IMG/VR virus record: IMGVR_UViG_3300042891_002337
Location: 11,599 to 75,598 of that record
Direction: 5' to 3' (one strand)
DNA: 64,000 nucleotides
Source: a virus
Part shown: positions 1 through 64,000 of the stretch, one piece after another
How the letters are laid out: each line of letters begins with the position of its first letter
How positions within the stretch are numbered: the first letter of the stretch is position 1
Program-made: the position numbers and the translations under genes
The notes under the pieces: model-generated
Databases searched by the model: none
What the model was told of the DNA's origin: nothing
Seen by the model: only the letters and a program-made list of their open reading frames with translations

Positions 1-107
1 AAGCTTTCTGAGCTTCCGGAAAGTCTCTCAAGAAAACCGTCAGATGCTAAAATCTGTCCGTCCGCCTGGTTCAGGTAATCTGAACGATGCTTGCTTGAAA
101 AGCTCAT
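1..107 (-). CDS. possible 5' part of a gene running off the left edge (MSFSSKHRSDYLNQADGQ...)
   Basis: ATG at 107, frame open to position 1; overlaps the end of the upstream gene; too short to assess. Confidence 0.3.
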   Translation of the reverse strand, partial: MSFSSKHRSDYLNQADGQILASDGFLERLSGSSES

Positions 108-450
108 CTACTTGTCTCGCATAATCTAAATCTATTCTAGTAACTCTATTGAGGTCCTTTGTATAGATCTCAACTGAAACTTGATCGTGGTCTATGATGT
201 GCATTCCATGATGTTGGATGCTATCCTCATAGTCTAGCAACAAAGAAACAAACTGGGATAGTGAAGACCTGTCAATAAAAGTGAACACCCTTCTAATTCT
301 CTCTGGGTCTTTGAGCCTTTCCCAGCCTGACTTCGTTGGAATTACAGGCAGACTAAAGCTTTCCTCAATCCTTGGTGGTAGGTCAAGGGTCCTTCGATGA
401 GATTGATTTTCTCTATCAAAGTACTCCTGCAATAGGGATGAGACTTTCAT
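40..450 (-). CDS. pterin-4-alpha-carbinolamine dehydratase (PCD/PhhB)-like protein with N-terminal extension
   Basis: W...IRRVFTF...F...HH(G)...VSVEIYT...VTRIDLDYARQVD follows the PCD pattern; ATG at 450 preceded by GAGGG. Confidence 0.7.
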   Translation of the reverse strand: MKVSSLLQEYFDRENQSHRRTLDLPPRIEESFSLPVIPTKSGWERLKDPERIRRVFTFIDRSSLSQFVSLLLDYEDSIQHHGMHIIDHDQVSVEIYTKDLNRVTRIDLDYARQVDELFKQASFRLPEPGGRTDFSI

Positions 451-455
451 GTCCC

Positions 456-797
456 TCACTCACTTTCAGCGTTGATGATCTTGTCGAGAAGATTGTTGAA
501 TGACCTGTAGAATTCAGCAACCTTTTCTTGTGGGACCGCCTCACCAAGGATTGCGAGCGCCTTTCCAAGCTCCTTTGGATTTGCTGGAACGAATTCGTCG
601 TCCTCCACAGGTGGCCTCTGTTGAGAAAGCTGATTTGCAACATCTCCTGCCGGAGATATCGGTAAGCTTGATGGAAGGCCTGGTGCCTGTTTGTCATCAC
701 GACCTGACCTTCCACTTGTCTCGTCAGAGATTCCAAGAGCTTCTCTAACCAGTTTTCTGATTTCTCCAGGTGTCGTCACGACTTTCATGTTCTTCAT
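456..797 (-). CDS. hypothetical late protein (possible capsid-internal)
   Basis: 113-aa ORF in the operon; N-terminal EIRKLVREAL motif; CTATTTA motif at 821-827. Confidence 0.65.
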   Translation of the reverse strand: MKNMKVVTTPGEIRKLVREALGISDETSGRSGRDDKQAPGLPSSLPISPAGDVANQLSQQRPPVEDDEFVPANPKELGKALAILGEAVPQEKVAEFYRSFNNLLDKIINAESE

Positions 798-843
798 TGA
801 GCACGCTCTCTTTCAAATGTTAAATAGTAGACTTCAAGCAAAG

Positions 844-1047
844 TCAATTGAACGTGTCATCAGCTTTGTGAGGAACTCTCACAACATGTGTCACTTTGTG
901 ACGATCAAGGTCATCAGCAACCTTTTTGAAGGTTTCGACAACTCCATTGATGGCATTCGTAAGCTTTATGATGTCTTCCCTCTTGACATTGCCTGGCCTT
1001 CTTTCAAAGAATTGCGTCACGATGAAGTCAAGTAGAAGCATTTCCAA
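844..1047 (-). CDS. hypothetical protein
   Basis: 67-aa ORF filling the gap in a minus-strand operon. Confidence 0.5.
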   Translation of the reverse strand: MEMLLLDFIVTQFFERRPGNVKREDIIKLTNAINGVVETFKKVADDLDRHKVTHVVRVPHKADDTFN

Positions 1048-1297
1048 GCTCCTCTATAATCTTGTAAAGAGCGTCCTGCTCATTGTTGGACAGTCTACGA
1101 ATTTTCTTCGTCTTCTTTCCTGTCTCAAGGTCATTCACAATCTTGAGTGCTGTCTCATCACCGTCCAAAAACTTGCAAACAAATGTCTCTACCACTTCCT
1201 GCATTGTCAGTCCCCTCTTTGCACACTCTACTTTGAGGTGACTGTGAATATCGTCGAGGAGATGTATGTGAACCGGTTTCCTTGCTACTTCCTTCAT
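1028..1297 (-). CDS. ribbon-helix-helix (ParG/CopG-like) DNA-binding protein
   Basis: KPVHIHLLDDIHSHLKVECAKRGLTMQEVVETFV: alternating beta-strand, helix, GxTM turn, helix. Confidence 0.6.
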   Translation of the reverse strand: MKEVARKPVHIHLLDDIHSHLKVECAKRGLTMQEVVETFVCKFLDGDETALKIVNDLETGKKTKKIRRLSNNEQDALYKIIEELGNAST

Positions 1298-1779
1298 GCA
1301 CCACCTGCTGCCGAGGCAGAGGCCCCAACAGCAAGCGTCGGCTCAGGCGGAAGGTCGCTCTTTGGAGCGTCAGCCGTTATGCCATAGTTCGTTTCGAGGC
1401 TCTGCTTAACCTTATCAAGAGTGCCCTGATCGTATCTCTTGAGAATGAACTTCTCCATTCTCTTTATGATCTTGCCCTTCAGATCAATAAGAGTATCTGC
1501 GTTCATCACAATTCGAGCTACTTCATTTGAGAAAGCCTCAGGGTCGAGGGGAGGAACTTTTTCAACCTCAGCTTCAACAAGGAATCTCAATGAGCCCCTG
1601 CGTAAAGACTCGCCCATTGAGATGCTTGCCTGCTTCTTGCCTGATTGAACTGCAGATCTCTCAGCTTTTGTAAGCATCTGTTCGATCTGGTTGTCTATGC
1701 TGGATTCGTCTGGTGAACTTTCAGCATCCTTGCTCTCGTCTGCCTCTCTCAGGAAGTACCTGATGTGCGGGGCTTTCAT
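1294..1779 (-). CDS. hypothetical late protein
   Basis: 161-aa ORF with ATGA overlaps at both ends; N-terminal IRYFLREA motif. Confidence 0.7.
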   Translation of the reverse strand: MKAPHIRYFLREADESKDAESSPDESSIDNQIEQMLTKAERSAVQSGKKQASISMGESLRRGSLRFLVEAEVEKVPPLDPEAFSNEVARIVMNADTLIDLKGKIIKRMEKFILKRYDQGTLDKVKQSLETNYGITADAPKSDLPPEPTLAVGASASAAGGA

Positions 1780-2477
1780 GACATCACCTTGATCATCTTG
1801 TCAATTTTCTCGAACCTTTCATCTATCCTTGTCCACCTGAGTTCTCTCATCATTGCGAAGACATAGGACTTTCGATCCTTCAAGAAGTCGCTGTAATATG
1901 AGTGTTCCCATGCATCAACGACTATCACTGGGTGACATCCGAACGGAACATTCAGGCAATGAAGGTCAACTACAACATTGATGTACCTCTTCAGGAATGT
2001 ATTGTAACAAGTTACTGCCCATCCATTCCTTGCCGACAGCGCGCACGCAATGAAGTCCTTCTGCCAGGCATCAAATGTTCCAAAGTCTCGCTCCAGTCTC
2101 ATGAAAGCGAGAGAATCCATTGTGATTTTTGAGCTGACATCACCGATGTTTTCAAAGAACATCCCATGAAGGAAAGCAGCGTTGAGATTGTGAGACTCAT
2201 CAAGCTTCAAATTCCTGAACTGGCTGTTGTTTGGATTGGCACCGTCACGATCTGCCGTGTCAAGCTCAGCAGAAACCCTGTTCAGTGCCTCAACATACCC
2301 AGCAAGAAGCTCCTGATGAGCTTTCTTGTTCTCTTCTGAGAGTGATTCTGTCTTAATGTCAAAGGTCTTGGTAGCTACAGAATATGCCTCTTGGAGCTTC
2401 CTTACAGGCTCATTCTTTTGTTTTGCTTCGGCGACGGCTTGGGCCACCAGCTTGTTTATGATGTTTCCCTTCATCAC
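1776..2477 (-). CDS. sod: Fe/Mn superoxide dismutase with N-terminal extension
   Basis: metal-ligand motifs AH...GY, FLHGMFF, DAWEHSYY; FGTFDAW...GW. Confidence 0.9.
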   Translation of the reverse strand: MMKGNIINKLVAQAVAEAKQKNEPVRKLQEAYSVATKTFDIKTESLSEENKKAHQELLAGYVEALNRVSAELDTADRDGANPNNSQFRNLKLDESHNLNAAFLHGMFFENIGDVSSKITMDSLAFMRLERDFGTFDAWQKDFIACALSARNGWAVTCYNTFLKRYINVVVDLHCLNVPFGCHPVIVVDAWEHSYYSDFLKDRKSYVFAMMRELRWTRIDERFEKIDKMIKVMS

Positions 2478-2920
2478 GCCTCCTCATAATCTTTTTCAAA
2501 TTCTTTCTGATCAATCACAAAGATGACCTCACCAGATTCCTTTGGTTCCTTTGAAGCCTTTGGGTAAGCCTTCTTACCGACATCCTTCATGTCCTCGGTT
2601 TCCTCGTCCTCATCAGATTCAGCTTGAAATTGCTGAACGGCAGGCTTGGTCGTTATGGGACCTGCTTCGGGTGGAGGCTTCACACGTGGCGTCTCGGGGG
2701 AACGAAGTGTCACCTTTGCAGATCCATTCTTACCATCAACGCTATCAATAGTGTAAATGAACCCTGATGGTTTGTGCTTGACCTTTAGGTCCTTGTCGAT
2801 CACTAGAACCCCTCTAGAGTCAAAGAGGTCGACCTCGTTGATGGCTGTCTTGATGCTTCTCTCGTACTCCTCTTTCATGAGGAGTCTTATCTCACGACTA
2901 CCAAACTTCTTTGTTTTCAT
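2474..2920 (-). CDS. hypothetical late protein
   Basis: ORF; probable start MKTKKF at 2920 overlapping the upstream stop; EIRLLMKEE motif. Confidence 0.65.
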   Translation of the reverse strand: MKTKKFGSREIRLLMKEEYERSIKTAINEVDLFDSRGVLVIDKDLKVKHKPSGFIYTIDSVDGKNGSAKVTLRSPETPRVKPPPEAGPITTKPAVQQFQAESDEDEETEDMKDVGKKAYPKASKEPKESGEVIFVIDQKEFEKDYEEA

Positions 2921-4872
2921 AGGATCCCCGCAAGCTTTTGCCATCTTTCGACAATCACCAATTCTTTTGAGTCAACACTTTCAAGTTTCATGCCCTTGAT
3001 GGATTCCTGAGAGTCTTTGATAGCTGCTACCAAAGCGGCTCTATTAGTCTTACCGCCCTTGCCTGATGCGTAACTGTCAAGTACTGTCTTCAACTTCATG
3101 AGAGATGCTTTGATCTTCTCACCGGAAGGGTCAAGCTTCTTCTTAATGCTTGCGTCTGAGTTGAACAGGATTGAGCTCAATGACTTTCCTCCTGCCTCAG
3201 GAGCTCCTTCTTCTGAGCTTCCCTTCTCACTTGCAAGCTTTTCAAGACCCATCGCTTTCCAAGACTTCGGATTATCAATTCCTCCGTATTTTTCAAGCTT
3301 CGCAAATGCTGCACTGTAAGTCTTTTCATCAGAACCAGCTTCCTCAAGGCCCTTAATGAATTCATTCTGAATTGCACTTTGGCTCTTGTCAGCAGGGGCA
3401 TCAATAAAGTCGCGCATGAGCTCTTCAAGCTTGTCTAGCGGAACTCCAAAGTCGATCTCAACCTTCGGGGCAGACTTCTTTATGGACTTCAGGGTCGAGT
3501 CAAGGTCTTCCCACCCATTTTCATAATCCTTCGCAAGTGTCTCAAAAGCAATTCGAGTCTTCTCACCAAGCTTGCCCATTGAAGCAAAGTCATTCGACTT
3601 TTCTATCTTGTCAAGAAGTGTCTCAGCAATAGTCGCGTCCTTGTCTGGCATCTCACCGGACTCGGTCTTGTACTTTATCATTGACTTGAGGTCTTTGATT
3701 CTCTTCTTTGCTTCGACGAACGCTTCCTCAGACTTTTCAGGTGTAAGAGCGCCACCGCTCTCCTTTCCAGCGCCAGCTTCCTTTGCATCCTCAAGGGTGG
3801 CATCAAGGTCTTCGAATTTATTCGCTGCAACCTTCAATATCGGGTCATCAAGGACCTGCTGTCCCTTGGGACCGAGATTGTTGACAAGGTTTTCATACGT
3901 CTCTTTCGGATTTCCAGTGAATTGACCAAGGACCTTCATGGCGATCGAGTATGTGTTCTTTTCGATCTCTCCATTGTCAAGCATAAACTTAAAGGCAGCC
4001 TTGTAGTCATCTACCCGCTTGGACGCAAGATCTACAAGCTTCTTTTTCTTATCATCAAGTACTAGCTTGCCTTCTTCAGCGGCCTCAGCAGGTGTTTCTT
4101 GACCCTGTTCCTGCGCACTCTTTGCAATGTTGGGGTCGATTTTAGGACTTGATACAACTGTCCCCTGTATGTCTCTCTGTCCTGCAAAGTTCCTGTCAGT
4201 AGCTATAGCAAGCGCTTTCTCTGGGTCCTCTCCTATGGAAAGAATTGCAGTACGCCAATTAGGATAAAGTCCTGACAGTCTGTCTTCAAGGCCCTTCCTG
4301 CCTTCCTTGAACTTTTCAATAGCCCTCTGTAGGAATGGAAGTTTGGATATCTTGTTCGATATTACAGCCTGTGAGTCTTTGATTGCCTTTTGAAAGATAT
4401 CAGTAAACTTGATATCGCTGGCTTTTTGACCCGCCTTGATTTTCGCCTGAGCTGCGACCGCATACCTGTCAACGCTCATCACGATAAGGGCATGAAGCTC
4501 TTCAGCAGTCTTGAAGTCACTAAGTGCCTCTGGTGTGTCAGGATCCTGAACGTGATCCGACACCTTTTTAGTGATTTCATTGAACATTGTTTGCATTTTC
4601 TCAGGCATTGCCTTAACGCTCTTGAAGCCGTTGAATGCATCAAGGGTTGCGTCCATTGCCTTCGGCATCATTCCTGCAAGCTGCTTGTCTTCTTTCGCTT
4701 GAGGAGCACCTTCGCCACCCTCAGTGCCCTCTTCCTCTGCGTCAGCTTCAAGCATGTCCAGACCAGACTCAAGGAGGAATCCCATGGAGCCCTCGAAAAG
4801 CGACCTGTTGATGTTCCTGGCAGCACGGATGCGCCGCTGTTGTTCAAGTAGATAGTTCAGTCCGACACTCAT
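2917..4872 (-). CDS. large helical K/E/A-rich protein, probable capsid-internal protein
   Basis: ~651-aa ORF; late motif ATAGTTA 5 nt before ATG 4872; C-terminal ERWQKLAGIL resembles the scaffold C-terminus. Confidence 0.75.
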   Translation of the reverse strand: MSVGLNYLLEQQRRIRAARNINRSLFEGSMGFLLESGLDMLEADAEEEGTEGGEGAPQAKEDKQLAGMMPKAMDATLDAFNGFKSVKAMPEKMQTMFNEITKKVSDHVQDPDTPEALSDFKTAEELHALIVMSVDRYAVAAQAKIKAGQKASDIKFTDIFQKAIKDSQAVISNKISKLPFLQRAIEKFKEGRKGLEDRLSGLYPNWRTAILSIGEDPEKALAIATDRNFAGQRDIQGTVVSSPKIDPNIAKSAQEQGQETPAEAAEEGKLVLDDKKKKLVDLASKRVDDYKAAFKFMLDNGEIEKNTYSIAMKVLGQFTGNPKETYENLVNNLGPKGQQVLDDPILKVAANKFEDLDATLEDAKEAGAGKESGGALTPEKSEEAFVEAKKRIKDLKSMIKYKTESGEMPDKDATIAETLLDKIEKSNDFASMGKLGEKTRIAFETLAKDYENGWEDLDSTLKSIKKSAPKVEIDFGVPLDKLEELMRDFIDAPADKSQSAIQNEFIKGLEEAGSDEKTYSAAFAKLEKYGGIDNPKSWKAMGLEKLASEKGSSEEGAPEAGGKSLSSILFNSDASIKKKLDPSGEKIKASLMKLKTVLDSYASGKGGKTNRAALVAAIKDSQESIKGMKLESVDSKELVIVERWQKLAGIL

Positions 4873-4877
4873 GGAAC

Positions 4878-4884
4878 TAACTAT
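4878..4884 (-). promoter_or_regulatory. late promoter motif ATAGTTA (representative copy)
   Basis: identical copies upstream of genes at 32494, 33762, 48231, 59205, 60299, 60908; variants at 821, 17671, 20424, 42150, 47964, 49973, 52968, 56101. Confidence 0.7.
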
Positions 4885-4898
4885 CACTCACCGGCACG

Positions 4899-5360
4899 TT
4901 ATTGCGACTGTCGAACGACAATGCCTGACTGTTTCAGGACTTCAATTCCTGATTCATCGCGGTACTTCTTGTTATAGACAACCTCTCGAATTCCTCCGTT
5001 CACGATTGCCTTTGCGCAAAGCTTGCAAGGAGAGACCGTGAGGTACATCTTCTTTGGCTTTGGATGATTGAAGTCACACTTGATGAGGGCATTGATCTCT
5101 GCATGAATGAATCCTGATTGTCCTGGCTCATGAGACTCAACTTCGTTGGGACCGCCCTTGTGGTCTCCGTTGTATCCAACAGCGAGGACCTGAGTGTTGT
5201 CTTCAGTCACAATCACGGCGCCCACTTGGGTACGCGGATCGAGGGATCGACCTGATATGATCCTCGCCATTTCAATCCACACCTGGTCCCAGGTTGGCCT
5301 CTCGGATTCACTCGGATTCTTCAGGTGATCAACAAAATCGCTGTGTGTGGTAACCATCAT
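4899..5360 (-). CDS. dCMP deaminase (ComEB-like); start uncertain (5360 or 5387)
   Basis: RPTWD...VGAVIV...GYNG...HAEINA...SPCKLC zinc deaminase motifs. Confidence 0.92.
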   Translation of the reverse strand: MMVTTHSDFVDHLKNPSESERPTWDQVWIEMARIISGRSLDPRTQVGAVIVTEDNTQVLAVGYNGDHKGGPNEVESHEPGQSGFIHAEINALIKCDFNHPKPKKMYLTVSPCKLCAKAIVNGGIREVVYNKKYRDESGIEVLKQSGIVVRQSQ

Positions 5361-5373
5361 CAAGTTTCTCGAT

Positions 5374-6219
5374 TCATCCTGTTGCATCTGGTTCAAATAG
5401 GGTCTCAATGCTGGCTCCCGGTGGAAGGGCAAATCCGGCTGCCTTGCGATGGCCGCCACCTCCGAACTTCTTAGCAACCTCACTCACGTCAGAATCCTCA
5501 TGGTGTGCCCTGAGGCTCACCTTCACCTGTCGGGTCTCATGGTCGTAGTACCAGATCACGGCGAAGTCGCACTTGGGTGAGAGGGCATTTCCAATCTCTG
5601 ACATCCAGTGGGAAGAGTTCACAACCAGGACGTCCTTGCCTCCCATCTTTCTGGGAGATGCATGCTTGGAGATCTTTGAGATTACTGTCTTGGAATAGGC
5701 GAGAATGTAGGCTCCCCTCTCCTGAGCATTGTCCACCTCAGAATCGTCGAGGTACTTGTCGAACTCCTCGAAGTCGAACTTCACCATGTCGAATGCTGCA
5801 GAGAACTCCTTGGAGTAGGGGATCTCCCACTTCCAGAGGTCACGGTCTTCAATGAACTTGATGAGACGAGGTGCTTCCTTACCGGGATGGAAGAACTTCC
5901 AAGCCAGCATCGCCCCGCTGTGGTTCATGTCGAACCTGGTGCAGGAGACATCATGAAGCTCAACCATCGCTGACTTGTGGTGGTCGATGATGAGGAAGTT
6001 CTTGGCCTCCTTCATCAAGCGCTTTGTGGTGGCATTGTCGTACGAGAAGTCAAGTACAACAACATTCTTTCCCATCACATCAGGAGGTGTCTCACCGTAC
6101 TTTGCTGCGTGGTATGTTGCCCTGTCACCGAGGAGCTTCCATGCTGAGTATGCCGCTCCGAATCCGTCTGTGCATGCCGCGTGATAGATAACGAGATCTA
6201 CGCTATGGGGGTCCAACAT
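5374..6219 (-). CDS. DHH/DHHA1 family phosphoesterase (NrnB-like nano-RNase)
   Basis: YH..C.DG, LDFS, IDHH, SGA, DRDLW, SLR, GGGGHRKAAG. Confidence 0.9.
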   Translation of the reverse strand: MLDPHSVDLVIYHAACTDGFGAAYSAWKLLGDRATYHAAKYGETPPDVMGKNVVVLDFSYDNATTKRLMKEAKNFLIIDHHKSAMVELHDVSCTRFDMNHSGAMLAWKFFHPGKEAPRLIKFIEDRDLWKWEIPYSKEFSAAFDMVKFDFEEFDKYLDDSEVDNAQERGAYILAYSKTVISKISKHASPRKMGGKDVLVVNSSHWMSEIGNALSPKCDFAVIWYYDHETRQVKVSLRAHHEDSDVSEVAKKFGGGGHRKAAGFALPPGASIETLFEPDATG

Positions 6220-6240
6220 GTTCTCCGTGGATGCTGGTGT

Positions 6241-6816
6241 TCAGTTCATCGTTTCAGCAACGACAGGATGACAGTTCCAACACATCGGCTCATAACTATC
6301 AGCGCCTCCGACTGAGATCTCTTCCAGTGAGGGAACTCGACGATGCGTGAGAGCAGCATCCTCACCACACATCATGCAAACAGCAGTGCACTTCTCAATT
6401 CGAGTTGCGAAGGGCATCATCCTCTCGATCTCACCGAATGACTTCAGGTTTGCCGAGAGTTCGATGGATGACACGTAGACTGAGATTCCCATACGGAACA
6501 CTTCAACGAGTGCATCGGCACAGCCCTCGATCATGAATGCCTCATCGACTGCCACGACTCCGGGCTTGCGATCACGGACATGTTGAAGTATCTGGCTGCC
6601 TGTGCTCACAGGGACGGCGTCCATCCTTGAGCCGGAATGCGTGACAATTGAGCTGTCTGCATACCTGCCATCGATCTCTGGCTTGAAACAGAGGACCTCC
6701 GTACGTCGAATCCTGTGCCTTTCGACCGCCGCCGTGAGCCGGGTGGTCTTTCCTGACCACATCGGCCCTGTGTAGATTACGAACTCCCTTACCTTATTTC
6801 GCTCGACCATAGTCAT
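6241..6816 (-). CDS. tdk: thymidine kinase
   Basis: GPMWSGKTT, VDEA, CxxC...VGGADSYEPMCWNC. Confidence 0.93.
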   Translation of the reverse strand: MTMVERNKVREFVIYTGPMWSGKTTRLTAAVERHRIRRTEVLCFKPEIDGRYADSSIVTHSGSRMDAVPVSTGSQILQHVRDRKPGVVAVDEAFMIEGCADALVEVFRMGISVYVSSIELSANLKSFGEIERMMPFATRIEKCTAVCMMCGEDAALTHRRVPSLEEISVGGADSYEPMCWNCHPVVAETMN

Positions 6817-7192
6817 CCTCCAGCCTCACAGGACAATTGTCATTCCTGTCGCCGATCTCAATTATGACGCTCTCTTCTAGAGCCTCAATCCTGTATGGAC
6901 ATTCTGATTGTACATTAAGGACTTCACCAGGTACAAGGACTTTTGTACTATAAGGATACTTTTCTTCATTTTCTAGGGTCCGAGAATTCCCGTATGTGAC
7001 CCTCACACGACCCTTAAGCACAAAGAAGACTTCGTTCTTGACCTTGTGGTACTTGAGACTTGTCCTGTGACCCTCATAGATTGTGATCTGCTTTCCATGA
7101 ACTATCGAATTCGTGTGCCAGTGCCATGTGTATCCCCATGGCTTTTCTTCCTTCACCGACTGTGAAGGCCATGCTTCCTTTGGAGCAGCCAT
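6794..7192 (-). CDS. cupin, mannose-6-phosphate isomerase type II C-terminal-like
   Basis: EKPWG...SLKYHKVKNEVFFVLKG...VRLEDDYGR. Confidence 0.8.
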   Translation of the reverse strand: MAAPKEAWPSQSVKEEKPWGYTWHWHTNSIVHGKQITIYEGHRTSLKYHKVKNEVFFVLKGRVRVTYGNSRTLENEEKYPYSTKVLVPGEVLNVQSECPYRIEALEESVIIEIGDRNDNCPVRLEDDYGRAK

Positions 7193-8190
7193 CAGATCCC
7201 CCACCAATTCCAAGTTTGCTCAAGTCCGTCATGAATGTTGACCTGCGCCTTGAAGCCAAGCTCTCTCTTGGCTAGGCTAACGTTTGCCATTGTCTTTCTG
7301 ACGTCGCCCTGTCTCCTGGGCGCATGAACAACCTCAATGTTCGGAAACCTCTTCCTAAAGAAGTCCATGATCTGGTTGTTCGTGTATGAGACTGCAGTTC
7401 CGATATTGATGACCTCACCCCTGAAAGGTTCCTCTCTGGTGGCTGCAAGGATGTTCGCTCTCACTACATCACCGACAAAGACCATGTCCCTAGACTGCTC
7501 ACCGTCGCCGTCAGATCGAAGAGGCTTTCCCTTGTGGATTGCATTGCACCATGCGCTTATTGCAGTTGCGTAGGGTGAGTCTCCTCCCTGCCAGGGACCG
7601 TACACATTGAAGTACCTGAGACACACAACGTCGAGTCCATGAATCTCAGCAGCGACCTTTGCATACTGCTCAACATAAAGTTTCTGGATTCCGTATGGTG
7701 AGAGTGGGTTGGCCTCACATTTCTCTGAGGTCGGAATCTCTTTCGGGTCGCCGTAGATTGCGCAGCTGGATGAGAAGATCATCCTGACCTTGCTCTTACA
7801 GTCTCTTACAGCCTCAAACAGTGTGAGTGACCTTGTGCAATTCACATCAGTAGTTGCCGCAGGATTGTGAACTGAGTACTCTACCCTTGGGTTTGCCGCG
7901 AGATGAAAGACCGCATCGTAGAAACCCCTGCGGATTCGAGATAGAATGAACTCATCCTCGATATCACCTTGGACAACAACAACAGTATCATCAGTCCTAT
8001 TGTGTTCATGGGTGTCTTCGTACTGCTTTCCGAGGATTCCCATCAGGTTTCGAAGGTTCAGTCCGACAAGGTTTGACACATCACCTGTCGACAAGTCATC
8101 GACGACATCAACCCTGTGACCGCGGTCAACGAGAGACCTCACAAGGTTTGACCCAATGAAACCACAGCCACCAGTTACAAGCGCTCTCAT
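7192..8190 (-). CDS. NAD-dependent nucleotide-sugar epimerase/dehydratase (extended SDR)
   Basis: VTGGCGFIGS, FHLAA, SSSCAIYG, YGIQK (YxxxK), LRYFNVYGP, GDGEQSRD. Confidence 0.93.
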   Translation of the reverse strand: MRALVTGGCGFIGSNLVRSLVDRGHRVDVVDDLSTGDVSNLVGLNLRNLMGILGKQYEDTHEHNRTDDTVVVVQGDIEDEFILSRIRRGFYDAVFHLAANPRVEYSVHNPAATTDVNCTRSLTLFEAVRDCKSKVRMIFSSSCAIYGDPKEIPTSEKCEANPLSPYGIQKLYVEQYAKVAAEIHGLDVVCLRYFNVYGPWQGGDSPYATAISAWCNAIHKGKPLRSDGDGEQSRDMVFVGDVVRANILAATREEPFRGEVINIGTAVSYTNNQIMDFFRKRFPNIEVVHAPRRQGDVRKTMANVSLAKRELGFKAQVNIHDGLEQTWNWWGI

Positions 8191-8198
8191 GTTCTCCT

Positions 8199-11100
8199 CT
8201 AGCAATCCAAGTACTTCATCTTTCCGATGTTGGTTGAGATGCCCCAGTTCACCTCATGGTTGACGTTGGCCATCCAGATGGAGTAGGGTACCAGCTTATC
8301 ATTTGAATCTCCCCACACTCGTATCCAGCTGGTCTTTAGAGAGGAGTCTACAACCTTGAGCCGAAGGAAAGTCTTGCCTGTCTTTGTGGACTTCTTTTCG
8401 ATGTGAATCACACAGAACCATGCAATGTCAGAGTTTCCAGGCTCGATCTCTGAGATTGCAGGAATCTCAACCTTTCGAATCTTGCCCATAATCTCTTCGG
8501 GGAACATGATGTGGTGAGGAGCGGCACCTGAGATTTCGGCCTGAAGGGCAACCTTCTCGGTTCGTGTCCAATCCTCGATGCACTGTGTGGATTCGATGAG
8601 GGTCTCAATCACAGGTGGAGCATTGGTCTTTGCTGCCTTCTTGGCACTCATCCCCCATCGTCCCTTGCGCAGGACTCCGTAATTTCCAATGATGATCTCA
8701 TGGAGCTGCTTGTGGTTGTTGACCTTGCCGGACTTGAACTCTTCAAGTGAGGTGAATGCCTCCATTCCAAGAAGGGCCTCGAAGCATCGACGGTTGAGCT
8801 TTGAGTGCTTCCAATTTCCTTCCTCATCGAAGAGGAGCTCATCCATGTTTCGGTATGGTCGATTCTCAATGATCTCATCGACTGCCGAATCACCGACACC
8901 CTTCAAGGAGGAGAGAGGTGGGACGAAAGAATCAAGCTCATCTGACCATGACCACTCCTCAGAAGAAGAGTTGATGTCAGGTGGTGAGATCTTGTAGCCC
9001 TGCTGCTTGATCTCGGACATCACCACAGCGAGGCCTTCAACATTTCGATTCTCAGTCTGAAGGCAGGTGGCAAGCCAATCCTTCTCATAGTATGTCATGA
9101 GCCAAGCACCATAGTAGGAGTCGATGGCATATGCAACAGAGTGGGACTTGTTGAAACCGTAAAGTGAGAAGAATGCGATTGTCTCAAAGAGGTCTGTGGC
9201 CTGCTTCTTTGAAAGACCGGACTTTTCAATACATCCGCTGATGAACTTCTTTTCCAGGGCCTCCTTCTCATCGGACTTCTTGCCAAGGGATGTGAGGTCC
9301 TTCTTCACCAGGGTCTTTCGCATCTTGTCAGAGTCACCAGGTGAGAATCCGGCAAGCTTCTGTGCCAGCAACATGAACTGTTCCTGGAAGACGATGAACC
9401 CGCATGTTGGGCCGAGGATCTCCTCGATGACCGGATGGTCGTACTTGATTGCGGCTCGATTCTTCTTGGCCTCGACGTACTTCTTGTGGACGTCGGCCTT
9501 CAGGGGACCAGGACGATAGATTGCCGTGATGGTGGAGAGGTCCACAATGTTCTCAGGTTGAGCTGAAATACAGAACCTCCGTGCGCCATCCGATGTGAAC
9601 TGGAAGATGCCTGGCCACCGACCTGCCTGGTAGACGAACTTGAACACCTCAGGATCGTTGGGATCGACATATCGACAGTTCAGCTTATCGTCATAGAACT
9701 TCTTGACTTCCTTGAAGGTGGGCTCCTTTCCGGTCTCACGACGGAGGATTCGACGGATACAGTCCTCAACCATCTGCATTTGCTTCAGGCCAAGGAAGTC
9801 GAACTTTAGGAAGCCGTTCTCCTCCAGGTTTCGAATGTTGACGCCTTCAGTCCATGGTGTCTGTAGTTCACCGCGAACTGTGATGAGTGGCATGTGCTTC
9901 TCAAGCTCAGGACAGACAAGGACGCCACCGGCATGACGACCAATGGATCGATTCATCATGAAGAGGGCTCGGACCTTGTCCTCGACCTGAGGGTACTTCT
10001 CCATGAACTCACGGTACCTGGGAGAGTGCTCGAGGCAATCCTCATGCTTGAGGACGAACATGGACTTCTCCATGTTAGGATCTCGGGACTTCTCTGCAAC
10101 CTCACGTTCGAGGGGACCTGTGACGGCATTCACCTCATCGAAAGGAATGCCATAGAACTTTGATACGTCCTTCACCAGGGACTTGAGCTTGAGGGTATTG
10201 AAGTTGGAGACTGGGACAACCGATTCCTCACCGAAGATCTCACGTGCTGCATCGATAAGAGCATCACGGTTTCCGACGTCAGTGTCGATGTCAGGCCAAC
10301 CTGCACGGTGACGACCAAGGAATCGTTCCCAGAGGAGGTCATATCGCATTGGGTCGACGTGAGTGATTCCAAGGAGGTAGTTGACGAGGGAACCTGCGCC
10401 GGAACCACGACCGGCACCTGGAAGAGTCCGGTTCTCGGCAACCTTGAACACCTTCTGAAGTGTGAGGAAGTAGTTCTCGAAGCCAAGGTGCTTGATGTCA
10501 CCAAGCTCGAACTTGGCACGTTCGACGTATTCCTTGTTGGTTGCAAGACCCTCATCAATAAGGGCAGTCTTCACAAGGCTGGTGAGTTGGCTCATTGCAG
10601 TGCTTTCAGATGTGGAGAACGAAGGAAGCTTTGCAGTGTCCTCGAACCAGATCTCCTCACACATCTGCCACGCAATGTCATGTCCACGTTCGATGGAGGA
10701 ACGAACCACATCTTCAGTCCCCTCATAGAACTTGAACTCCTTTCGTCGGAGGAGGTACTCTTCCCACATCTGGTCGGCATTCTTGGGGAAGAGTTCAGCC
10801 TTGATCTGGTCCTTCGTAGGAAGTGGCTTCGGCTCCTCACCAATCTTCATTCGACCAGGCTGAAGCTGGCGATAGATCTCACGGGCTTCCCAAAGGTCAG
10901 GACCAGGGTAGTGAGCGTCAGAAGTGGTAAGGAGGGGAATTCCTGTTCGCTGGGACAGGTCAATCATGCACCGGTTCGTGAGGTCCTGTGCGCCGAGTCG
11001 ATTGAACTGGATCTCGAGGAAGAAGTTGTCTCGTCCAACACAGTCGGTGAATCGATCTACCATGTTCTGAAGTCGATTGTTGATTCGGTTTCGAACGGTC

Positions 11101-11738
11101 TCATCATCAACAAGTCGAGGATCGAGCTGGTCAAACTTGAGGTCTGGGAACTCACGGTAGATAATGCCGGACGGATAGCCGCCGACGCATGCTGTGGAGA
11201 CCACCAGGCCTTCACCATGTTCCTTGAGCATGTTGAAGTCGATTCGTGGGAACTTGTAGAACCCGTCCTTGAAGGACTTCTTGACCAGAGTGAAGAGGTT
11301 GGAGAGGCCGACTCGATTCTTGGCAACCACGACAAGGTGGTACCGTCGACTGATGTTGTCGATCTGCTCGGTTCGAGTGTCGTCGGCATCCTCGACAACA
11401 AGGCCAGCCTCTTCCTCATCGTTCTCGGAGGTGCTGTCCTCTGCCGAGATACCCTTCGAAAGGTCGTAGGCCTTCTTCCATTCCTTCAGGTCGGGGACAA
11501 AGTAGAACTCCACACCGTAGAGTTGGCGGAACTTTGCACCCTTGCCCTTCAGCTTCTTGGCATGCGCGTGTGCATGAGCAAGTCCATTGCCATTTCCATG
11601 GTCTGTCAGTGACCAGGAATCGAGGCCATTCTTCAGGCAGAAGTCGATGTGCTCACGAGGTTCGGAGAGTCCATCGAAAGGAGAGAACGTCGAGTGGTTG
11701 TGGATGGAGGCGTAACGATTTGGGGGTAAAAGAATCAT
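8199..11738 (-). CDS. dnaE: DNA polymerase III alpha subunit (family C) with PHP domain
   Basis: HNHS..S..DG, LTDHG, SDAHY, GRGSGAGSL, PDIDTD, GRHAGGV, KFDFLGL, GFNKSHS. Confidence 0.97.
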   Translation of the reverse strand: MILLPPNRYASIHNHSTFSPFDGLSEPREHIDFCLKNGLDSWSLTDHGNGNGLAHAHAHAKKLKGKGAKFRQLYGVEFYFVPDLKEWKKAYDLSKGISAEDSTSENDEEEAGLVVEDADDTRTEQIDNISRRYHLVVVAKNRVGLSNLFTLVKKSFKDGFYKFPRIDFNMLKEHGEGLVVSTACVGGYPSGIIYREFPDLKFDQLDPRLVDDETVRNRINNRLQNMVDRFTDCVGRDNFFLEIQFNRLGAQDLTNRCMIDLSQRTGIPLLTTSDAHYPGPDLWEAREIYRQLQPGRMKIGEEPKPLPTKDQIKAELFPKNADQMWEEYLLRRKEFKFYEGTEDVVRSSIERGHDIAWQMCEEIWFEDTAKLPSFSTSESTAMSQLTSLVKTALIDEGLATNKEYVERAKFELGDIKHLGFENYFLTLQKVFKVAENRTLPGAGRGSGAGSLVNYLLGITHVDPMRYDLLWERFLGRHRAGWPDIDTDVGNRDALIDAAREIFGEESVVPVSNFNTLKLKSLVKDVSKFYGIPFDEVNAVTGPLEREVAEKSRDPNMEKSMFVLKHEDCLEHSPRYREFMEKYPQVEDKVRALFMMNRSIGRHAGGVLVCPELEKHMPLITVRGELQTPWTEGVNIRNLEENGFLKFDFLGLKQMQMVEDCIRRILRRETGKEPTFKEVKKFYDDKLNCRYVDPNDPEVFKFVYQAGRWPGIFQFTSDGARRFCISAQPENIVDLSTITAIYRPGPLKADVHKKYVEAKKNRAAIKYDHPVIEEILGPTCGFIVFQEQFMLLAQKLAGFSPGDSDKMRKTLVKKDLTSLGKKSDEKEALEKKFISGCIEKSGLSKKQATDLFETIAFFSLYGFNKSHSVAYAIDSYYGAWLMTYYEKDWLATCLQTENRNVEGLAVVMSEIKQQGYKISPPDINSSSEEWSWSDELDSFVPPLSSLKGVGDSAVDEIIENRPYRNMDELLFDEEGNWKHSKLNRRCFEALLGMEAFTSLEEFKSGKVNNHKQLHEIIIGNYGVLRKGRWGMSAKKAAKTNAPPVIETLIESTQCIEDWTRTEKVALQAEISGAAPHHIMFPEEIMGKIRKVEIPAISEIEPGNSDIAWFCVIHIEKKSTKTGKTFLRLKVVDSSLKTSWIRVWGDSNDKLVPYSIWMANVNHEVNWGISTNIGKMKYLDC

Positions 11739-11803
11739 CGGGTTCCTTCCTTGACTGACCGTTTGTTGACGATCAATCTTATTAGGAAGGAACCCGATGT
11801 TCA
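11736..11803 (-). promoter_or_regulatory. dnaE promoter (TGAAC-N17-TAAGAT) interleaved with a perfect 16-bp inverted repeat covering the RBS and start codon
   Basis: catcgggttccttcct (11736-11751) is the exact reverse complement of aggaaggaacccgatg (11784-11799). Confidence 0.75.
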
Positions 11804-11818
11804 GGATCAGGGAGAAGA

Positions 11819-12253
11819 CTACTCGATTCGTCCGTAATACGGCTCAAAGAGAGGCTTACCTGCTTCAATGGAACGCTTCAGGTAGTCACGGAGCTCATCG
11901 TAACTAGTGGTCACCTTCACACCGGACTGTGCCAACATGAGGTTGAAGTTACCTGTGAGGCCCTGGGCAAAGTAGACGATCGGAACGTTTGCGTTGTATG
12001 CGACGCCTGCCTCGAAGATTGTGCCCATGTCCTTGTCTCGTGTGTTGCAAAGGACGAAGTCGGCAGTTCGAATGTGATCGACATTGCCCTTGAACGTGTC
12101 CTTCTGCACATCAAGTGGTGCATTTGGTGGACAGATGAAGATCTTACGAGGGGATGCCACGTTGAGATCCAGTTCAGCCAGAAGATTCTCAAGGGCTTCT
12201 ACCTCTTCAAGAGCCTTGGGTGTGAACCAACCGGATGCGAGATACACTTTCAT
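11819..12253 (-). CDS. nucleoside 2-deoxyribosyltransferase / nucleotide N-hydrolase family protein
   Basis: KVYLASGWF...SPR...NVDHI..AD...DMGTIFEAGVAY...NLML. Confidence 0.88.
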   Translation of the reverse strand: MKVYLASGWFTPKALEEVEALENLLAELDLNVASPRKIFICPPNAPLDVQKDTFKGNVDHIRTADFVLCNTRDKDMGTIFEAGVAYNANVPIVYFAQGLTGNFNLMLAQSGVKVTTSYDELRDYLKRSIEAGKPLFEPYYGRIE

Positions 12254-12262
12254 TTTGACTCC

Positions 12263-12856
12263 TCAGTAATTGAGATTGATATTGTTCGATTCGATTCCAA
12301 ACTGTTCAGCACAGGAGCAGCAGGAATCAACTAGCTCCTTTGGTCCTGCAACAAACACCTGTGTTCCGATGGGAAACTCCTTCACGTTGAGCGGTGTGAA
12401 AGGAGTGTCCGGCCTACCCAGCTTCTTTGTGTTCCATTCAACGACTGTTTCAATTCCCTTCATTTCGCGAATCGATTCAATGCCAGAAGAAAGGGGATGT
12501 CCGCCACGGGTGTAGGAAACAAACCAAGTCCTCAGGTTGCGCTGTGACCTGTATTTGAGGAGGTTGTATCCCACACCCGTGGCGGTGCCGCCACAAACAA
12601 TGACGGCATCCCATGAATCATAAACAGGAAATCCCTTTCCAAGGGGTCCTGCTACATTCACTTCCGTTCCCTCCGGTAGGTCTAGAGGACCTCCGTAGCG
12701 GGTAAGCACCGAAGCAGAATTTTCATCCGAATCGGCTATAGCGAAGAATCGACCGTTGACATTGATGCACTGACCTGGTGAGGCTCCGTCACAGGGCATC
12801 TCAAACTTGACGACAATCATGTCGTCGCCTCTCAAATTTTCAATAACCTTTGCCAT
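12263..12856 (-). CDS. FNR-like (PyrK-type) FAD/NAD(P)H oxidoreductase lacking the C-terminal Fe-S motif
   Basis: PGQ...RFFAIAD, GPLGKGF, GGTATG, VFVAGP. Confidence 0.75.
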   Translation of the reverse strand: MAKVIENLRGDDMIVVKFEMPCDGASPGQCINVNGRFFAIADSDENSASVLTRYGGPLDLPEGTEVNVAGPLGKGFPVYDSWDAVIVCGGTATGVGYNLLKYRSQRNLRTWFVSYTRGGHPLSSGIESIREMKGIETVVEWNTKKLGRPDTPFTPLNVKEFPIGTQVFVAGPKELVDSCCSCAEQFGIESNNINLNY

Positions 12857-12857
12857 A

Positions 12858-13385
12858 CTACACCCAAGCCTTCAGGAGGCCCTGCATTGTTTCTCGCATC
12901 TCGCGTTCCAGGTCCTCATCATCGACATTCACAAGCACCGTCTTGCACTTGGTCCACTTTGTGAACTTCATGTAGAGATCGTGAATCTTGGTGATGTTGT
13001 CATTGATGTTGTCATACTCATCCTTGACGCCTGCATACGAGGATCGATGAGGAATGACGATGACAGTTCCAAGACGAGAGTGACGTTCATCAAGCTGACG
13101 AAGGAGCTCAAAGTCAGTCTGCCTTCCGAGGGCTTGGGAGTATATCCACTCGGAAGGCCAGGCACGATCGAGGATTACCGATGAGCCGGAGGACTCGAGG
13201 TACGAGGTGAAGTAAGTGTCCACATAGCGGATCGCATTGAGAAAGTAGCTTGGGTCGCTGAGAAAGTACTTGTGCTCGTCCGTGTTCTTGAAGTACGGAA
13301 TGCCAAGGCGACGACTGAGCTCCTTGGCCTGCTCGGTCTTCCCGCAGCGATCAGGACCCTCGTAGATGATGATCCGCTGTGGCAT
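12858..13385 (-). CDS. dNMP (thymidylate-type) kinase
   Basis: IIYEGPDRCGKT P-loop, ILDRAWPSEWIY. Confidence 0.85.
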   Translation of the reverse strand: MPQRIIIYEGPDRCGKTEQAKELSRRLGIPYFKNTDEHKYFLSDPSYFLNAIRYVDTYFTSYLESSGSSVILDRAWPSEWIYSQALGRQTDFELLRQLDERHSRLGTVIVIPHRSSYAGVKDEYDNINDNITKIHDLYMKFTKWTKCKTVLVNVDDEDLEREMRETMQGLLKAWV

Positions 13386-14311
13386 TACTTCCCCTCGACC
13401 TTACGGATTCGTGCCTCATACCCGATGGTCTTCCAGTCCTCGATCATCTCCTTCTCACCTGGAAAGAGGAGGTGGTCCGGAAGCTCCTGTAGCTCGAAGA
13501 ACCATGCGGACTTATCGAACTTCCAGTCAGGCTGGTTCTCAGGATTCGAGAGGGAGGGAATGTGCTTGCCTGCGGAAGGAGCACGACCGGTGTTGCCGAA
13601 GACCTTGTCGGTATTGAGGCAGGTCTTGTTGGCGCCCATCGCCTCGAGCTTGGTGAGGAGTGTGGACCAACCGGAACCCTTCACCTTCTCAGAACCATCC
13701 TCATTGAGGTGTGCCTTGATGAGCTCATGGCGAATGAGGCGACCAATGAGGTTGAGCTCATCGGTAAGACCGTTCTCACAACGACGGGCAAAGTAACCAC
13801 GAAGAGCCATGAAGTTGACAACACAGACGAGGTTAGTCTGCTGGCCATGGAATGTCATGTAACGGCAGTCCTGAGGAGGAACACCTGCCGAAACCATCTC
13901 ATCATAAAGAGCCTGAGACTCACGAACGATACTGGCAGCACGATCACCAAACACAGGATGCTCGAAGATGTTCTTAGGAATGGTGACATTGTGCTCGATC
14001 GCTTCAGGCATCTGGGATGTGACGCAATAAGCCCAACCAACTCGACCACGAGTGAACTGTGCAAGGCCGACTCGACTGATTCCTTCCACACGAATCTGGA
14101 AGTTGAGGGCCTCCTGCGGAACAGGAAGTGCAGTACCGGCAAGGACCTCCTTGCAGGCCTCGATGTGCTTCGGATTCGTGGGATCGTACTCCTGATTGCG
14201 AAGAGAGTACCAGGTCTCACGGTACCAGTTCCAGAACATTTGGAACGGGTTCTCGATTCCAGAGTCGAGAATGGTTACCTTGATGTTGCCGAAGCCATTC
14301 GAAATGCTCAC
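13385..14311 (-). CDS. divergent ThyX-fold flavoprotein
   Basis: E...F.IRVEGISR...QFTRGR...SQ, LYDEMVSAGVPPQDCRY, VNF..LR.YFARRC; canonical RHR and SxRY altered. Confidence 0.8.
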   Translation of the reverse strand: MSISNGFGNIKVTILDSGIENPFQMFWNWYRETWYSLRNQEYDPTNPKHIEACKEVLAGTALPVPQEALNFQIRVEGISRVGLAQFTRGRVGWAYCVTSQMPEAIEHNVTIPKNIFEHPVFGDRAASIVRESQALYDEMVSAGVPPQDCRYMTFHGQQTNLVCVVNFMALRGYFARRCENGLTDELNLIGRLIRHELIKAHLNEDGSEKVKGSGWSTLLTKLEAMGANKTCLNTDKVFGNTGRAPSAGKHIPSLSNPENQPDWKFDKSAWFFELQELPDHLLFPGEKEMIEDWKTIGYEARIRKVEGK

Positions 14312-15249
14312 TTTACCTCCAGATTGTTGACTGAGTTTAGAAAATCTTGATGTGTGTCGTAGATATCAATGTTCTTCACATTGACCAACTGTTCATTGTA
14401 AGTCTTCTGTGGAGACAGTACACGAATCCCATGCGATGCATACTCAAGGGCATGCTTTGGTGAATCGTCCATTGCAAACATGACCTTCCCCTTCAGGAAG
14501 TAATCCTGCTGCGTCAGCCACCTGTACTTCTCAGGGCTGAATCCGATTCCATCGACCTCAAAGCCGTGACGCTCGAGCCACGCATATGTGGCGCACTCAC
14601 ACATTGGATTCTCCTGTGGGCGCGCCGTGAGGATCTGGATCCAGAATCCCCTCTTTCGCATTGCATTGAGCTCATCTCGAAGCCAGACAAGAGGTTCGAG
14701 TTCCATCATGCCGCCAGCACTGATAAAGTCCTCAAACACGTTTGTGGGATCAATTCCAGCCTGAAGGATCGCATCGGTGTTGTAGTACTCCTTGCCATGC
14801 AAGTTAGTCTTCACACCCTTCGATTCGAGCCATTCATAGAACTTTGTTCGAAAGTCTGCAACGACGTCGTCGACATCAACAATGACAACAGGTTCACCTG
14901 ACCATTTTCGGGAAAGGAGCCTGTGACGAATGTTGAGCTGGGAGTCACGAAGTTGCATGGCAGCCTCGAGGTCCTCAGAAGAGAAGTCCCATGTGTTGAG
15001 TACTGCGGTGATGTAACGCACAACATCCACAGACTCAAACAGCATCTTGTTTCTGTTTATGAAACGATCTTCTGTGTGGTGACGAAAGTTGATGCTGTTT
15101 GTGAGTTGACCGACCTCATTGTGAAGTGAGAGGAGGAGCGTCTTTGTGAGCTCCAGCTTCTTTTCATCATCACGACCAAACTGGTCCAGCAACTCACCAA
15201 ACGAACGTTGTGCGGACAGGATTCCCTGTAGAGTCTTGAATTCCTTCAT
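14308..15249 (-). CDS. MazG/dimeric dUTPase-like NTP pyrophosphatase fused to a HAD 5'-nucleotidase domain
   Basis: N-terminal helical LHNEVGQL...FESVDVVRY; C-terminal IVDVDDVVAD, ILTARP, K, MDDSP. Confidence 0.78.
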   Translation of the reverse strand: MKEFKTLQGILSAQRSFGELLDQFGRDDEKKLELTKTLLLSLHNEVGQLTNSINFRHHTEDRFINRNKMLFESVDVVRYITAVLNTWDFSSEDLEAAMQLRDSQLNIRHRLLSRKWSGEPVVIVDVDDVVADFRTKFYEWLESKGVKTNLHGKEYYNTDAILQAGIDPTNVFEDFISAGGMMELEPLVWLRDELNAMRKRGFWIQILTARPQENPMCECATYAWLERHGFEVDGIGFSPEKYRWLTQQDYFLKGKVMFAMDDSPKHALEYASHGIRVLSPQKTYNEQLVNVKNIDIYDTHQDFLNSVNNLEVK

Positions 15250-15254
15250 GATTC

Positions 15255-15283
15255 ACTGTAATCCTTGAGATATGGGTTTTCAA
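15255..15283 (-). promoter_or_regulatory. sigma70-like promoter TTGAAA-N17-TACAGT, 5 nt before ATG (likely leaderless)
   Basis: direct sequence; same spacing as the other early/middle promoters in the window. Confidence 0.6.
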
Positions 15284-15516
15284 CCCCTGACAATGGAAAA
15301 GTCAGAAATAGGCTGGTTCAGGTATGAGGTGCCAGTCCCTGGTTCAATGACATCAATGACGATGCTCAGCGTGGCGGCTCTCTCACTCCAGTAGACTGTC
15401 CCCTCATGGGGACCCCTCGTAACGAGGAATATCTTGTCAGGAGGCCACCTCCAACTCTCACCAAGGACTGGTGTGTTGGAGACTATTGATCTCCTGACAA
15501 GGTCACCCCTCTTCAA
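15280..15516 (-). CDS. hypothetical protein
   Basis: 78-aa ORF in the operon (MKRGDLVR start). Confidence 0.55.
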   Translation of the reverse strand: MKRGDLVRRSIVSNTPVLGESWRWPPDKIFLVTRGPHEGTVYWSERAATLSIVIDVIEPGTGTSYLNQPISDFSIVRG

Positions 15517-15710
15517 GCACGGTCGGGAATAAGGGTGTTGAAGCCTGTGGGGTAGTATCTCACCTCACTTTCGACCTGGATCGCAAAATGCTTGATGGTG
15601 GGATGTGGCATGTTCAGATCATGTGGAGGGATTCCCTCACCAAGATAGAAACCCACAGCACAGGGATTGCCATTCTCGTTGATGACTCTTACCTTCGTTC
15701 CTCTTTCCAT
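15513..15710 (-). CDS. hypothetical protein
   Basis: 65-aa ORF, AGGAG RBS. Confidence 0.6.
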   Translation of the reverse strand: MERGTKVRVINENGNPCAVGFYLGEGIPPHDLNMPHPTIKHFAIQVESEVRYYPTGFNTLIPDRA

Positions 15711-15718
15711 TTCTTCTC

Positions 15719-15949
15719 CTAAATCGGGTTATTCTTATACTCTTCAATAATCTCTATCATCTGCGGGACATCGTTGTCCTCACACTCCTTGTAGTTGCGA
15801 CCGAGCTCTCGGTTCAACATGTCCCATATGAAAGAATACGGGTTGAGTGCTGGGAGGTCATTGATGTCCTCCATGTTCTTGATGAGGTAGTCGCCGGCCT
15901 CACGGGCCTTCATGCGGACAATCTGGATATTACTCTCTGAGAGGGCCAT
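15719..15949 (-). CDS. hypothetical protein
   Basis: 76-aa ORF in the operon. Confidence 0.6.
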   Translation of the reverse strand: MALSESNIQIVRMKAREAGDYLIKNMEDINDLPALNPYSFIWDMLNRELGRNYKECEDNDVPQMIEIIEEYKNNPI

Positions 15950-15958
15950 AGGTTTCCA

Positions 15959-16600
15959 TTAGTTGTTTCTTTCGGTGTACCAGAGGGTACGTGCGTAATC
16001 CTGGAGGTGGTCTATTAGGCCTTCCAGGTCCTCCTTCCTTACATTTGCAGACACATTGACCATACCGTCGGCGGAGGTCACCTCGACGTGGTCGATTATG
16101 GGTTCTTCAAGCTTTATTCCACACAGCCTCTCCTCAGAAATTGGTGCAAAGTCCCAGAGGTCTACACAGACATTCACCCTTCGTCCTGTGACGATGGGGC
16201 CGGAATGACGGTGACCGTGGACCTGCATGTCGTAATCGCGAATCACAGAGTCAGGCAGGGGCTTGTGACACATTATCACACGTCTTCCGTCCTGAAGGGT
16301 GATGGACTTGCGCTGGAACACCTCAGCGAAACCGCACTCCTTCATTGTCCTGGGTGACCTGTCATGGTTGCCGGAGATGAGGACTTTGTGGCCTCGGAGG
16401 TCCCTGATTAGGCGAGCCGCCGATGTATGGTCACCAAGGAACATGTCCCCGACGACGTACACGGTGTCACTGTCAAGTATCTTCTCGTTCCACCTCTGAA
16501 CAAGCTGCTCGTTCATGTGCTTTGTGGACTCGAACGGACGCTTGCAGTACTCGATGATGTTGTGATGATTGAGGTGAAGGTCCGATGTGAACCAGTTCAT
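15959..16600 (-). CDS. calcineurin-like metallophosphoesterase
   Basis: FTSDLH, VGD, GNHD, CH, HGHRH. Confidence 0.92.
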   Translation of the reverse strand: MNWFTSDLHLNHHNIIEYCKRPFESTKHMNEQLVQRWNEKILDSDTVYVVGDMFLGDHTSAARLIRDLRGHKVLISGNHDRSPRTMKECGFAEVFQRKSITLQDGRRVIMCHKPLPDSVIRDYDMQVHGHRHSGPIVTGRRVNVCVDLWDFAPISEERLCGIKLEEPIIDHVEVTSADGMVNVSANVRKEDLEGLIDHLQDYARTLWYTERNN

Positions 16601-17647
16601 TCAGGCTCCGAAAATTCTCCGGACCCGCTCACCCTGTGTGAGGTTGAGCTGAAGCATCTTTGCCTCCTGCTCTGGTGTGATGTCCTTCTTCATCTTCCTG
16701 GCAACGTTGTCTTCCATTCCGTCGACAAAGTTCCTGAGGATGGTGCCCAGCATTTCCTGAGCGTCGACATCACCTGCCCTCTCCATAGACCTCGCAAGTC
16801 CTACAATACCATAAGCAAGGTCGCTAATGTTTACATTGTCTGGATCAAGCCCTGGGTATTGTAGGAGAAGTGGATCGGGTTCATATGCGCCCTCGATCAC
16901 GTAGTCAGCGATGTCCTTGAAGAAGTTACGAAAGTCAGTTGAGATCGACCTGTACGTGATTCCTGCCCTGAGTGTGGAGGGAACACGCTGTCCGTCCTTG
17001 AGACGAGCGAGCACACCTTCAGTCCCGATGGTGAGGACCAGGTAGTCTCCGAGGGCCTTGTAGAGGTTTCCTGTGACGTAGCCCTTGATGCCGCGCTCAG
17101 GTGTATACCTTCCCTTCATCCACTCAGAATACTTCGGGTGTGTTACAACAGTGTCGACCTGCGCAAGGCCACCTGATGGCACCTTGACGATTATCATGAG
17201 GGGATGACCACCAACCGTGAGGTCAACATCTACCTCTGGGGGTCGAACCTGTGTGAGGTACTCAACGAGGAGGTCGGTGTACTTCTTCACCGTTACTGCC
17301 TCCTCCTTTCGCATCATTGTGGGATCGTCGGATGTGTAATCGACTGGGAACGAGACGAGGAAGTCAATGTCACCGTAGGTTGCACCAGGACGATCGACGA
17401 TATCCTTCTCGGCATGTGTGGATGAGCCTGTTGGTCGAATTGGGTCCAGCGGCTGCATTCCCATCCCTGAGAGCCAGTCATTAAAGTCTCTGATGAAGTT
17501 CCTGTAGACTTCTGAGGCCTCCCTCACAAGGGCAGGTGTGAGGTCTCTCCTGTGCTGTGGAGGAAGCTTCAGCCCACCTTCATTAAGGAACCTTCTCACA
17601 ATTGACCTGATCAGTTGCTGGTTCCTCTGTGATTCTCTCAGTGCCAT
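16601..17647 (-). CDS. Pol-beta superfamily nucleotidyltransferase-like late protein
   Basis: PTGSS...YGDIDFLV (GS...DxD) plus third carboxylate QVD; CTAATTA motif upstream; N-terminal LIRSIVRRFLNE. Confidence 0.65.
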   Translation of the reverse strand: MALRESQRNQQLIRSIVRRFLNEGGLKLPPQHRRDLTPALVREASEVYRNFIRDFNDWLSGMGMQPLDPIRPTGSSTHAEKDIVDRPGATYGDIDFLVSFPVDYTSDDPTMMRKEEAVTVKKYTDLLVEYLTQVRPPEVDVDLTVGGHPLMIIVKVPSGGLAQVDTVVTHPKYSEWMKGRYTPERGIKGYVTGNLYKALGDYLVLTIGTEGVLARLKDGQRVPSTLRAGITYRSISTDFRNFFKDIADYVIEGAYEPDPLLLQYPGLDPDNVNISDLAYGIVGLARSMERAGDVDAQEMLGTILRNFVDGMEDNVARKMKKDITPEQEAKMLQLNLTQGERVRRIFGA

Positions 17648-17729
17648 CTTCTCAGTTCACTCTGTAGAGGTAATTAGGTCACTGAAACTTTTAAATTTTT
17701 AAGGGAAGATGACGGTCATGTAAACAGTG

Positions 17730-17978
17730 TCATGCATGCCTGAGGTCAAACCCACCCCACAGCCATTCTCTTCCTGAGCAGACAACGTGAAGTTTCTCAT
17801 CTTCGGACTCTTGTATTATGAGTGCGAGGTCACTTCTTCCTTCTGTTTCAAGCAGCTCTTTGACCTTGAGACTGACAGGGGATCTAATTGATTCTATCGA
17901 TCCATACTCAGATTCTGCTGCCTTGATGCAGGAAACAATAGAATTCATCTTACGTCCTAATATGTCTTCGACAGCCAT
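17730..17978 (-). CDS. hypothetical protein downstream of the fibre genes
   Basis: ORF; probable start MAVEDILG at 17978. Confidence 0.5.
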   Translation of the reverse strand: MAVEDILGRKMNSIVSCIKAAESEYGSIESIRSPVSLKVKELLETEGRSDLALIIQESEDEKLHVVCSGREWLWGGFDLRHA

Positions 17979-18907
17979 ACGGTGTCGCCAACAGATGCAA
18001 CAGAGTGAGAAAATCCCCAATAGACGACTTCACCACCTGATGATATTGTCGAAAGGAAAGTCGAAGTTGGCCCATCATAGATGCCAGCCAAATTTCCCAC
18101 AGTGTAAAATGGCGTATCATTCCTTGCCATCGCGATTGGAACAGGTGCATACTTGCTTGCGTCCCACTTACCGAAACCAGAAGTGTTTGTTGGTGTCTTA
18201 GAAGGTGTGCAGAAGGTGTCGATCTTCTCCCAAGTTGAAGATCCTGATACATACGCCCCTGCATGAAAGTCACCATTGTTCTCATTATGATTCAAAAAGT
18301 ATTGATTCATTCTGAAGTTGGCATTCATGGCAAACTGCCACGACTGATTGATAATTCCATATCGATAGCCGTCAGACTCAAAGTATTGACCAGTCCCATT
18401 CAGCACAGCACCTGCAATCATTGATCTTTGATTTGCATTTGATGAACCTTCAATCATTGCTGCAAAACCTTTGTCAGATGCCCAGGCATGGATTTTTGTT
18501 GAGTTTGTTGCAGATGTTGTGCTCCAGGCAGTGAGACCTGCAAAGCCCGCTGATTGAAATGGAGACGAAGCATACCAGTTTGTGTATGCACCATCAGCGT
18601 TTGTAGCAAGGCCAACAAGCACTCTTGTCGCAGAATAAGTGTCTGGCGCCAACATTGTAGGACTTGGGCTCGGAGTTCCTGAGTCCTGTGATGCAACTAC
18701 AAGCCTGAAGTTTCTGGGCCCAAATGTGTTCGAATAGATTGCCTGTGATCCTGTAGTGGAATCTTTCGTCCAGGACAGAACTGTGTTCGGAACAGCGTTC
18801 CCGTAGTAATCGGTTCCTGCTGACAGAAGATTGTACAGGGCCGTTATGAAACCGTTGTTATCCGGAGGAGTGACATTCGCAGATCCCATGTAGTAACGGG
18901 TTGGCAT
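17957..18907 (-). CDS. virion structural / tail-fibre-associated protein
   Basis: S/T/N/G-rich; TAATG coupling to the fibre gene gives start 18907 (MPTRYY). Confidence 0.65.
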   Translation of the reverse strand: MPTRYYMGSANVTPPDNNGFITALYNLLSAGTDYYGNAVPNTVLSWTKDSTTGSQAIYSNTFGPRNFRLVVASQDSGTPSPSPTMLAPDTYSATRVLVGLATNADGAYTNWYASSPFQSAGFAGLTAWSTTSATNSTKIHAWASDKGFAAMIEGSSNANQRSMIAGAVLNGTGQYFESDGYRYGIINQSWQFAMNANFRMNQYFLNHNENNGDFHAGAYVSGSSTWEKIDTFCTPSKTPTNTSGFGKWDASKYAPVPIAMARNDTPFYTVGNLAGIYDGPTSTFLSTISSGGEVVYWGFSHSVASVGDTVWLSKTY

Positions 18908-20199
18908 TAGACTATCTCGATGGTTGAAGATACGACTGACTGTTCGGAGTGAGCAACGTCGACAGTCATTGGGGTCACAGCAATAGCAGCGCCGAATACC
19001 CACGCAAGGGAATTATTTTGCCATCCGAGAACTCTACCGTCACGATAGCCAGATGTCGGTGGCTCAACACCAGCAAATGAACCTGCGTTATTGTACTGAA
19101 CAGAGTTCGTGGAGCCTGCGGGAGAACCGCCGCCGGTCGATGAGATCGTCACAGCTCCGTTCGAACCAGTTACTACATTTACATTCGTGCCAGCAATAAT
19201 GTACGAAGTACCGTCCGAGAGCTTTGTAAGTGAACCTGACATCTTAGTGACGGTGATGCTTCCGCCTGTGATGGACACATTGTTTGAGTTCTGTGTTGAT
19301 AGAGTTCCGAGGCCAAGGTTGGTTCGAGCAGTCGAAGCATCAGAAGCCCCTGTACCACCGTCTGCAACTGCAAGATCTGTGATTCCTGTTACAGATCCAC
19401 CTGTGATAGAAACATTTGAGGCTGCCTGTGTGGCAATTGTTCCTAATCCCAGGTTAGACCTCGCTGTTGTAGCGTCTGAAGCGCCTGTTCCTCCATCTGC
19501 GATAGCGAGGTCTGTGATTCCTGTGATTGAACCACCTGTGATTGTGACGCTGTTTGATGCCTGTGTAGAGATTGTGCCCAGTCCAAGATTAGACCTTGCG
19601 GTTGCAGCATCTGAGGCGCCTGTCCCACCATCAGCAACAGCAAGATCTGTTATGCCTGCAATGGAGCCGCCTGTTATAGAAACGCTGTTCGACGCCTGTG
19701 TGGCAATTGTTCCGAGACCCAGGTTGGTCCTTGCGGTTGCAGCATCTGTGGCGCCTGTACCGCCATTAGAAACAGCAACAGGTGAAGACAGAGAAATTGT
19801 GACTGAGCTTCCTGCTCCTCCGTCACTTATTGTAATCCCTGTCCCCTGAGTCAGGACCCTTTCCTGTGTTAATGTTGCGTCAGTCGCAAGGGTTACGTAC
19901 CTTGCAGTAGTGGGTGCACCGCCACCGCCTCCACCTCCACCCACAGAATATGCATTCCCCTCGGCATCGTAGATTGTGCCTGAAACCGTCAGGTTACCCT
20001 TTATGATGCTGCTTCCTGAAGCAACCAAGCTTCCGGATACAAAAGCATTCCCAGTGATGTTGATGCTGGATGTCTTAAAACCAGATATGCCCACATACAG
20101 GTCATGTGGGCCAACAACTCGAAGTATTTCCCTGCTTCTGTCGTCTGAGACTGGTATGAAAGACTCAGTCAGGGCAGTTCTAGCGTCTATGCTGCCCAT
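18907..20199 (-). CDS. tail fibre protein with 45-aa repeats
   Basis: GGTGAxDAxTARxNLGLG fibre-shaft repeats; GSTNSVQYNNAGSFAG motif. Confidence 0.85.
   Translation of the reverse strand: MGSIDARTALTESFIPVSDDRSREILRVVGPHDLYVGISGFKTSSINITGNAFVSGSLVASGSSIIKGNLTVSGTIYDAEGNAYSVGGGGGGGGAPTTARYVTLATDATLTQERVLTQGTGITISDGGAGSSVTISLSSPVAVSNGGTGATDAATARTNLGLGTIATQASNSVSITGGSIAGITDLAVADGGTGASDAATARSNLGLGTISTQASNSVTITGGSITGITDLAIADGGTGASDATTARSNLGLGTIATQAASNVSITGGSVTGITDLAVADGGTGASDASTARTNLGLGTLSTQNSNNVSITGGSITVTKMSGSLTKLSDGTSYIIAGTNVNVVTGSNGAVTISSTGGGSPAGSTNSVQYNNAGSFAGVEPPTSGYRDGRVLGWQNNSLAWVFGAAIAVTPMTVDVAHSEQSVVSSTIEIV
19255..19775 (-). repeat. ~4 x 135-bp intragenic tandem repeat
   Basis: GGTGA(S/T)DAATARxNLGLGTIxTQASNxVSITGGSIxGITDLAVAD repeated at a 135-nt period. 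Confidence 0.92.
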
Positions 20200-20205
20200 G
20201 ATCTG

Positions 20206-20406
20206 TCAGTACCCGTACTCATCCATTTCATCGACGATCTTTTGTGCCTTCTCTTTGGACATCTTCACAGGAACTTCCTTGTCCCCGACCTTTGCAGTCT
20301 TCTTACCAGCAATTGCTGCCTTTGCTACTGCATAGGTGAAGCTGTCCTCCTCGAGAGCCTCGGCGATCAGGCTGCGAATCATTCTCCTGAATCTTGTCTC
20401 GGACAT
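20206..20406 (-). CDS. small late protein
   Basis: start MSETRFRRMIRSLIAEALEE with GGAG RBS; ATATGTA motif at 20424-20430. Confidence 0.65.
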   Translation of the reverse strand: MSETRFRRMIRSLIAEALEEDSFTYAVAKAAIAGKKTAKVGDKEVPVKMSKEKAQKIVDEMDEYGY

Positions 20407-20446
20407 GCTCATCTCCACATCCTTACATATTCAGGAGAATGATTCG

Positions 20447-20842
20447 TCAATCGTCCGGCCAAGAATCATCGAGCTCCACAGGCGTAGGTACCTGAGCTGA
20501 AGCATACCTCTCAGACCTCTCATTGAGAAAATTGACTATCGATGCAATCGTCCTTTCCCTTTCCTCAAGAAGCTTAGGACGAGAGTGGACCCTGTCAAGC
20601 TCTCCCAATGCCCAGTCCTCGATCCTCTTGAATGCCTCCTCATAGAGAGCAACAAGATCTTCCTTCTTTATCTTCGAAGCCTCGGACCTCACCTCACCAA
20701 TAAAGCCTGTGACGGTTCGAATGAGCCTGTCGGACGCAGGTAGGTCACGATTGGACTCTACAATCTCAGACTGCGCAAGCTCCCTGGTCTGTGACAATAT
20801 TGCAATGAGTTCCCTTACTTCTTCAAGTCTCTCAGTACCCAT
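20447..20842 (-). CDS. hypothetical coiled-coil protein
   Basis: ORF in the operon, probable start MGTERLEE. Confidence 0.6.
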   Translation of the reverse strand: MGTERLEEVRELIAILSQTRELAQSEIVESNRDLPASDRLIRTVTGFIGEVRSEASKIKKEDLVALYEEAFKRIEDWALGELDRVHSRPKLLEERERTIASIVNFLNERSERYASAQVPTPVELDDSWPDD

Positions 20843-21227
20843 TCTCAATCCTCTCAAGAATCTTCTTGTGCTTTGAAACGTATGCCTTCAGGAGGTCCTC
20901 TTCCGTGAATCCGGTCAGGATCAGGACTGAGAGGAAATAATTGAAGCCATCAACGACCTCTTCAAGGAAGTGATCCTCATTGAACTGAGGTAGGTCGGTC
21001 TGCCGATGTGGCTTTGCATTCTTCAGTTCCTGAAGCGCCTCGAACATCTCCTCGACTCCGCGAAGGACAATGTCCCTTGCCATTAGCTGGGATGACTTCT
21101 TGGTGAGGTCCATGGGCCATCCCTCACTGTAACATCCTGTCTTTTCAGTGAGCCTCTTCATGTACTCCTCACGGAGTTCAAAGAGAAGCTTCAGGCCATC
21201 AGTTGGTTGTTGTGTCGTTGAGCTCAT
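20832..21227 (-). CDS. dimeric (all-alpha) dUTPase / dNTP pyrophosphatase
   Basis: VEEMFEAL..LKN.KPH...FLEEVVDGFNY; start MSSTTQ with AGG RBS. Confidence 0.82.
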   Translation of the reverse strand: MSSTTQQPTDGLKLLFELREEYMKRLTEKTGCYSEGWPMDLTKKSSQLMARDIVLRGVEEMFEALQELKNAKPHRQTDLPQFNEDHFLEEVVDGFNYFLSVLILTGFTEEDLLKAYVSKHKKILERIENGY

Positions 21228-21432
21228 TTGCCTTCTGCAGCAGGAGTTGGATGCCTTCTTCGAAACCCTTGATAAACTCAGGATCAGGATCAAGTGTTCC
21301 ACTGTCATTAGTGTGAAGTACTAAAGTGCGGAGGTTATCCACAACGTCTGTGCCTGTGAGGATTGCCATCTGGACGAGACGTGAGATCTGAATGATCGTT
21401 GCGTCTGAAAGCTTGTATGTTGTCATTGTCAC
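21199..21432 (-). CDS. hypothetical protein
   Basis: 77-aa ORF with GGAG RBS; TAAAC-N17-TACAAT promoter at 21442-21469. Confidence 0.7.
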   Translation of the reverse strand: MTMTTYKLSDATIIQISRLVQMAILTGTDVVDNLRTLVLHTNDSGTLDPDPEFIKGFEEGIQLLLQKANELNDTTTN

Positions 21433-21466
21433 TCCAGTTTCATTGTAGGGATGAAGTCAGATAAGT

Positions 21467-22255
21467 TTATAGCTGGACTCGAGGACACCACCATGTCGTT
21501 CGTCCATCCTTAGTCTCCTGACAGATGACTTGTTCACCGTTCGGATCGGTCTTTCGACCGTAAACGAGCATTGAGTGGTTTCCCTCTTCACCGTCGAAAC
21601 CCTTGTATGTGAGTATCGTGGATCCGCCATTCTCGTAAGCAGTCTTGATAACCGACCTCACAGACTCATGAAGGAATCGAAGCTGGTCATCTGTGCACTG
21701 TGATACGGTTCGATGAGGACTAAGCTTGGCAAGCCAGAGTGCGTCCGCCTTCAGATAATTTCCAACCCCTGAAACGACGCCCTGGTTCATTAGAGCCTCA
21801 GCCAAGGTAAACTTAGGGTGCTTTCGAAGGCTCTCAATGAATGCTTCCGGCTTCACATCCTCATTCAACATGTCCGGACCAAGTGACTTCAGTTTGTTCT
21901 CAAGTCCCTTTCTGTCTGTGAATTTGATGGTGCCGAAGTTGCGTGGATCGTTGAAGAAGAGGTTGCCCTCAGAAGTTTCGAACTTTACTCTGGCATTCCT
22001 CTCGCGGTTTGACCAGGAGCCAGACATACCAAGCGTGTTGAAGATAACTGTGTCGGTATCCGTGAGCCAGTAGATGAACTTGCCCTTGCACTTCACATCG
22101 ATGATGTTGATCGGAAACTGCACATCTGAGATTCCTTCGATCGGCTTCTTGAGGTATCGACCGGACAGGGGTGTGACTGATAGAAGCTGCACTCCTTGTC
22201 CGATGAAGTTTCCAATTGAACGTACGAAACCTGCTACCTCGGGTCCCTCAGGCAT
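21467..22255 (-). CDS. nei: Fpg/Nei family DNA glycosylase-AP lyase (no C4 zinc finger)
   Basis: MPEGPEV, KGK, LGMSG, DPRNFG, LGPD, LMNQ..VSGVGNYL, GRTTWWCP. Confidence 0.93.
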   Translation of the reverse strand: MPEGPEVAGFVRSIGNFIGQGVQLLSVTPLSGRYLKKPIEGISDVQFPINIIDVKCKGKFIYWLTDTDTVIFNTLGMSGSWSNRERNARVKFETSEGNLFFNDPRNFGTIKFTDRKGLENKLKSLGPDMLNEDVKPEAFIESLRKHPKFTLAEALMNQGVVSGVGNYLKADALWLAKLSPHRTVSQCTDDQLRFLHESVRSVIKTAYENGGSTILTYKGFDGEEGNHSMLVYGRKTDPNGEQVICQETKDGRTTWWCPRVQL

Positions 22256-22691
22256 TTGCAAACTCCTCGCTGTGATTATTCTTCAGGAAGTTGTGATAAT
22301 CTGTGAGTGCGTGGTCCTTTGGTTCGACGCTTCGCCAATCACCAAGGACAAAGATTCGATAGGCATCGGATGCATACTTTCCAACACCATGAAGCTGATT
22401 GACATCAGACCACTTTCCCTCGTGGTACTGAGCAGACATTCTCTTGAGAGTCTGGGTGCGCTTCTTTTGCATGCCCAGAGTCTTGATCATTTCCTCAAGT
22501 TCTGAGTCATCAGCTTCGGACATGGACTTTGCATTTGGCCAGCGCTGGAACATCTTTTCAACGACTGGTTCCATTTGCTTCCTCGTCGTGAGGTTGAGAC
22601 AGAGGCAGCAAACAAGAATCTTCCAGGGATCAGGCCAATAACGTTCCTGGATAAGACCGAACTTTGGGGGATGCCACACGTTTGCCTCCAT
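22248..22691 (-). CDS. HhH-GPD DNA glycosylase, MBD4-like
   Basis: LIQE...DPWKILV....LNLT...LHGVGKYASDAYRIF...W..V.PKDH.L..Y resembles the MBD4 catalytic domain. Confidence 0.85.
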   Translation of the reverse strand: MEANVWHPPKFGLIQERYWPDPWKILVCCLCLNLTTRKQMEPVVEKMFQRWPNAKSMSEADDSELEEMIKTLGMQKKRTQTLKRMSAQYHEGKWSDVNQLHGVGKYASDAYRIFVLGDWRSVEPKDHALTDYHNFLKNNHSEEFANA

Positions 22692-22725
22692 ATTGGAATG
22701 GTAATAGCAAACGATGAGTTTACAA

Positions 22726-23505
22726 TCAGTAGGGAGTTCCGTGTCTTACATGTCCCATGATATCTTCTATGACTGTCTCGGTCTCATCGTGGTCATTAAC
22801 GCTGAAAGCGCGGCCGTACTTTTTGAGGGCTTCATAGATCTCATAGTCGTTTCCATTTGCCTGACATCTGTCACCCACAAACCAGACAGTCTCATCTGGA
22901 AAGTGATTGAGAGCGTATGTCTTGTCCCAACCTACCGGGTAGATATCGAACGAGGTCGATCCGCCAAGCTTTGCAATAAGTGGGGTTCGAATTGTCATGA
23001 GCCGAAGCTTCAACAGGGAGAGGATGCCAAGCCTAAAGTCGTTTCTTGCGTCGAAACTCTCAAACCAGGTCCTGCTTGAGCGATCTGCTTCCCTACCAAT
23101 CGGACACCAATTGACCATTGAGCTCCGCGAGGAGACAAAGTTTCCAGTCAGGGGAAGGTCGCGAACATTATCCATGACCTCACGCTGCATGGTATTGAGA
23201 ATGAGGTGAAGTTCACGCCACTCCTGTCCCAGGTGATTCATCATAGACTTTGGGACTGCCTGAGCCTGCCAGTGACCATTGACAAACTTCCAATGCTCAG
23301 TGCCATTGCACGGCAGCGCTTCCACGCCATGCTCAAATGCCTCAAGCGGAACCTGCTCCTTGACATAGTCAAGTGCAGAACCTGTTACAATTCCAACCCT
23401 TGCAAACGCAGAGAGTTCAGTAAGCTTTCGTAGGTTCTTTTGAGTGATTCCTTGGCGCGGTGGTGTTAGTGTGCCATCAAGATCAAAGAGTACAACGTCT
23501 CGCAT
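22726..23505 (-). CDS. eukaryote-type (HAD IIB, PMM2/Sec53-like) phosphomannomutase
   Basis: LFDLDGTLTPPR, N.CPIGR, GGSTSFDIYPVGWDKTYAL, FVGD...GNDYEIY. Confidence 0.88.
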   Translation of the reverse strand: MRDVVLFDLDGTLTPPRQGITQKNLRKLTELSAFARVGIVTGSALDYVKEQVPLEAFEHGVEALPCNGTEHWKFVNGHWQAQAVPKSMMNHLGQEWRELHLILNTMQREVMDNVRDLPLTGNFVSSRSSMVNWCPIGREADRSSRTWFESFDARNDFRLGILSLLKLRLMTIRTPLIAKLGGSTSFDIYPVGWDKTYALNHFPDETVWFVGDRCQANGNDYEIYEALKKYGRAFSVNDHDETETVIEDIMGHVRHGTPY

Positions 23506-24137
23506 TAGTATCCAAATGCCTCGATCGTGTGCTTGAAAGGATTGTCTTCAATGCTTCGAACAAGATCTAACATCTTCTCGGCGATCTCCCTCACTTCTTT
23601 CTGAGCATCGGGCTTCATTCGTAGTCCAAGGAAGTGATTGAAGGATCGCCAGTTGAACATGATGTCCATCGTGATCTGATTGCCGTAAGGGAGGTAGAAC
23701 CTCGCAGACTCCTTGGCACGCTTGCGATCCATGCCTCCGTCTACAAGGCGCTGGAGTGTGTCATGGTAGCGCATGATTGCGTCCTCCATGAATGCGATGT
23801 ACTTTGCCTTCTCAACGGTGGGCCAATCATCAGGAACAACATACTTGTCATCCTTCAGTTCCTTGTACCGTGCAGACTCACCATTGATGGAGACGCCGAC
23901 CCTGTGCTTCAGGAGGTGAATGTGAGTAGCGGTATCAACGGTCACAAGGAAGTGAATCGAGCTCTTCTCAAAAGGAGTCTCATGTCCATTCTCAGCAAGC
24001 ATCTTGAGAAGCTGTGGGATCCTCTTCATCTTGTCGGGATTCAAGTCTCGGCTTGTGCTTGTCCATGCTGAGAGAGCGTGGACTTCGTCCCCACCGTACC
24101 AACCGACCAATTCTACCTTGTTGTCCTGAAATGGCAT
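23505..24137 (-). CDS. thyX: flavin-dependent thymidylate synthase
   Basis: GHETPFE, KHRVGVSINGESARY, ESARFYLP, NWRSF..FL.LR...AQKEVR. Confidence 0.93.
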   Translation of the reverse strand: MPFQDNKVELVGWYGGDEVHALSAWTSTSRDLNPDKMKRIPQLLKMLAENGHETPFEKSSIHFLVTVDTATHIHLLKHRVGVSINGESARYKELKDDKYVVPDDWPTVEKAKYIAFMEDAIMRYHDTLQRLVDGGMDRKRAKESARFYLPYGNQITMDIMFNWRSFNHFLGLRMKPDAQKEVREIAEKMLDLVRSIEDNPFKHTIEAFGY

Positions 24138-24342
24138 CTCTTGTCCTTAGTCTTGCGTACCTGTCCCAGAGTATCTCGAACCCCCACTGTAGGAAAGTAA
24201 GGGTTGAGCCGGTCAAAAGAACGATGCCGGCTGACTCACCGGCATTATCAGTGAAGCTATAAGCTATCGTAAAACCGTAACACATGGAGAATAACCTCCA
24301 TGCGACGACCTTAATTAGGAGCTCTGCGCGTGCTGGGTTCAC
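23992..24342 (-). CDS. small membrane protein, DUF2061-like; 3' part overlaps thyX
   Basis: K..AWR...hydrophobic helices...FEILW pattern; recognisable part ends near 24140. Confidence 0.55.
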   Translation of the reverse strand: MNPARAELLIKVVAWRLFSMCYGFTIAYSFTDNAGESAGIVLLTGSTLTFLQWGFEILWDRYARLRTRDAISGQQGRIGRLVRWGRSPRSLSMDKHKPRLESRQDEEDPTASQDAC

Positions 24343-24945
24343 TCAATCCAGCGTGTAATTGAGATCAATCTTGCATGTGAGTGTCGGAATACGAAGCTCA
24401 TTGGCAAGGTTGTGACCCTTCGCGTCATTGGCGTCAAGGTACCAATCCGCGTGGCCCTTCTCATGGACCAACTTCAGGAAGTAGTCCGAGGGCTTGCCAC
24501 AGTTGCGAGCCATCATCTCGTAGACCTTCTTGTTGAGGCGCTCGACCTCCTTCGCGTCGGCCTTGATCTCTTCCACCTTACCCCAGGCTCCGCTGGAGAC
24601 GTCGTGGATCATGAGGGTGGCGTCCGGGTCCATGTAGCGCTTACCCTCGGCACCGAAGCTGAAGAGGATTGCTCCACAGCTCATTGCCTTACCCTCGATG
24701 ATGGTGGCAACCGGGACACGTGAGGCCTTGATTGCTGCGATCATTGACATGAGTGAGTAGACCTGACCACCGTAGGAGTCGATGACGATGGGAATCACAG
24801 TCTGGCCGGTGTTCTGTGCACGGCTCATTGCGTCCGTGAACTCCTTGGCCGACTCCTCGTCGAACTTGTTGACACGGATGATGATTGGGTCGACCCGGAG
24901 CTCGACCGCCTTGATGTGATGAGAAACGTCTGCGATGAAGTTCAT
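24343..24945 (-). CDS. clpP: ClpP-like serine protease
   Basis: IDSYGG, GKAMSCG (Ser), R.M.P.AT.MIHD (His), DWYLDA; start MNFIAD with GGAG RBS. Confidence 0.88.
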   Translation of the reverse strand: MNFIADVSHHIKAVELRVDPIIIRVNKFDEESAKEFTDAMSRAQNTGQTVIPIVIDSYGGQVYSLMSMIAAIKASRVPVATIIEGKAMSCGAILFSFGAEGKRYMDPDATLMIHDVSSGAWGKVEEIKADAKEVERLNKKVYEMMARNCGKPSDYFLKLVHEKGHADWYLDANDAKGHNLANELRIPTLTCKIDLNYTLD

Positions 24946-24997
24946 TGCATACTCCGGTTGAGTTAGATTGCGAATTGCCTTTTCGAAGTCTTCTTCT

Positions 24998-27487
24998 TCA
25001 CTTGCACTTGGAGAAGCCGCACGCCTTGCAGGAGAGACAACCTTCCTGATAGACGAGCTCTGAGTTACCACACTCAGGGCACCCCTTTTCGCTTGACTTT
25101 GTACCATCCTTGATGTACCCCTTGAGAACTCTTGCGATTACTCTTGCGAATGAGAACATATCACTGTTCTTGTCCTTCTGAAGCTGTTCCACGATGTACT
25201 GGAGTGGGACATCGTGACGGAGGGCCAGGGAAACTGTCCTCGAGAATGCACCCTGTGTGGGGTTGTCGAAGAGATTGACGACGTCCTTGAAGATGAGATT
25301 GTCGTCCTCTCCAACCGGCACCAGGAGGTTGTATGTTGCAACTCCGTCACGCTTACCATTTTTAACCAAGGAGCCTGACTTGTATCGCTTGGGAATCTCA
25401 ATGTTCTCAGGAATTCCACAGAACACCTCATAGGGCTTGTCGTCTAGCAATCCTACGAGAACCAACCACGACTCAGTGACATCACCATTTCTCACGGTTG
25501 CTCGATGGATGTCGCAGTCCAGAGACTTTGGACGCTTCGGTGTGAGACGTCCCTCTTCAGACTTCTTCTCCTTCTTCGGCTCATCGTTGGAGATGAGGAC
25601 TCCAGTTCGGCAACCATCACGGTAGACCGTGAATCCCTTACATCCCATTGCCCATGCCTTCAGATAGACATTGTTGACTGTCTCCTTGGTGGCAGAGTTG
25701 GGAAGGTTGCAGGTCTTACTGATGCTGTGGTCAATCCAACGTTGTGCCGCTGCCTGGATGTCTACCGACTTCTCCCAATCGATGTCATTTGCTGTTCCAC
25801 CCCAGTATGGACTCTCCTGTGGGTCGGTCTTACCTGTGATATCCATCCACTTCTTGAACCAGTGGTGGTAAACCGTGTACTCCTGCCACTTGTCTCCCAT
25901 CGGATCCACGAAGTCCACCCTGGAGGTGAGGTCACCCTGTGTGATCTTGCGACGGCGCTTGTAAGAGAGGAGGAAGGCAGGCTCGATACCGGATGTTGTT
26001 CTGGTGAGGCATGAGACAGAACCGACAGGTGCCGTGGTAGTGAGGGCGATGTTACGACGGCCCGTCTCCTTCCACATGTCTGTGTACTCACCGCTGCATG
26101 CGCTGATAACCTTCTTCAGGTAGGTGTGGTCCTTCTCCTTCTCGAAGTCAAATACAGGGAATGCACCACGCTCCTTGGCCATGATGAGAGACGAACGGTG
26201 TGCACCCACAGCAAGAGCCTTGTAGATCTCCTCAGTGACCGTGATGGAGCATTCACTTCCATATCGAATGTTCATTGCTGCAAGCGCATCACCGAGACCT
26301 GTCACTCCCAGACCTGTCCTTCGTCCGTTCCGGCCGGCAGCCTTGATCTTGTGCCAGAGGTCCCACTCGATCCTCTTCACGTGGTCAGGTTGCGGGTCCT
26401 TCTCAATCTTCTCAAGGATGCGATCCACGCACTCGATCTCGAGGTCAACGAGGTCATCCATCAGGCGCTGGGCCTTCATGACAACCGTGTTGAATCGATC
26501 GAAGTCGAAGGTGGGGTTGTCACTGAATGGGTACCTGACGAATGAGGTCAGGTTGACAACCATGAGTCGACAAGAGTCGTAGGGACTCAGTGGGATCTCA
26601 CCACATGGATTTGTTGAGATTGTCTTGTAACCGACATCACGGTAGCAGTCGACGATTCCTTCGCGGGTGATCGTGTCCCAGAAGAGGGCGCCAGGTTCGG
26701 CTGAGGACCATGCTGCGTCCACGAACTTTTCCCAGACCTGACGAGCATTCACGTTCTTCGTGATCTCAGCAGTCTCAGGTGTGGATTCGACAGGCCAGCG
26801 AAGTGTAAAGTCCTCACCATCCACAGCCGCCTGCATGAACTCATCGGTGAAGCGTATGGAGATGTTGGCACCCGTCACCTTCTTCAGGTCGCGCTTGATG
26901 TCGATGAATGCCTCAACCTCAGGATGACGACAGTCGATGGTGAGCATGAGGGCGCCACGACGTCCACCCTGAGCAACCTCACGGGTGGAGTTGGAGAACC
27001 TCTCCATGAAGACGCTGATGCCATCGGTGGTTCTTGCAGCGTTGGTTGTGGGCTGACCCTTCGGGCGGATGGTGGAGACGTCGAAACCGACACCGCCACG
27101 ACGCTTCATGATCTGGACCTGCTCTTGGTCTGAGAAGAGAATGCCACCGTAGGAGTCGTGTGGCTGTTCAATGACGAAACAGTTTGACAGGCTCTGAAGC
27201 TGGTAGTAGTTTCCAATGCCTGACATTGGGGAGCCCTGTGGGACTACGTCCTTGAAGTCCTTCAGAAGCTCGTAGATCTCATCCTCAGTCATTGGGTTGG
27301 GATACTTCGCCTCAATTCGAGCAAACTCACGGGCAAGACGATGGTGCATCTGGTCGGGGTTTGTCTCAAGCAGATCATCCTGAGCGTCTCTAAGCGCATA
27401 CTTCATGAAGACATCTGGGGCGAGTTCATCACCCTCAAAGTAAGCCGAAGTCTCCTGTATTGCTTTTTGCCTGATGTAATCTTTCAT
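24998..27487 (-). CDS. nrdJ: class II (adenosylcobalamin) ribonucleotide reductase
   Basis: SNCF, GGVG, RRGALM, TNPCGEIPL, TTAPVGS, SISKTCN, TVYRDGCR, C-terminal CPECG...CxxCGFSKC. Confidence 0.93.
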   Translation of the reverse strand: MKDYIRQKAIQETSAYFEGDELAPDVFMKYALRDAQDDLLETNPDQMHHRLAREFARIEAKYPNPMTEDEIYELLKDFKDVVPQGSPMSGIGNYYQLQSLSNCFVIEQPHDSYGGILFSDQEQVQIMKRRGGVGFDVSTIRPKGQPTTNAARTTDGISVFMERFSNSTREVAQGGRRGALMLTIDCRHPEVEAFIDIKRDLKKVTGANISIRFTDEFMQAAVDGEDFTLRWPVESTPETAEITKNVNARQVWEKFVDAAWSSAEPGALFWDTITREGIVDCYRDVGYKTISTNPCGEIPLSPYDSCRLMVVNLTSFVRYPFSDNPTFDFDRFNTVVMKAQRLMDDLVDLEIECVDRILEKIEKDPQPDHVKRIEWDLWHKIKAAGRNGRRTGLGVTGLGDALAAMNIRYGSECSITVTEEIYKALAVGAHRSSLIMAKERGAFPVFDFEKEKDHTYLKKVISACSGEYTDMWKETGRRNIALTTTAPVGSVSCLTRTTSGIEPAFLLSYKRRRKITQGDLTSRVDFVDPMGDKWQEYTVYHHWFKKWMDITGKTDPQESPYWGGTANDIDWEKSVDIQAAAQRWIDHSISKTCNLPNSATKETVNNVYLKAWAMGCKGFTVYRDGCRTGVLISNDEPKKEKKSEEGRLTPKRPKSLDCDIHRATVRNGDVTESWLVLVGLLDDKPYEVFCGIPENIEIPKRYKSGSLVKNGKRDGVATYNLLVPVGEDDNLIFKDVVNLFDNPTQGAFSRTVSLALRHDVPLQYIVEQLQKDKNSDMFSFARVIARVLKGYIKDGTKSSEKGCPECGNSELVYQEGCLSCKACGFSKCK

Positions 27488-27496
27488 TTTGTTCCC

Positions 27497-28882
27497 TTAC
27501 TTTGCGTTCATTACTTGTTGCCACTTTTCCTTCAGTGTCCTCTTCTTGGCATTGTCATCCTGTGACATTGCCTCCTGAAGTGAAAGTGCGTTCTCGTCCA
27601 GGACTGTTATTGTAGACCTTGCCGTGTCGATGTGAACAGGGAAAAGCACTCCGTCCTTACCTGCTCGATTCTTTGCCACGAAGAGGCGTCCGGAGCCTGT
27701 TGCCTTCTCATTCGCCTTTCTCGAAAGGGAGAGGACAACGTCGGCAACCATTGCCTTTCCGTAGGCCTCAGACATATTTTCGAGTCCAACCACATCGGAA
27801 TTTGCTGATTCCCTGTTAGCCTGTGATGCTGTCCAGATTGGTACGCTTCTCTCCATTGCAAGGTTTCGAAGCTCCTCATAGATCAGCTTCAGTTCGAGTC
27901 GAAGGGCATCATACTCACGGCTGGACCTCATGATGTCAGCATAGTCGATCAGGATCAGGTGAGGAACGAAGCCCTTCATTGCAAGCTTCTCAAGGTGATT
28001 TCGAAGCGTGTTCACCGTAGCAGTGCCGGTCGGGTACTCCTTGATGATAAGCCTACCGAGCTCCATGTCCTTGTACTTCTTGAGGACCTCCTCCTTGGAA
28101 TCCTGCACCTCGTTTGATGGGATCTCACAGAGGTTGGAGTCGTAACGAATACCGACGGCGGTCTCGGTAAGTTCGAATGTGTAATGAACAACATTCTTTC
28201 CGATGCGCAAGGCCGCCGATCCCATTGCCGTGAGGAAGTGAGACTTGCCAACGCCAGTGTTGGCCACCACAACTCCAAGCTCTCCCTTTCCAAGGCCACC
28301 ATTCATGATGGACTTTTCATCGAGTGCCGGAATTCCTGTGCTGCAGGCGTTTCGATTGATCTTCACGAAGCGAGCTTCGGCATCCTCGAAGAAGTCATGG
28401 CCGACTGATGCCGAAAGACCAACACTCACGGCAGACTTCATCGTCTCCAGGACGGCATCGTACTTGTCCTGAGCAATCAGCTCAACGGACTTCTCAAGTG
28501 CCTCTCGAAGTGCCTGCTTCTTGCAGAAGTCCAGGGACTTTTCCTTCACATAGGCAATGTCACCCATGTCAGGAGAGGACTTCATCCTGCTGAGGTAGTC
28601 CACAATCTGGTCACGCAGGATTGTGTCATTGCCCTGTGAGAGGTCATCCTTGATGATGGATATCAGGAGTGACATCGTCGGGAATGTCTTGTACTTGCCA
28701 TGGTACTTAAAGTACTTGTCAGCAAGGTATGAGAGGTACCTGAGGTCGAAGTAATCGTGCCTCATCACCTCAGTCATTTGTGCTGCCCAGTGGTGGTCTG
28801 TCAGGAGTCCTTGAAAGATTTTCTCCTGAAAGGGCTTTCCATACTGCTTGAAGAGGGCCTCAGCGGCCAGATTCTCTCGCAT
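27497..28882 (-). CDS. dnaB: replicative DNA helicase (DnaB / T4 gp41-like)
   Basis: ANTGVGKS, FEL, IDYAD, WTASQANR, KNRAG. Confidence 0.93.
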   Translation of the reverse strand: MRENLAAEALFKQYGKPFQEKIFQGLLTDHHWAAQMTEVMRHDYFDLRYLSYLADKYFKYHGKYKTFPTMSLLISIIKDDLSQGNDTILRDQIVDYLSRMKSSPDMGDIAYVKEKSLDFCKKQALREALEKSVELIAQDKYDAVLETMKSAVSVGLSASVGHDFFEDAEARFVKINRNACSTGIPALDEKSIMNGGLGKGELGVVVANTGVGKSHFLTAMGSAALRIGKNVVHYTFELTETAVGIRYDSNLCEIPSNEVQDSKEEVLKKYKDMELGRLIIKEYPTGTATVNTLRNHLEKLAMKGFVPHLILIDYADIMRSSREYDALRLELKLIYEELRNLAMERSVPIWTASQANRESANSDVVGLENMSEAYGKAMVADVVLSLSRKANEKATGSGRLFVAKNRAGKDGVLFPVHIDTARSTITVLDENALSLQEAMSQDDNAKKRTLKEKWQQVMNAK

Positions 28883-29836
28883 TCAATTCCTGAGATTGAG
28901 GGTGATGGTCAAATAAAATCTGTCGACATCAAATGTTTTGATCCCATGCTTCACAAGTTGTCTAATGAGACCCATCTTGTCGGGATTCGAAATGGGAATA
29001 TCAAATGACGTGTTTATCTTCTGGACTTGGCTTGCACTGAGGTTGGAAACGTCCAGGCTCATGAGCTGCCAGTTTCTTCGTGCGACCTCTTTGTTCTCCA
29101 TGATCGACTTCAGGGCCTTGATTCGATCGATTTTGGGGTGGGTCTCGCACAATTCAATTATGTCTTCAACTGAGAGTTCATCCTCACCGGCAAGCTTCGG
29201 GAACATGTTGACCATTGTCCGCAGGCCGACGCCTGGGATACCCGGAAGTGCGTCAGATGCATCTCCTGTGAAGCAGCGGGTAACACAAAGATTGTGAGGT
29301 GGGACACCAAATTTCTTTTGGACGAAGTCACAGTTCACAATCTCCTTGAGAGTGGGTGACCAGACCTGGACACGATCATCCACGAGTTGGAGGTAGTCAT
29401 GGTCGGAAGAAACGATAAGGATGTTCCTATCCTTGAAATGGTACCTCGCCATATAGCCGATTACATCGTCTGCCTCGCAATCCGACACATAGGTCTGCCT
29501 GATTGGAAGGAACTTCAACAATGAGACCAGGAGCTTCACCTGCCAGTTTCGGTTCTCAACCGTATCAGGAATGTCCCCCTCGTGGAACCTGTTTAGCTTC
29601 TGAGGTCTTCGGTTGTCCTTGTATTGGGGAAATATGGCCCGTCTACGTGATGATCCCCCACCTTCCCAGATTACAACGAGCGACGACGGCCTGTGATCCG
29701 CCACCAGGGCACCGATGGACTTCATGAATCCAACGACGCCTCCGACGTGTTGCCCCTCCTCCATGAGTGGATTGGCAACGAAGTTGCGCACAAACAGGTT
29801 GTACGCATCTACCAACATCACAGGACCGTCCTTCAC
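28883..29836 (-). CDS. 5'-3' exonuclease / flap endonuclease (T4 RNase H, Pol I N-terminal-like)
   Basis: VDAYNLF, YK.NR, EADDVI, SSDHDYLQL, GDASD.LPGIPGVG. Confidence 0.92.
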   Translation of the reverse strand: MKDGPVMLVDAYNLFVRNFVANPLMEEGQHVGGVVGFMKSIGALVADHRPSSLVVIWEGGGSSRRRAIFPQYKDNRRPQKLNRFHEGDIPDTVENRNWQVKLLVSLLKFLPIRQTYVSDCEADDVIGYMARYHFKDRNILIVSSDHDYLQLVDDRVQVWSPTLKEIVNCDFVQKKFGVPPHNLCVTRCFTGDASDALPGIPGVGLRTMVNMFPKLAGEDELSVEDIIELCETHPKIDRIKALKSIMENKEVARRNWQLMSLDVSNLSASQVQKINTSFDIPISNPDKMGLIRQLVKHGIKTFDVDRFYLTITLNLRN

Positions 29837-29839
29837 GGT

Positions 29840-31051
29840 TCACTCCGGAGAAACCATCTCGTCGTCACCGCCAAGGAGATCAGCGACTGCCTTCACCTCC
29901 TCGTAGGACTCAGGGTCGATGTCAACCGCAGCGGGGTTTGCCGCCAGTCGAACCATCGCCTTCTCAAGAAGTCCATCGACCCAAGGCTTGTAGTCAGGTG
30001 TGTTCATAATCTCACCAAAGTCAGCCTTATAGAACTTCTTCTCGATGATGTTGACATTCTGCTCGTTGGTGACTCGGAGGACCTTCCAGGAGCCTGAACC
30101 CTCGATCACCACCTGGTGCTCTTCCACCATGTCAGGCCCGTGGTCACGGAGGATGTCAAAGAGCTCCTCATGCTCCTCGATGCCTTGCCCGAAGATGATT
30201 CGGAAGTTCGCTGTGCGGAACGGCTTCGCCACCTTGTTCTTGATGGTCTTTGCAGAGACATTGATTCCAAGCACCTCATCGTTCGGTCCCTTGATCTGGG
30301 AGCCGGCACCAAGCTTGATTCTAACCGACGAGTGGAACGGAATTGCATTTCCGCCCGGTACCGCTGTCGGATCACCGTACATCACACCGATCTTTGTTCG
30401 AATCTGGTTGAGGCAGACGAAGAGGACGCTCTGGTCACCAATGACACCTGTGATCTTACGCATTCCCTTGGAAAGTACTCGTGCCTGGAGGCCGATAGTA
30501 TCCTTGTCGTAAGCGCCATCCAGCTCGGCCTTCGGGGACGATGCTGCCACCGAGTCCCAGATGATGGTGATCGGAACGTCCTTGTTGAGTGCCTTCGCCT
30601 TCAGGATGGTCTTCTCAGCAATATCGAAGACCTCCTCGGTACAGTGCGTATCCACGTAGACGAATCGCTTTCCGATGTTGACACCAAGAGCCTCCAGGTT
30701 CTCTGGGTTTGTAGCATTCTCAGTGTCGATGTAGACGGCAATTCCACCCATGCGCTGGGTTGATCGACAGATCTGCGCTGCGAGGTGTGACTTACCGATG
30801 GACGGTGGACCGAACACCTCCACAATTCGACCCTCAGGAAGGCCACCATTCCGTCGGTTTGCGATGATGTAGTCGAGCCCCTTAGATCCTGTTGAGATCC
30901 AGCGCTTCACGTGAGTTGGTGATGTGTCCGACGCCAGGTTATAAGCGACTCGATGACCGAGGTCCTTGTTGAGCGAATCAATGAGGTCGGCGGTGAAATC
31001 CTCGGTGGCCGAGCTGGTCACCTCACCCGTACTTAGCTTCTTCCTTGCCAT
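29840..31051 (-). CDS. recA: RecA/UvsX recombinase
   Basis: ISTGS..LD, GGLPEGRI.E.FGPPSIGKS, IDTE, DSVAA, NQIR.KIGVMYG, KNKVA.PF. Confidence 0.95.
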   Translation of the reverse strand: MARKKLSTGEVTSSATEDFTADLIDSLNKDLGHRVAYNLASDTSPTHVKRWISTGSKGLDYIIANRRNGGLPEGRIVEVFGPPSIGKSHLAAQICRSTQRMGGIAVYIDTENATNPENLEALGVNIGKRFVYVDTHCTEEVFDIAEKTILKAKALNKDVPITIIWDSVAASSPKAELDGAYDKDTIGLQARVLSKGMRKITGVIGDQSVLFVCLNQIRTKIGVMYGDPTAVPGGNAIPFHSSVRIKLGAGSQIKGPNDEVLGINVSAKTIKNKVAKPFRTANFRIIFGQGIEEHEELFDILRDHGPDMVEEHQVVIEGSGSWKVLRVTNEQNVNIIEKKFYKADFGEIMNTPDYKPWVDGLLEKAMVRLAANPAAVDIDPESYEEVKAVADLLGGDDEMVSPE

Positions 31052-31070
31052 GTCATTTCTCTCCTAATCA

Positions 31071-31118
31071 ATTCTACAGTCTCTTTAAATGTGTTCACCC
31101 AGGTGTGAGCCTGGGTGA
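31071..31118 (-). promoter_or_regulatory. recA promoter TGAAC-N16-TAGAAT overlapping a 9-bp stem-loop downstream of ssb
   Basis: tcacccagg (31095-31103) / cctgggtga (31110-31118); AGGAG RBS. Confidence 0.6.
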
Positions 31119-31135
31119 GACAACTTCAGGAACCT

Positions 31136-31960
31136 TTATTCGAGGTCTGCGAAGGCATCCTCAAGGTCATCCATGGTCTTCTTCTTGACAGGAGCCGAAG
31201 CAGGCTTGTTGCCACGAAGCTCAGCAAGGTCGTTCTCAATGGAGTCGGACTTGTTGCCACGGGTGAGGCCAACCTCCTTCTCGGAAGAGCTGGACTCACT
31301 TCCACCACCGAGCCAGTCATTCACTCGCTTCTCAATCTCCTCGACAGGAGTGAGCTCCTCGTAGTCGTCGATGTTCGGAATCGAGGAAAGCCAGGTCTTG
31401 ATCTGGTCCTTGTCCTTGGACAGAGGAGATGTGGTTCCGCGTGGGGTGACCTTGGTGTCTGCATACTGCTTTCCAGGAGTCTTGGTCACGGAGACCTTGA
31501 CGTCTCGGCCCTCGAGGGGATCGGTGATGTCACCGTAGTCCTCATCCAGCATCAGCTTCAGGAGGTCCTGGTAGATCATCTTGCCGAATGCCCAGAGTCG
31601 AACGCCTCGATCCTCCTCACCACGAACCACTACCGCAGCATAGGTGCGCATCTTCGGGTAGAGCTTCTTTGCAAGCTCACGACTTGCATCGGAGTTGTCC
31701 TCACGAAGCTTGTTGATCAGCTCCTGGATCGGATCCTTCTTACCGAACTGGTAAGGGGCCAGGATTGCGGCTGCCTTGTCACCACCGATACCGTAGTAGT
31801 ACCAGCGATCCTTGAAGGGCTGACCGTCGTTGTTAGGAAGCGCGATGATTCGGACATTGTAGTCCTTGCCTTCCTCGGGTCGCCACATGATAGTGGACTT
31901 CTTGTTCTGGCCGGAGAGTTGGCCAAGCTTCTTACGGATTGCGTCAAAGTCGATTGCCAT
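31136..31960 (-). CDS. single-stranded DNA-binding protein, T4 gp32-like
   Basis: MAIDFDAIRKKL, W.P, DPI.E, LW.FGK.IY, YGDITDP.EGRD, acidic tail DDLEDAFADLE. Confidence 0.9.
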   Translation of the reverse strand: MAIDFDAIRKKLGQLSGQNKKSTIMWRPEEGKDYNVRIIALPNNDGQPFKDRWYYYGIGGDKAAAILAPYQFGKKDPIQELINKLREDNSDASRELAKKLYPKMRTYAAVVVRGEEDRGVRLWAFGKMIYQDLLKLMLDEDYGDITDPLEGRDVKVSVTKTPGKQYADTKVTPRGTTSPLSKDKDQIKTWLSSIPNIDDYEELTPVEEIEKRVNDWLGGGSESSSSEKEVGLTRGNKSDSIENDLAELRGNKPASAPVKKKTMDDLEDAFADLE

Positions 31961-32074
31961 GATTGTTTGTCCTTGATTGTTGTTGAAGTAGTGAGGAACG
32001 GCGTCACCCCCGTCCATCACCTTATTGCGGAACCACCCGCAACAAGATTGTAGTAATTGTTTGTAAGTTGTTCA
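31961..32074 (-). promoter_or_regulatory. ssb promoter (TGAAC-N17-TACAAT) and ~80-nt leader with two hairpins and an A/C-rich unstructured RBS region
   Basis: promoter at 32047-32074; hairpins at 32025-32042 and 31991-32020. Confidence 0.6.
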
Positions 32075-32488
32075 GATCTTTGGTGAAAGATAGCTTATCA
32101 CCTTTCTGCGAGATAGCTTTCCCTTGTTGCCGAATGGAGACTCGGATCCACCGAATGAGCTTGCTAGCTTCTCAACTGAGCTCTCATATGATTCAAGTGC
32201 ACGCTCAATCCTCTTCCGCTGCTTCTCCTTGTCGGAATCTCGAGACTTAGGAAGGTGGTCATCGAAACCTCCTATCGATGCAGATTCAGCAGGCATCACA
32301 GTGTTTGCATGCGCAGCAGACTCACCAAGATTCTTGTTCTTCTTCACCTTCGGCTCCATGCCGAGTGGAAGAGTGTAACCGGCAACGGCACCAGCACCCG
32401 AGAACTCATCGAGTTCTTCCTCGTCAAGCTCATCAAGTTCTGCCTTGAGCATCTCAGCAATCAGGATTCTTAGTGCCTTCTCTTCCAT
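32072..32488 (-). CDS. hypothetical late protein
   Basis: ATAGTTA 5 nt before ATG; N-terminal ALRILIAEMLKAE. Confidence 0.7.
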   Translation of the reverse strand: MEEKALRILIAEMLKAELDELDEEELDEFSGAGAVAGYTLPLGMEPKVKKNKNLGESAAHANTVMPAESASIGGFDDHLPKSRDSDKEKQRKRIERALESYESSVEKLASSFGGSESPFGNKGKLSRRKVISYLSPKI

Positions 32489-32492
32489 GCAA

Positions 32493-33080
32493 TTAACTAT
32501 TACCGTCGCCGAAGACCCATTGGCGCGCCTGCATCAGGAGGATAGAAATTGTGGACTCGGAACCGATGTAAAATCGGTTCTCCTCACGGGACTGCCCACC
32601 TGAGACTGCAATCGCCTGCCACTCATCGTGAGAGAGATGTATTCCAAAGTGCTGTGCAAGGTACAGGCTCCTATGAGAGATCGGCATCTTTACCACCGAC
32701 TCTCCGAACTTATACCTCTTCCCCTGCTTCAGGTGCCAGTCAGAGTCCTGTGGAACAAGGTAGTCCTGCCCGTTCTCAGGCCCGCCAAGTAGTCCAAGAC
32801 TGTGACAGATCCCAACAACTATGATAGACTCATTGCTCACGTCAAGCTCAAGTGCCTTTGCAAGTGACCTCATTTTCTTGATTACTGAGAGTGTCGTGTC
32901 TAGCAAACCTCCTGAGTAGCAACCTGGTAGGTGACTTGCCGCAGATGCCGGTGCCATTAGATACCTCTCACCAAGAGAGTCAAGCATTCCGACTATTGCG
33001 TCTCTCCTCGTGCCTGTATTCTCAGCAAGCTTATTTAGAGTCTGCCACTTCGACTGAATCTGTTCTATCGATAGTTCCAT
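32493..33080 (-). CDS. degenerate HD-domain-like protein
   Basis: APAS...GGL...L.V...ICHSLG...HRSL.L.Q..GI.L..DEW.AI; HD dyad altered. Confidence 0.65.
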   Translation of the reverse strand: MELSIEQIQSKWQTLNKLAENTGTRRDAIVGMLDSLGERYLMAPASAASHLPGCYSGGLLDTTLSVIKKMRSLAKALELDVSNESIIVVGICHSLGLLGGPENGQDYLVPQDSDWHLKQGKRYKFGESVVKMPISHRSLYLAQHFGIHLSHDEWQAIAVSGGQSREENRFYIGSESTISILLMQARQWVFGDGNS

Positions 33081-33103
33081 GTTTGACTATAACAACGGAT
33101 TCG

Positions 33104-33748
33104 TCACTTTTTAGGGACATTGCCCTTATTCTGACTAGATTGTGGCGCCTTGGTGCCTGATGACTGCTTTTGCTCTGGTGGGTAACTGCTTGCAGTGACC
33201 CTTATGATTCCAGTGTCATTGCTGCTAAGCAACACAAAGTCTTTCTCAGGATTGAATTTGACCCATCCCATCTTTGATGCAGCGATCATAAGAAGGTTAA
33301 TCCACCTGCCACAGGCAGCGGCGCTCTGTACGACATATGAGGGACCTGCGCTGGAGCCAAAGTAACCGGAGTTTGCCCTTGTTTCTCGCCTCCTCTCTAC
33401 GAACACAGAGTCACCTGACATAGAGACCTTGCCATACACTTGAGCAAGGTCTGCGTTGCTCATGGTAACCTGCTGCAAGAAATTCCTGACATCTTCTAGC
33501 TTACCAGTCTGCGGCGTTGAGACCTTTGTGAATCCAAGCCTGTCGAACAGGGACTTTGGATTTGATGAAACGAGATTCTCAGCCGCAATGTATGCGTTGG
33601 ACCTTCTTCCTTTCGGTTTAGACCAGTCCTCCTCAGAGTCAAACGCTGACGTAACTTCGCCGCCTCCGAGCTCATCATCAGGGTCGATATCTCCCTGTTC
33701 CAAGAGAGTCCTGGCTATTGACTTTCTAATGAATTCTTCCCTAGTCAT
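33104..33748 (-). CDS. hypothetical late protein
   Basis: ATAGTTA at 33762-33768; N-terminal FIRKSIARTLLEQ. Confidence 0.7.
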   Translation of the reverse strand: MTREEFIRKSIARTLLEQGDIDPDDELGGGEVTSAFDSEEDWSKPKGRRSNAYIAAENLVSSNPKSLFDRLGFTKVSTPQTGKLEDVRNFLQQVTMSNADLAQVYGKVSMSGDSVFVERRRETRANSGYFGSSAGPSYVVQSAAACGRWINLLMIAASKMGWVKFNPEKDFVLLSSNDTGIIRVTASSYPPEQKQSSGTKAPQSSQNKGNVPKK

Positions 33749-33764
33749 TGGTCACCGTGAATAA

Positions 33765-34910
33765 CTATTCATCCCAGATAGGGCCAAGGCTCAATGGAAA
33801 TCTTCCAAGAGGAGAGACTTCAACTCCCATGCTCACCCTGTTACGAAGGTGTCCATACAGTTCAGGTGAAACATCGAGAATGAGGGCATCATGGAGTACG
33901 AATATCGGAACGATTCCGTTTCCGACATGGGAACCAAGGTCCTGGATGAGTGTATTGAAGCCCAGCAGGGCAACGTCGACTGCCGTTGACTGTGTGTAGT
34001 GAGGGATCAGCAACCTGTCCTCACAGTCCTCGAGTGGCCTGCCAAAGCCGTTTGTGTTGCCTTCGGATCGAAGCCTTTGCATCAGTTCATCAATCTTAAA
34101 GACCCTCTTGACCTCTTCTCTAATTGAGGATGAGACAGGATCATCATTCTTTGAGCCTTGACCGTACAGGACAGAAAGGGTTGGAACCTTGACCTTGGAC
34201 CTTGAATGACCTCCGCCAATGCTTCGAGATATCCAGTCGTAGACATCCTCACCGTCTGGCTTCACACCAGCTGTGTAAAGAGCGACACGAGGCTCAAGCG
34301 AGACATAATCTACCTGAAGTATCCTTCCTCCCGAGAACCTCGAAGATATCACACGCCTGTCTGCTTTCGATATTGTGAGAATCTTTGGTCCATCAATCAC
34401 CTTGAGACGACCTGTCTGTGTCACCTGTGAGTACCTTGGAACAGCAGCAAACCTTCCTGATGTCGGAATGAATGACTCAACTGACGGTGACTTTCTCCTT
34501 GCTTCAAACTCGCGTGCGTCTATCGATGCAGGCTCAAGAGACATCAGTAGGCTTCGACACTTGATATGAGTGTCGACATACTTCTTAGTTGATTCGTCCT
34601 GCAACCAGTCAACAACTGATGAGTGCGCTGACTTCACAACAGAAAGGTACTTCTCCTTTCCTATTGCCTGCATCCAGGGAATCTCTGATGATGTGAGAGA
34701 ACCGTATGCATCCCGCTGGCCTTGTGACACTATTGACGGAGGTGTTCGACCAAAGAGAGACATTGACTCATCAAGTGACCTTGTCTCATTTTGACCTGAC
34801 TCCATCCACCACGACTCTGGATCATGAGTCTTCGAGAATCTCTTCCCATCAAATTGAACTGACATTCCAGGAGAACATGACTTTTCAGGAATTGAGATCT
34901 TCACTTGCAT
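33765..34910 (-). CDS. minimal family-A DNA polymerase-like protein (polymerase domain only)
   Basis: TGRL, motif A VDYVSLEPR, motif B R..VK...L..LYG, Q.TA.D, motif C LHDALIL. Confidence 0.8.
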   Translation of the reverse strand: MQVKISIPEKSCSPGMSVQFDGKRFSKTHDPESWWMESGQNETRSLDESMSLFGRTPPSIVSQGQRDAYGSLTSSEIPWMQAIGKEKYLSVVKSAHSSVVDWLQDESTKKYVDTHIKCRSLLMSLEPASIDAREFEARRKSPSVESFIPTSGRFAAVPRYSQVTQTGRLKVIDGPKILTISKADRRVISSRFSGGRILQVDYVSLEPRVALYTAGVKPDGEDVYDWISRSIGGGHSRSKVKVPTLSVLYGQGSKNDDPVSSSIREEVKRVFKIDELMQRLRSEGNTNGFGRPLEDCEDRLLIPHYTQSTAVDVALLGFNTLIQDLGSHVGNGIVPIFVLHDALILDVSPELYGHLRNRVSMGVEVSPLGRFPLSLGPIWDE

Positions 34911-34940
34911 ATTCAAGTTTTATGACAAAGTTTTCATTGT

Positions 34941-37900
34941 TCATGAAGGAGACTTCTTTTCTAGTTTCTTCTGGAGCTCATCAACGACTTTCTTGATGGC
35001 ATTATCCTTGTCACTTATTGCAGACTGGAATTCAGAAAGAGCTGCTTCCTGAGCGCTTAGCTTCACACTGCTCAAGTTTTTGCTGAAACTAGACTGCAGT
35101 TCACTTCTCCCAGTGTTCAATGGCAATCCTTGAACGTTTGAGATGGCAGCAGTAATGCTGCTGAGTATATTTCTTGATTCACCGCTAGTAGAGTATGAGG
35201 CTCTTGCTTCGTCAACATACTTCGCAGCCAATAGCAGTATTCTATCTGTGGCTTCGTGTACGCCTACAAACAGTCCTGTGCCTGACTTGTAGTAGGCCTC
35301 GCTGAGATCGATGACCTTCTCGCGGCCCATTGCATCTTCGACTGAGACTCTAAATGGTTGACAGTCTGCATTTTGTTCAGCATTACGTGACCTTCCATTG
35401 ATTGAGTTAATGAACTTCTTCCACAGAGTGTCAAGTACTTTATTGTAATCTTCAATAGCAGCCTTCTCGGCGTCACTCAGCGTTTGCCTCTTTGCTTGCT
35501 CGTCTTTCTGATGCTGTATGGCTATGTCCCTAGCGGCCTTTTGTTCCCTTACTCTATCTTCCTGAAGCTGTTGCTGCCTCTTCTCCTCTTCAATCAGTTT
35601 CTTCTGTGCGTCCTCCTGCATCCATCTAGAGAGGGCATTTGACATGTCTGTACCTGCAGACCTGAACGTAGCGTAAGAATCTCCTGTGTTCAACAGCTTT
35701 GATGAAGTCGTGAAGGTACCAGGACTCAGTGTGTGGTCAACTGTGCTTATTGTGTAGATTCCGTCCAATGATGTCATAGTGTCAAGGTCGACGAAGAAAG
35801 ACTGCATTGGGTTCAAGAGAGGACAGCCGATCATTTCTACACTCATCTCAGCGGGAGTAATCCTCATAGGAATTCCTCTCAACTGGTCTGCGTTTGCTGG
35901 ATCTAACGCACTTGACTGTCCGCCTGCCGTGAGGGCGACGGTCGTAAGAGCTGGGTCTGACAGAGATGAGACTCCGATACTGTTTATTGCTCCGGCTCCT
36001 TGGCCATACCTGATAGTTGGCATTCCCTTAGAGACAAGCCTTTTGAGGGACTTTGCATCAGTAATTGAATTCTTTTGATCGATTGGTGTCTTATTTTCAT
36101 CAGTCTTAGCGGTGGGTGCCTTTGACTCAGCAAGAGCAGGCTTCAAGACTCCCTTGTCTGTCAGGTACTTGTTCAATTTTGCGATGTCACTGCCAACAGA
36201 CTTTGCCTCTGGTATGTTTGTGGACATGGGATGGTCAGGGTTGATATCAACCGATGAGAAGATCTTGTCCGCAGTGTCTCTAGCGCTCCTCAGCATATCG
36301 ACGTAGCTCGCGTGCGTTATGGACCTGCTGTCAGTCACATGAATTCTCAGGATAGGCTGAGAATTTGATCCCATGACACACTCGGAATAGAGTGAGATGG
36401 ACGGCTTCATATAGACACCGTCCTTGATCCCGGCTGCGTTTATAACTTTAGACTGCTTCTCAAGGATTGTAGAATCTACCTTGTCCTTGTCTGACTTTGG
36501 CATGAACTTGCTGAATCCGTAAGCGAAAGATGAATCATTTCCAATGTGCTTCTCGTTCAACATCGTGATAAAATCGCCAATAGACATCTTTGGCTTCTGC
36601 TTCAAAAAGTCGGTAACATCCTTCTTCAGGATTTCATAGTCAAGTGGATGACGAGCAATGGAGACTGATCTCATGAATGAGGCTCGCCTGTTGTGCGTGT
36701 GAAAGATGAGCTGCACCTCTGCAAACTGTCCAGTCGAAGCAAGTGGTGCAGCTATGAAAGCATACAGGACCTTGCCAAGAGAGACGCAAGGTTTACTCAC
36801 GCTTAATGAATCCTTTGCGCCAGGATTTCCCGGTGGAATGGTGACGCTTGAACTTGGTGAACCTGAAGATGTGAATGAGATTGGAAATATCTCTTGACTC
36901 TGGTAGAGATTCTCAAGCTTTTTCACGCCTTGCGCTGAGGAGCTTTCCTGTGCTTGTTTGACTGTCTGGAGAAGCCTTTGAATCTCGACACCAACCTTGC
37001 CAGCCTCTGATGGAGACTTGGCGAGCAAGTCAACATTCTTCTTAATCTCTTCGTATTTTTCAAGGTTCATCGAAAGTGCAGCGTCAGCTGACCCTATTCC
37101 TCCCATAATCACTTCTGGGAATGCCGTCTTCAGGGTGGATGTATCAGTCCCGCTTGATTCAATGTCATTGAATTGCTTGTTGATCTTCTTCACAAGCTCT
37201 TCTACAATCCGCACGCTCTCTTGAACTTCAGTGATCGATGTGTCAAGTGCAAACAGCCCGACCTGACTCTTGGATACAAGCTGTAGACTGATATTCACCT
37301 GTCCTGAGTCTGCAAAGTTGTAGCTTACGTTGTATGCCTCGTATGCTTCTCTTACTCGCATGCTGTTGAGAAATGCACCAATTGGATTGACGAAACCCCT
37401 TCCTGATGTTGTCTTCTTGCCATCTGGATGCGACCATCCGTACTCAAGGTAGAAAGTGGTCTTGTCTGTGCCGGCAAAGATCTCCGGCCTCAATAGGGGT
37501 GCGATTAGATTCATTCTTGACCTGTCGTGGAGGACGATTTCGAGAGTTGCGCTCTTGTAGACGTTCCATCCGCATGCAATGTTTGTTGTAATCTTTGCAT
37601 TCGTGACAGTCATGAACGGTCTTGTCCTGTCAAGCACAGGAGTCGTAAAATTCTGGAGGTTTGACCTCTCAGTCATCATTGTCTGAGGGGTCGTGAACAG
37701 TTCCATTCCGCCGCCGCCCATTGAGAGCCTCACGGCATTCTTTCCGTCAGGCTTTGTAGAATCAAAACCGGTAGACAGAGAAATTCCTTCGTCTGCCCCA
37801 TACTTGAGAGACTTTAGGTTTGTAAGGACTTCCTTCTTGTCTCCTTTGAGGAAGCCGATGATATTGAAATAGGGAGGTGTTTCTATCGTTGATCCCTTCT

Positions 37901-38621
37901 TTTCTTTATCTTCCTCATCATCTCCAAAGACAAACTTGGGAGGAACAACGTCCATCTTGAAGTATGGAATGCATCTGGACAGTTCAAGTGATGTAGCAAT
38001 TGATGTGAATGCTGCAACCTCCTTGGTGTCACGTGAAGTTGGACCAAAGCCAGGTTTCAGGATCTCTATGACGCTGCAAGACACTCCTGTTCCAATTGAT
38101 GGAATCCCTGAGATCGAATCAGCTTTCATGAATCTAGGCGTCGAATGACACTTCATTGGAACTGAATTCACAAGGTCATAGAATGAAGGTTCACCTTCCT
38201 TGAAGTGAGTCGTGGAACCATTCATCAGGTATTTTAGTTTATCCTTGTCACCTGAGTATGGATGAAGCATCGTTATTCTTATGGCGTTTCTGAGCTCTTC
38301 ACCTGTAGACTTAGTGGTCTCAGCATTTGACATAAGGGCAACAAGGCTGTCTACAATCTCTTTCGTGTACCTGCCGGTCAATCCTTGGTATTCATTCCTT
38401 GGAGTGAGAGACATGATTTCTTTTGCAATCTTTGACACAGGTGCAGAGGTTGCTATTGATGACAGGTCAGGTGCATCTCCCAAAGCTTCCTGGACCTGAG
38501 CAACTTCTCCTGCATACTGCAACATTGCGAGTTCGACATTTGAATAGTTGCCTGTGTATTTTAGCAGCGATTCAAGGTTTTTGTCGTAATCTTCCTTTGT
38601 AATGAATGAGCTTTCAGCCAT
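34941..38621 (-). CDS. large baseplate hub / tail-associated protein
   Basis: 1226 aa; LEYGWSHP and late G.P......F..D......DGIY.I..V.H.L..G.F.T hub-like motif; position after the LysM gene. Confidence 0.65.
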   Translation of the reverse strand: MAESSFITKEDYDKNLESLLKYTGNYSNVELAMLQYAGEVAQVQEALGDAPDLSSIATSAPVSKIAKEIMSLTPRNEYQGLTGRYTKEIVDSLVALMSNAETTKSTGEELRNAIRITMLHPYSGDKDKLKYLMNGSTTHFKEGEPSFYDLVNSVPMKCHSTPRFMKADSISGIPSIGTGVSCSVIEILKPGFGPTSRDTKEVAAFTSIATSLELSRCIPYFKMDVVPPKFVFGDDEEDKEKKGSTIETPPYFNIIGFLKGDKKEVLTNLKSLKYGADEGISLSTGFDSTKPDGKNAVRLSMGGGGMELFTTPQTMMTERSNLQNFTTPVLDRTRPFMTVTNAKITTNIACGWNVYKSATLEIVLHDRSRMNLIAPLLRPEIFAGTDKTTFYLEYGWSHPDGKKTTSGRGFVNPIGAFLNSMRVREAYEAYNVSYNFADSGQVNISLQLVSKSQVGLFALDTSITEVQESVRIVEELVKKINKQFNDIESSGTDTSTLKTAFPEVIMGGIGSADAALSMNLEKYEEIKKNVDLLAKSPSEAGKVGVEIQRLLQTVKQAQESSSAQGVKKLENLYQSQEIFPISFTSSGSPSSSVTIPPGNPGAKDSLSVSKPCVSLGKVLYAFIAAPLASTGQFAEVQLIFHTHNRRASFMRSVSIARHPLDYEILKKDVTDFLKQKPKMSIGDFITMLNEKHIGNDSSFAYGFSKFMPKSDKDKVDSTILEKQSKVINAAGIKDGVYMKPSISLYSECVMGSNSQPILRIHVTDSRSITHASYVDMLRSARDTADKIFSSVDINPDHPMSTNIPEAKSVGSDIAKLNKYLTDKGVLKPALAESKAPTAKTDENKTPIDQKNSITDAKSLKRLVSKGMPTIRYGQGAGAINSIGVSSLSDPALTTVALTAGGQSSALDPANADQLRGIPMRITPAEMSVEMIGCPLLNPMQSFFVDLDTMTSLDGIYTISTVDHTLSPGTFTTSSKLLNTGDSYATFRSAGTDMSNALSRWMQEDAQKKLIEEEKRQQQLQEDRVREQKAARDIAIQHQKDEQAKRQTLSDAEKAAIEDYNKVLDTLWKKFINSINGRSRNAEQNADCQPFRVSVEDAMGREKVIDLSEAYYKSGTGLFVGVHEATDRILLLAAKYVDEARASYSTSGESRNILSSITAAISNVQGLPLNTGRSELQSSFSKNLSSVKLSAQEAALSEFQSAISDKDNAIKKVVDELQKKLEKKSPS

Positions 38622-38902
38622 TACAACTTCTCCATCTGCGACTTGTCAGGAATGGCGACAACAGTTCCAGGTGGGCATTGCAATCCCCACCCGATTCCAC
38701 TTGCTGCTGCAATAACCCACCAAAGAGTAGAGTCACCGTAGTATTTTCCAGCAATCTGGTCGAGCCTCTCTCCTTCTTTGAGAGTTATTATTGTTGTAGA
38801 AAGCTGCCCTGATGCTACAAGGTTTCTAACTGTAGTCGCCATACTTCTGGAGTCAAGGGACTTCCCACCCATAATGGTAAGTGAATTGCTGTATCTTCTC
38901 AT
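38621..38902 (-). CDS. LysM / tail protein X-like baseplate protein
   Basis: EGERLDQIAGKYYGDSTLWWVIAAASGI...PGT...IP. Confidence 0.85.
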   Translation of the reverse strand: MRRYSNSLTIMGGKSLDSRSMATTVRNLVASGQLSTTIITLKEGERLDQIAGKYYGDSTLWWVIAAASGIGWGLQCPPGTVVAIPDKSQMEKL

Positions 38903-41900
38903 ATGAAGTTCTTCTTATATGGTGCTGTAACTGTGTTCTTTGGATTTTCACCTCCAGCAGGCTTGCTCTCTCCCAAGGTGGTTTCATAAGTTCCGTCTTG
39001 TTTCACCCTTGAGATTCCATGTGATCCTCGAGTGAGGTCACCAACAGGGTAAGCCGGGGCGACCATTGCACCCTGGGAGTCAAGACCCATCGGTAGGTCG
39101 TGGATAGGTGCAAACTGCATGGTTATCTTAAGGAAGATGGGTGCCTTGGAGCCGAGGCGGTCAGTCTCCCAGGTGGATTCATTCCAGTCCATTGCCATGG
39201 ATGTGAGAACTCCTGCTAGCCCGTATCCCATTGAAGACTCGAAGGATCGAACTATTGCATTATTGTTGCTGAAGAAGTCACCGATATTTTTTATTTTACC
39301 AGCATCCGGGGCTGGTGGCGATTTTTCTGTTGATGGCAGGAAAATCACCGGAATTAGTTCAGAGCCATCATTCTCGATATCTACATTCGTTTCAAGAAGC
39401 TCCCATGGAACAGCAACATATTTCACCTGATCTGGTTCTTTTTCTTTTGAAGCATCTGCACCTTTAGGTGGTGATGGATCAGCTGCCTGTGATGCACTTG
39501 GATTCACAGGTGTTACAAGTTCGCAGAATGCAACGTTCTTGCGCCCAGAAGCGCTTCCAAGAAGTGTGAGATGATTTGATTCAAAAGTTTCATCAATTTT
39601 TAAGAATTTGACCTGTGTGTTCGGTCGAAGGTGAACCCTGTATGTTGGCTTTAGAATACTGCTTGGCTTGTCTTTAAAGCCAACATAAACACCACCACGA
39701 ATGATTCTTCCTGCAACTGCTCCAGAGAAAGGGTTCATATCAGACGACAGTTTCGGTGAGCCGTCAGTTGAGCTGTCTTTTATCCTTTCAAAGTATGCAC
39801 TGTTTACTTCTCCACCGTCAGTTAAAGATTTCTTAACTTTTTCAAATTGATCATTCGCAATTTGTGGCTCTGCAGAATCTTCATCCTTTGTAATGTGAAA
39901 GGTTCTGTCTTTCTTTCCCAATCCAAAAAGTCTTGCAAGTCCAAACCTGCTGTAATTGCTTGCAATCACGTCACCAACTCTGAGCCTTATCAAAGGAGAT
40001 GATCCGTAGACCTGCGAGAACGGGACCTCAAATTGATTCTTGTTGTCTACGTTCGATGCAAGCTTCCCATCAGTATACTGTGGGTACAGCATAGTCACAA
40101 GTTTGTTGATTTTGTACCACATAACATCATGATCTTTCGGACTCGTGCTCACAACATAAAATGAGAAACCGATAGATCTTGTAGTGTTTTTGTACATCTG
40201 AACCGGATCCTGCCGTCCGAATCCTTCTGCTGCTGTGTAGTTTGCAGTAAAAGAGTCTGACAAGTCCTCAAGGAACGCATGAAAAGAAATGATCTCGTTT
40301 GTGCGTAGATCTCGGAAGTAGAAAGGAACATACTCAGCATCAAGAGCCTTCTCAACCTCTTTTATGCTTTCTTGATCGAAGTAGCCATCATCTGTTACTG
40401 ATTTTCCGCCACTTCCTGCAAGTGGAACTCTTCCTGCAATCCTGTCAACCCAAATTTTTTGAAGATTCTTTTCATCAGAATAAAGCAATGCTGCGCCTCG
40501 AATCATAGATCCAGGCATCAATAGTTTCATAGCAGTCGATGAAGATCTCCAAGACAGTTTATTGCCAGTCTCTCTAGACCTCGACACCCTTCTGATTGCA
40601 CTGTCTCTATATTGCGCAAGATCATTAGGATTGGAAGGTGGCTTCTCAAGAGTTTCTTCTGTTATGTCGACACCGCGAAGAGTCACGGACCCAACATCTA
40701 TGATCCTGTTGACAAATGTGACTAACCTGTTTGTTCTGATAGCTCCAAGGATTGCCATCGCCCCTGCAACTCCACCTCCTCCGGCAGAGAAAGAGTTGAT
40801 GAAAGAATAAAGACCTGTGAGAACTGACCTTGACACCATAACGTAGTAGTCAGGACTCATTGCAAAGTTCAGCAGAGCTTTTCCAACAATCGTGCCTGTA
40901 TCTGCGCCACTTGTCGATATTCCAAGGAAGAGATATGTTCCCTGAAATGCAGCTGCTAATGTTGACACATTGTACGGCTTCTTTGTGCCGAAGACCATTC
41001 CAAGGAGGTCTTCTCCAAATGTAGTGTCTCTCTCTGATCCTGGTGCCAACCTGCCTGTCCTGTAATCAGGTCTATCAAGCTTCTGAATTATGAGAGCTAC
41101 AACAGCAGACCAAACAAGCACTGCCAATATGATTGCAAGCAATGCAGCAAGCGCTGAGAGTATCGTAGTTCCTGACTTGAACAGGTTTCCAAACGGTGAG
41201 TCTACACTGTTCTTATTTCCGTAGGAAAGCCCTGTGTAGATGCCTCCTGTAGTTCCGAGACCATCATCTACCTTTAGGCTTGCTTGGTTCTGATTGATGA
41301 GATGCGACGGAATGAATGTGCTTCCATCAACGTCAACTCCATTTTCTATGTCACCAACAAGGTCGATAGAACCCTTTCCCTCGCGAACACGCATGCCATC
41401 TACACCAATTCGAACATTAGCAGGCGCGAAATTTATCTGGTGACCTACAGTGTTCTTGCCTGCCGAGTAGAACAGGGCGTCCTCGGCGGCCTTCTTCATC
41501 TCAGCTATCTTTTCAAGTGATGATGTGAAGTCATCACCTTCAAAATTTTTACTTACCTTGCCTGCTGTAAAGAAAGAATCCCTTGTGTAGATATTGTCTC
41601 TTAAAACGGAACTGATACCGCTTTTCAGTCTCTTTGATGTCTCAGAACTTCGTAAAGAGTTGATTGTCCCCGCAACAGCTGATGTAGGATCTTCTATTGG
41701 ATCTTGGTCAAGTTTCAAAATCTCATCTGCCCTGTGGCCACCTATTACTGAATTCAGGACACGATGCCTTTCGATATCTGACGTATCATCACGTATGATT
41801 TTATCCCGGCTTACAGGTCCGCCCTTTGTGCTCCACTCCTTGTAAGCGCTGTCATTTTCGGTTACAAAAGATTCCTGATCCGAAGAAATCTGTGACAGGA

Positions 41901-42144
41901 CATCTCGATTGAGGATCAAGTCATCAGAAGTCTCAGAGATTGGAAATGCATTCGATCTCGGTGGGTTGTACTGAGCTTTTCTCGATGGGAATATCTTGTC
42001 ATCAGACTGCTTCCCTTTGGTCCTCTCGCTCAGGTACTTGCCCAGTGTGATCCTGTTTTGCTTGCTCAGGTCGAGTCCGTTCTCGTTTGCCTGGGGCACG
42101 AAGAGGGCGGCGTCCACATTCGGATCGTTGTTCTTGATTGACAT
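38899..42144 (-). CDS. baseplate / tube-initiator-like protein with a hydrophobic segment
   Basis: PFYFRDLR...FHAFL..LSDSF.A.Y....FGRQDPV..YKNTTRSI.FSF...PLIRLRVGD; position after the tape measure. Confidence 0.65.
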   Translation of the reverse strand: MSIKNNDPNVDAALFVPQANENGLDLSKQNRITLGKYLSERTKGKQSDDKIFPSRKAQYNPPRSNAFPISETSDDLILNRDVLSQISSDQESFVTENDSAYKEWSTKGGPVSRDKIIRDDTSDIERHRVLNSVIGGHRADEILKLDQDPIEDPTSAVAGTINSLRSSETSKRLKSGISSVLRDNIYTRDSFFTAGKVSKNFEGDDFTSSLEKIAEMKKAAEDALFYSAGKNTVGHQINFAPANVRIGVDGMRVREGKGSIDLVGDIENGVDVDGSTFIPSHLINQNQASLKVDDGLGTTGGIYTGLSYGNKNSVDSPFGNLFKSGTTILSALAALLAIILAVLVWSAVVALIIQKLDRPDYRTGRLAPGSERDTTFGEDLLGMVFGTKKPYNVSTLAAAFQGTYLFLGISTSGADTGTIVGKALLNFAMSPDYYVMVSRSVLTGLYSFINSFSAGGGGVAGAMAILGAIRTNRLVTFVNRIIDVGSVTLRGVDITEETLEKPPSNPNDLAQYRDSAIRRVSRSRETGNKLSWRSSSTAMKLLMPGSMIRGAALLYSDEKNLQKIWVDRIAGRVPLAGSGGKSVTDDGYFDQESIKEVEKALDAEYVPFYFRDLRTNEIISFHAFLEDLSDSFTANYTAAEGFGRQDPVQMYKNTTRSIGFSFYVVSTSPKDHDVMWYKINKLVTMLYPQYTDGKLASNVDNKNQFEVPFSQVYGSSPLIRLRVGDVIASNYSRFGLARLFGLGKKDRTFHITKDEDSAEPQIANDQFEKVKKSLTDGGEVNSAYFERIKDSSTDGSPKLSSDMNPFSGAVAGRIIRGGVYVGFKDKPSSILKPTYRVHLRPNTQVKFLKIDETFESNHLTLLGSASGRKNVAFCELVTPVNPSASQAADPSPPKGADASKEKEPDQVKYVAVPWELLETNVDIENDGSELIPVIFLPSTEKSPPAPDAGKIKNIGDFFSNNNAIVRSFESSMGYGLAGVLTSMAMDWNESTWETDRLGSKAPIFLKITMQFAPIHDLPMGLDSQGAMVAPAYPVGDLTRGSHGISRVKQDGTYETTLGESKPAGGENPKNTVTAPYKKNFI

Positions 42145-42174
42145 GTTAATATGTAGGTGGACCTGACTTTTCTG

Positions 42175-42384
42175 TTAGGTCTGTTCCCTAAGAAGCTTCT
42201 CCAATTGAGTCGGATTCATGCTGTCAAGTGCAGGCATCATGGTCGATATCTTTCCCTGAATTGTAGTAGAAACTTCCTTTATCATTCTCATGCCCTCTTC
42301 TTTTTCTTCCGGAGATGCCTGCTCCAGCATCGCCTTGACAATCGGATTGTTCATAATCTCATTAATAACGTTTGGATTTCTCAT
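42175..42384 (-). CDS. small hypothetical protein
   Basis: 69-aa ORF with GGAG RBS. Confidence 0.55.
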   Translation of the reverse strand: MRNPNVINEIMNNPIVKAMLEQASPEEKEEGMRMIKEVSTTIQGKISTMMPALDSMNPTQLEKLLREQT

Positions 42385-42413
42385 TGACTCATCTCCACAT
42401 TGTCACAGAATTA

Positions 42414-45400
42414 TCACATTGGGCGTGGACCTGTTTGCTTCGGTCCAACGCCAGGAGTTCCTGGCGGGGCTGACTGTTCCTGCCTTGTCTTTACCTGACC
42501 CAGCACCAATGAGAGGTCGGCAGCATCCATGGTCAGGTTGATCTGCACGTTGATATTGATTGGCTTGTTATCGATAGTGAGCTTTTCAGGTGAGATTGCG
42601 AGGAGCTTTCCTATCTTTTCAATCCTGGCATTCATATTGATGTTCTCAATGCCAGCGAGCTGCTCATCAATCATGTTGATTTGATCAACAGTTTTCAGGA
42701 TCAATTCAGTGTAACTGTCACTGGAGATCTCACGCATCGTGTCGATGGAACCCTGAATTCCATCAAGGTACAGGCCCAAGTTAGAAAGTGCTTGGAATCC
42801 AGCCTCAATCCCAGCAAACTTTTCAGTGGTGAACGTTGGAAGGCTGTTGAATGCCGTTAGGACTATGTTCAGGTTTGCAGCCGCTGCATTGATGTAATTT
42901 CCTACAGTACCCCTCATGTTCATCAGTTCGCTTGCTCGACTCTCCAAAGACCTCTCAAAGAAAGACGTTGTGAATGCGTTGAGGAGCCTCTCAACACCAA
43001 TCATCATTGATGTCGTCACATTCTCAATTGCTGTTATCTTTTCCTCAATCGTCCCGACGGTAGCAGTCGGTGAGGGGATCATGTTGAAAGCACTGACAAT
43101 TTGTACGATTGCACCGCTGAGAACATTAATCACTCTGGTCACGGCGCCGGCCTTCGACTCAAATGATGCTGTGTTCGCCTCTGTAACGGCAGCCTCTCCT
43201 ATTCCCTTTGTGGTCTCGGTTATCGAGTTCATGACTCCGGTGAGCCGTGTGACCTGCTCCCATATCATTGTCATGACGCTTCCAACATTCGTAACACGCT
43301 GCTTGATTTCTTCGGCTGTTCCTGGTATCGATATGCTGAGGAACATGTCGGCCATCCCCTTCACGACTGGTAGGAGCTCTTCGATCACTTTCTTCACAGC
43401 ATTCGACTTAATCAGGAAGTCTGCCTTCAACTTGACAAAGTCATCACCCTCTGGGAACAGGGCCAGCATGTTCTGAATTGCTGTGACGATTGTTGAGATC
43501 GCTGCACCCACACCTTCAGCCTTGTCCTTCACCGTTTTCGGGTCACCTGTTATGTTGATCTCATTGAACTTTTCCATGAGACCCGGCAACATGTTCTTCA
43601 ATTTGTCGAACACTATCTGAAACGGACCGCCTTCTCCCATGAATGTGATGACCTTGTCCATGTCAACAAACGTGTTTTCGTACTTGGAGGACTCCAGCGT
43701 AGCTCCTGTGAGCATTGCAAAGTTTGCCTTTCCTGATTCTCCCTTCTGCGTCGTCTTGCCTAGAGCAGCGGCAGCTTGGGCTATTGATCCGAAGGCACCG
43801 GCAAGATCACCTATCGCTCCTACCATCTTACCAACCATCTCTGCCTTTGCTGACATGGACTTGATCTGCTTCTCTGACATCGCTGCTGTCATCTTGTCTA
43901 TTGTTTCCATGATGAGCGGCAGAGTGTCGATTACAGCATAGAATATGCCGTTCTTGTTTGGTCCCAGCAGGAAGTCCTTGAGTGCGTCAAGTTGACTGGC
44001 AGCCGTGACTCCAACCTTTGTCGTGACCCCAAGGCTGGATCTTTCCTCAGCTGAACCAGAGAACGAACTGATGCCTGATGTGAGCGATGTGATGAGGTTT
44101 GAGATCGGGTCAAGCATGGCGGCAACAAGCTCGGCCCTCTTAAAGTCTGACTCTGTGTACGATGGAATTCGAGAAGCTGCATCGAATATTGTCCTGATTG
44201 ACACAGCAAGGGAGAACAGGATAGTTTGGAAGAATCCTGCAATTGAGTCCAGCTGAGTCTTGAGTGTCTGAGCATCCTCTTCATCTGTCGTGAACCAGCC
44301 GTCTGACCTTGCAATTGTCATCTTGACTATCTCAAAGAGAGGATCAAGTAGGCCGAACACCTTCTCAAGGACCTGGACTTTCTTGAAAGTTGTTCCTGGG
44401 TCGAAAGGCGCCTTGTTTATCTCTTCAAGCATGTTCGCCATGATTGGAATGACACCAATCATCATCGTGGCCAGGCCTATAATTCCTGCTCCAATCATGT
44501 AAAGAGTCGCTGGATTTACGAGTAGGAATCCAATACCAAGAGCAAGTGCAACCATCGCTGCCATTGCAGCTATTATCAGTGTCATTGCGCCTATGGTGGA
44601 AGCTCCTTTCCATGCCTCCTCAGGTGTCGGCGCAATTGCCATAAATGCCTTCAAGCCAAGAGCAAGAACAGCAAGGGCGGCCAGTATTACGACTGATCCG
44701 ACCATGAGCCCTATTGCAATCTGTCCTGCTATTGCCGGAGTTACGACTGTCGAGAGTAGATAACCCAGCCCTGCAATTGCCATGAGTGACCCAATAGTCA
44801 CAAGCATTGCAAGTGATAACAGTGTGATCTTCATTGGATCAAGACCAAAGCTCTCAAAGAGGATAACCAATCCGCCCATCGCAGCCATTAGAATAGAAGA
44901 TGCAGTAAGGATCGCTAAGCCTGTGATTCCCAACGACATCGCAGACTTCATTCCCTTTGCCGGGGTCGGCAAAAATCCTGCTGCGTAGGATATCGCTGTT
45001 ATTCCAAGAACTGTTGCGACAACCATCCCAAGACCAAGGGCTACGGCTGCAACACCTCCTGGGACAAGTGCAAGAATTGCACCAATGCCTGCCATGATTG
45101 CCATCAATCCTGCGGCAGCCGTGAGGATAGGATAAGTTCCTTTGATTTTTTCAGCAGTTTTTAATGACTGGCCCTTGGTTGGAAGTGTATTCGCAACCAT
45201 TGAGATTCCAGCAATCGCAAGTATCGCTCCTCCGAGAGCGAGCAAACCAACGATGATGGGTGCAATGCCAACAGTGAGGATTACCTTCCCAACAACAAAC
45301 AAAGCAGCAAGGAATCCAATGAGAGGAGGAATCAAATGCCTGACGATTGCCCAGAGGTTCTGACCTGCTTTCTTGATATCATCTGGTTTGAGATCAATGA

Positions 45401-47942
45401 GCCTCTCAAGAAGGGACTTTGTGGGTGCGACCGGACCGGCGGCGGCAGCTGTCGTGCCTTCAACTTTTTGTGCCTGTGCTGCGATTCCTGCCTGCGGTGA
45501 GGGCGCAGTTGGGACAGATCCGGCCGCCGCAGCCTGCGTGTTCTTCTTGAAGACATTCAGGAGACCGCGGCGCATCTTCAGGTCCATAAATTGCATCAGC
45601 TTTTCCATGCCAGCTGTAACAGCGGCGGATGCCATTGCTGATGCAATTCCAAGGACAATTCCCTGGATGAAGATCATTCCAAAGTAGATCGCCATCGCCT
45701 TGTAGAGGTATGGCTTTATTGCCTCAAATGCAAGTTCCAGCAGGCGGACCAGGGCCTCCTTGAGCTTGGGCCAGTTCTTCTCAATCACCTCACCGAGCTT
45801 TATGAAGGCATTCTTGAACGCAGCGCCAATGCCAGTCTCAGTAGCATCAGATATGAGTGTGTTTGTTGAGTCGCCTGATATGAAGTCGGCAAGGGCATTG
45901 AGGACCTCAGTGAGTTTCTCCATCAGGAAGCTTGTCGCACCGACCAGGGCATTTCCCATGTAACCGACGAGTGTTTCAACTGCAGACATTATTCCGCTGG
46001 TTGCCGCCGGATTGTTGAACATGCCCTTGAACCAGTCTATGAAAGAATCAAAGAACTTTGAGAAGGCCTTCTCGGCAGTAGCAGGATTCTTCAGGTCCTT
46101 GAAGAGGTTCTGGAATATCTCTACGAGCTTGTTTCCCTGCAGCTCAAACTTGGCCGGGTCGAATATGTCTGCTATCCCTCCAAAGATCTGTTCGATCTCC
46201 GGAAAGGTCTTGAGGAAGAAATCGCCTACCTTTACGCCGATGTCGTAGAACTTTTGCATTGCAAGCGCAATGTTCTCTGACATCTTCTTCATGGCCTTGG
46301 ATTCTGATATTGCCTTCTTGAATCCGCTGGTGAATGCATCTATGAAAGATGTGAACTCCTTCTTCGCTTCGTTGGCGCCTCCGCCGCCACCACTCTCACC
46401 TGGAAGCTTCTTGATGTTAGTAGCGAGAGCCTGCAGCAGCTTTGACTGAGTCATTAGCTGGCGGTTGGTCTCAGATGCGGCATCTGCTGCAGCTGATTCA
46501 GCATCTCCAAGCTTCATTCCCTTGCCGGCCTGTCCCAGTGCCTGCTTGAGGTTGTCACCGAGACCTGTAGTCTGTGCAAGGTAATTGATCTGCTGTCTGC
46601 TCAGGCCGTCAAGCGACTTTCCACTCTTTGCGAAGGCATCACGCAGCATATCAATCTGCTCAGCAGGATTCTGCGTCTTCATCATCTTCATTGAGTCGAT
46701 CTGGATTCCGAATGCCTGTGACAACTTTGCCGAGGCCTGCGCTCCTGACTCAAAGTCGTCAAAGACGCCCATGACTCCCTCAAGAGCCTTCATCTCGAGA
46801 CCGAGTTTCCTAACGTAGACTGAGACTGCGCCCATCGCCTTGCTGCTCATGTTTCCGAACTTTGTGTAGTTCGCGCTCATGTATGCAAGGTCTTTGCTTA
46901 TCAGCTTTGAACTGATCCCAAACTTCTTGCCGAGAGTCTCAGACATCCTTGCCGTGTCTTCAAGGACTTCAGTGAGGCTCTTGCCGGATGCGTATGCCTC
47001 CTGTGCAAAGGACTGCATTTCCTCGTTTGAGAGACCGAGTCCTTTCTGGAATATTGTGAGCTTAGTTGCTGACGTCTTGAGCTCATCACCAAAGACGTAC
47101 ACCATGGGGCCAAGCCCCTCATACATCTCCTGCATTGCCTTGAGGGCATCTGCCTGTTTGCCAAACACACCGGCAAGAGTGAGACCGGTTCCGGCAAGGT
47201 TCTTTTGCTCGGACTCGATTTGATTGTACATGTCGACAACAAGTTTTCCTTCTCCTGTCGCAATGTCACCGAGCTTATCCCTGACTTCCTCTAGTGCAAG
47301 TGCGAAGGAATTGTCACCTCCGCCTCCTCCACTACTCTTGGCTGAAAGAAGCTTGTTTCCTTCCTCTGCTGCAAGTCCCAATAGTTGGAAGGGTATTGCA
47401 AGCACTGCCTTTCCAATATTGAAAAGTCCGCCTACAAGTGTTCCGACGCCACTTATGAGTGAGGCGACCCTCGCATTCGCAGCCGTGAATGCACCTGATA
47501 CGTTCTCACCTGCCTGCCGAGCAGCATTCGACGCCATATTGAGGGCGTCTGTTATCTCAAATATGCCAAATGACGCTTCCTGGAACTCCAGTTCCCTGGC
47601 AAACCTCTCAAGAGCAGTTCCGGCCTCGTCGAACTCTGAGACGAGGTTTCTTACGCTCTTTTGAATTTTGCTGTTGTTATTGACAGCCTTTTGAGCAGCA
47701 ATGTCATTTTGAGCAGCAATGTCACGTGTTCCATTCACTGACTGCTCAGCAGAGGCAGCCATGGACCTCTTCATCTGACCAGCCTGCTCAGTGGCAGTGT
47801 TCATGTTCTTGGACACACGATTCAGAGCATCTGCCATAGTCCTGGTCGAAGATGCTATCTCGGTCCACAGCGCAGACTGCTGTGCAAGAAGGTCGTTTGT
47901 CTCTCTTACGCTAGCAGACGATGGGTCGGATGGAGGAGGCAT
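42414..47942 (-). CDS. tail tape measure protein
   Basis: 1842 aa, helical and A/G-rich with many hydrophobic segments; follows the tube and chaperone genes. Confidence 0.85.
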   Translation of the reverse strand: MPPPSDPSSASVRETNDLLAQQSALWTEIASSTRTMADALNRVSKNMNTATEQAGQMKRSMAASAEQSVNGTRDIAAQNDIAAQKAVNNNSKIQKSVRNLVSEFDEAGTALERFARELEFQEASFGIFEITDALNMASNAARQAGENVSGAFTAANARVASLISGVGTLVGGLFNIGKAVLAIPFQLLGLAAEEGNKLLSAKSSGGGGGDNSFALALEEVRDKLGDIATGEGKLVVDMYNQIESEQKNLAGTGLTLAGVFGKQADALKAMQEMYEGLGPMVYVFGDELKTSATKLTIFQKGLGLSNEEMQSFAQEAYASGKSLTEVLEDTARMSETLGKKFGISSKLISKDLAYMSANYTKFGNMSSKAMGAVSVYVRKLGLEMKALEGVMGVFDDFESGAQASAKLSQAFGIQIDSMKMMKTQNPAEQIDMLRDAFAKSGKSLDGLSRQQINYLAQTTGLGDNLKQALGQAGKGMKLGDAESAAADAASETNRQLMTQSKLLQALATNIKKLPGESGGGGGANEAKKEFTSFIDAFTSGFKKAISESKAMKKMSENIALAMQKFYDIGVKVGDFFLKTFPEIEQIFGGIADIFDPAKFELQGNKLVEIFQNLFKDLKNPATAEKAFSKFFDSFIDWFKGMFNNPAATSGIMSAVETLVGYMGNALVGATSFLMEKLTEVLNALADFISGDSTNTLISDATETGIGAAFKNAFIKLGEVIEKNWPKLKEALVRLLELAFEAIKPYLYKAMAIYFGMIFIQGIVLGIASAMASAAVTAGMEKLMQFMDLKMRRGLLNVFKKNTQAAAAGSVPTAPSPQAGIAAQAQKVEGTTAAAAGPVAPTKSLLERLIDLKPDDIKKAGQNLWAIVRHLIPPLIGFLAALFVVGKVILTVGIAPIIVGLLALGGAILAIAGISMVANTLPTKGQSLKTAEKIKGTYPILTAAAGLMAIMAGIGAILALVPGGVAAVALGLGMVVATVLGITAISYAAGFLPTPAKGMKSAMSLGITGLAILTASSILMAAMGGLVILFESFGLDPMKITLLSLAMLVTIGSLMAIAGLGYLLSTVVTPAIAGQIAIGLMVGSVVILAALAVLALGLKAFMAIAPTPEEAWKGASTIGAMTLIIAAMAAMVALALGIGFLLVNPATLYMIGAGIIGLATMMIGVIPIMANMLEEINKAPFDPGTTFKKVQVLEKVFGLLDPLFEIVKMTIARSDGWFTTDEEDAQTLKTQLDSIAGFFQTILFSLAVSIRTIFDAASRIPSYTESDFKRAELVAAMLDPISNLITSLTSGISSFSGSAEERSSLGVTTKVGVTAASQLDALKDFLLGPNKNGIFYAVIDTLPLIMETIDKMTAAMSEKQIKSMSAKAEMVGKMVGAIGDLAGAFGSIAQAAAALGKTTQKGESGKANFAMLTGATLESSKYENTFVDMDKVITFMGEGGPFQIVFDKLKNMLPGLMEKFNEINITGDPKTVKDKAEGVGAAISTIVTAIQNMLALFPEGDDFVKLKADFLIKSNAVKKVIEELLPVVKGMADMFLSISIPGTAEEIKQRVTNVGSVMTMIWEQVTRLTGVMNSITETTKGIGEAAVTEANTASFESKAGAVTRVINVLSGAIVQIVSAFNMIPSPTATVGTIEEKITAIENVTTSMMIGVERLLNAFTTSFFERSLESRASELMNMRGTVGNYINAAAANLNIVLTAFNSLPTFTTEKFAGIEAGFQALSNLGLYLDGIQGSIDTMREISSDSYTELILKTVDQINMIDEQLAGIENINMNARIEKIGKLLAISPEKLTIDNKPININVQINLTMDAADLSLVLGQVKTRQEQSAPPGTPGVGPKQTGPRPM

Positions 47943-47985
47943 GATTCCTTGCCGCGTTACAATTAATTAGTTTTGCAGCAAAAAG

Positions 47986-48225
47986 TCACAGGCTCCAAGT
48001 GTCACCTGTGAACTTCTTCCAACGTGTGGATGCATCCTTCTTTTTCTGAATTGCGTTTGCAATTTCAGTCTCAGATGATTCCCTGCGTAGGCATTCCAGT
48101 AACTCACGTGATGCCTGAGTCACTTCGTATAGTGTTGCCAATAGTAATGGATTGCCAACAACTTGAAGTTCCTGGGTGTTTCCGAGGATGTAGTTTGCGA
48201 GGTTTGAACGAAGCTTTCTGTCCAT
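47986..48225 (-). CDS. hypothetical late protein
   Basis: ATAGTTA 5 nt before ATG 48225. Confidence 0.6.
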   Translation of the reverse strand: MDRKLRSNLANYILGNTQELQVVGNPLLLATLYEVTQASRELLECLRRESSETEIANAIQKKKDASTRWKKFTGDTWSL

Positions 48226-48251
48226 GTCGATAACTATCACCTCGGAAAGTC

Positions 48252-48519
48252 TTATGTGAATCTCCTGAGCTTAGATGGGACTTGAGCTCGAGCCCTTCCC
48301 ATCATTGAACGCGCTTCGGCGCTATTGTCATGGGCAGCTCGAGACTGACCGTCTCCCTTTTCATTCGCCTTCTTGAGCTCCTCCTGGACCCGGTTGATGA
48401 ACCAGATCCTGTACTGTATGGGAATATTGTACGCTTCAACGTACGTAAATCCCATGTAGTACATTAGGAGGAATGTGTGCTCAAGGTGGATTGTTCGATC
48501 ACTCGGTTCCAGGCCAAAA
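48252..48519 (-). CDS. tail-assembly chaperone C-terminal extension (probable +1 frameshift product)
   Basis: open frame overlapping the chaperone end with no clear RBS; F.LMYY.GFTY.EAY.IPI..R.WFI.R. Confidence 0.7.
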
Positions 48520-49353
48520 GAAGCCGGCACCCATGGGCATCCTTATCTCCGTAGACTCGGAGCAAGAAGGACAGTCCATGAAGACCTTCATGTCAACACC
48601 CGGCTCATTCTTATCAATGAAGTTCCTGAGTGCAAGTGAGTCCCTTGCAGGCATGTTCCTGATGAAGTTTGAGATCAGAGCCTTATCCGTCTTACCATCA
48701 ACCGAAACCACGGCAAACTGAAGCCTGGTGGTCACCAGAGAGTCAGACAGAGACCCTGTCTTCTTCTTCCTCTCCTGAATCTGCATGATCTCTTCCTCAT
48801 CGACTCCAGTAAGGAACTTGAACTTTACTACCTTCTTGGTGACAGGAAGCAAGAACTCAAACACATTCTCACCGAGAGAAACCGGATCAATCTCAAGTGG
48901 CTTGACAGGTAGTGAGGAGAGATCGAAGGTCTGCTTTGACTTTGTGTTACAAGTTGGACACTCTGCCTCGGCAACGTAATCAGATCCATAACCTGTGATT
49001 CTTAGGGCAACCATCACTGCGTTCCTGTCACCGGTCAACATTTCGCTCACATTGACCCTTCTATCAACGATGCAGGACTGTAGGAGGTGTGTGATGACCG
49101 TGCCTTTCTTGATGAGGGCACGTGACGTGAGAATGTCCTCCTCGCGAGCTGTCATTGCTCGAATATCGAGTGTGTGTGCCTTGTGAAGGGGACTTGACTC
49201 AGGATAGACAACACCCTGTGATGGGAGGGGCACGCTCTCAAGTGGCACCTCGAAACCGAAGTCATCCTTCATTACGTCACGAACCTGAACTCCCGGAGGC
49301 GGAGAGCCACCAAGGTTTGATGAACCGAATACCTGACTTCTGTCGCTAGACAA
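48499..49353 (-). CDS. tail-assembly chaperone / baseplate hub assembly protein (T4 gp26-like, two CxxC pairs)
   Basis: LPS.G..Y, MTAREEDIL, GDR.A....R...YG..Y, CPTC, CPSC, FFWP end; TTG start with AGGAGG. Confidence 0.85.
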   Translation of the reverse strand: MSSDRSQVFGSSNLGGSPPPGVQVRDVMKDDFGFEVPLESVPLPSQGVVYPESSPLHKAHTLDIRAMTAREEDILTSRALIKKGTVITHLLQSCIVDRRVNVSEMLTGDRNAVMVALRITGYGSDYVAEAECPTCNTKSKQTFDLSSLPVKPLEIDPVSLGENVFEFLLPVTKKVVKFKFLTGVDEEEIMQIQERKKKTGSLSDSLVTTRLQFAVVSVDGKTDKALISNFIRNMPARDSLALRNFIDKNEPGVDMKVFMDCPSCSESTEIRMPMGAGFFWPGTE

Positions 49354-49410
49354 TCTTTCCTCCTAAACTTGTCTGTTGATCAATTGTCATAGAACTGGCT
49401 AGAAGTAAAC

Positions 49411-49445
49411 AAAAAAGAAGCCGGAGGGGACGAAGCCCCTCCGGC
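49411..49445 (-). terminator. rho-independent terminator after the tail tube gene
   Basis: GCCGGAGGGG-cttcgt-CCCCTCCGGC followed by TTCTTTTTT. Confidence 0.9.
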
Positions 49446-49464
49446 CATAGGGAACCGAAACCTT

Positions 49465-49953
49465 TCAGTACTGGAGGACGCAGTTATCGAACTGCAGCGT
49501 CAGAGCGATCTCAGTAGGATCCTCAGCAGAGTAGTCAAGGTCGTTGAACTGAGCTGATGTAATCTGGGCGCCCTTGATGTCCCAAAGCTCGACAACTGTT
49601 CCGACAGGATCAAGCATCTTCAGCTGAATGTCACGCTTGTAGAAGTCAGCATAGCCTGCGCGGCCTGATACTGACTCGTAGTGAGTACGAACCCATTCCA
49701 TAACCTGCTGCGCGCCTGATGGTGCGATGGGGTCGTAGAGGGTGACGTTCATTGTGCTGAACTTCGCCTTGCCTGCAACGTAACGGACTGTGTTGATCCA
49801 GTGGATCTCCTGTGAGGAGATGTCCATCTGTGGCCTGGCGGTTGTCTTCACCAGGAATGAGTCAATTCCCTCAATGGCTAGAACCCATCTAAACTTGCGC
49901 TTGGGCTCGAACCTATTGGGCAACATATCAGTGACTGATAGTGTTTCGGCCAT
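49465..49953 (-). CDS. tail tube protein (gp19-like)
   Basis: FEPKRKFRW, TLYDPIAPSGAQQVMEW, YKRDIQLKMLDP.G..VE.W.I.GA. Confidence 0.92.
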   Translation of the reverse strand: MAETLSVTDMLPNRFEPKRKFRWVLAIEGIDSFLVKTTARPQMDISSQEIHWINTVRYVAGKAKFSTMNVTLYDPIAPSGAQQVMEWVRTHYESVSGRAGYADFYKRDIQLKMLDPVGTVVELWDIKGAQITSAQFNDLDYSAEDPTEIALTLQFDNCVLQY

Positions 49954-49994
49954 TTCTTTACTCCTTGTTCCCTATGTATTCATCTCAAAGGTTT

Positions 49995-52946
49995 TCAGAT
50001 CTGTGCGCCTTGGTTGGTTACAACAAAGTCGAGGTTGATGAACTCTAGTGACCTGGTCGGCTGGAGGTAGATCTGTCCACGAATTGTATTGTTCTCAACA
50101 TCGGCCTGTGTTGTGGTCGAGGTGTCGATCTTCACCTTGAACCTCTCTACACCCTGCTGTGCCTGAATCTGCTTCAGGATTGGGTCGACCAGAGAAGTGA
50201 ACCTTGCGAGGGTTGACTCCCTGTTCGGCTCAAACAGGATGAGGTTTGCTACATTACGCACCCTGCGACGGATTTCGATCAGAAGGCGCCTGACGTTGAC
50301 TCGGTCGAGTGCAGATGCCCTTGCGAGGAGTGTCTTCTGTCCATAGACAAGAGGACCTGACTCACCCGGGAATGCAACAATTGGGTTGATGCTGTTTACG
50401 TAGAGTGTGTCCATGTTCTCACGGCTCAGCTTCACCTGAATCTCGGACACTGATGAGAGTGCGCCGCGTGTGAATCCTGCAGGAGCGTACCATGGGTATG
50501 CAAGAGAATCGTTGAGTCCGAATGCACCGAGGACCGCAACCGACGGAGGAACCACAACGTTTGTCCTGCTATTGGGATCAGTCATCACAACGTCTGGGTA
50601 GTACACAGCTGCGAACGATGAGTCAAGTCTCCTGTTTCTCAGAGCGTTGGCAGTGAGTGAGACGCTTGGGACCGAATTGCTTCCTGTCACGACAAGGTCA
50701 TCAACATCCCTTTCCTCAATGTCGGCGATGTAAAGAGCGTCGAATCTGCCCTCTACAGCATCGATTGCGTAATCAACAACGCCAGGATTCCTGATTCCAG
50801 GAATTGCAAGCAGCTGGAGGTCAACGTCTGACTTCTCGGCAAGGATGTCAATCGCCTTACGGTATGCAGCCACAGTGGGACCTGCAGGACCGAACTGGGT
50901 CGTGGCATAATCCATCTCCCTCTTCACGGCCACTGTGGAGAGCGCAGACTTCTCCCTGTCGAAGATGTTGACTCCGTCGAAGCCGCCCTGAACTATTGTA
51001 GTGAACTTCAGGTAAGACCTTGCCTTCAGGTCTCCAAAGTCTCCCTTTGCGACATCAACAAGCCTGTAGCCAGCATCAGCAACACCTGTTCTCTTGTAGG
51101 ATGCGCTGGTCCAAAGGTTCACATCAGGAAGGAGTGTGTTGGAGTTCTGGATGACCTGGACGTTTTCAAGCGTGAACCTATTCTTTGTGAAGCGGTCAGC
51201 GTCATAAACGGTTCCATTGGCATCAAGAGTTCCCTCATTGTTTCCAACCCAAGGATTCTGGAAGTCAGTGTGGAAGTTGGGGAAGTATTTCGTCATTGCG
51301 ATGGCTGTGTCTGAGATTCCTGTGCCGTTGTTTACCTCGGCAGCAGATTCCACAGGCTCAGTCTGGAATCCCCAGTGGAGTGACGACAGGATTGTCTTTG
51401 AATTTCCTGTTCCGGTCGTGATGTTCAACCTGTACGGTGCAGGGGGCTGAATCAGTCCGTCAGCAGCGTTTGTTGCGACTGCTGATGTGAGAGAGCTTCC
51501 TGATGTGACCAGGTGGTAGTATCCTCTGAATCCGACAGGAAGTGAGGATGCAGGAACTTCCTGATTTGAAACGTTGTCATCAATCTCAACACGGATGTAA
51601 TTCGAAAGGTTCGGGTAGTTGCCCTCTATTGTGAGCTTCTGTGCACCTTCAGTACGATCGAAGTCGTAGAATGTGTTGAGGTCTCCGATTATCTTTCCAA
51701 TGTACCTTGTGTCTACAGGATTGAGAGACAACCTGTTGAAGCTCTCAAGGACAACCTTGTTCGCATCAGTGTCACTGAATTCCCTGACGCTAAGAGTGAA
51801 TGTTCCGTACTCAGATGTTGGATCGGTGGAAGGTGTGATGTCAGATATGCTGACCTTGACCTTGGTGTTTGCATAGGCGCCGTCGTCCCTACAGTGAACC
51901 CTAAAGAGGTTGTAGACAGTTCCTCCAAATTTCTGTGAGGTGATGAACGGAGTGAATGCTGTCTTAAACCTGTCCTCGAAGTTATCGAAGTTAGGAACGA
52001 CGGTTGTTCCACTGTTGTGAGTCACGCTCTTCGCTAGAATGACAGCCTCTTCAAGGCCGATTCCATTTGGGCCCACCTGGCCGGGAATGGGAAGGTCTGA
52101 ACCTGTGACCCTGGCAATCGATGGGTGGAAGTCGTATGAAGCATACAGATAGTGACCAGCCTGCTCAATAAGCTTTGGATCAGTGTTGAAGACACTGGCA
52201 AAGTAGTTGTTTGCAGTTGGATCAAAGCTTGCTGTGATGAAGTTGTTGTATGCTGCTGTTGACTTGTGACCTGAGAGGAACAGAACGAATGTCTGAGTTC
52301 CGCCAGCCACGTTGACGGTTCCCGTTACGTGTCCGATGATAGCAGGTGATGGAGTCACTGATGCAAGGTTGTTGTTGACACCGTTGGAGCTTGAAAGAGA
52401 AAGTGCAACGCCTGTCGGTGCCATTATGATTCCCCTGACTATGGGGACTGGCACCTTGCTTGTTTGCATTCCTGCACTCGAGAACACAGTTGAACCTGCA
52501 CTCTCGGACATGAAAGCTCCAAGGAAGTATGTGCCTCCTGTGTGAACGCTCTCAGCTACGGTGTAGGGATTTGCTCCAAGGTTTCCATTCGACTGTGGAA
52601 GCTGCGAGCCCACAACGAATCCTGCATTGTTCACCTTTCCAGTGTTCAGGCCAGAATTCGTCCTCTTCTTGCCGTCACCAATTCCAAGAACCTTGACATA
52701 GACGCCGGCTCTCTGGGTTGAGAGCCACTGCGCCATTGCAAGAGGACCAAACTTCTCTCCGTCGGTCGAGCCGAAAGTAGAAGCAAAACTCTGGAATGAC
52801 CCAACAAGAACGGGTACAAATGCGGGTCCACGAAGAGATGTTCCAATTACGCCAGCAGGCACGCCGCTTGGAGCTGCGACTGCTGGTGCCGAGAGATCAA
52901 TCTCTCTGGTTGATACTCCAGGGCTTAGTGACGTTGTTTCAGCCAT
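49995..52946 (-). CDS. contractile tail sheath protein (copy B)
   Basis: SPGVSTREID, GPAFVP, PWYAPAGFTRG, INPI, GQKTL, LDRVNVRRLL. Confidence 0.95.
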   Translation of the reverse strand: MAETTSLSPGVSTREIDLSAPAVAAPSGVPAGVIGTSLRGPAFVPVLVGSFQSFASTFGSTDGEKFGPLAMAQWLSTQRAGVYVKVLGIGDGKKRTNSGLNTGKVNNAGFVVGSQLPQSNGNLGANPYTVAESVHTGGTYFLGAFMSESAGSTVFSSAGMQTSKVPVPIVRGIIMAPTGVALSLSSSNGVNNNLASVTPSPAIIGHVTGTVNVAGGTQTFVLFLSGHKSTAAYNNFITASFDPTANNYFASVFNTDPKLIEQAGHYLYASYDFHPSIARVTGSDLPIPGQVGPNGIGLEEAVILAKSVTHNSGTTVVPNFDNFEDRFKTAFTPFITSQKFGGTVYNLFRVHCRDDGAYANTKVKVSISDITPSTDPTSEYGTFTLSVREFSDTDANKVVLESFNRLSLNPVDTRYIGKIIGDLNTFYDFDRTEGAQKLTIEGNYPNLSNYIRVEIDDNVSNQEVPASSLPVGFRGYYHLVTSGSSLTSAVATNAADGLIQPPAPYRLNITTGTGNSKTILSSLHWGFQTEPVESAAEVNNGTGISDTAIAMTKYFPNFHTDFQNPWVGNNEGTLDANGTVYDADRFTKNRFTLENVQVIQNSNTLLPDVNLWTSASYKRTGVADAGYRLVDVAKGDFGDLKARSYLKFTTIVQGGFDGVNIFDREKSALSTVAVKREMDYATTQFGPAGPTVAAYRKAIDILAEKSDVDLQLLAIPGIRNPGVVDYAIDAVEGRFDALYIADIEERDVDDLVVTGSNSVPSVSLTANALRNRRLDSSFAAVYYPDVVMTDPNSRTNVVVPPSVAVLGAFGLNDSLAYPWYAPAGFTRGALSSVSEIQVKLSRENMDTLYVNSINPIVAFPGESGPLVYGQKTLLARASALDRVNVRRLLIEIRRRVRNVANLILFEPNRESTLARFTSLVDPILKQIQAQQGVERFKVKIDTSTTTQADVENNTIRGQIYLQPTRSLEFINLDFVVTNQGAQI

Positions 52947-52973
52947 TAGGTTGACTCCATTCTCAGTTATCTA

Positions 52974-55900
52974 TTACGGGAACTGGACGCCTGCGGGCGT
53001 TATCACGAAATCGATCGCAATAAATTCAACCGTCTTGGTTGGAACTATCACGATTCTTCCGTTCATGCGATTCGCCTCGACATCAGCGTCCGTATTGTTT
53101 GTTGCATCGCACACAACCCTGAACCTTTCAATACCGGCCTGTGCCTGAATCAGTGCAAGCTGTGGTGAGACTCCTGAAACAAACCGCGCCCTTGTCACGG
53201 AATTGTTCTGCTCAAAGATGAGTGAATTTGCGATGGAGCGAACCACCCTCTTGACCTCGAGAAGAAGCCTGCGAACATTCACTCTATTGAGTGCTGTAGT
53301 TGCAAGCTGTAGGGTCTTCTGGCCGAAGATTACGAAACCTCCTTGTGGGAAGGTTGCGATTGGGTTGATCCTTGCGTCGTACAGTGTGTCTCTGTCAGAC
53401 TGATTCAATCTCACTGAGACATTGTTGACGAAGTCAAGGGCTGCCCTGTTGAAACCTGCCGGTGCAAACCAGGGGTAGGAAACCTTGTCATTGAAGGATA
53501 TTGCTCCAAGTGCGGCAACCGATGCAGGTACCTTGACCCTTCTTCCAATGACATCATCCTGAACGAATACGTCTGGGAAGTAGGATGCAACGTAGTTGTT
53601 ATCAACCCCCTGGCCAGTGAATGTCTCAGACGTGTTCCTTACATTTGTGCGAACCGTTGAGTCAATCCAGAGTCTGCTTGATGAGTCGTCATACGAAGGA
53701 ATGTCGCGGATGTACATGATGTACGAATTATCCTTTGCGGCATTTCCTGCGTAGTTGGTCACAAGAGTGTCCCTGATTCCTGGGATTGCCATCACGTTGA
53801 CGTTGGTGCTGAACTCATTTGTCATGATGTCAACACCTGCTCGGTAGGCAGCGATGATGTTGTTAGAGGTTCCAATGCCAGCGGCATTTGCCTTCAAACC
53901 AGTCTCAACTGCACCAGCAGCAAGTCCGGAACCTATTGCACTGGTTGAACTCTCAACAGAAGCTGCCCTGTCAGTCATGTTCCTATTGTCTCTGTCGAGG
54001 ATGTTGAGTCCATCGAAGCCACCGTAGAATACAGTCGTGAACTTGTTGAAGGGTGTGAACCTGTTGAAGATGATCGATGAAGATGCAACCAAGGTGGCCA
54101 GTGTCACTCGGTTTGTTCCGCCGACTGAAACCCGGTAGTCATTGCCATTCGGAATTCCGTTGCGGATGTATGCAGCCTCACGCATGTGAACGTCTGAGGT
54201 TCCTGTCACGAATGTAAGTGTCTCATTCGCAAGAGCAACCCTTGCAAGAGTGAACTTATTTGCGTTGAAGGTGTCGGCTGCAGAACCAGTAACAAGGACA
54301 TCCTTCTGGAGGATTCCTTGGAACTTAGTGTAGTTCCTTATGAGCTTGTTCTCAAGAGTTCCTCCGTTCGGATTCAGGATCGCGTTGTCCTGTGAGCCCG
54401 AGTTCGGAATCTGGATGGTGGTGACTCCCCAGTAGAATCTGCTGTCAACCCTCTCATTGGGACCAGGTGCGCCGACATTAGGATCTGACTGTCCGAGCTC
54501 ACCCCTGGTGACCTTGAACCTGAAGGGAAGAGGAGGAAGGATTGAACCTGTGAGGCTGTTCTCAACACCACCGCCTGCGCTTCCTGAGAGGCGAACTGAA
54601 CCACCGAAAGTCTGTCCAGCGAATGTGAGCGTCGATGATCCGTCATTCAAGGAGTCATTGGTCTTTAGGACCGGAATTCCTCTGAATCCGAATGGAAGGG
54701 CCGTAGGAGGAACCTGACGATTCTCTACTGCAGGATTCATCACAATCCTGAAGTTGATGCTCCTGTTTGGGAACCTTCCTGAGATCACCAGGCGGCGCTC
54801 ATCGTTCTCATCAGTGTCAAAGTTGTAATAGACCTTCTTGTCACCGATCATCTTGGCAACGTAGTTGTCAGCGGTCGGGTCAAGTGTGCATCGTGCATAC
54901 TGCTCAATGAACTGGGGCTCTATGTCAGTGTCTGAGAACCTGCGAAGGACAACATCAAATGTACCATATGGACGTGAGTCATCAGTGCTTGCCTGAATGT
55001 TTGCAATCGAGACCTTGAACTGTGAATTTGAGTACTCACCGTCCGAGATTGTCTCGAAGTGGAAGAGGTCATATTCCTGACCACCGAATGGCTGTGATAT
55101 GATCGGCGTGGTCTTTGGTGTCGTGAACCTTGTGTCAAACCTTCCAAAGGTGTCGATCCATGTAGAGTTTCCAATGAAAGCGCCTACCGTTCTATCACCT
55201 GTTGCACCAACCTGAACAGGTGCTATCTCGTCCTCAATCGGGAAATCGAGGTAAAGAAGGTGCTTCTCGGTTCCAAACAGGTCAGGATCTGTATTGAGGA
55301 TCTTCGAGATGTAGTTCGTGTCGACTGGGTTGAGAGAAGCCGTAAGAATTCTAAGACCTGGCCTGCCCTCATCGTTTGCATAGGCAATTCCTGCGGATGA
55401 TGAGATGACAAGCTTGAACCTGTTTGCAAGGCCTGCTGTGTTGCTTGCTGGTCCAAGGTATGCAGTATCAACATGGTCATGTGACCAGTTTTCATCATAA
55501 CCAAGAGTCAGGATACGAGTCCCAGTTGCAGGAAGGATAACACCCCTGACCAGGTTGACCTCAGTCGCTGAGCCTTCAGCGACGTTGAAGCTTGGGTTGT
55601 CTGTAAAGATCGGAAATCCAACCTCTTCCCTCGGTCCACCAGAGGCCGAGATGTAATGCTTGGCCGTGAGGAATGTGACAGCGCCGTCCTTAACCCAGGG
55701 CCTTGGAACGCTGGCGAATGGAGCGGAAGTTATCTTGAATCCTGCATTCCTGACAGTTCCCGCTGTGCGAGTCGTGGAAATGTCGCCTGTGCTTGAGTTT
55801 GCTCCTGCGCCGAGAACCCTGATGAATGTCAGCGCCTGCTTGTGACGAAGCGCTTCCCTTACAGCGTATGTTGCTGGGCGGTTGGGGTCAGTGCCTCCGA

Positions 55901-56069
55901 ATCGATTCTGAAAGCTTGCAAAGTCAGGCACCGTGACAGGCACGAATGCAGGGCCCTTCTCGGCAGTCCCAATGACTCCCACTGGTGTGCCTGTTGGCTC
56001 AAGTGCCCCGGCGACGAGCTCGATTTCCTGCTCAAAGAAGCCTGGGGATCTGAAAGTCTGTTCTGCCAT
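52974..56069 (-). CDS. contractile tail sheath protein (copy A)
   Basis: SPGFFEQEI, KGPAFVP, PWFAPAGFNR, INPIA.F, GQKTL, LNRVNVRRLL. Confidence 0.95.
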   Translation of the reverse strand: MAEQTFRSPGFFEQEIELVAGALEPTGTPVGVIGTAEKGPAFVPVTVPDFASFQNRFGGTDPNRPATYAVREALRHKQALTFIRVLGAGANSSTGDISTTRTAGTVRNAGFKITSAPFASVPRPWVKDGAVTFLTAKHYISASGGPREEVGFPIFTDNPSFNVAEGSATEVNLVRGVILPATGTRILTLGYDENWSHDHVDTAYLGPASNTAGLANRFKLVISSSAGIAYANDEGRPGLRILTASLNPVDTNYISKILNTDPDLFGTEKHLLYLDFPIEDEIAPVQVGATGDRTVGAFIGNSTWIDTFGRFDTRFTTPKTTPIISQPFGGQEYDLFHFETISDGEYSNSQFKVSIANIQASTDDSRPYGTFDVVLRRFSDTDIEPQFIEQYARCTLDPTADNYVAKMIGDKKVYYNFDTDENDERRLVISGRFPNRSINFRIVMNPAVENRQVPPTALPFGFRGIPVLKTNDSLNDGSSTLTFAGQTFGGSVRLSGSAGGGVENSLTGSILPPLPFRFKVTRGELGQSDPNVGAPGPNERVDSRFYWGVTTIQIPNSGSQDNAILNPNGGTLENKLIRNYTKFQGILQKDVLVTGSAADTFNANKFTLARVALANETLTFVTGTSDVHMREAAYIRNGIPNGNDYRVSVGGTNRVTLATLVASSSIIFNRFTPFNKFTTVFYGGFDGLNILDRDNRNMTDRAASVESSTSAIGSGLAAGAVETGLKANAAGIGTSNNIIAAYRAGVDIMTNEFSTNVNVMAIPGIRDTLVTNYAGNAAKDNSYIMYIRDIPSYDDSSSRLWIDSTVRTNVRNTSETFTGQGVDNNYVASYFPDVFVQDDVIGRRVKVPASVAALGAISFNDKVSYPWFAPAGFNRAALDFVNNVSVRLNQSDRDTLYDARINPIATFPQGGFVIFGQKTLQLATTALNRVNVRRLLLEVKRVVRSIANSLIFEQNNSVTRARFVSGVSPQLALIQAQAGIERFRVVCDATNNTDADVEANRMNGRIVIVPTKTVEFIAIDFVITPAGVQFP

Positions 56070-56133
56070 CTTGATTCTCCTTCACATTGGCTCTCAGTTG
56101 TAAATATCACTCACAATTCCGTCAAACCAACAA

Positions 56134-57366
56134 TCACCTGAAAAGCTTGTCTGGGTTCAGGGCTATTAGGATCTTTTCACCCTTTCTTGGAATGTGTGAT
56201 GTGACCCTAGCAAGAATTGATTTCCTCTCACCGGTCACGGGATCAATCTCATATTGAATCTCTTGCGTCTGACTTCTAAAATTATTCGGCGCAACTTCAT
56301 TCTTTACGCCGATGGCCGAACCATTTCGACCATATCCTTGCACCGATTCATTGGTCGCCACAGGTGATGTTCCGACCATCTGCGTGGGTCCCAGGTTGTC
56401 ATCGGTTTCAACCTGTGTGAGTATATGGTTATCTACATTGGTAGAAATCACGTTACCCTGTGGTGTCTCTCGTGGAACTCCTGATATACTCAGGTCGAAA
56501 GTTATTGTTGGAGCAGAAGTGTAAGTTCTAATTCCGTTTGGACTGCCTGGGAAGTTCGGTGCAACGAGGTACCCCGGCACTTCTGCGCTGATTGTTGCCT
56601 TGATAAGCCTCTCTTGATCTGTGAAGTCATCGAGGTTTGAGGCCATCGAGAATTCTTCTGCAAAGTATGCAACAAACCAGTAACCCTTTGAGGAAGGTAT
56701 TTTGATTGTTCTTCCACCTGGCTGCGGAAAGGAACCAAGCAACGCCTGAATGATGTCATTGAGCTGTTGCACGTACTGTGCCCATATGTTGATTTCATAC
56801 TTTGCCGTAAAGTACTTTGGGCCAGGAATGACTGTGACCTCGTAGATTCCTCTTCTCATATTGGGATCAAGGGCACGACCGGTTTCAAACGAAAATCCTG
56901 TTCGATTCTTCGGTGTTACTCCTGTGTTCTTGAATCCCTCAACACCTTCCAAGGCCTGGTACAGCGGGTCTTCCTTTGAGATCATCTTCTTGATTACAAT
57001 TTCACCGGTCCTGTCAAGCATGACATTGCCTTTGGAGTTCTCAAGGCCGACTCCCTGCCTCGATATTGCAATCATCGGAAGAATGAGAGCTCCATTCTTG
57101 TCTCGCAGCGGCCTCCTGCTTGCAGAAAGTGCAAACCTTTCACCGGATGCAAACACAACAGGAATTCTCCTCATTTCACCGGTTTCTTTCGAGGTGCTGT
57201 AGAACAGAGGAAGAGTCGTGTTGAACAGTTCAAAGAAAGCTCTGTCAACATCCTCAGGACCGCACGATGGAATGCTTGTTTCAGAAGGTGTGACTCCCTT
57301 CTCGTATCCTTGCGGCTCTCTTCCCTTTGTCGGAAGATTTCCTGATTCATACTTTGTTGACATCAT
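56134..57366 (-). CDS. tail terminator / sheath stabiliser (gp15-like)
   Basis: IPVVFASGER...RDKNG.LILPMI...P.Y....YE..IW.Q; position between neck and sheath genes. Confidence 0.7.
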   Translation of the reverse strand: MMSTKYESGNLPTKGREPQGYEKGVTPSETSIPSCGPEDVDRAFFELFNTTLPLFYSTSKETGEMRRIPVVFASGERFALSASRRPLRDKNGALILPMIAISRQGVGLENSKGNVMLDRTGEIVIKKMISKEDPLYQALEGVEGFKNTGVTPKNRTGFSFETGRALDPNMRRGIYEVTVIPGPKYFTAKYEINIWAQYVQQLNDIIQALLGSFPQPGGRTIKIPSSKGYWFVAYFAEEFSMASNLDDFTDQERLIKATISAEVPGYLVAPNFPGSPNGIRTYTSAPTITFDLSISGVPRETPQGNVISTNVDNHILTQVETDDNLGPTQMVGTSPVATNESVQGYGRNGSAIGVKNEVAPNNFRSQTQEIQYEIDPVTGERKSILARVTSHIPRKGEKILIALNPDKLFR

Positions 57367-58016
57367 TCATCTCCGTAGAAAGATGAAGACACTCCATCAC
57401 GGGATATTGACTTCGCACCAGTGATAGGAGCGTCAAGGACTCCCTTCTTTTGAAGATCTCTGACATCATTCGTTTCTCCATCAGAGTTGACCGACTGTCC
57501 CCTCTGCTGCGTGAATGTGTCTTGAACTGCGTCTGGTTCAATGAACTTCTCTTCAAGAGGACCGTTAGGACGCTTGTTGATGATACCATCCCTTGCCTGC
57601 TTACAAGTCGCCTTATAACCGGTAAGGTGTTCTATTTGACCAAAGATAGTGCTTGTCGCTATGACAGATGTGATTTCATAGAACACTGATCCGTAGCTTA
57701 GAACGTCACCTGACCTAATGTCTATTCCCTTGTCCAGCATGTCTCTGTAGTGAAAGTACGCACTTATTGTGTGGTATACTTCGTTGCCGTACGAGTTCGT
57801 CCTTGCTTCTGGAGAACTCCACTCAATTCTGGTATCGATGTCTATAGGCGGATCAAAAATCTTGTCTGTCGACTCAGCATACACGTCGTGAGTGTTTGAC
57901 AGGTCCTCTCGAACCCTGTAATAGAAGATCCGCTGTCCAATCACATCCTTTGTGACTTCTTTCGTGAGGTCTGATATGAGGTCAAGCTCACGAGATGTGA
58001 CGAAAAGTCGAGACAT
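57363..58016 (-). CDS. neck / head-closure protein (gp14-like)
   Basis: KDVIGQ.I.YY...VYAES..K.F..P; synteny. Confidence 0.72.
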   Translation of the reverse strand: MSRLFVTSRELDLISDLTKEVTKDVIGQRIFYYRVREDLSNTHDVYAESTDKIFDPPIDIDTRIEWSSPEARTNSYGNEVYHTISAYFHYRDMLDKGIDIRSGDVLSYGSVFYEITSVIATSTIFGQIEHLTGYKATCKQARDGIINKRPNGPLEEKFIEPDAVQDTFTQQRGQSVNSDGETNDVRDLQKKGVLDAPITGAKSISRDGVSSSFYGDE

Positions 58017-58019
58017 GAG

Positions 58020-59189
58020 TTATCCTATTGTGATTGCGCGGCCGACAGGAATCGGTATTGCCCTGAGAACTTTCTGCAGGTTATCGACCTTTGCTGCCTG
58101 CATCTCAAGAAGCTTGTCATAGGTCATCGTGTCCAGCATTTCCTTGAGTTGCGTCACAAGCTTGTCTTTCTCTTCCTTGCCTGAAGACACAAGGTCGGAA
58201 CCGTTGAGCTGCAGCTCAGCGTTCGGAATCGGTATGGAACTGAACTTTGATCTAATGAGACCAAGCAGTTCCTTGCACAGGGCGATTGTGTATTGCCTGA
58301 CCCATTGCCTTCCAATAGAGTTGACCCTTGAGAATCTGAGGTTTCCGAACGGAATGTTCGACATATTAGATGTGCCATACAGGCTCGGGTCATTGAATCC
58401 TGGGTTAAGGGGATTCATCTCGAATCCGACCCTTATGAACAACTTTAGAGGATTGTCTGCCGTTGGCATTGGAAAGATTCTCAGGTTCTTTCCTGTGATC
58501 TTGTAACTGTAGTTCGATCGCCTCACCTTGTTCGATATCGACATTTGCCCACCGCGAAGAATGTCCTCGAATACTGGGAGGACATAGAAGACGGTCTCAG
58601 GTGTGAAGGACTCGAAACTGAATTCGTTGTTGAGGTAATTGATAGCAGAGGTTGTGTCAAAGAACCTGTAGGCCGCCTGTGGCGAGTAATGAAAGACTTC
58701 AAGGATTCTCATCTTTCCGAGGTTCGGATTGAGTGATGAAGAAACTATAGGAACGCCTGATGAATCAAGCAGGTCTGTGTAAAGATTATAGTCCTGCCTT
58801 TGCGCAGTCAGGTTGATTGATCCTGACGCTGAGTCATACGCAGTTCCAAGTCCTGCATGCCCTGCATAGGGTTCAGCAAGTCTAAGGGCAAACTCAAGGG
58901 TGTTTCTTGGATAGGTCGCCTCTGCACCTGCCATTGAGCCTGTTGCATACCCCATGAAGTCCATCAGTTGAGACTTTGCCTGGTACTGATTCACGATTGA
59001 TCCGTACTCGCAGAATGCCTCCTCAAAGCAGGCCCATACCTGCTTCTTTGTTAACTCGACTGAAAGAACATCATCACCAAGCTTTCGCTTGACGAATGTC
59101 ACCATCTTGTCAGCCTCAGCCTGAAAGTCGGCATCAGAATCAAAGAAACCGAATGGCGTAGGTGAAAGTGTCGTCGTGAATGTCGACAT
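58020..59189 (-). CDS. neck / head-tail adaptor (gp13-like)
   Basis: KRKLG...L.VEL, WVRQY..AL.KELLG.IRSKF...IP....LNG..L. Confidence 0.85.
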   Translation of the reverse strand: MSTFTTTLSPTPFGFFDSDADFQAEADKMVTFVKRKLGDDVLSVELTKKQVWACFEEAFCEYGSIVNQYQAKSQLMDFMGYATGSMAGAEATYPRNTLEFALRLAEPYAGHAGLGTAYDSASGSINLTAQRQDYNLYTDLLDSSGVPIVSSSLNPNLGKMRILEVFHYSPQAAYRFFDTTSAINYLNNEFSFESFTPETVFYVLPVFEDILRGGQMSISNKVRRSNYSYKITGKNLRIFPMPTADNPLKLFIRVGFEMNPLNPGFNDPSLYGTSNMSNIPFGNLRFSRVNSIGRQWVRQYTIALCKELLGLIRSKFSSIPIPNAELQLNGSDLVSSGKEEKDKLVTQLKEMLDTMTYDKLLEMQAAKVDNLQKVLRAIPIPVGRAITIG

Positions 59190-59194
59190 TTGTA

Positions 59195-59224
59195 CTCCCT
59201 ATCCTAACTATGAAGGATAGGGAG
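59195..59224 (-). promoter_or_regulatory. 11-bp hairpin with the late motif ATAGTTA in its loop and the neck-gene RBS in its 3' arm
   Basis: ctccctatcct (59195-59205) / aggatagggag (59214-59224). Confidence 0.7.
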
Positions 59225-59239
59225 CATTTAACGATAGGA

Positions 59240-60280
59240 TCACCCCTTTATGATTCCTGCCAGCTTTTGCCAGCGCTCCATGATGACTTCATCCTGACTA
59301 CGGCGGTGTGACTCAGGAACAACTGGATCCTTGAAGTTGACCTGCCCAGACTTAAACATTGGAATTGCTGTTGAAGGAGCAGGTCCTCCGACCTTTGTGT
59401 CGAACTGTGGCATTATTGCCCTGGGAGGGGCATCACCTGGTCCAGGAACTCTCTTGCAGTTCAGTCCGATCTGGGTTGCAATCTTGTCAAGCTTAACATC
59501 ACGACTGTCGCTTGCTTTTGATCCACCGTATCCATTCTCTGCCAGAAAGTTCAGAACATCGTCTGTGAGGAATGGTGACCCTGCCTTTGGATCCACTACC
59601 TTTCCGACGTTATCAATGCAATACTGCTTGATTGCATTAGCGTCCATCGCGAGCAGGTTGGTGCCCGGTTCGCTTGTTGATGACGGAAGAGGAGCACCAG
59701 GACCCAAATTCTGCGCAATGACAACCTGACTGATTGCAAGCGCCTTGTATGGATCATCCTGTTGAATGAGACTCACTTGGATCTTCACATCAGGGTTTAC
59801 CACAATTGAACTTGACCACCTGTGATGGCCGTCAATTATGAACGTCTTTCCATTCTGGCCGTTTCCGGCCATGAGTATGTCAGGGGCAATCACTGTTCCT
59901 GCCAATGCAGCTTGAAGAGCTCTCGTCTCAATTCCCTTGGGAGTGAAGCAGAATCCTATTGAGTTAGGAAGTCCAATCTGTGATTGTGTCGGCCTTGCAT
60001 GTGTTGCAGGATCAATGTCAGCACCCTCGACCACATTGACAGATTCATCAGTTGGAGCACCGTCTGCTGACCCTTGTGCGAGAAGTTGCCTAACTGTTGC
60101 ATCCTTGCCTTCGGCAGAGTTTAGGAATGTCACAACCTTCTCGAGCTTTGCCTTACCTGACTCATTTTCTATTGGATCAACAATGCCGGTCTTGATTGCC
60201 TTCACGGCATCTTCCTTGGACATGTCCTCATTGAGTCTACCGAACATTGCACCATAAATTGAAAGCCTGCTTCTCTTCAT
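59240..60280 (-). CDS. ParB/Sulfiredoxin-like domain protein, probable capsid-internal
   Basis: RPTQSQIG...FIIDGHHRWS; C-terminal MERWQKLAGII. Confidence 0.72.
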   Translation of the reverse strand: MKRSRLSIYGAMFGRLNEDMSKEDAVKAIKTGIVDPIENESGKAKLEKVVTFLNSAEGKDATVRQLLAQGSADGAPTDESVNVVEGADIDPATHARPTQSQIGLPNSIGFCFTPKGIETRALQAALAGTVIAPDILMAGNGQNGKTFIIDGHHRWSSSIVVNPDVKIQVSLIQQDDPYKALAISQVVIAQNLGPGAPLPSSTSEPGTNLLAMDANAIKQYCIDNVGKVVDPKAGSPFLTDDVLNFLAENGYGGSKASDSRDVKLDKIATQIGLNCKRVPGPGDAPPRAIMPQFDTKVGGPAPSTAIPMFKSGQVNFKDPVVPESHRRSQDEVIMERWQKLAGIIKG

Positions 60281-60346
60281 TTGTTCCTCTTACGAAGATA
60301 ACTATGGGGCCAGAGGAATTGATTCCAATGACCCCATAGAAATTGA

Positions 60347-60835
60347 TCAGGCGCCGGTGATCGTAATAGTGCCAGATGTTGCTAGCACTGAGTAGTTGAC
60401 ACCATCGCTGATGAGAGAGACGCTAGATCCCGCTACAGCTGCTAGTGTGAGCTTTGATCCCTGGGCATTCTGTGTGCCACCATTGACACCCAGCTGTCCT
60501 GCAAACACCTTGGTTCCACCGGCTTCGGCTGAACCTGTGAGAGCGAAGGCGAGGGCTCCGCCTGCCCTGAACACGAATGTTGCACCAGGAAAGGCTGACG
60601 CGAGTGGAAGAGAAGCTGAGTGTGCAAAAGCTGAGGCGAACTTGTAGACACCGGGTGATGTCACAGCTACGTCAGCAGCATTCTGATTTCCTGTGATGTC
60701 CCTAACTGGTGAGAAGGGCAGCGATGTCATGCTGAACTGTGTCGTATTCACTGAGAATGTGTCAGTGTTGACTTCAAATCCTGAACCTGCCTGCTGAACG
60801 AGACCCTGTGACTGATTGTATACTACCTTTGGCAT
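60347..60835 (-). CDS. virion structural protein (possible head decoration)
   Basis: A/G/S/T-rich, beta-type; start MPKVVYN with AGGAGG; immediately after the MCP. Confidence 0.65.
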   Translation of the reverse strand: MPKVVYNQSQGLVQQAGSGFEVNTDTFSVNTTQFSMTSLPFSPVRDITGNQNAADVAVTSPGVYKFASAFAHSASLPLASAFPGATFVFRAGGALAFALTGSAEAGGTKVFAGQLGVNGGTQNAQGSKLTLAAVAGSSVSLISDGVNYSVLATSGTITITGA

Positions 60836-60929
60836 GTGAACCTCCTGTGCTCCGAATGCTTCCAATCCCCTGTCGGTGTCAGGTGTTCACTGGACTGGGC
60901 TTGACATTAACTATACGGTTAAACTACAA

Positions 60930-60951
60930 CGGCCACCCTTTCGGGTGGCCG
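60930..60951 (-). terminator. terminator after the major capsid gene
   Basis: CGGCCACCC-GAAA-GGGTGGCCG then TTGTAGTTT. Confidence 0.8.
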
Positions 60952-60975
60952 CGTAGTGCCTTATCGGCTAGAACA

Positions 60976-62895
60976 TCAGATGATGTTCATGTCGAGGCAG
61001 GTGACCGTGCCGTAGAAGTCGGAGCGAACCATCTTCTTGCCGTACCTGGTCATCACGCCCTTCCTCGGTGTGAAGTCCTCGGGTGCGAAGATTGTGGGGG
61101 TCACAATCAGGGGCACGTAAGGAGCGTACACGTATCCGGTCTCGAGGTAGCTGCCACCCTTGAAGCCGACGAGGATCTTGTTCCTGGGGAAGTAAGGATC
61201 CTTGTAGACTGTGAAGCGGTTGCTGAGTGTACCGATCTTCTCGGCGCCGATGGACATCGGGGAGCCGACCTGACCGGAACCGTCGATCGAGTAGACGGGC
61301 TTGTAGAGGACCGAAGCCTCGAGGACGGTGGCGACATCGGGTGAAACCACGATGAAGTTAGCCGAACCACGAAGGGTCTTGCGGTGGATCTCGTTGGCAA
61401 CGTCGATGACGGTCTCGATGAGAGTCTCGTACCACTCACGGACCGTGCCGGTGAAGGCGGGGCCCGGGGTGAGTGAGGTTGCACGAGAGACCTCGGCACC
61501 GTTGGTCTTGTTGACGAACTTGCCTGGTGAACGTGACCAGTAGTAGTTCGCACCGGAGGCCTGGACGAGCAGGTCGTTCAGAATCTCGCGGTCAAGCTCA
61601 AGGGCGATCTGCTCGGAGAGGATCTGGGTGAGCTCCACCTCAGCGTCGAGGCTGTGGTAAGCGTTGAGATCCTGAGCGAGCTCCGGTGACCAGCGAGCGC
61701 GGAGCTTGCGGGTCGTTGCGGTGACCGCGATTGACTCGATCTTGATGTCGATCTCGGGGATCGCAGGTGTAGGCGAAGTTCCGAAGTCAGACTCGAAGGC
61801 CGGAATGGTGAGGGTTGAACCGCTTGAAGTCTCAACATCGAGAGCCGAGTCCTTGATGTAGGAGATAGCGAATGCTGCGTTATCGTCGTGAGTGCTATCA
61901 AGTCCACCGGAGAGGACCAGAAGGAGCGCGGTGTCGGCGGCAGCATTGGTTCCAAGTGTGAGCAGGGGATTCGGTGTGAATGTCTTCGCAGTAGAATCCC
62001 ATGTTCCAACCTGGTTGAGTCGACGGACGTTGAGGATAGATCCACCCTGGATATTGACCGGAATGGTCACAGGATTTCCAATGGTGGAAGTTCCGAACGT
62101 GCTGAGAGCTGCGCCCTGGGGGAAGAGACCGACGTCCTTGACCAGCGATGCATCGGTGTCAACGGCATTGCCCTTGATGACGACGAACGAGAACACACCG
62201 GCAGGTGTGCCATCGATCAGTGTGCTGACCTGTGGGTCGAACTGCAGGAGGCGACCGTTGCTGCCTGATGTTGAGGCGGCTGTCTCAGCGGTCCAGACAC
62301 CGGAGCCGTTGTAGGCGCCGTAGTCAAGGATCTGAGCAGCTGTAACCGACCCGGAGGCGTGGACCTTTGAGTAGCCGGATCCGACGAGGTCGTACTGGCC
62401 ACCGGTTGCAAGCGATCCGGACTGGACGCCCTTACCAACTGGGCTGTTGTAGATGGACTGGCCGGCCTGGTACACACCGTAGTTGGTGGGACCAGTTCCG
62501 TTGAGACCGGCATTTCCACCACGGGCTGTGCCGTAGGTGTAGTCCAGATAGAACAGGAGGCCTGATGGGAGGCTCATGGGCTGGATTGAAACCAGCTCAT
62601 TTGCAACCAGGCCACCGAAGACCCTGCGGACGATGGGGAAGGCGATGTTGGTGAAACCACGGATGTCGCCTGATGATGTAGTTGATCCGCCACCGGTCGA
62701 GAGTGAGTTAGACTCCTTAAGGATCTGTGCGGTCTGGTTCTCGAGAAGGCGGGCCATATTCTCCTTGTTGACTCCATCGAGTCCACGGAGGAGACCGGTA
62801 CGGTTCCACTTCTCGGTGAGGCGACGGTTCTCGGCGCCAAGGTGACGCTCGCGGATTCCCTCGGCGAGCGTATCTAGTGAGAATGCCTTTGACAT
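60976..62895 (-). CDS. major capsid protein (T4 gp23-like) with a large insertion
   Basis: FPIVRRVF, VSIQPM..PSGL.FY, RKLRARWSPELAQDL.AYH..DAE.EL, YAPYVPL, F.PRKGVMTRY. Confidence 0.97.
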   Translation of the reverse strand: MSKAFSLDTLAEGIRERHLGAENRRLTEKWNRTGLLRGLDGVNKENMARLLENQTAQILKESNSLSTGGGSTTSSGDIRGFTNIAFPIVRRVFGGLVANELVSIQPMSLPSGLLFYLDYTYGTARGGNAGLNGTGPTNYGVYQAGQSIYNSPVGKGVQSGSLATGGQYDLVGSGYSKVHASGSVTAAQILDYGAYNGSGVWTAETAASTSGSNGRLLQFDPQVSTLIDGTPAGVFSFVVIKGNAVDTDASLVKDVGLFPQGAALSTFGTSTIGNPVTIPVNIQGGSILNVRRLNQVGTWDSTAKTFTPNPLLTLGTNAAADTALLLVLSGGLDSTHDDNAAFAISYIKDSALDVETSSGSTLTIPAFESDFGTSPTPAIPEIDIKIESIAVTATTRKLRARWSPELAQDLNAYHSLDAEVELTQILSEQIALELDREILNDLLVQASGANYYWSRSPGKFVNKTNGAEVSRATSLTPGPAFTGTVREWYETLIETVIDVANEIHRKTLRGSANFIVVSPDVATVLEASVLYKPVYSIDGSGQVGSPMSIGAEKIGTLSNRFTVYKDPYFPRNKILVGFKGGSYLETGYVYAPYVPLIVTPTIFAPEDFTPRKGVMTRYGKKMVRSDFYGTVTCLDMNII

Positions 62896-62937
62896 TTCTA
62901 ATACTCCTTAATGATTGAAAGATAGTCCCGGCCTGAT

Positions 62938-64000
62938 TCAGGCCTTGTCAGCCCTGATTCCTGCCAGAACAGCCCAGCGATCCACCTCGACGGATTCATT
63001 GATCACGCCACCAGGCCGCGTCGATCTTGAGGAGCTGCCAACTGTCCTGTTTGCACCCTCACTCAGAGACCCAGCGGAGCGGGACAGCGACTCCGAAAGG
63101 CTCGTGAAGAGGAGCTTTGCTTCCCTGAGGGACTGTGCGGAGTCAAGAGCCTCCACAATAGCCCTGAGCTGCTTGTCAGAGAGTGACCTGTTCTGCATAA
63201 GCTTATTGACATAGAGAAGCTTAGCATTGAATAGGTGCTGCTCTGCAAGCTGGCGACGCAGGGTGTCCGCCGCCGCGGCTGCCTCATTGACACGGGCCTT
63301 GAGAGCACGATTCATGCGTGCCTCCTTCACGGCCTCCTTCTTGGCAACCTCTGCTTCCTTCTTGGCCTTGGCTGCTTCAGCCTTGGCCTTCTTGGCCTCC
63401 TTCTTTGGCTCGTCCTTCTCGGACAGAGCGTTCAGCTCAGGAGGATCCTCGAAATAGTCTCCATCGTCCTCACCGCCACCGAAGTGACCGTAGGAATCCT
63501 CAACGGACTCACGGAGGCGACGCATGCGGGCAAGTGAGCGACGGAGCATTGACTCATCGATCTGGAAGACTGTCTGGCCACGACGGCGATAGGACTCCTT
63601 CTTTACAGGCTCCTCGTCTGCCTCGTCCATCTCATCGGCCTCATCCATCTCGTCGGCTTCGTCCATCTCATCAGCCTCGTCCATCTCATCGGCCTCGTCC
63701 ATCTCGTCTGCCTCGTCCATGTCCTCAGCCTCGTCCATCTCGTCGGCTTCGTCCATCTCGTCTGCCTCATCCATCTCGTCGGTCTCGTACATGCCCTCTT
63801 CCATCTCGTTGTCGAGCTCGTACATCTCGTCCATATCTTCTCCCTCAGTTGTTTCCTCACCGCCCTCGGTCTCGCCACCCTCATCGGAAGCCTTGACCTC
63901 CATTCCAACGGCGGATGCAAGAGACTCAAGTGCAGACTTCACTGCGTCGACATCGACGTCAGACTCACCGCCGGCCTCATCTCCCTCGGCCTCACGCATG
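62938..64000 (-). CDS. prohead core scaffolding protein (5' end outside the window)
   Basis: acidic/coiled-coil; LFNAKLLYVNKL...IVEALD.A.SLRE.K; directly upstream of the MCP. Confidence 0.85.
   Translation of the reverse strand, partial: MREAEGDEAGGESDVDVDAVKSALESLASAVGMEVKASDEGGETEGGEETTEGEDMDEMYELDNEMEEGMYETDEMDEADEMDEADEMDEAEDMDEADEMDEADEMDEADEMDEADEMDEADEMDEADEEPVKKESYRRRGQTVFQIDESMLRRSLARMRRLRESVEDSYGHFGGGEDDGDYFEDPPELNALSEKDEPKKEAKKAKAEAAKAKKEAEVAKKEAVKEARMNRALKARVNEAAAAADTLRRQLAEQHLFNAKLLYVNKLMQNRSLSDKQLRAIVEALDSAQSLREAKLLFTSLSESLSRSAGSLSEGANRTVGSSSRSTRPGGVINESVEVDRWAVLAGIRADKA
63613..63774 (-). repeat. 9 x 18-bp tandem repeat encoding (MDEADE)n
   Basis: Met codon recurs every 18 nt through the interval, with synonymous variation elsewhere. 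Confidence 0.95.

Follow-up and report, generated by a model that had tools for sequence, protein, structure and literature searches.

An uncultured freshwater giant phage carries, adjoining its DNA polymerase gene dnaE, a cluster of nucleotide-enzyme genes that includes a ThyX paralogue (hereafter ThyXp) with an altered active site. What could this cluster make, in a phage that already encodes a canonical ThyX? We addressed this question in a 64,000-nucleotide stretch of the phage record (hereafter, the window) and in related phages.

The gene cluster upstream of dnaE

Five minus-strand ORFs, co-directional and closely spaced, lie upstream of dnaE, in agreement with an earlier sequence-only reading of the window. 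In gene order, they encode a fusion of an NTP-pyrophosphatase-like domain with a HAD nucleotidase (14308-15249, 313 aa), ThyXp (13385-14311, 308 aa, GTG start), a thymidylate-kinase-like dNMP kinase whose start overlaps the ThyXp stop (12858-13385, 175 aa), a minimal FNR-superfamily NAD(P)H oxidoreductase (12263-12856, 197 aa), and a nucleoside 2-deoxyribosyltransferase-family protein (11819-12253, 144 aa). The gene directly downstream, on the same strand, encodes a DnaE-type replicative polymerase (8199-11738, 1179 aa) with Pfam DNA_pol3_alpha (181 bits), PHP, finger, and HHH_6 domains and a match to phrog_405 (E 2e-222). Going from the fusion gene to dnaE, the first two gene pairs overlap by 4 nt and 1 nt, and the next three are separated by 1, 9, and 80 nt. 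The cluster had also been credited with its own promoter, a sigma-70-like hexamer pair upstream of the fusion gene (TTGAAA-17-TACAGT, 15255-15283, minus strand, 9/12 match). Matches of this quality occur four times in the region and 2.7 ± 1.9 times in shuffled sequences, which is not above chance, and this part of the reading was not retained.

The window also holds a conventional dTMP supply, every component of which was located as previously described. The canonical ThyX (23505-24137, minus strand, 210 aa) matches Pfam Thy1 over its full length (122 bits) and has the motifs HETPFE, KHR, and SARY. On the minus strand there are also a thymidine kinase (6241-6816; Pfam TK, 121 bits), a dCMP deaminase that would supply dUMP (4899-5483; PF00383, 70 bits at window positions 4974-5294, G000:16572-16892), and a 158-aa dUTPase_2-like all-alpha NTP pyrophosphatase (20832-21308; Pfam dUTPase_2, 25.6 bits); a ribonucleotide reductase is found at 24998-27487. 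The ThyA domain (PF00303) gave no match at E ≤ 1 in the window's record, none at E ≤ 0.001 in the relatives G006-G010, and none in the small-phage records.

The ThyX paralogue and its partner enzymes

ThyXp matches Pfam Thy1 with 56 bits, above the gathering threshold, in a partial match covering residues 59-199. Its AF2 model (pLDDT 90.2) supports the proposed ThyX fold: Foldseek paired it with T. maritima ThyX (E 1e-7, TM 0.65-0.71), and PolB 4p5b was also matched. The altered motifs ALPVPQE, RGR, and SQM(P), on which the sequence-only reading was built, are present and invariant across 25 diverse members of the family. In the alignment of the ThyXp profile to PDB structures, H53 is replaced by L, H79 by G, R90 by M, and Y91 by P, while R78, R80, S88, R147, and R174 are retained. 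Family-wide, these replacements are invariant or nearly so (G or Q at position 79); R78, S88, R147, and R174 are retained, the uracil-polarising Arg174 equivalent being invariant, and R80 is rarely replaced (by Ser in L030). ThyXp thus shares with canonical ThyX (FDTS, EC 2.1.1.148, TM0449, PF02511) the fold and these five equivalents, whereas it differs in the four replaced residues, in the partial Pfam match, and in a conserved C-terminal extension of ~100 aa.

In T. maritima ThyX, the pteridine of folate stacks on H53, and R90 positions Y91, a residue for which a general-acid role is proposed and whose mutation slows flavin oxidation ~1000-fold (PMC11940539); the equivalent tyrosine has been described as a lid that covers the reacting atoms (PMC6514825). 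Judged by the alignments, the residues required for canonical folate-dependent methyl transfer are gone throughout the ThyXp family.

This family is large and unnamed, and it is known solely from viral or metagenomic sequence: more than 159 metagenomic homologues were found, none with a functional name, and no member turned up when 185,579 species genomes of bacteria and archaea were scanned for two motifs. ThyXp shares its jumbo genomes with a canonical ThyX, both being present in the window's record and in 4/4 jumbo relatives searched (G006-G009). The dN/dS ratio of ThyXp is 0.059 (versus L023), indicating strong purifying selection, and values for ThyXp, the kinase, and the deoxyribosyltransferase lie between 0.06 and 0.09. 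Because a canonical ThyX is co-resident and ThyXp is under such strong purifying selection, the paralogue is not redundant.

The fusion protein, described earlier as a MazG/dUTPase-HAD nucleotidase, has two domains. Residues 120-291 form a HAD 5'(3')-deoxyribonucleotidase (Pfam NT5C, 28.4 bits with a cut-off of 24.8), with the motifs DxD, T, and DD conserved in 10 homologues. The N-terminal ~110 aa are an all-alpha NTP-pyrophosphatase-like domain of the MazG/dimeric-dUTPase superfamily, homologous to the product of ORF 20832-21308 (hhalign 96%, E 4.5e-9) and matching the NTP-PPase family phrog_173 (E 6e-4); its dUTPase_2 score (19 bits) is below the cut-off, and its acidic metal-binding set is conserved only in part. 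In L011, L012, L016, L017, and L019, a member of the family of ORF 20832-21308 (f5) directly precedes the fusion gene; in L014 and L015, the f5 member is one or two genes upstream.

The identity of the dNMP kinase was borne out by phrog_761 “thymidylate kinase” (E 1.2e-12), with the motifs GPDRCGKT and DRAWPSEWIYS; the Pfam Thymidylate_kin match is limited to the P-loop. The deoxyribosyltransferase/N-hydrolase assignment likewise held, with PF05014 at 48.9 bits, phrog_7995 at E 1e-23, and, as best solved relative, the N-deoxyribosyltransferase 6evs (E 4e-8), the catalytic Glu being aligned. The FNR fold of the reductase was also confirmed: its AF2 model (pLDDT 93.7) matched cytochrome b5 reductase, PyrK, flavohaemoglobin reductase, and FNR in Foldseek (E 4e-11 to 1e-8, TMq 0.7-0.8). 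Conservation extends to the motifs GPxGxGF, GGTG, and GPK and to an aromatic residue at the C-terminus; its RxYS flavin motif is atypical.

Conservation of the module in other phages

We compared 26 loci, from DnaE-type jumbo phages, PolA-type phages of 56-58 kb, and a lineage with 61% GC. A four-gene core, consisting of the deoxyribosyltransferase, a nucleotidase (HAD or the non-homologous HD), ThyXp, and the kinase, is shared by three unrelated phage lineages and the cultured Geobacillus phage GR1, and it belongs to replication operons that adjoin DnaE or PolA. In 23/26 loci, no more than a few kb separate the deoxyribosyltransferase from ThyXp; the kinase or its homologue f7 accompanies ThyXp in 23/26, and a nucleotidase in 19/26. 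In 15 jumbo-type loci, the kinase is next to or shortly downstream of ThyXp, in some with a homing-endonuclease-type insert between them; f7 (hhalign 92.5%, E 5e-7) directly follows ThyXp in six small-clade loci and is two genes upstream in L030 and L033. In relatives, a 285-321 aa ORF beside dnaE encodes a zinc-finger/PD-(D/E)XK homing-endonuclease-like protein.

The reductase is very variable: it is present in 7/26 loci, is missing from L013, L014, L015, L018, and L024, and is only 49% identical where its neighbouring genes are 92-93% identical. It is an accessory, dispensable, and fast-diverging member of the cluster, so the claim that ThyXp is fed by a partner reductase can stand at best for an optional partner. 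In the window the nucleotidase is HAD-type, and the small clade and GR1 have an HD/YfbR-type enzyme; the reductase is FNR-type in the window and nitroreductase-type in GR1. This non-homologous swapping suggests that the activities, and not the particular genes, are kept.

In GR1 (OK896991.1), the cluster lies at 23.9-30.2 kb, upstream of a PHP/DnaE gene, and encodes a deoxyribosyltransferase, an HD protein, a glycosyltransferase, a P-loop kinase, a nitroreductase-type reductase, and a 322-aa “FAD-dependent thymidylate synthase”. The deoxyribosyltransferase is homologous (41-49% identity), the HD nucleotidase is 34-38% identical to those of the small clade, and the kinase is of the f7 type (hhalign 97%). 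The ThyX-like protein matches the ThyXp family profile (hhalign 97.5%, E 5e-12) and has the same LP..E in place of His53, but its RHR motif is intact, its active-site loop carries SAQCTGD, and its C-terminus differs. As in the window, a flavin reductase belongs to the cluster and a DnaE-type polymerase follows it, whereas the reductase type and the glycosyltransferase inside the cluster differ. The GR1 paper makes no mention of DNA modification.

The small complete phages have variable group-transfer cassettes, of LicD/CDP-alcohol or glycosyltransferase type, at a site flanked by the kinase gene and a trimeric-dUTPase-like gene (f8, assigned by sequence motif). We found LicA/LicC/BCCT/LicD, LicD with an SDR and an IspD-like cytidylyltransferase, a Caps_synth glycosyltransferase, and a TAGT-like glycosyltransferase. 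By analogy, modified pyrimidines that bear a hydroxyl group are accompanied by the same kind of variety; the transferases could instead modify the host surface. LicD and TAGT genes are absent from the jumbo clade.

A candidate route to a modified deoxyuridylate

From the gene set, folds, residue pattern, conservation, and co-occurrence observed here, the explanation we favour, with modest confidence, is a route that operates ahead of replication and yields a C5-modified dUMP for phage DNA, probably with a hydroxyl handle; we infer what its substrate and product are, what each hydrolase does, and that DnaE incorporates the result. The dUMP would come from the phage dCMP deaminase, the dUTPase-type pyrophosphatases, and the thymidine kinase. 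ThyXp would bind it, the kept arginines holding the nucleotide phosphate, polarising the uracil ring, and holding the flavin. Lacking His53, which stacks methylene-tetrahydrofolate, and Arg90 and Tyr91, which drive and shield the reductive methyl transfer, ThyXp may halt before the methyl is formed or drop folate altogether, and with reduced flavin it could install a hydroxyl-bearing group, giving 5-hydroxymethyl- or 5-hydroxy-dUMP. The FNR-fold reductase, where present, would keep the flavin of ThyXp reduced. The adjacent thymidylate-kinase-like enzyme would phosphorylate the product, which would then pass to host NDP kinase and phage DnaE, while the fusion and the deoxyribosyltransferase would either deplete competing thymidine nucleotides or reuse their deoxyribose to form deoxyuridine.

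The main rival, which we consider unlikely, is that ThyXp is a genuine divergent thymidylate synthase converting dUMP to dTMP, with the cluster boosting dTTP supply and salvage in replication. Its active site would be remodelled, the C-terminal extension could provide substitutes for the lost residues, and the reductase would perhaps be dedicated to it. In the small complete phages, ThyXp is indeed the only ThyX/ThyA-like gene, and together with dCMP deaminase, dUTPase, and a TMK-like kinase it makes an ordinary dTTP supply set, which counts against a modified dUMP, as do the lack of LicD/TAGT in the jumbo clade, the missing reductase in many close relatives, and the partial metal set of the pyrophosphatase-like domain. 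The retained arginines and serine, the Thy1 score above threshold, and a replication operon adjoining dnaE also suit a synthase. It is hard to reconcile, however, with the family-wide loss of H53, H79, R90, and Y91, given the slow flavin oxidation of T. maritima Y91 mutants (PMC11940539), or with strong purifying selection on a paralogue that stably coexists with a canonical ThyX, as seen in the window's record and four jumbo relatives. Moreover, dTMP synthesis needs no nucleotidase or deoxyribosyltransferase, a dTMP/dUMP-type nucleotidase would oppose it, and variable transferase cassettes sit within the operon.

Pre-replicative pyrimidine replacement is classically based on ThyA-fold modifiers, as with T4 gp42/gp56/gp1 (hmC) and the SPO1-type hmU pathway. 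In RB69 and DLP3, ThyA-fold homologues make 5-hydroxy-dCMP with flavin and O2, a precedent for a TS-type enzyme switching to flavin/O2 chemistry, and the clusters likewise include LicC/choline-kinase-like enzymes in addition to a TMK-like kinase and a HAD nucleotidase-like protein (PMC13326640). The module has in common with these systems a TS-type modifier, a dedicated dNMP kinase, hydrolases of the NTP pyrophosphatase/nucleotidase type, and dCMP deaminase, but its modifier is ThyX-fold and the deoxyribosyltransferase is a fixed partner; as in replacement pathways, later group transfer onto a hydroxyl handle looks likely in relatives of the window phage.

The same logic would allow a cytosine version along the lines of T4 or RB69, in which dCMP is modified at C5, dCTPase activity falls to the pyrophosphatase-like domain, and the nucleotidase and deoxyribosyltransferase purge dCMP and dC. 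The T-even combination of dCTPase, TS-type modifier, dNMP kinase, retained thymidylate synthase, thymidine kinase, and dCMP deaminase fits it, and it would more easily explain why the window keeps canonical ThyX and thymidine kinase. We nonetheless regard it as very doubtful: the Arg174 equivalent is invariant, and dCMP deaminase, found in 5/5 records searched (window, G006, G007, and two small phages), and the dUTPase-like genes of the window and small-clade loci (f8 in the latter) make supply converge on dUMP.

MilA/MilB pair a TS-type enzyme with an N-glycosidase of deoxyribosyltransferase fold. A comparable remodelling or salvage role, a free modified base or nucleoside kept out of DNA, or a ThyXp serving as non-catalytic nucleotide-binding subunit is improbable: the deoxyribosyltransferase, its tightest non-kinase partner, could with the nucleotidase yield nucleosides or free bases, and several catalytic residues are missing, but a dNMP kinase in nearly every locus, mostly directly downstream of ThyXp, points to onward phosphorylation, the operons adjoin DnaE or PolA, and the very strong conservation of the remodelled pocket argues for catalysis.

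For the route to a modified dUMP, a further phage precedent is SP-15, which has hypermodified thymidine, a canonical ThyX retained as in the window's record, the divergent Thy1-family gp130, and a nearby deoxyribosyltransferase. An hmdUMP synthase function had earlier been hypothesised for gp130 (PMC5977210), so the idea of a ThyX-fold base modifier is not entirely without precedent. SP-15 gp130, YerA41 gp081, and Carin-5 gp049 are weakly Thy1-like (15-48 bits) proteins of putative function from phages with T-hypermodified DNA; they are longer than ThyXp (371-413 aa), and no specific sequence relationship to its family was detected (profile-profile probability 0.1%). A deoxyribosyltransferase gene lies ~2-3 kb from the Thy1 variant in SP-15, LIS04, and YerA41 and ~11 kb away in Carin-5, where the oxidoreductase beside it has no detectable relation to the window's FNR-like protein.

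Overall, the proposal of an additional, non-canonical pathway around a rewired ThyX loses its promoter and its obligatory reductase; its core, including a kinase and nucleotide hydrolases of its own, has comparative support from module conservation, coexistence with ThyX, purifying selection, and residue loss. As the window encodes canonical ThyX and thymidine kinase, thymidine is evidently still made and salvaged in this phage, and any replacement may be only partial.

Gene layout and partner families

The viral record that holds the window spans 75.6 kb in IMG/VR and its completeness was estimated at 22% by CheckV, so only part of a jumbo phage genome is represented. This phage was found repeatedly in freshwater-lake metagenomes, from many studies carried out between 2017 and 2025. 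The five-gene cluster noticed upstream of dnaE was confirmed as head-to-tail ORFs on the minus strand, with junctions ranging from a 4-nt overlap to a 9-nt gap: the pyrophosphatase-like/HAD fusion gene (14308-15249), the ThyX-fold paralogue, hereafter ThyXp (13385-14311), the TMK-like kinase (12858-13385), the FNR-like reductase (12263-12856), and the deoxyribosyltransferase-like gene (11819-12253). After a gap of 80 nt, dnaE follows on the same strand (8199-11738). The cluster had also been credited with a promoter of its own at 15283-15255: the match to the hexamers is real (9/12), but such matches occur in the region at chance frequency, and the promoter claim does not stand. In a lake-water metatranscriptome we found six short, near-identical contigs, corresponding to window positions 11547-13066 and 15522-16124. 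They cover a small share, including the start of dnaE, the deoxyribosyltransferase, reductase, and kinase genes, and ORFs lying upstream of the cluster, and are a weak sign of its expression, with DNA carry-over as another possible source.

The partner families proposed from sequence alone were borne out by Pfam, phrog, Foldseek, and alignment with a solved structure. The fusion protein combines an all-alpha NTP-pyrophosphatase-like domain and a HAD 5'(3')-deoxyribonucleotidase (Pfam NT5C, 28.4 bits; dUTPase_2, only 19 bits). Its N-terminal domain is homologous to the dUTPase_2-like ORF of the window at 20832-21308 (hhalign 96%), its HAD motifs are intact, and the pyrophosphatase-like acidic set is partly conserved. 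The kinase is a thymidylate-kinase-like P-loop kinase (phrog_761, E 1e-12). The FNR-like gene was weakly supported by sequence, while its predicted structure (pLDDT 93.7) matched cytochrome b5 reductase, PyrK, and FNR, with Foldseek E values from 4e-11 to 1e-8. The protein has the two-domain FNR fold, a GGTG-type nucleotide motif, and a C-terminal aromatic residue, and these motifs are conserved; the RxY(S/T) flavin motif is missing, as the corresponding stretch reads GRFFAIAD and the Arg position is unconserved among seven homologues. Lastly, the deoxyribosyltransferase-like protein scored 48.9 bits for PF05014 (cut-off 28.8). Its nearest solved relative is 6evs, a genuine N-deoxyribosyltransferase, in which DTGTAWELG aligns with DMGTIFEAG of the window, matching the catalytic Glu of D-x-G-T-x-x-E.

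The conventional dTMP supply was likewise found elsewhere in the window, with a canonical ThyX (23505-24137, 122 bits), a thymidine kinase (6241-6816), a dCMP deaminase (4899-5483), a dUTPase-like gene, and a ribonucleotide reductase. Genes for NDP-sugar metabolism also occur near the module, dispersed among those for replication: a GDP-mannose-4,6-dehydratase-like SDR (7192-8205) directly after dnaE, a PMI-like cupin (6794-7213), and a eukaryote-type phosphomannomutase (22726-23505) that abuts the canonical ThyX gene. Among the window ORFs scanned, no glycosyltransferase was identified. Beside the dUTPase-like gene, positions 21467-22691 encode a Fpg/Nei-family DNA glycosylase (264 aa) and a small HhH-GPD glycosylase (147 aa); in relatives, a Fpg/Nei gene lies just upstream of the block formed by the dUTPase-like, fusion, and ThyXp genes.

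The ThyXp family and its active site

ThyXp is 308 aa long and matches Pfam PF02511 (Thy1) with 56.2 bits (cut-off 24.8), over residues 59-199 only. Its AlphaFold model (pLDDT 90) matched the T. maritima ThyX TM0449 in Foldseek (E 1e-7) and also the UMP/dUMP methylase PolB, with about 200 residues aligned in both cases. The C-terminal ~100 residues are a family-specific extension, strongly conserved and with little regular secondary structure. A search of the PDB with the single ThyXp sequence gave no match; a family profile was needed to reach ThyX, and even so the E value was about 1e-3.

We then compared the residues by aligning the family profile to T. maritima ThyX and by inspecting 25 diverse members (numbering as in TM0449). 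The fold is shared, and the equivalents of Arg78, Arg80, Ser88, Arg147, and Arg174 are kept. Indeed, the nucleotide-binding and uracil-polarising arginines Arg78, Arg147, and Arg174, corresponding to R88, R150, and R177 of ThyXp, are invariant. On the other hand, four changes are uniform among the 25 members: His53 to Leu, His79 to Gly, Arg90 to Met, and Tyr91 to Pro. The motif changes listed in the sequence-only reading are therefore present and constant in this alignment. Leu occupies the His53 position in all family members (LPxPxE). The RHRxxxxxxxS motif is broken, reading RGR in the window and in 25/25 aligned members and RQR or RQS in the clade of small PolA-type phages, with its Ser retained. 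The loop S-G-R-Y has become S-Q-M-P, which is invariant across the 25 members and kept in the small-clade loci L027, L029, and L030; locus L035 has SQET.

These positions have published roles in ThyX. His53 stacks against both the folate pteridine and the reduced flavin. Tyr91, placed by Arg90, is proposed to act as general acid in the loss of water from the flavin carbinolamine, and its mutation makes flavin oxidation about 1000-fold slower (PMC11940539). The equivalent tyrosine forms a lid above the reacting atoms, and the RHR motif secures FAD by its phosphate and ribityl groups, which the central His of the motif contacts (PMC6514825). The residue pattern, read together with these roles, shows that the parts that place a uracil nucleotide against the flavin are preserved, and that those specific to folate-dependent reductive methylation have been lost.

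Freshwater, marine, and other metagenomes are rich in members of this family. Metagenome-derived protein collections hold more than 159 homologues, none of which carries a functional name; at 50% clustering, these correspond to about 24 representative clusters (E <= 1e-30). No full-length relative was found by tblastn of three family members against 50,697 deposited phage records, the search picking up just canonical ThyX at 30-65% coverage. Similarly, no family member turned up when 185,579 species genomes of bacteria and archaea were scanned for its motifs, and blastn of the whole cluster against cultured phages gave no match.

Conservation and exchange of the module

To describe the neighbourhood of the gene, we clustered the ORFs around ThyXp at 26 loci. 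In 23 of the 26, a deoxyribosyltransferase gene is found no more than a few kb from ThyXp; likewise in 23/26, the kinase or its homologue accompanies ThyXp, mostly directly downstream. In the 15 jumbo-type loci with a kinase, this gene adjoins or closely follows ThyXp. In eight loci of the small clade, the unannotated 140-aa ORF next to ThyXp turned out to be a homologue of the kinase (hhalign 92.5%, E 5e-7), placed directly downstream in six and two genes upstream in L030 and L033. A nucleotidase occurs in 19/26 loci, as the pyrophosphatase-like/HAD fusion in the jumbo clade and as an HD-domain protein, a YfbR-like 5'-deoxynucleotidase, in the PolA-type phages of 56-58 kb. The loci range from 28 to 61% GC and include at least three replication-module types, which makes this a mobile functional module rather than the synteny of a single lineage. 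Thus, the expected conservation of the neighbourhood held for the deoxyribosyltransferase, the kinase, and the nucleotidase. It did not hold for the reductase, which is absent from loci L013, L014, L015, L018, and L024 and is only 49% identical between the window and its closest relative, locus L023; the obligatory role assigned to it was given up.

The comparison between the window and L023 points in the same direction. The dN/dS was 0.059 for ThyXp (dS 0.65), 0.089 for the kinase (dS 0.51), 0.059 for the deoxyribosyltransferase (dS 0.71), and 0.125 for dnaE (dS 1.2). The fusion gene is an outlier (67% identity, dN/dS 0.150, dS 1.7), as is the FNR-like gene (12263-12856 vs L023:12332-12901), whose dS is saturated and dN/dS not computable, between a kinase and a deoxyribosyltransferase that are 92% identical (dS 0.5-0.7). 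The divergence of these two genes looks like allele replacement via recombination within the operon. By such comparisons, ThyXp, the kinase, and the deoxyribosyltransferase behave as one unit, with the reductase and the fusion gene as exchangeable parts.

The genomes differ in what they hold besides ThyXp. The record of the window and all four jumbo relatives searched (G006-G009) have both canonical ThyX and ThyXp, and ThyA was not found in any of these five. ThyXp stands alone in four complete small phages, in a partial genome (G005, 61% complete), and in a 99%-complete 49-kb phage.

The module is also invaded by mobile endonuclease genes. In three relatives (L023:11005-11784, L014, and L019), ThyXp and the kinase are separated by a TnsA/endonuclease-I-like ORF. 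An ORF beside dnaE in relatives (L019:14224-15189) encodes a zinc-finger/PD-(D/E)XK homing-endonuclease-like protein, and dnaE of L010, L012, and L025 matches in separate pieces, split by inserts of 0.5-1.5 kb. Two other genes were noticed. In two marine-type loci, the deoxyribosyltransferase and ThyXp flank a glutamine-synthetase-like ORF of 338 aa (L017:8932-9948, also L016), whose product could be a tailoring enzyme that forms amides. A gene of the IMP dehydrogenase/GMP reductase family (292 bits) is found near or inside the module in L019 (3752-4834), L011, and L025.

A candidate route to modified dUMP

The most economical reading of the cluster is a pre-replicative pathway that would lead to a C5-modified dUMP. 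The pathway idea, advanced in the sequence-only reading for a non-canonical dNMP, gained substantial comparative support, stripped of its promoter, its obligatory reductase, and its claim to be without precedent. A uracil rather than a cytosine substrate is suggested by the invariance of the uracil-polarising arginine, by the presence of dCMP deaminase in 5/5 records searched, and by the dUTPase-type genes in the window and in the small-clade loci.

The main rival reading takes ThyXp for a divergent but true thymidylate synthase. It draws its strength from the small phages, in which ThyXp is the sole thymidylate synthase-like gene within an otherwise classical set for dTTP supply. Against dTMP as the product stand the loss of the methyl-transfer residues, the retention of canonical ThyX alongside, and the fixed association with a dedicated kinase and nucleotide hydrolases. 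A cytosine-directed reading is not supported here, the kinase-mini-ThyA fusion being absent from the record and its relatives.

Known systems offer parallels for the modified-dUMP pathway. As in pathways of the T4/SPO1/RB69 type, the window and G006-G009 have an altered thymidylate synthase-type modifier distinct from the thymidylate synthase of the genome, and a dNMP kinase is linked to this modifier. A candidate for the hydrolase of the competing nucleotide is the HAD NT5C or the HD/YfbR-like nucleotidase; the pyrophosphatase-like acidic set is only partly conserved. The ThyA-fold homologues of RB69 and DLP3 make 5-hydroxy-dCMP using flavin and O2, and their clusters also include a TMK-like kinase, a HAD nucleotidase-like protein, and LicC/choline-kinase-like enzymes (PMC13326640). 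Scaffolds of the thymidylate synthase type can thus be repurposed for flavin-dependent hydroxylation.

The idea of a ThyX-fold modifier was not without precedent, since SP-15 gp130 had been hypothesised by Kropinski et al. to be an hmdUMP synthase (PMC5977210). SP-15, YerA41, and Carin-5, whose DNA is T-hypermodified by experiment, encode weakly Thy1-like "thymidylate synthase variants". Each genome has a deoxyribosyltransferase gene as well, whose distance from the variant is about 2-3 kb in SP-15, LIS04, and YerA41, compared with about 11 kb in Carin-5. SP-15 keeps canonical ThyX besides gp130, as the window does besides ThyXp. Membership of ThyXp in the family of the SP-15, LIS04, YerA41, and Carin-5 variants was rejected for lack of specific similarity: the hhalign comparison of the 25-member ThyXp profile with that of the gp130-type variants gave a probability of 0.1%, and LIS04_124 against the ThyXp profile 3.9%. 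These variants are therefore an analogy. The Carin-5 oxidoreductase showed no similarity to the FNR-like protein either.

A closer relative is found in the Geobacillus phage GR1 (OK896991.1, 23.9-30.2 kb), a cultured thermophilic siphovirus with homologues of all four core genes. They form one stretch ahead of the PHP/DnaE gene, together with a glycosyltransferase and a thioredoxin. Its deoxyribosyltransferase is 41-49% identical to those of the ThyXp loci, its HD protein shares 34-38% identity, and its small kinase is of the 140-aa type of the small phages (hhalign 97%). The ThyX-like protein of 322 aa is related to the ThyXp family (hhalign 97.5%, E 5e-12) and carries the same His53-to-Leu change, yet it retains RHR. 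The adjacent reductase is a nitroreductase-type NAD(P)H flavin reductase, whereas that of the window is FNR-type, which makes GR1 a second case of non-homologous displacement. The GR1 paper makes no mention of DNA modification.

In the complete 56-58 kb phages, the ThyXp-linked kinase gene is separated from a trimeric-dUTPase-like gene, so identified from a sequence motif, by a slot of variable content. In L027 (11291-15141), and with the same families in L028 and L032, it holds a choline kinase (LicA), a LicC-like nucleotidyltransferase, a BCCT transporter, and LicD. In L026 (7753-12056), it holds a Caps_synth glycosyltransferase with LicA, LicC, an EamA transporter, and LicD; in L034 (11293-13739), LicD, an SDR, and an IspD-like cytidylyltransferase; and in L029 (11285-12157), a lone TAGT-like glycosyltransferase (26 bits, just below the cut-off). 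Variable transferase cassettes inside a nucleotide operon are usual around hydroxyl-bearing modified pyrimidines. The small-phage cassettes may decorate DNA with phosphocholine or polyol-phosphate, or else modify the host surface. Searches of the jumbo clade for LicD and TAGT found neither, so these decorations are not transferable to the window.

On these grounds, a hydroxyl-bearing C5 substituent is plausible: the folate-stacking residue and the lid/acid residues are lost, flavin reductases are present, and relatives carry transferase cassettes. The step could be hydroxymethylation, hydroxylation, or something else. ThyXp would have abandoned reductive methyl transfer, and possibly folate too, and would take reduced flavin from the FNR-type or nitroreductase-type partner, where present, adding a hydroxyl-bearing group at C5 of dUMP to give 5-hydroxy- or 5-hydroxymethyl-dUMP. 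It would then be the counterpart on the ThyX side, reached by convergence, of the ThyA-fold 5-hydroxy-dCMP synthases discovered recently. In the small phages, the hydroxyl on the DNA would then be decorated by the LicD/CDP-alcohol and glycosyltransferase cassettes of the operon with phosphocholine, ribitol- or glycerol-phosphate, or sugars. We know of no described DNA modification by the phosphocholine, polyol-phosphate, or sugars of such cassettes, and we consider it rather unlikely that flavin-driven addition and cassette decoration both hold as proposed. The nucleotidase and the deoxyribosyltransferase may destroy thymidine nucleotides, or may turn dT into dU for re-entry via thymidine kinase.

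Hypermodifications of phage DNA defeat restriction and CRISPR defences and are a source of enzymes for DNA chemistry. To our knowledge, the biochemically established pre-replicative pyrimidine modifiers are of the ThyA fold. If the modified-dUMP pathway is true, ThyXp, with the kinase, deoxyribosyltransferase, and nucleotidase as fixed partners, widespread, and so far only viral and metagenomic, would represent a second independent enzymatic origin of modified pyrimidines and a new reaction type for the ThyX fold, a well-studied antibacterial drug target. If ThyXp is instead an unusual true thymidylate synthase, the essential residues of ThyX would need to be redefined. The homologous module of the culturable phage GR1 makes the question directly testable.
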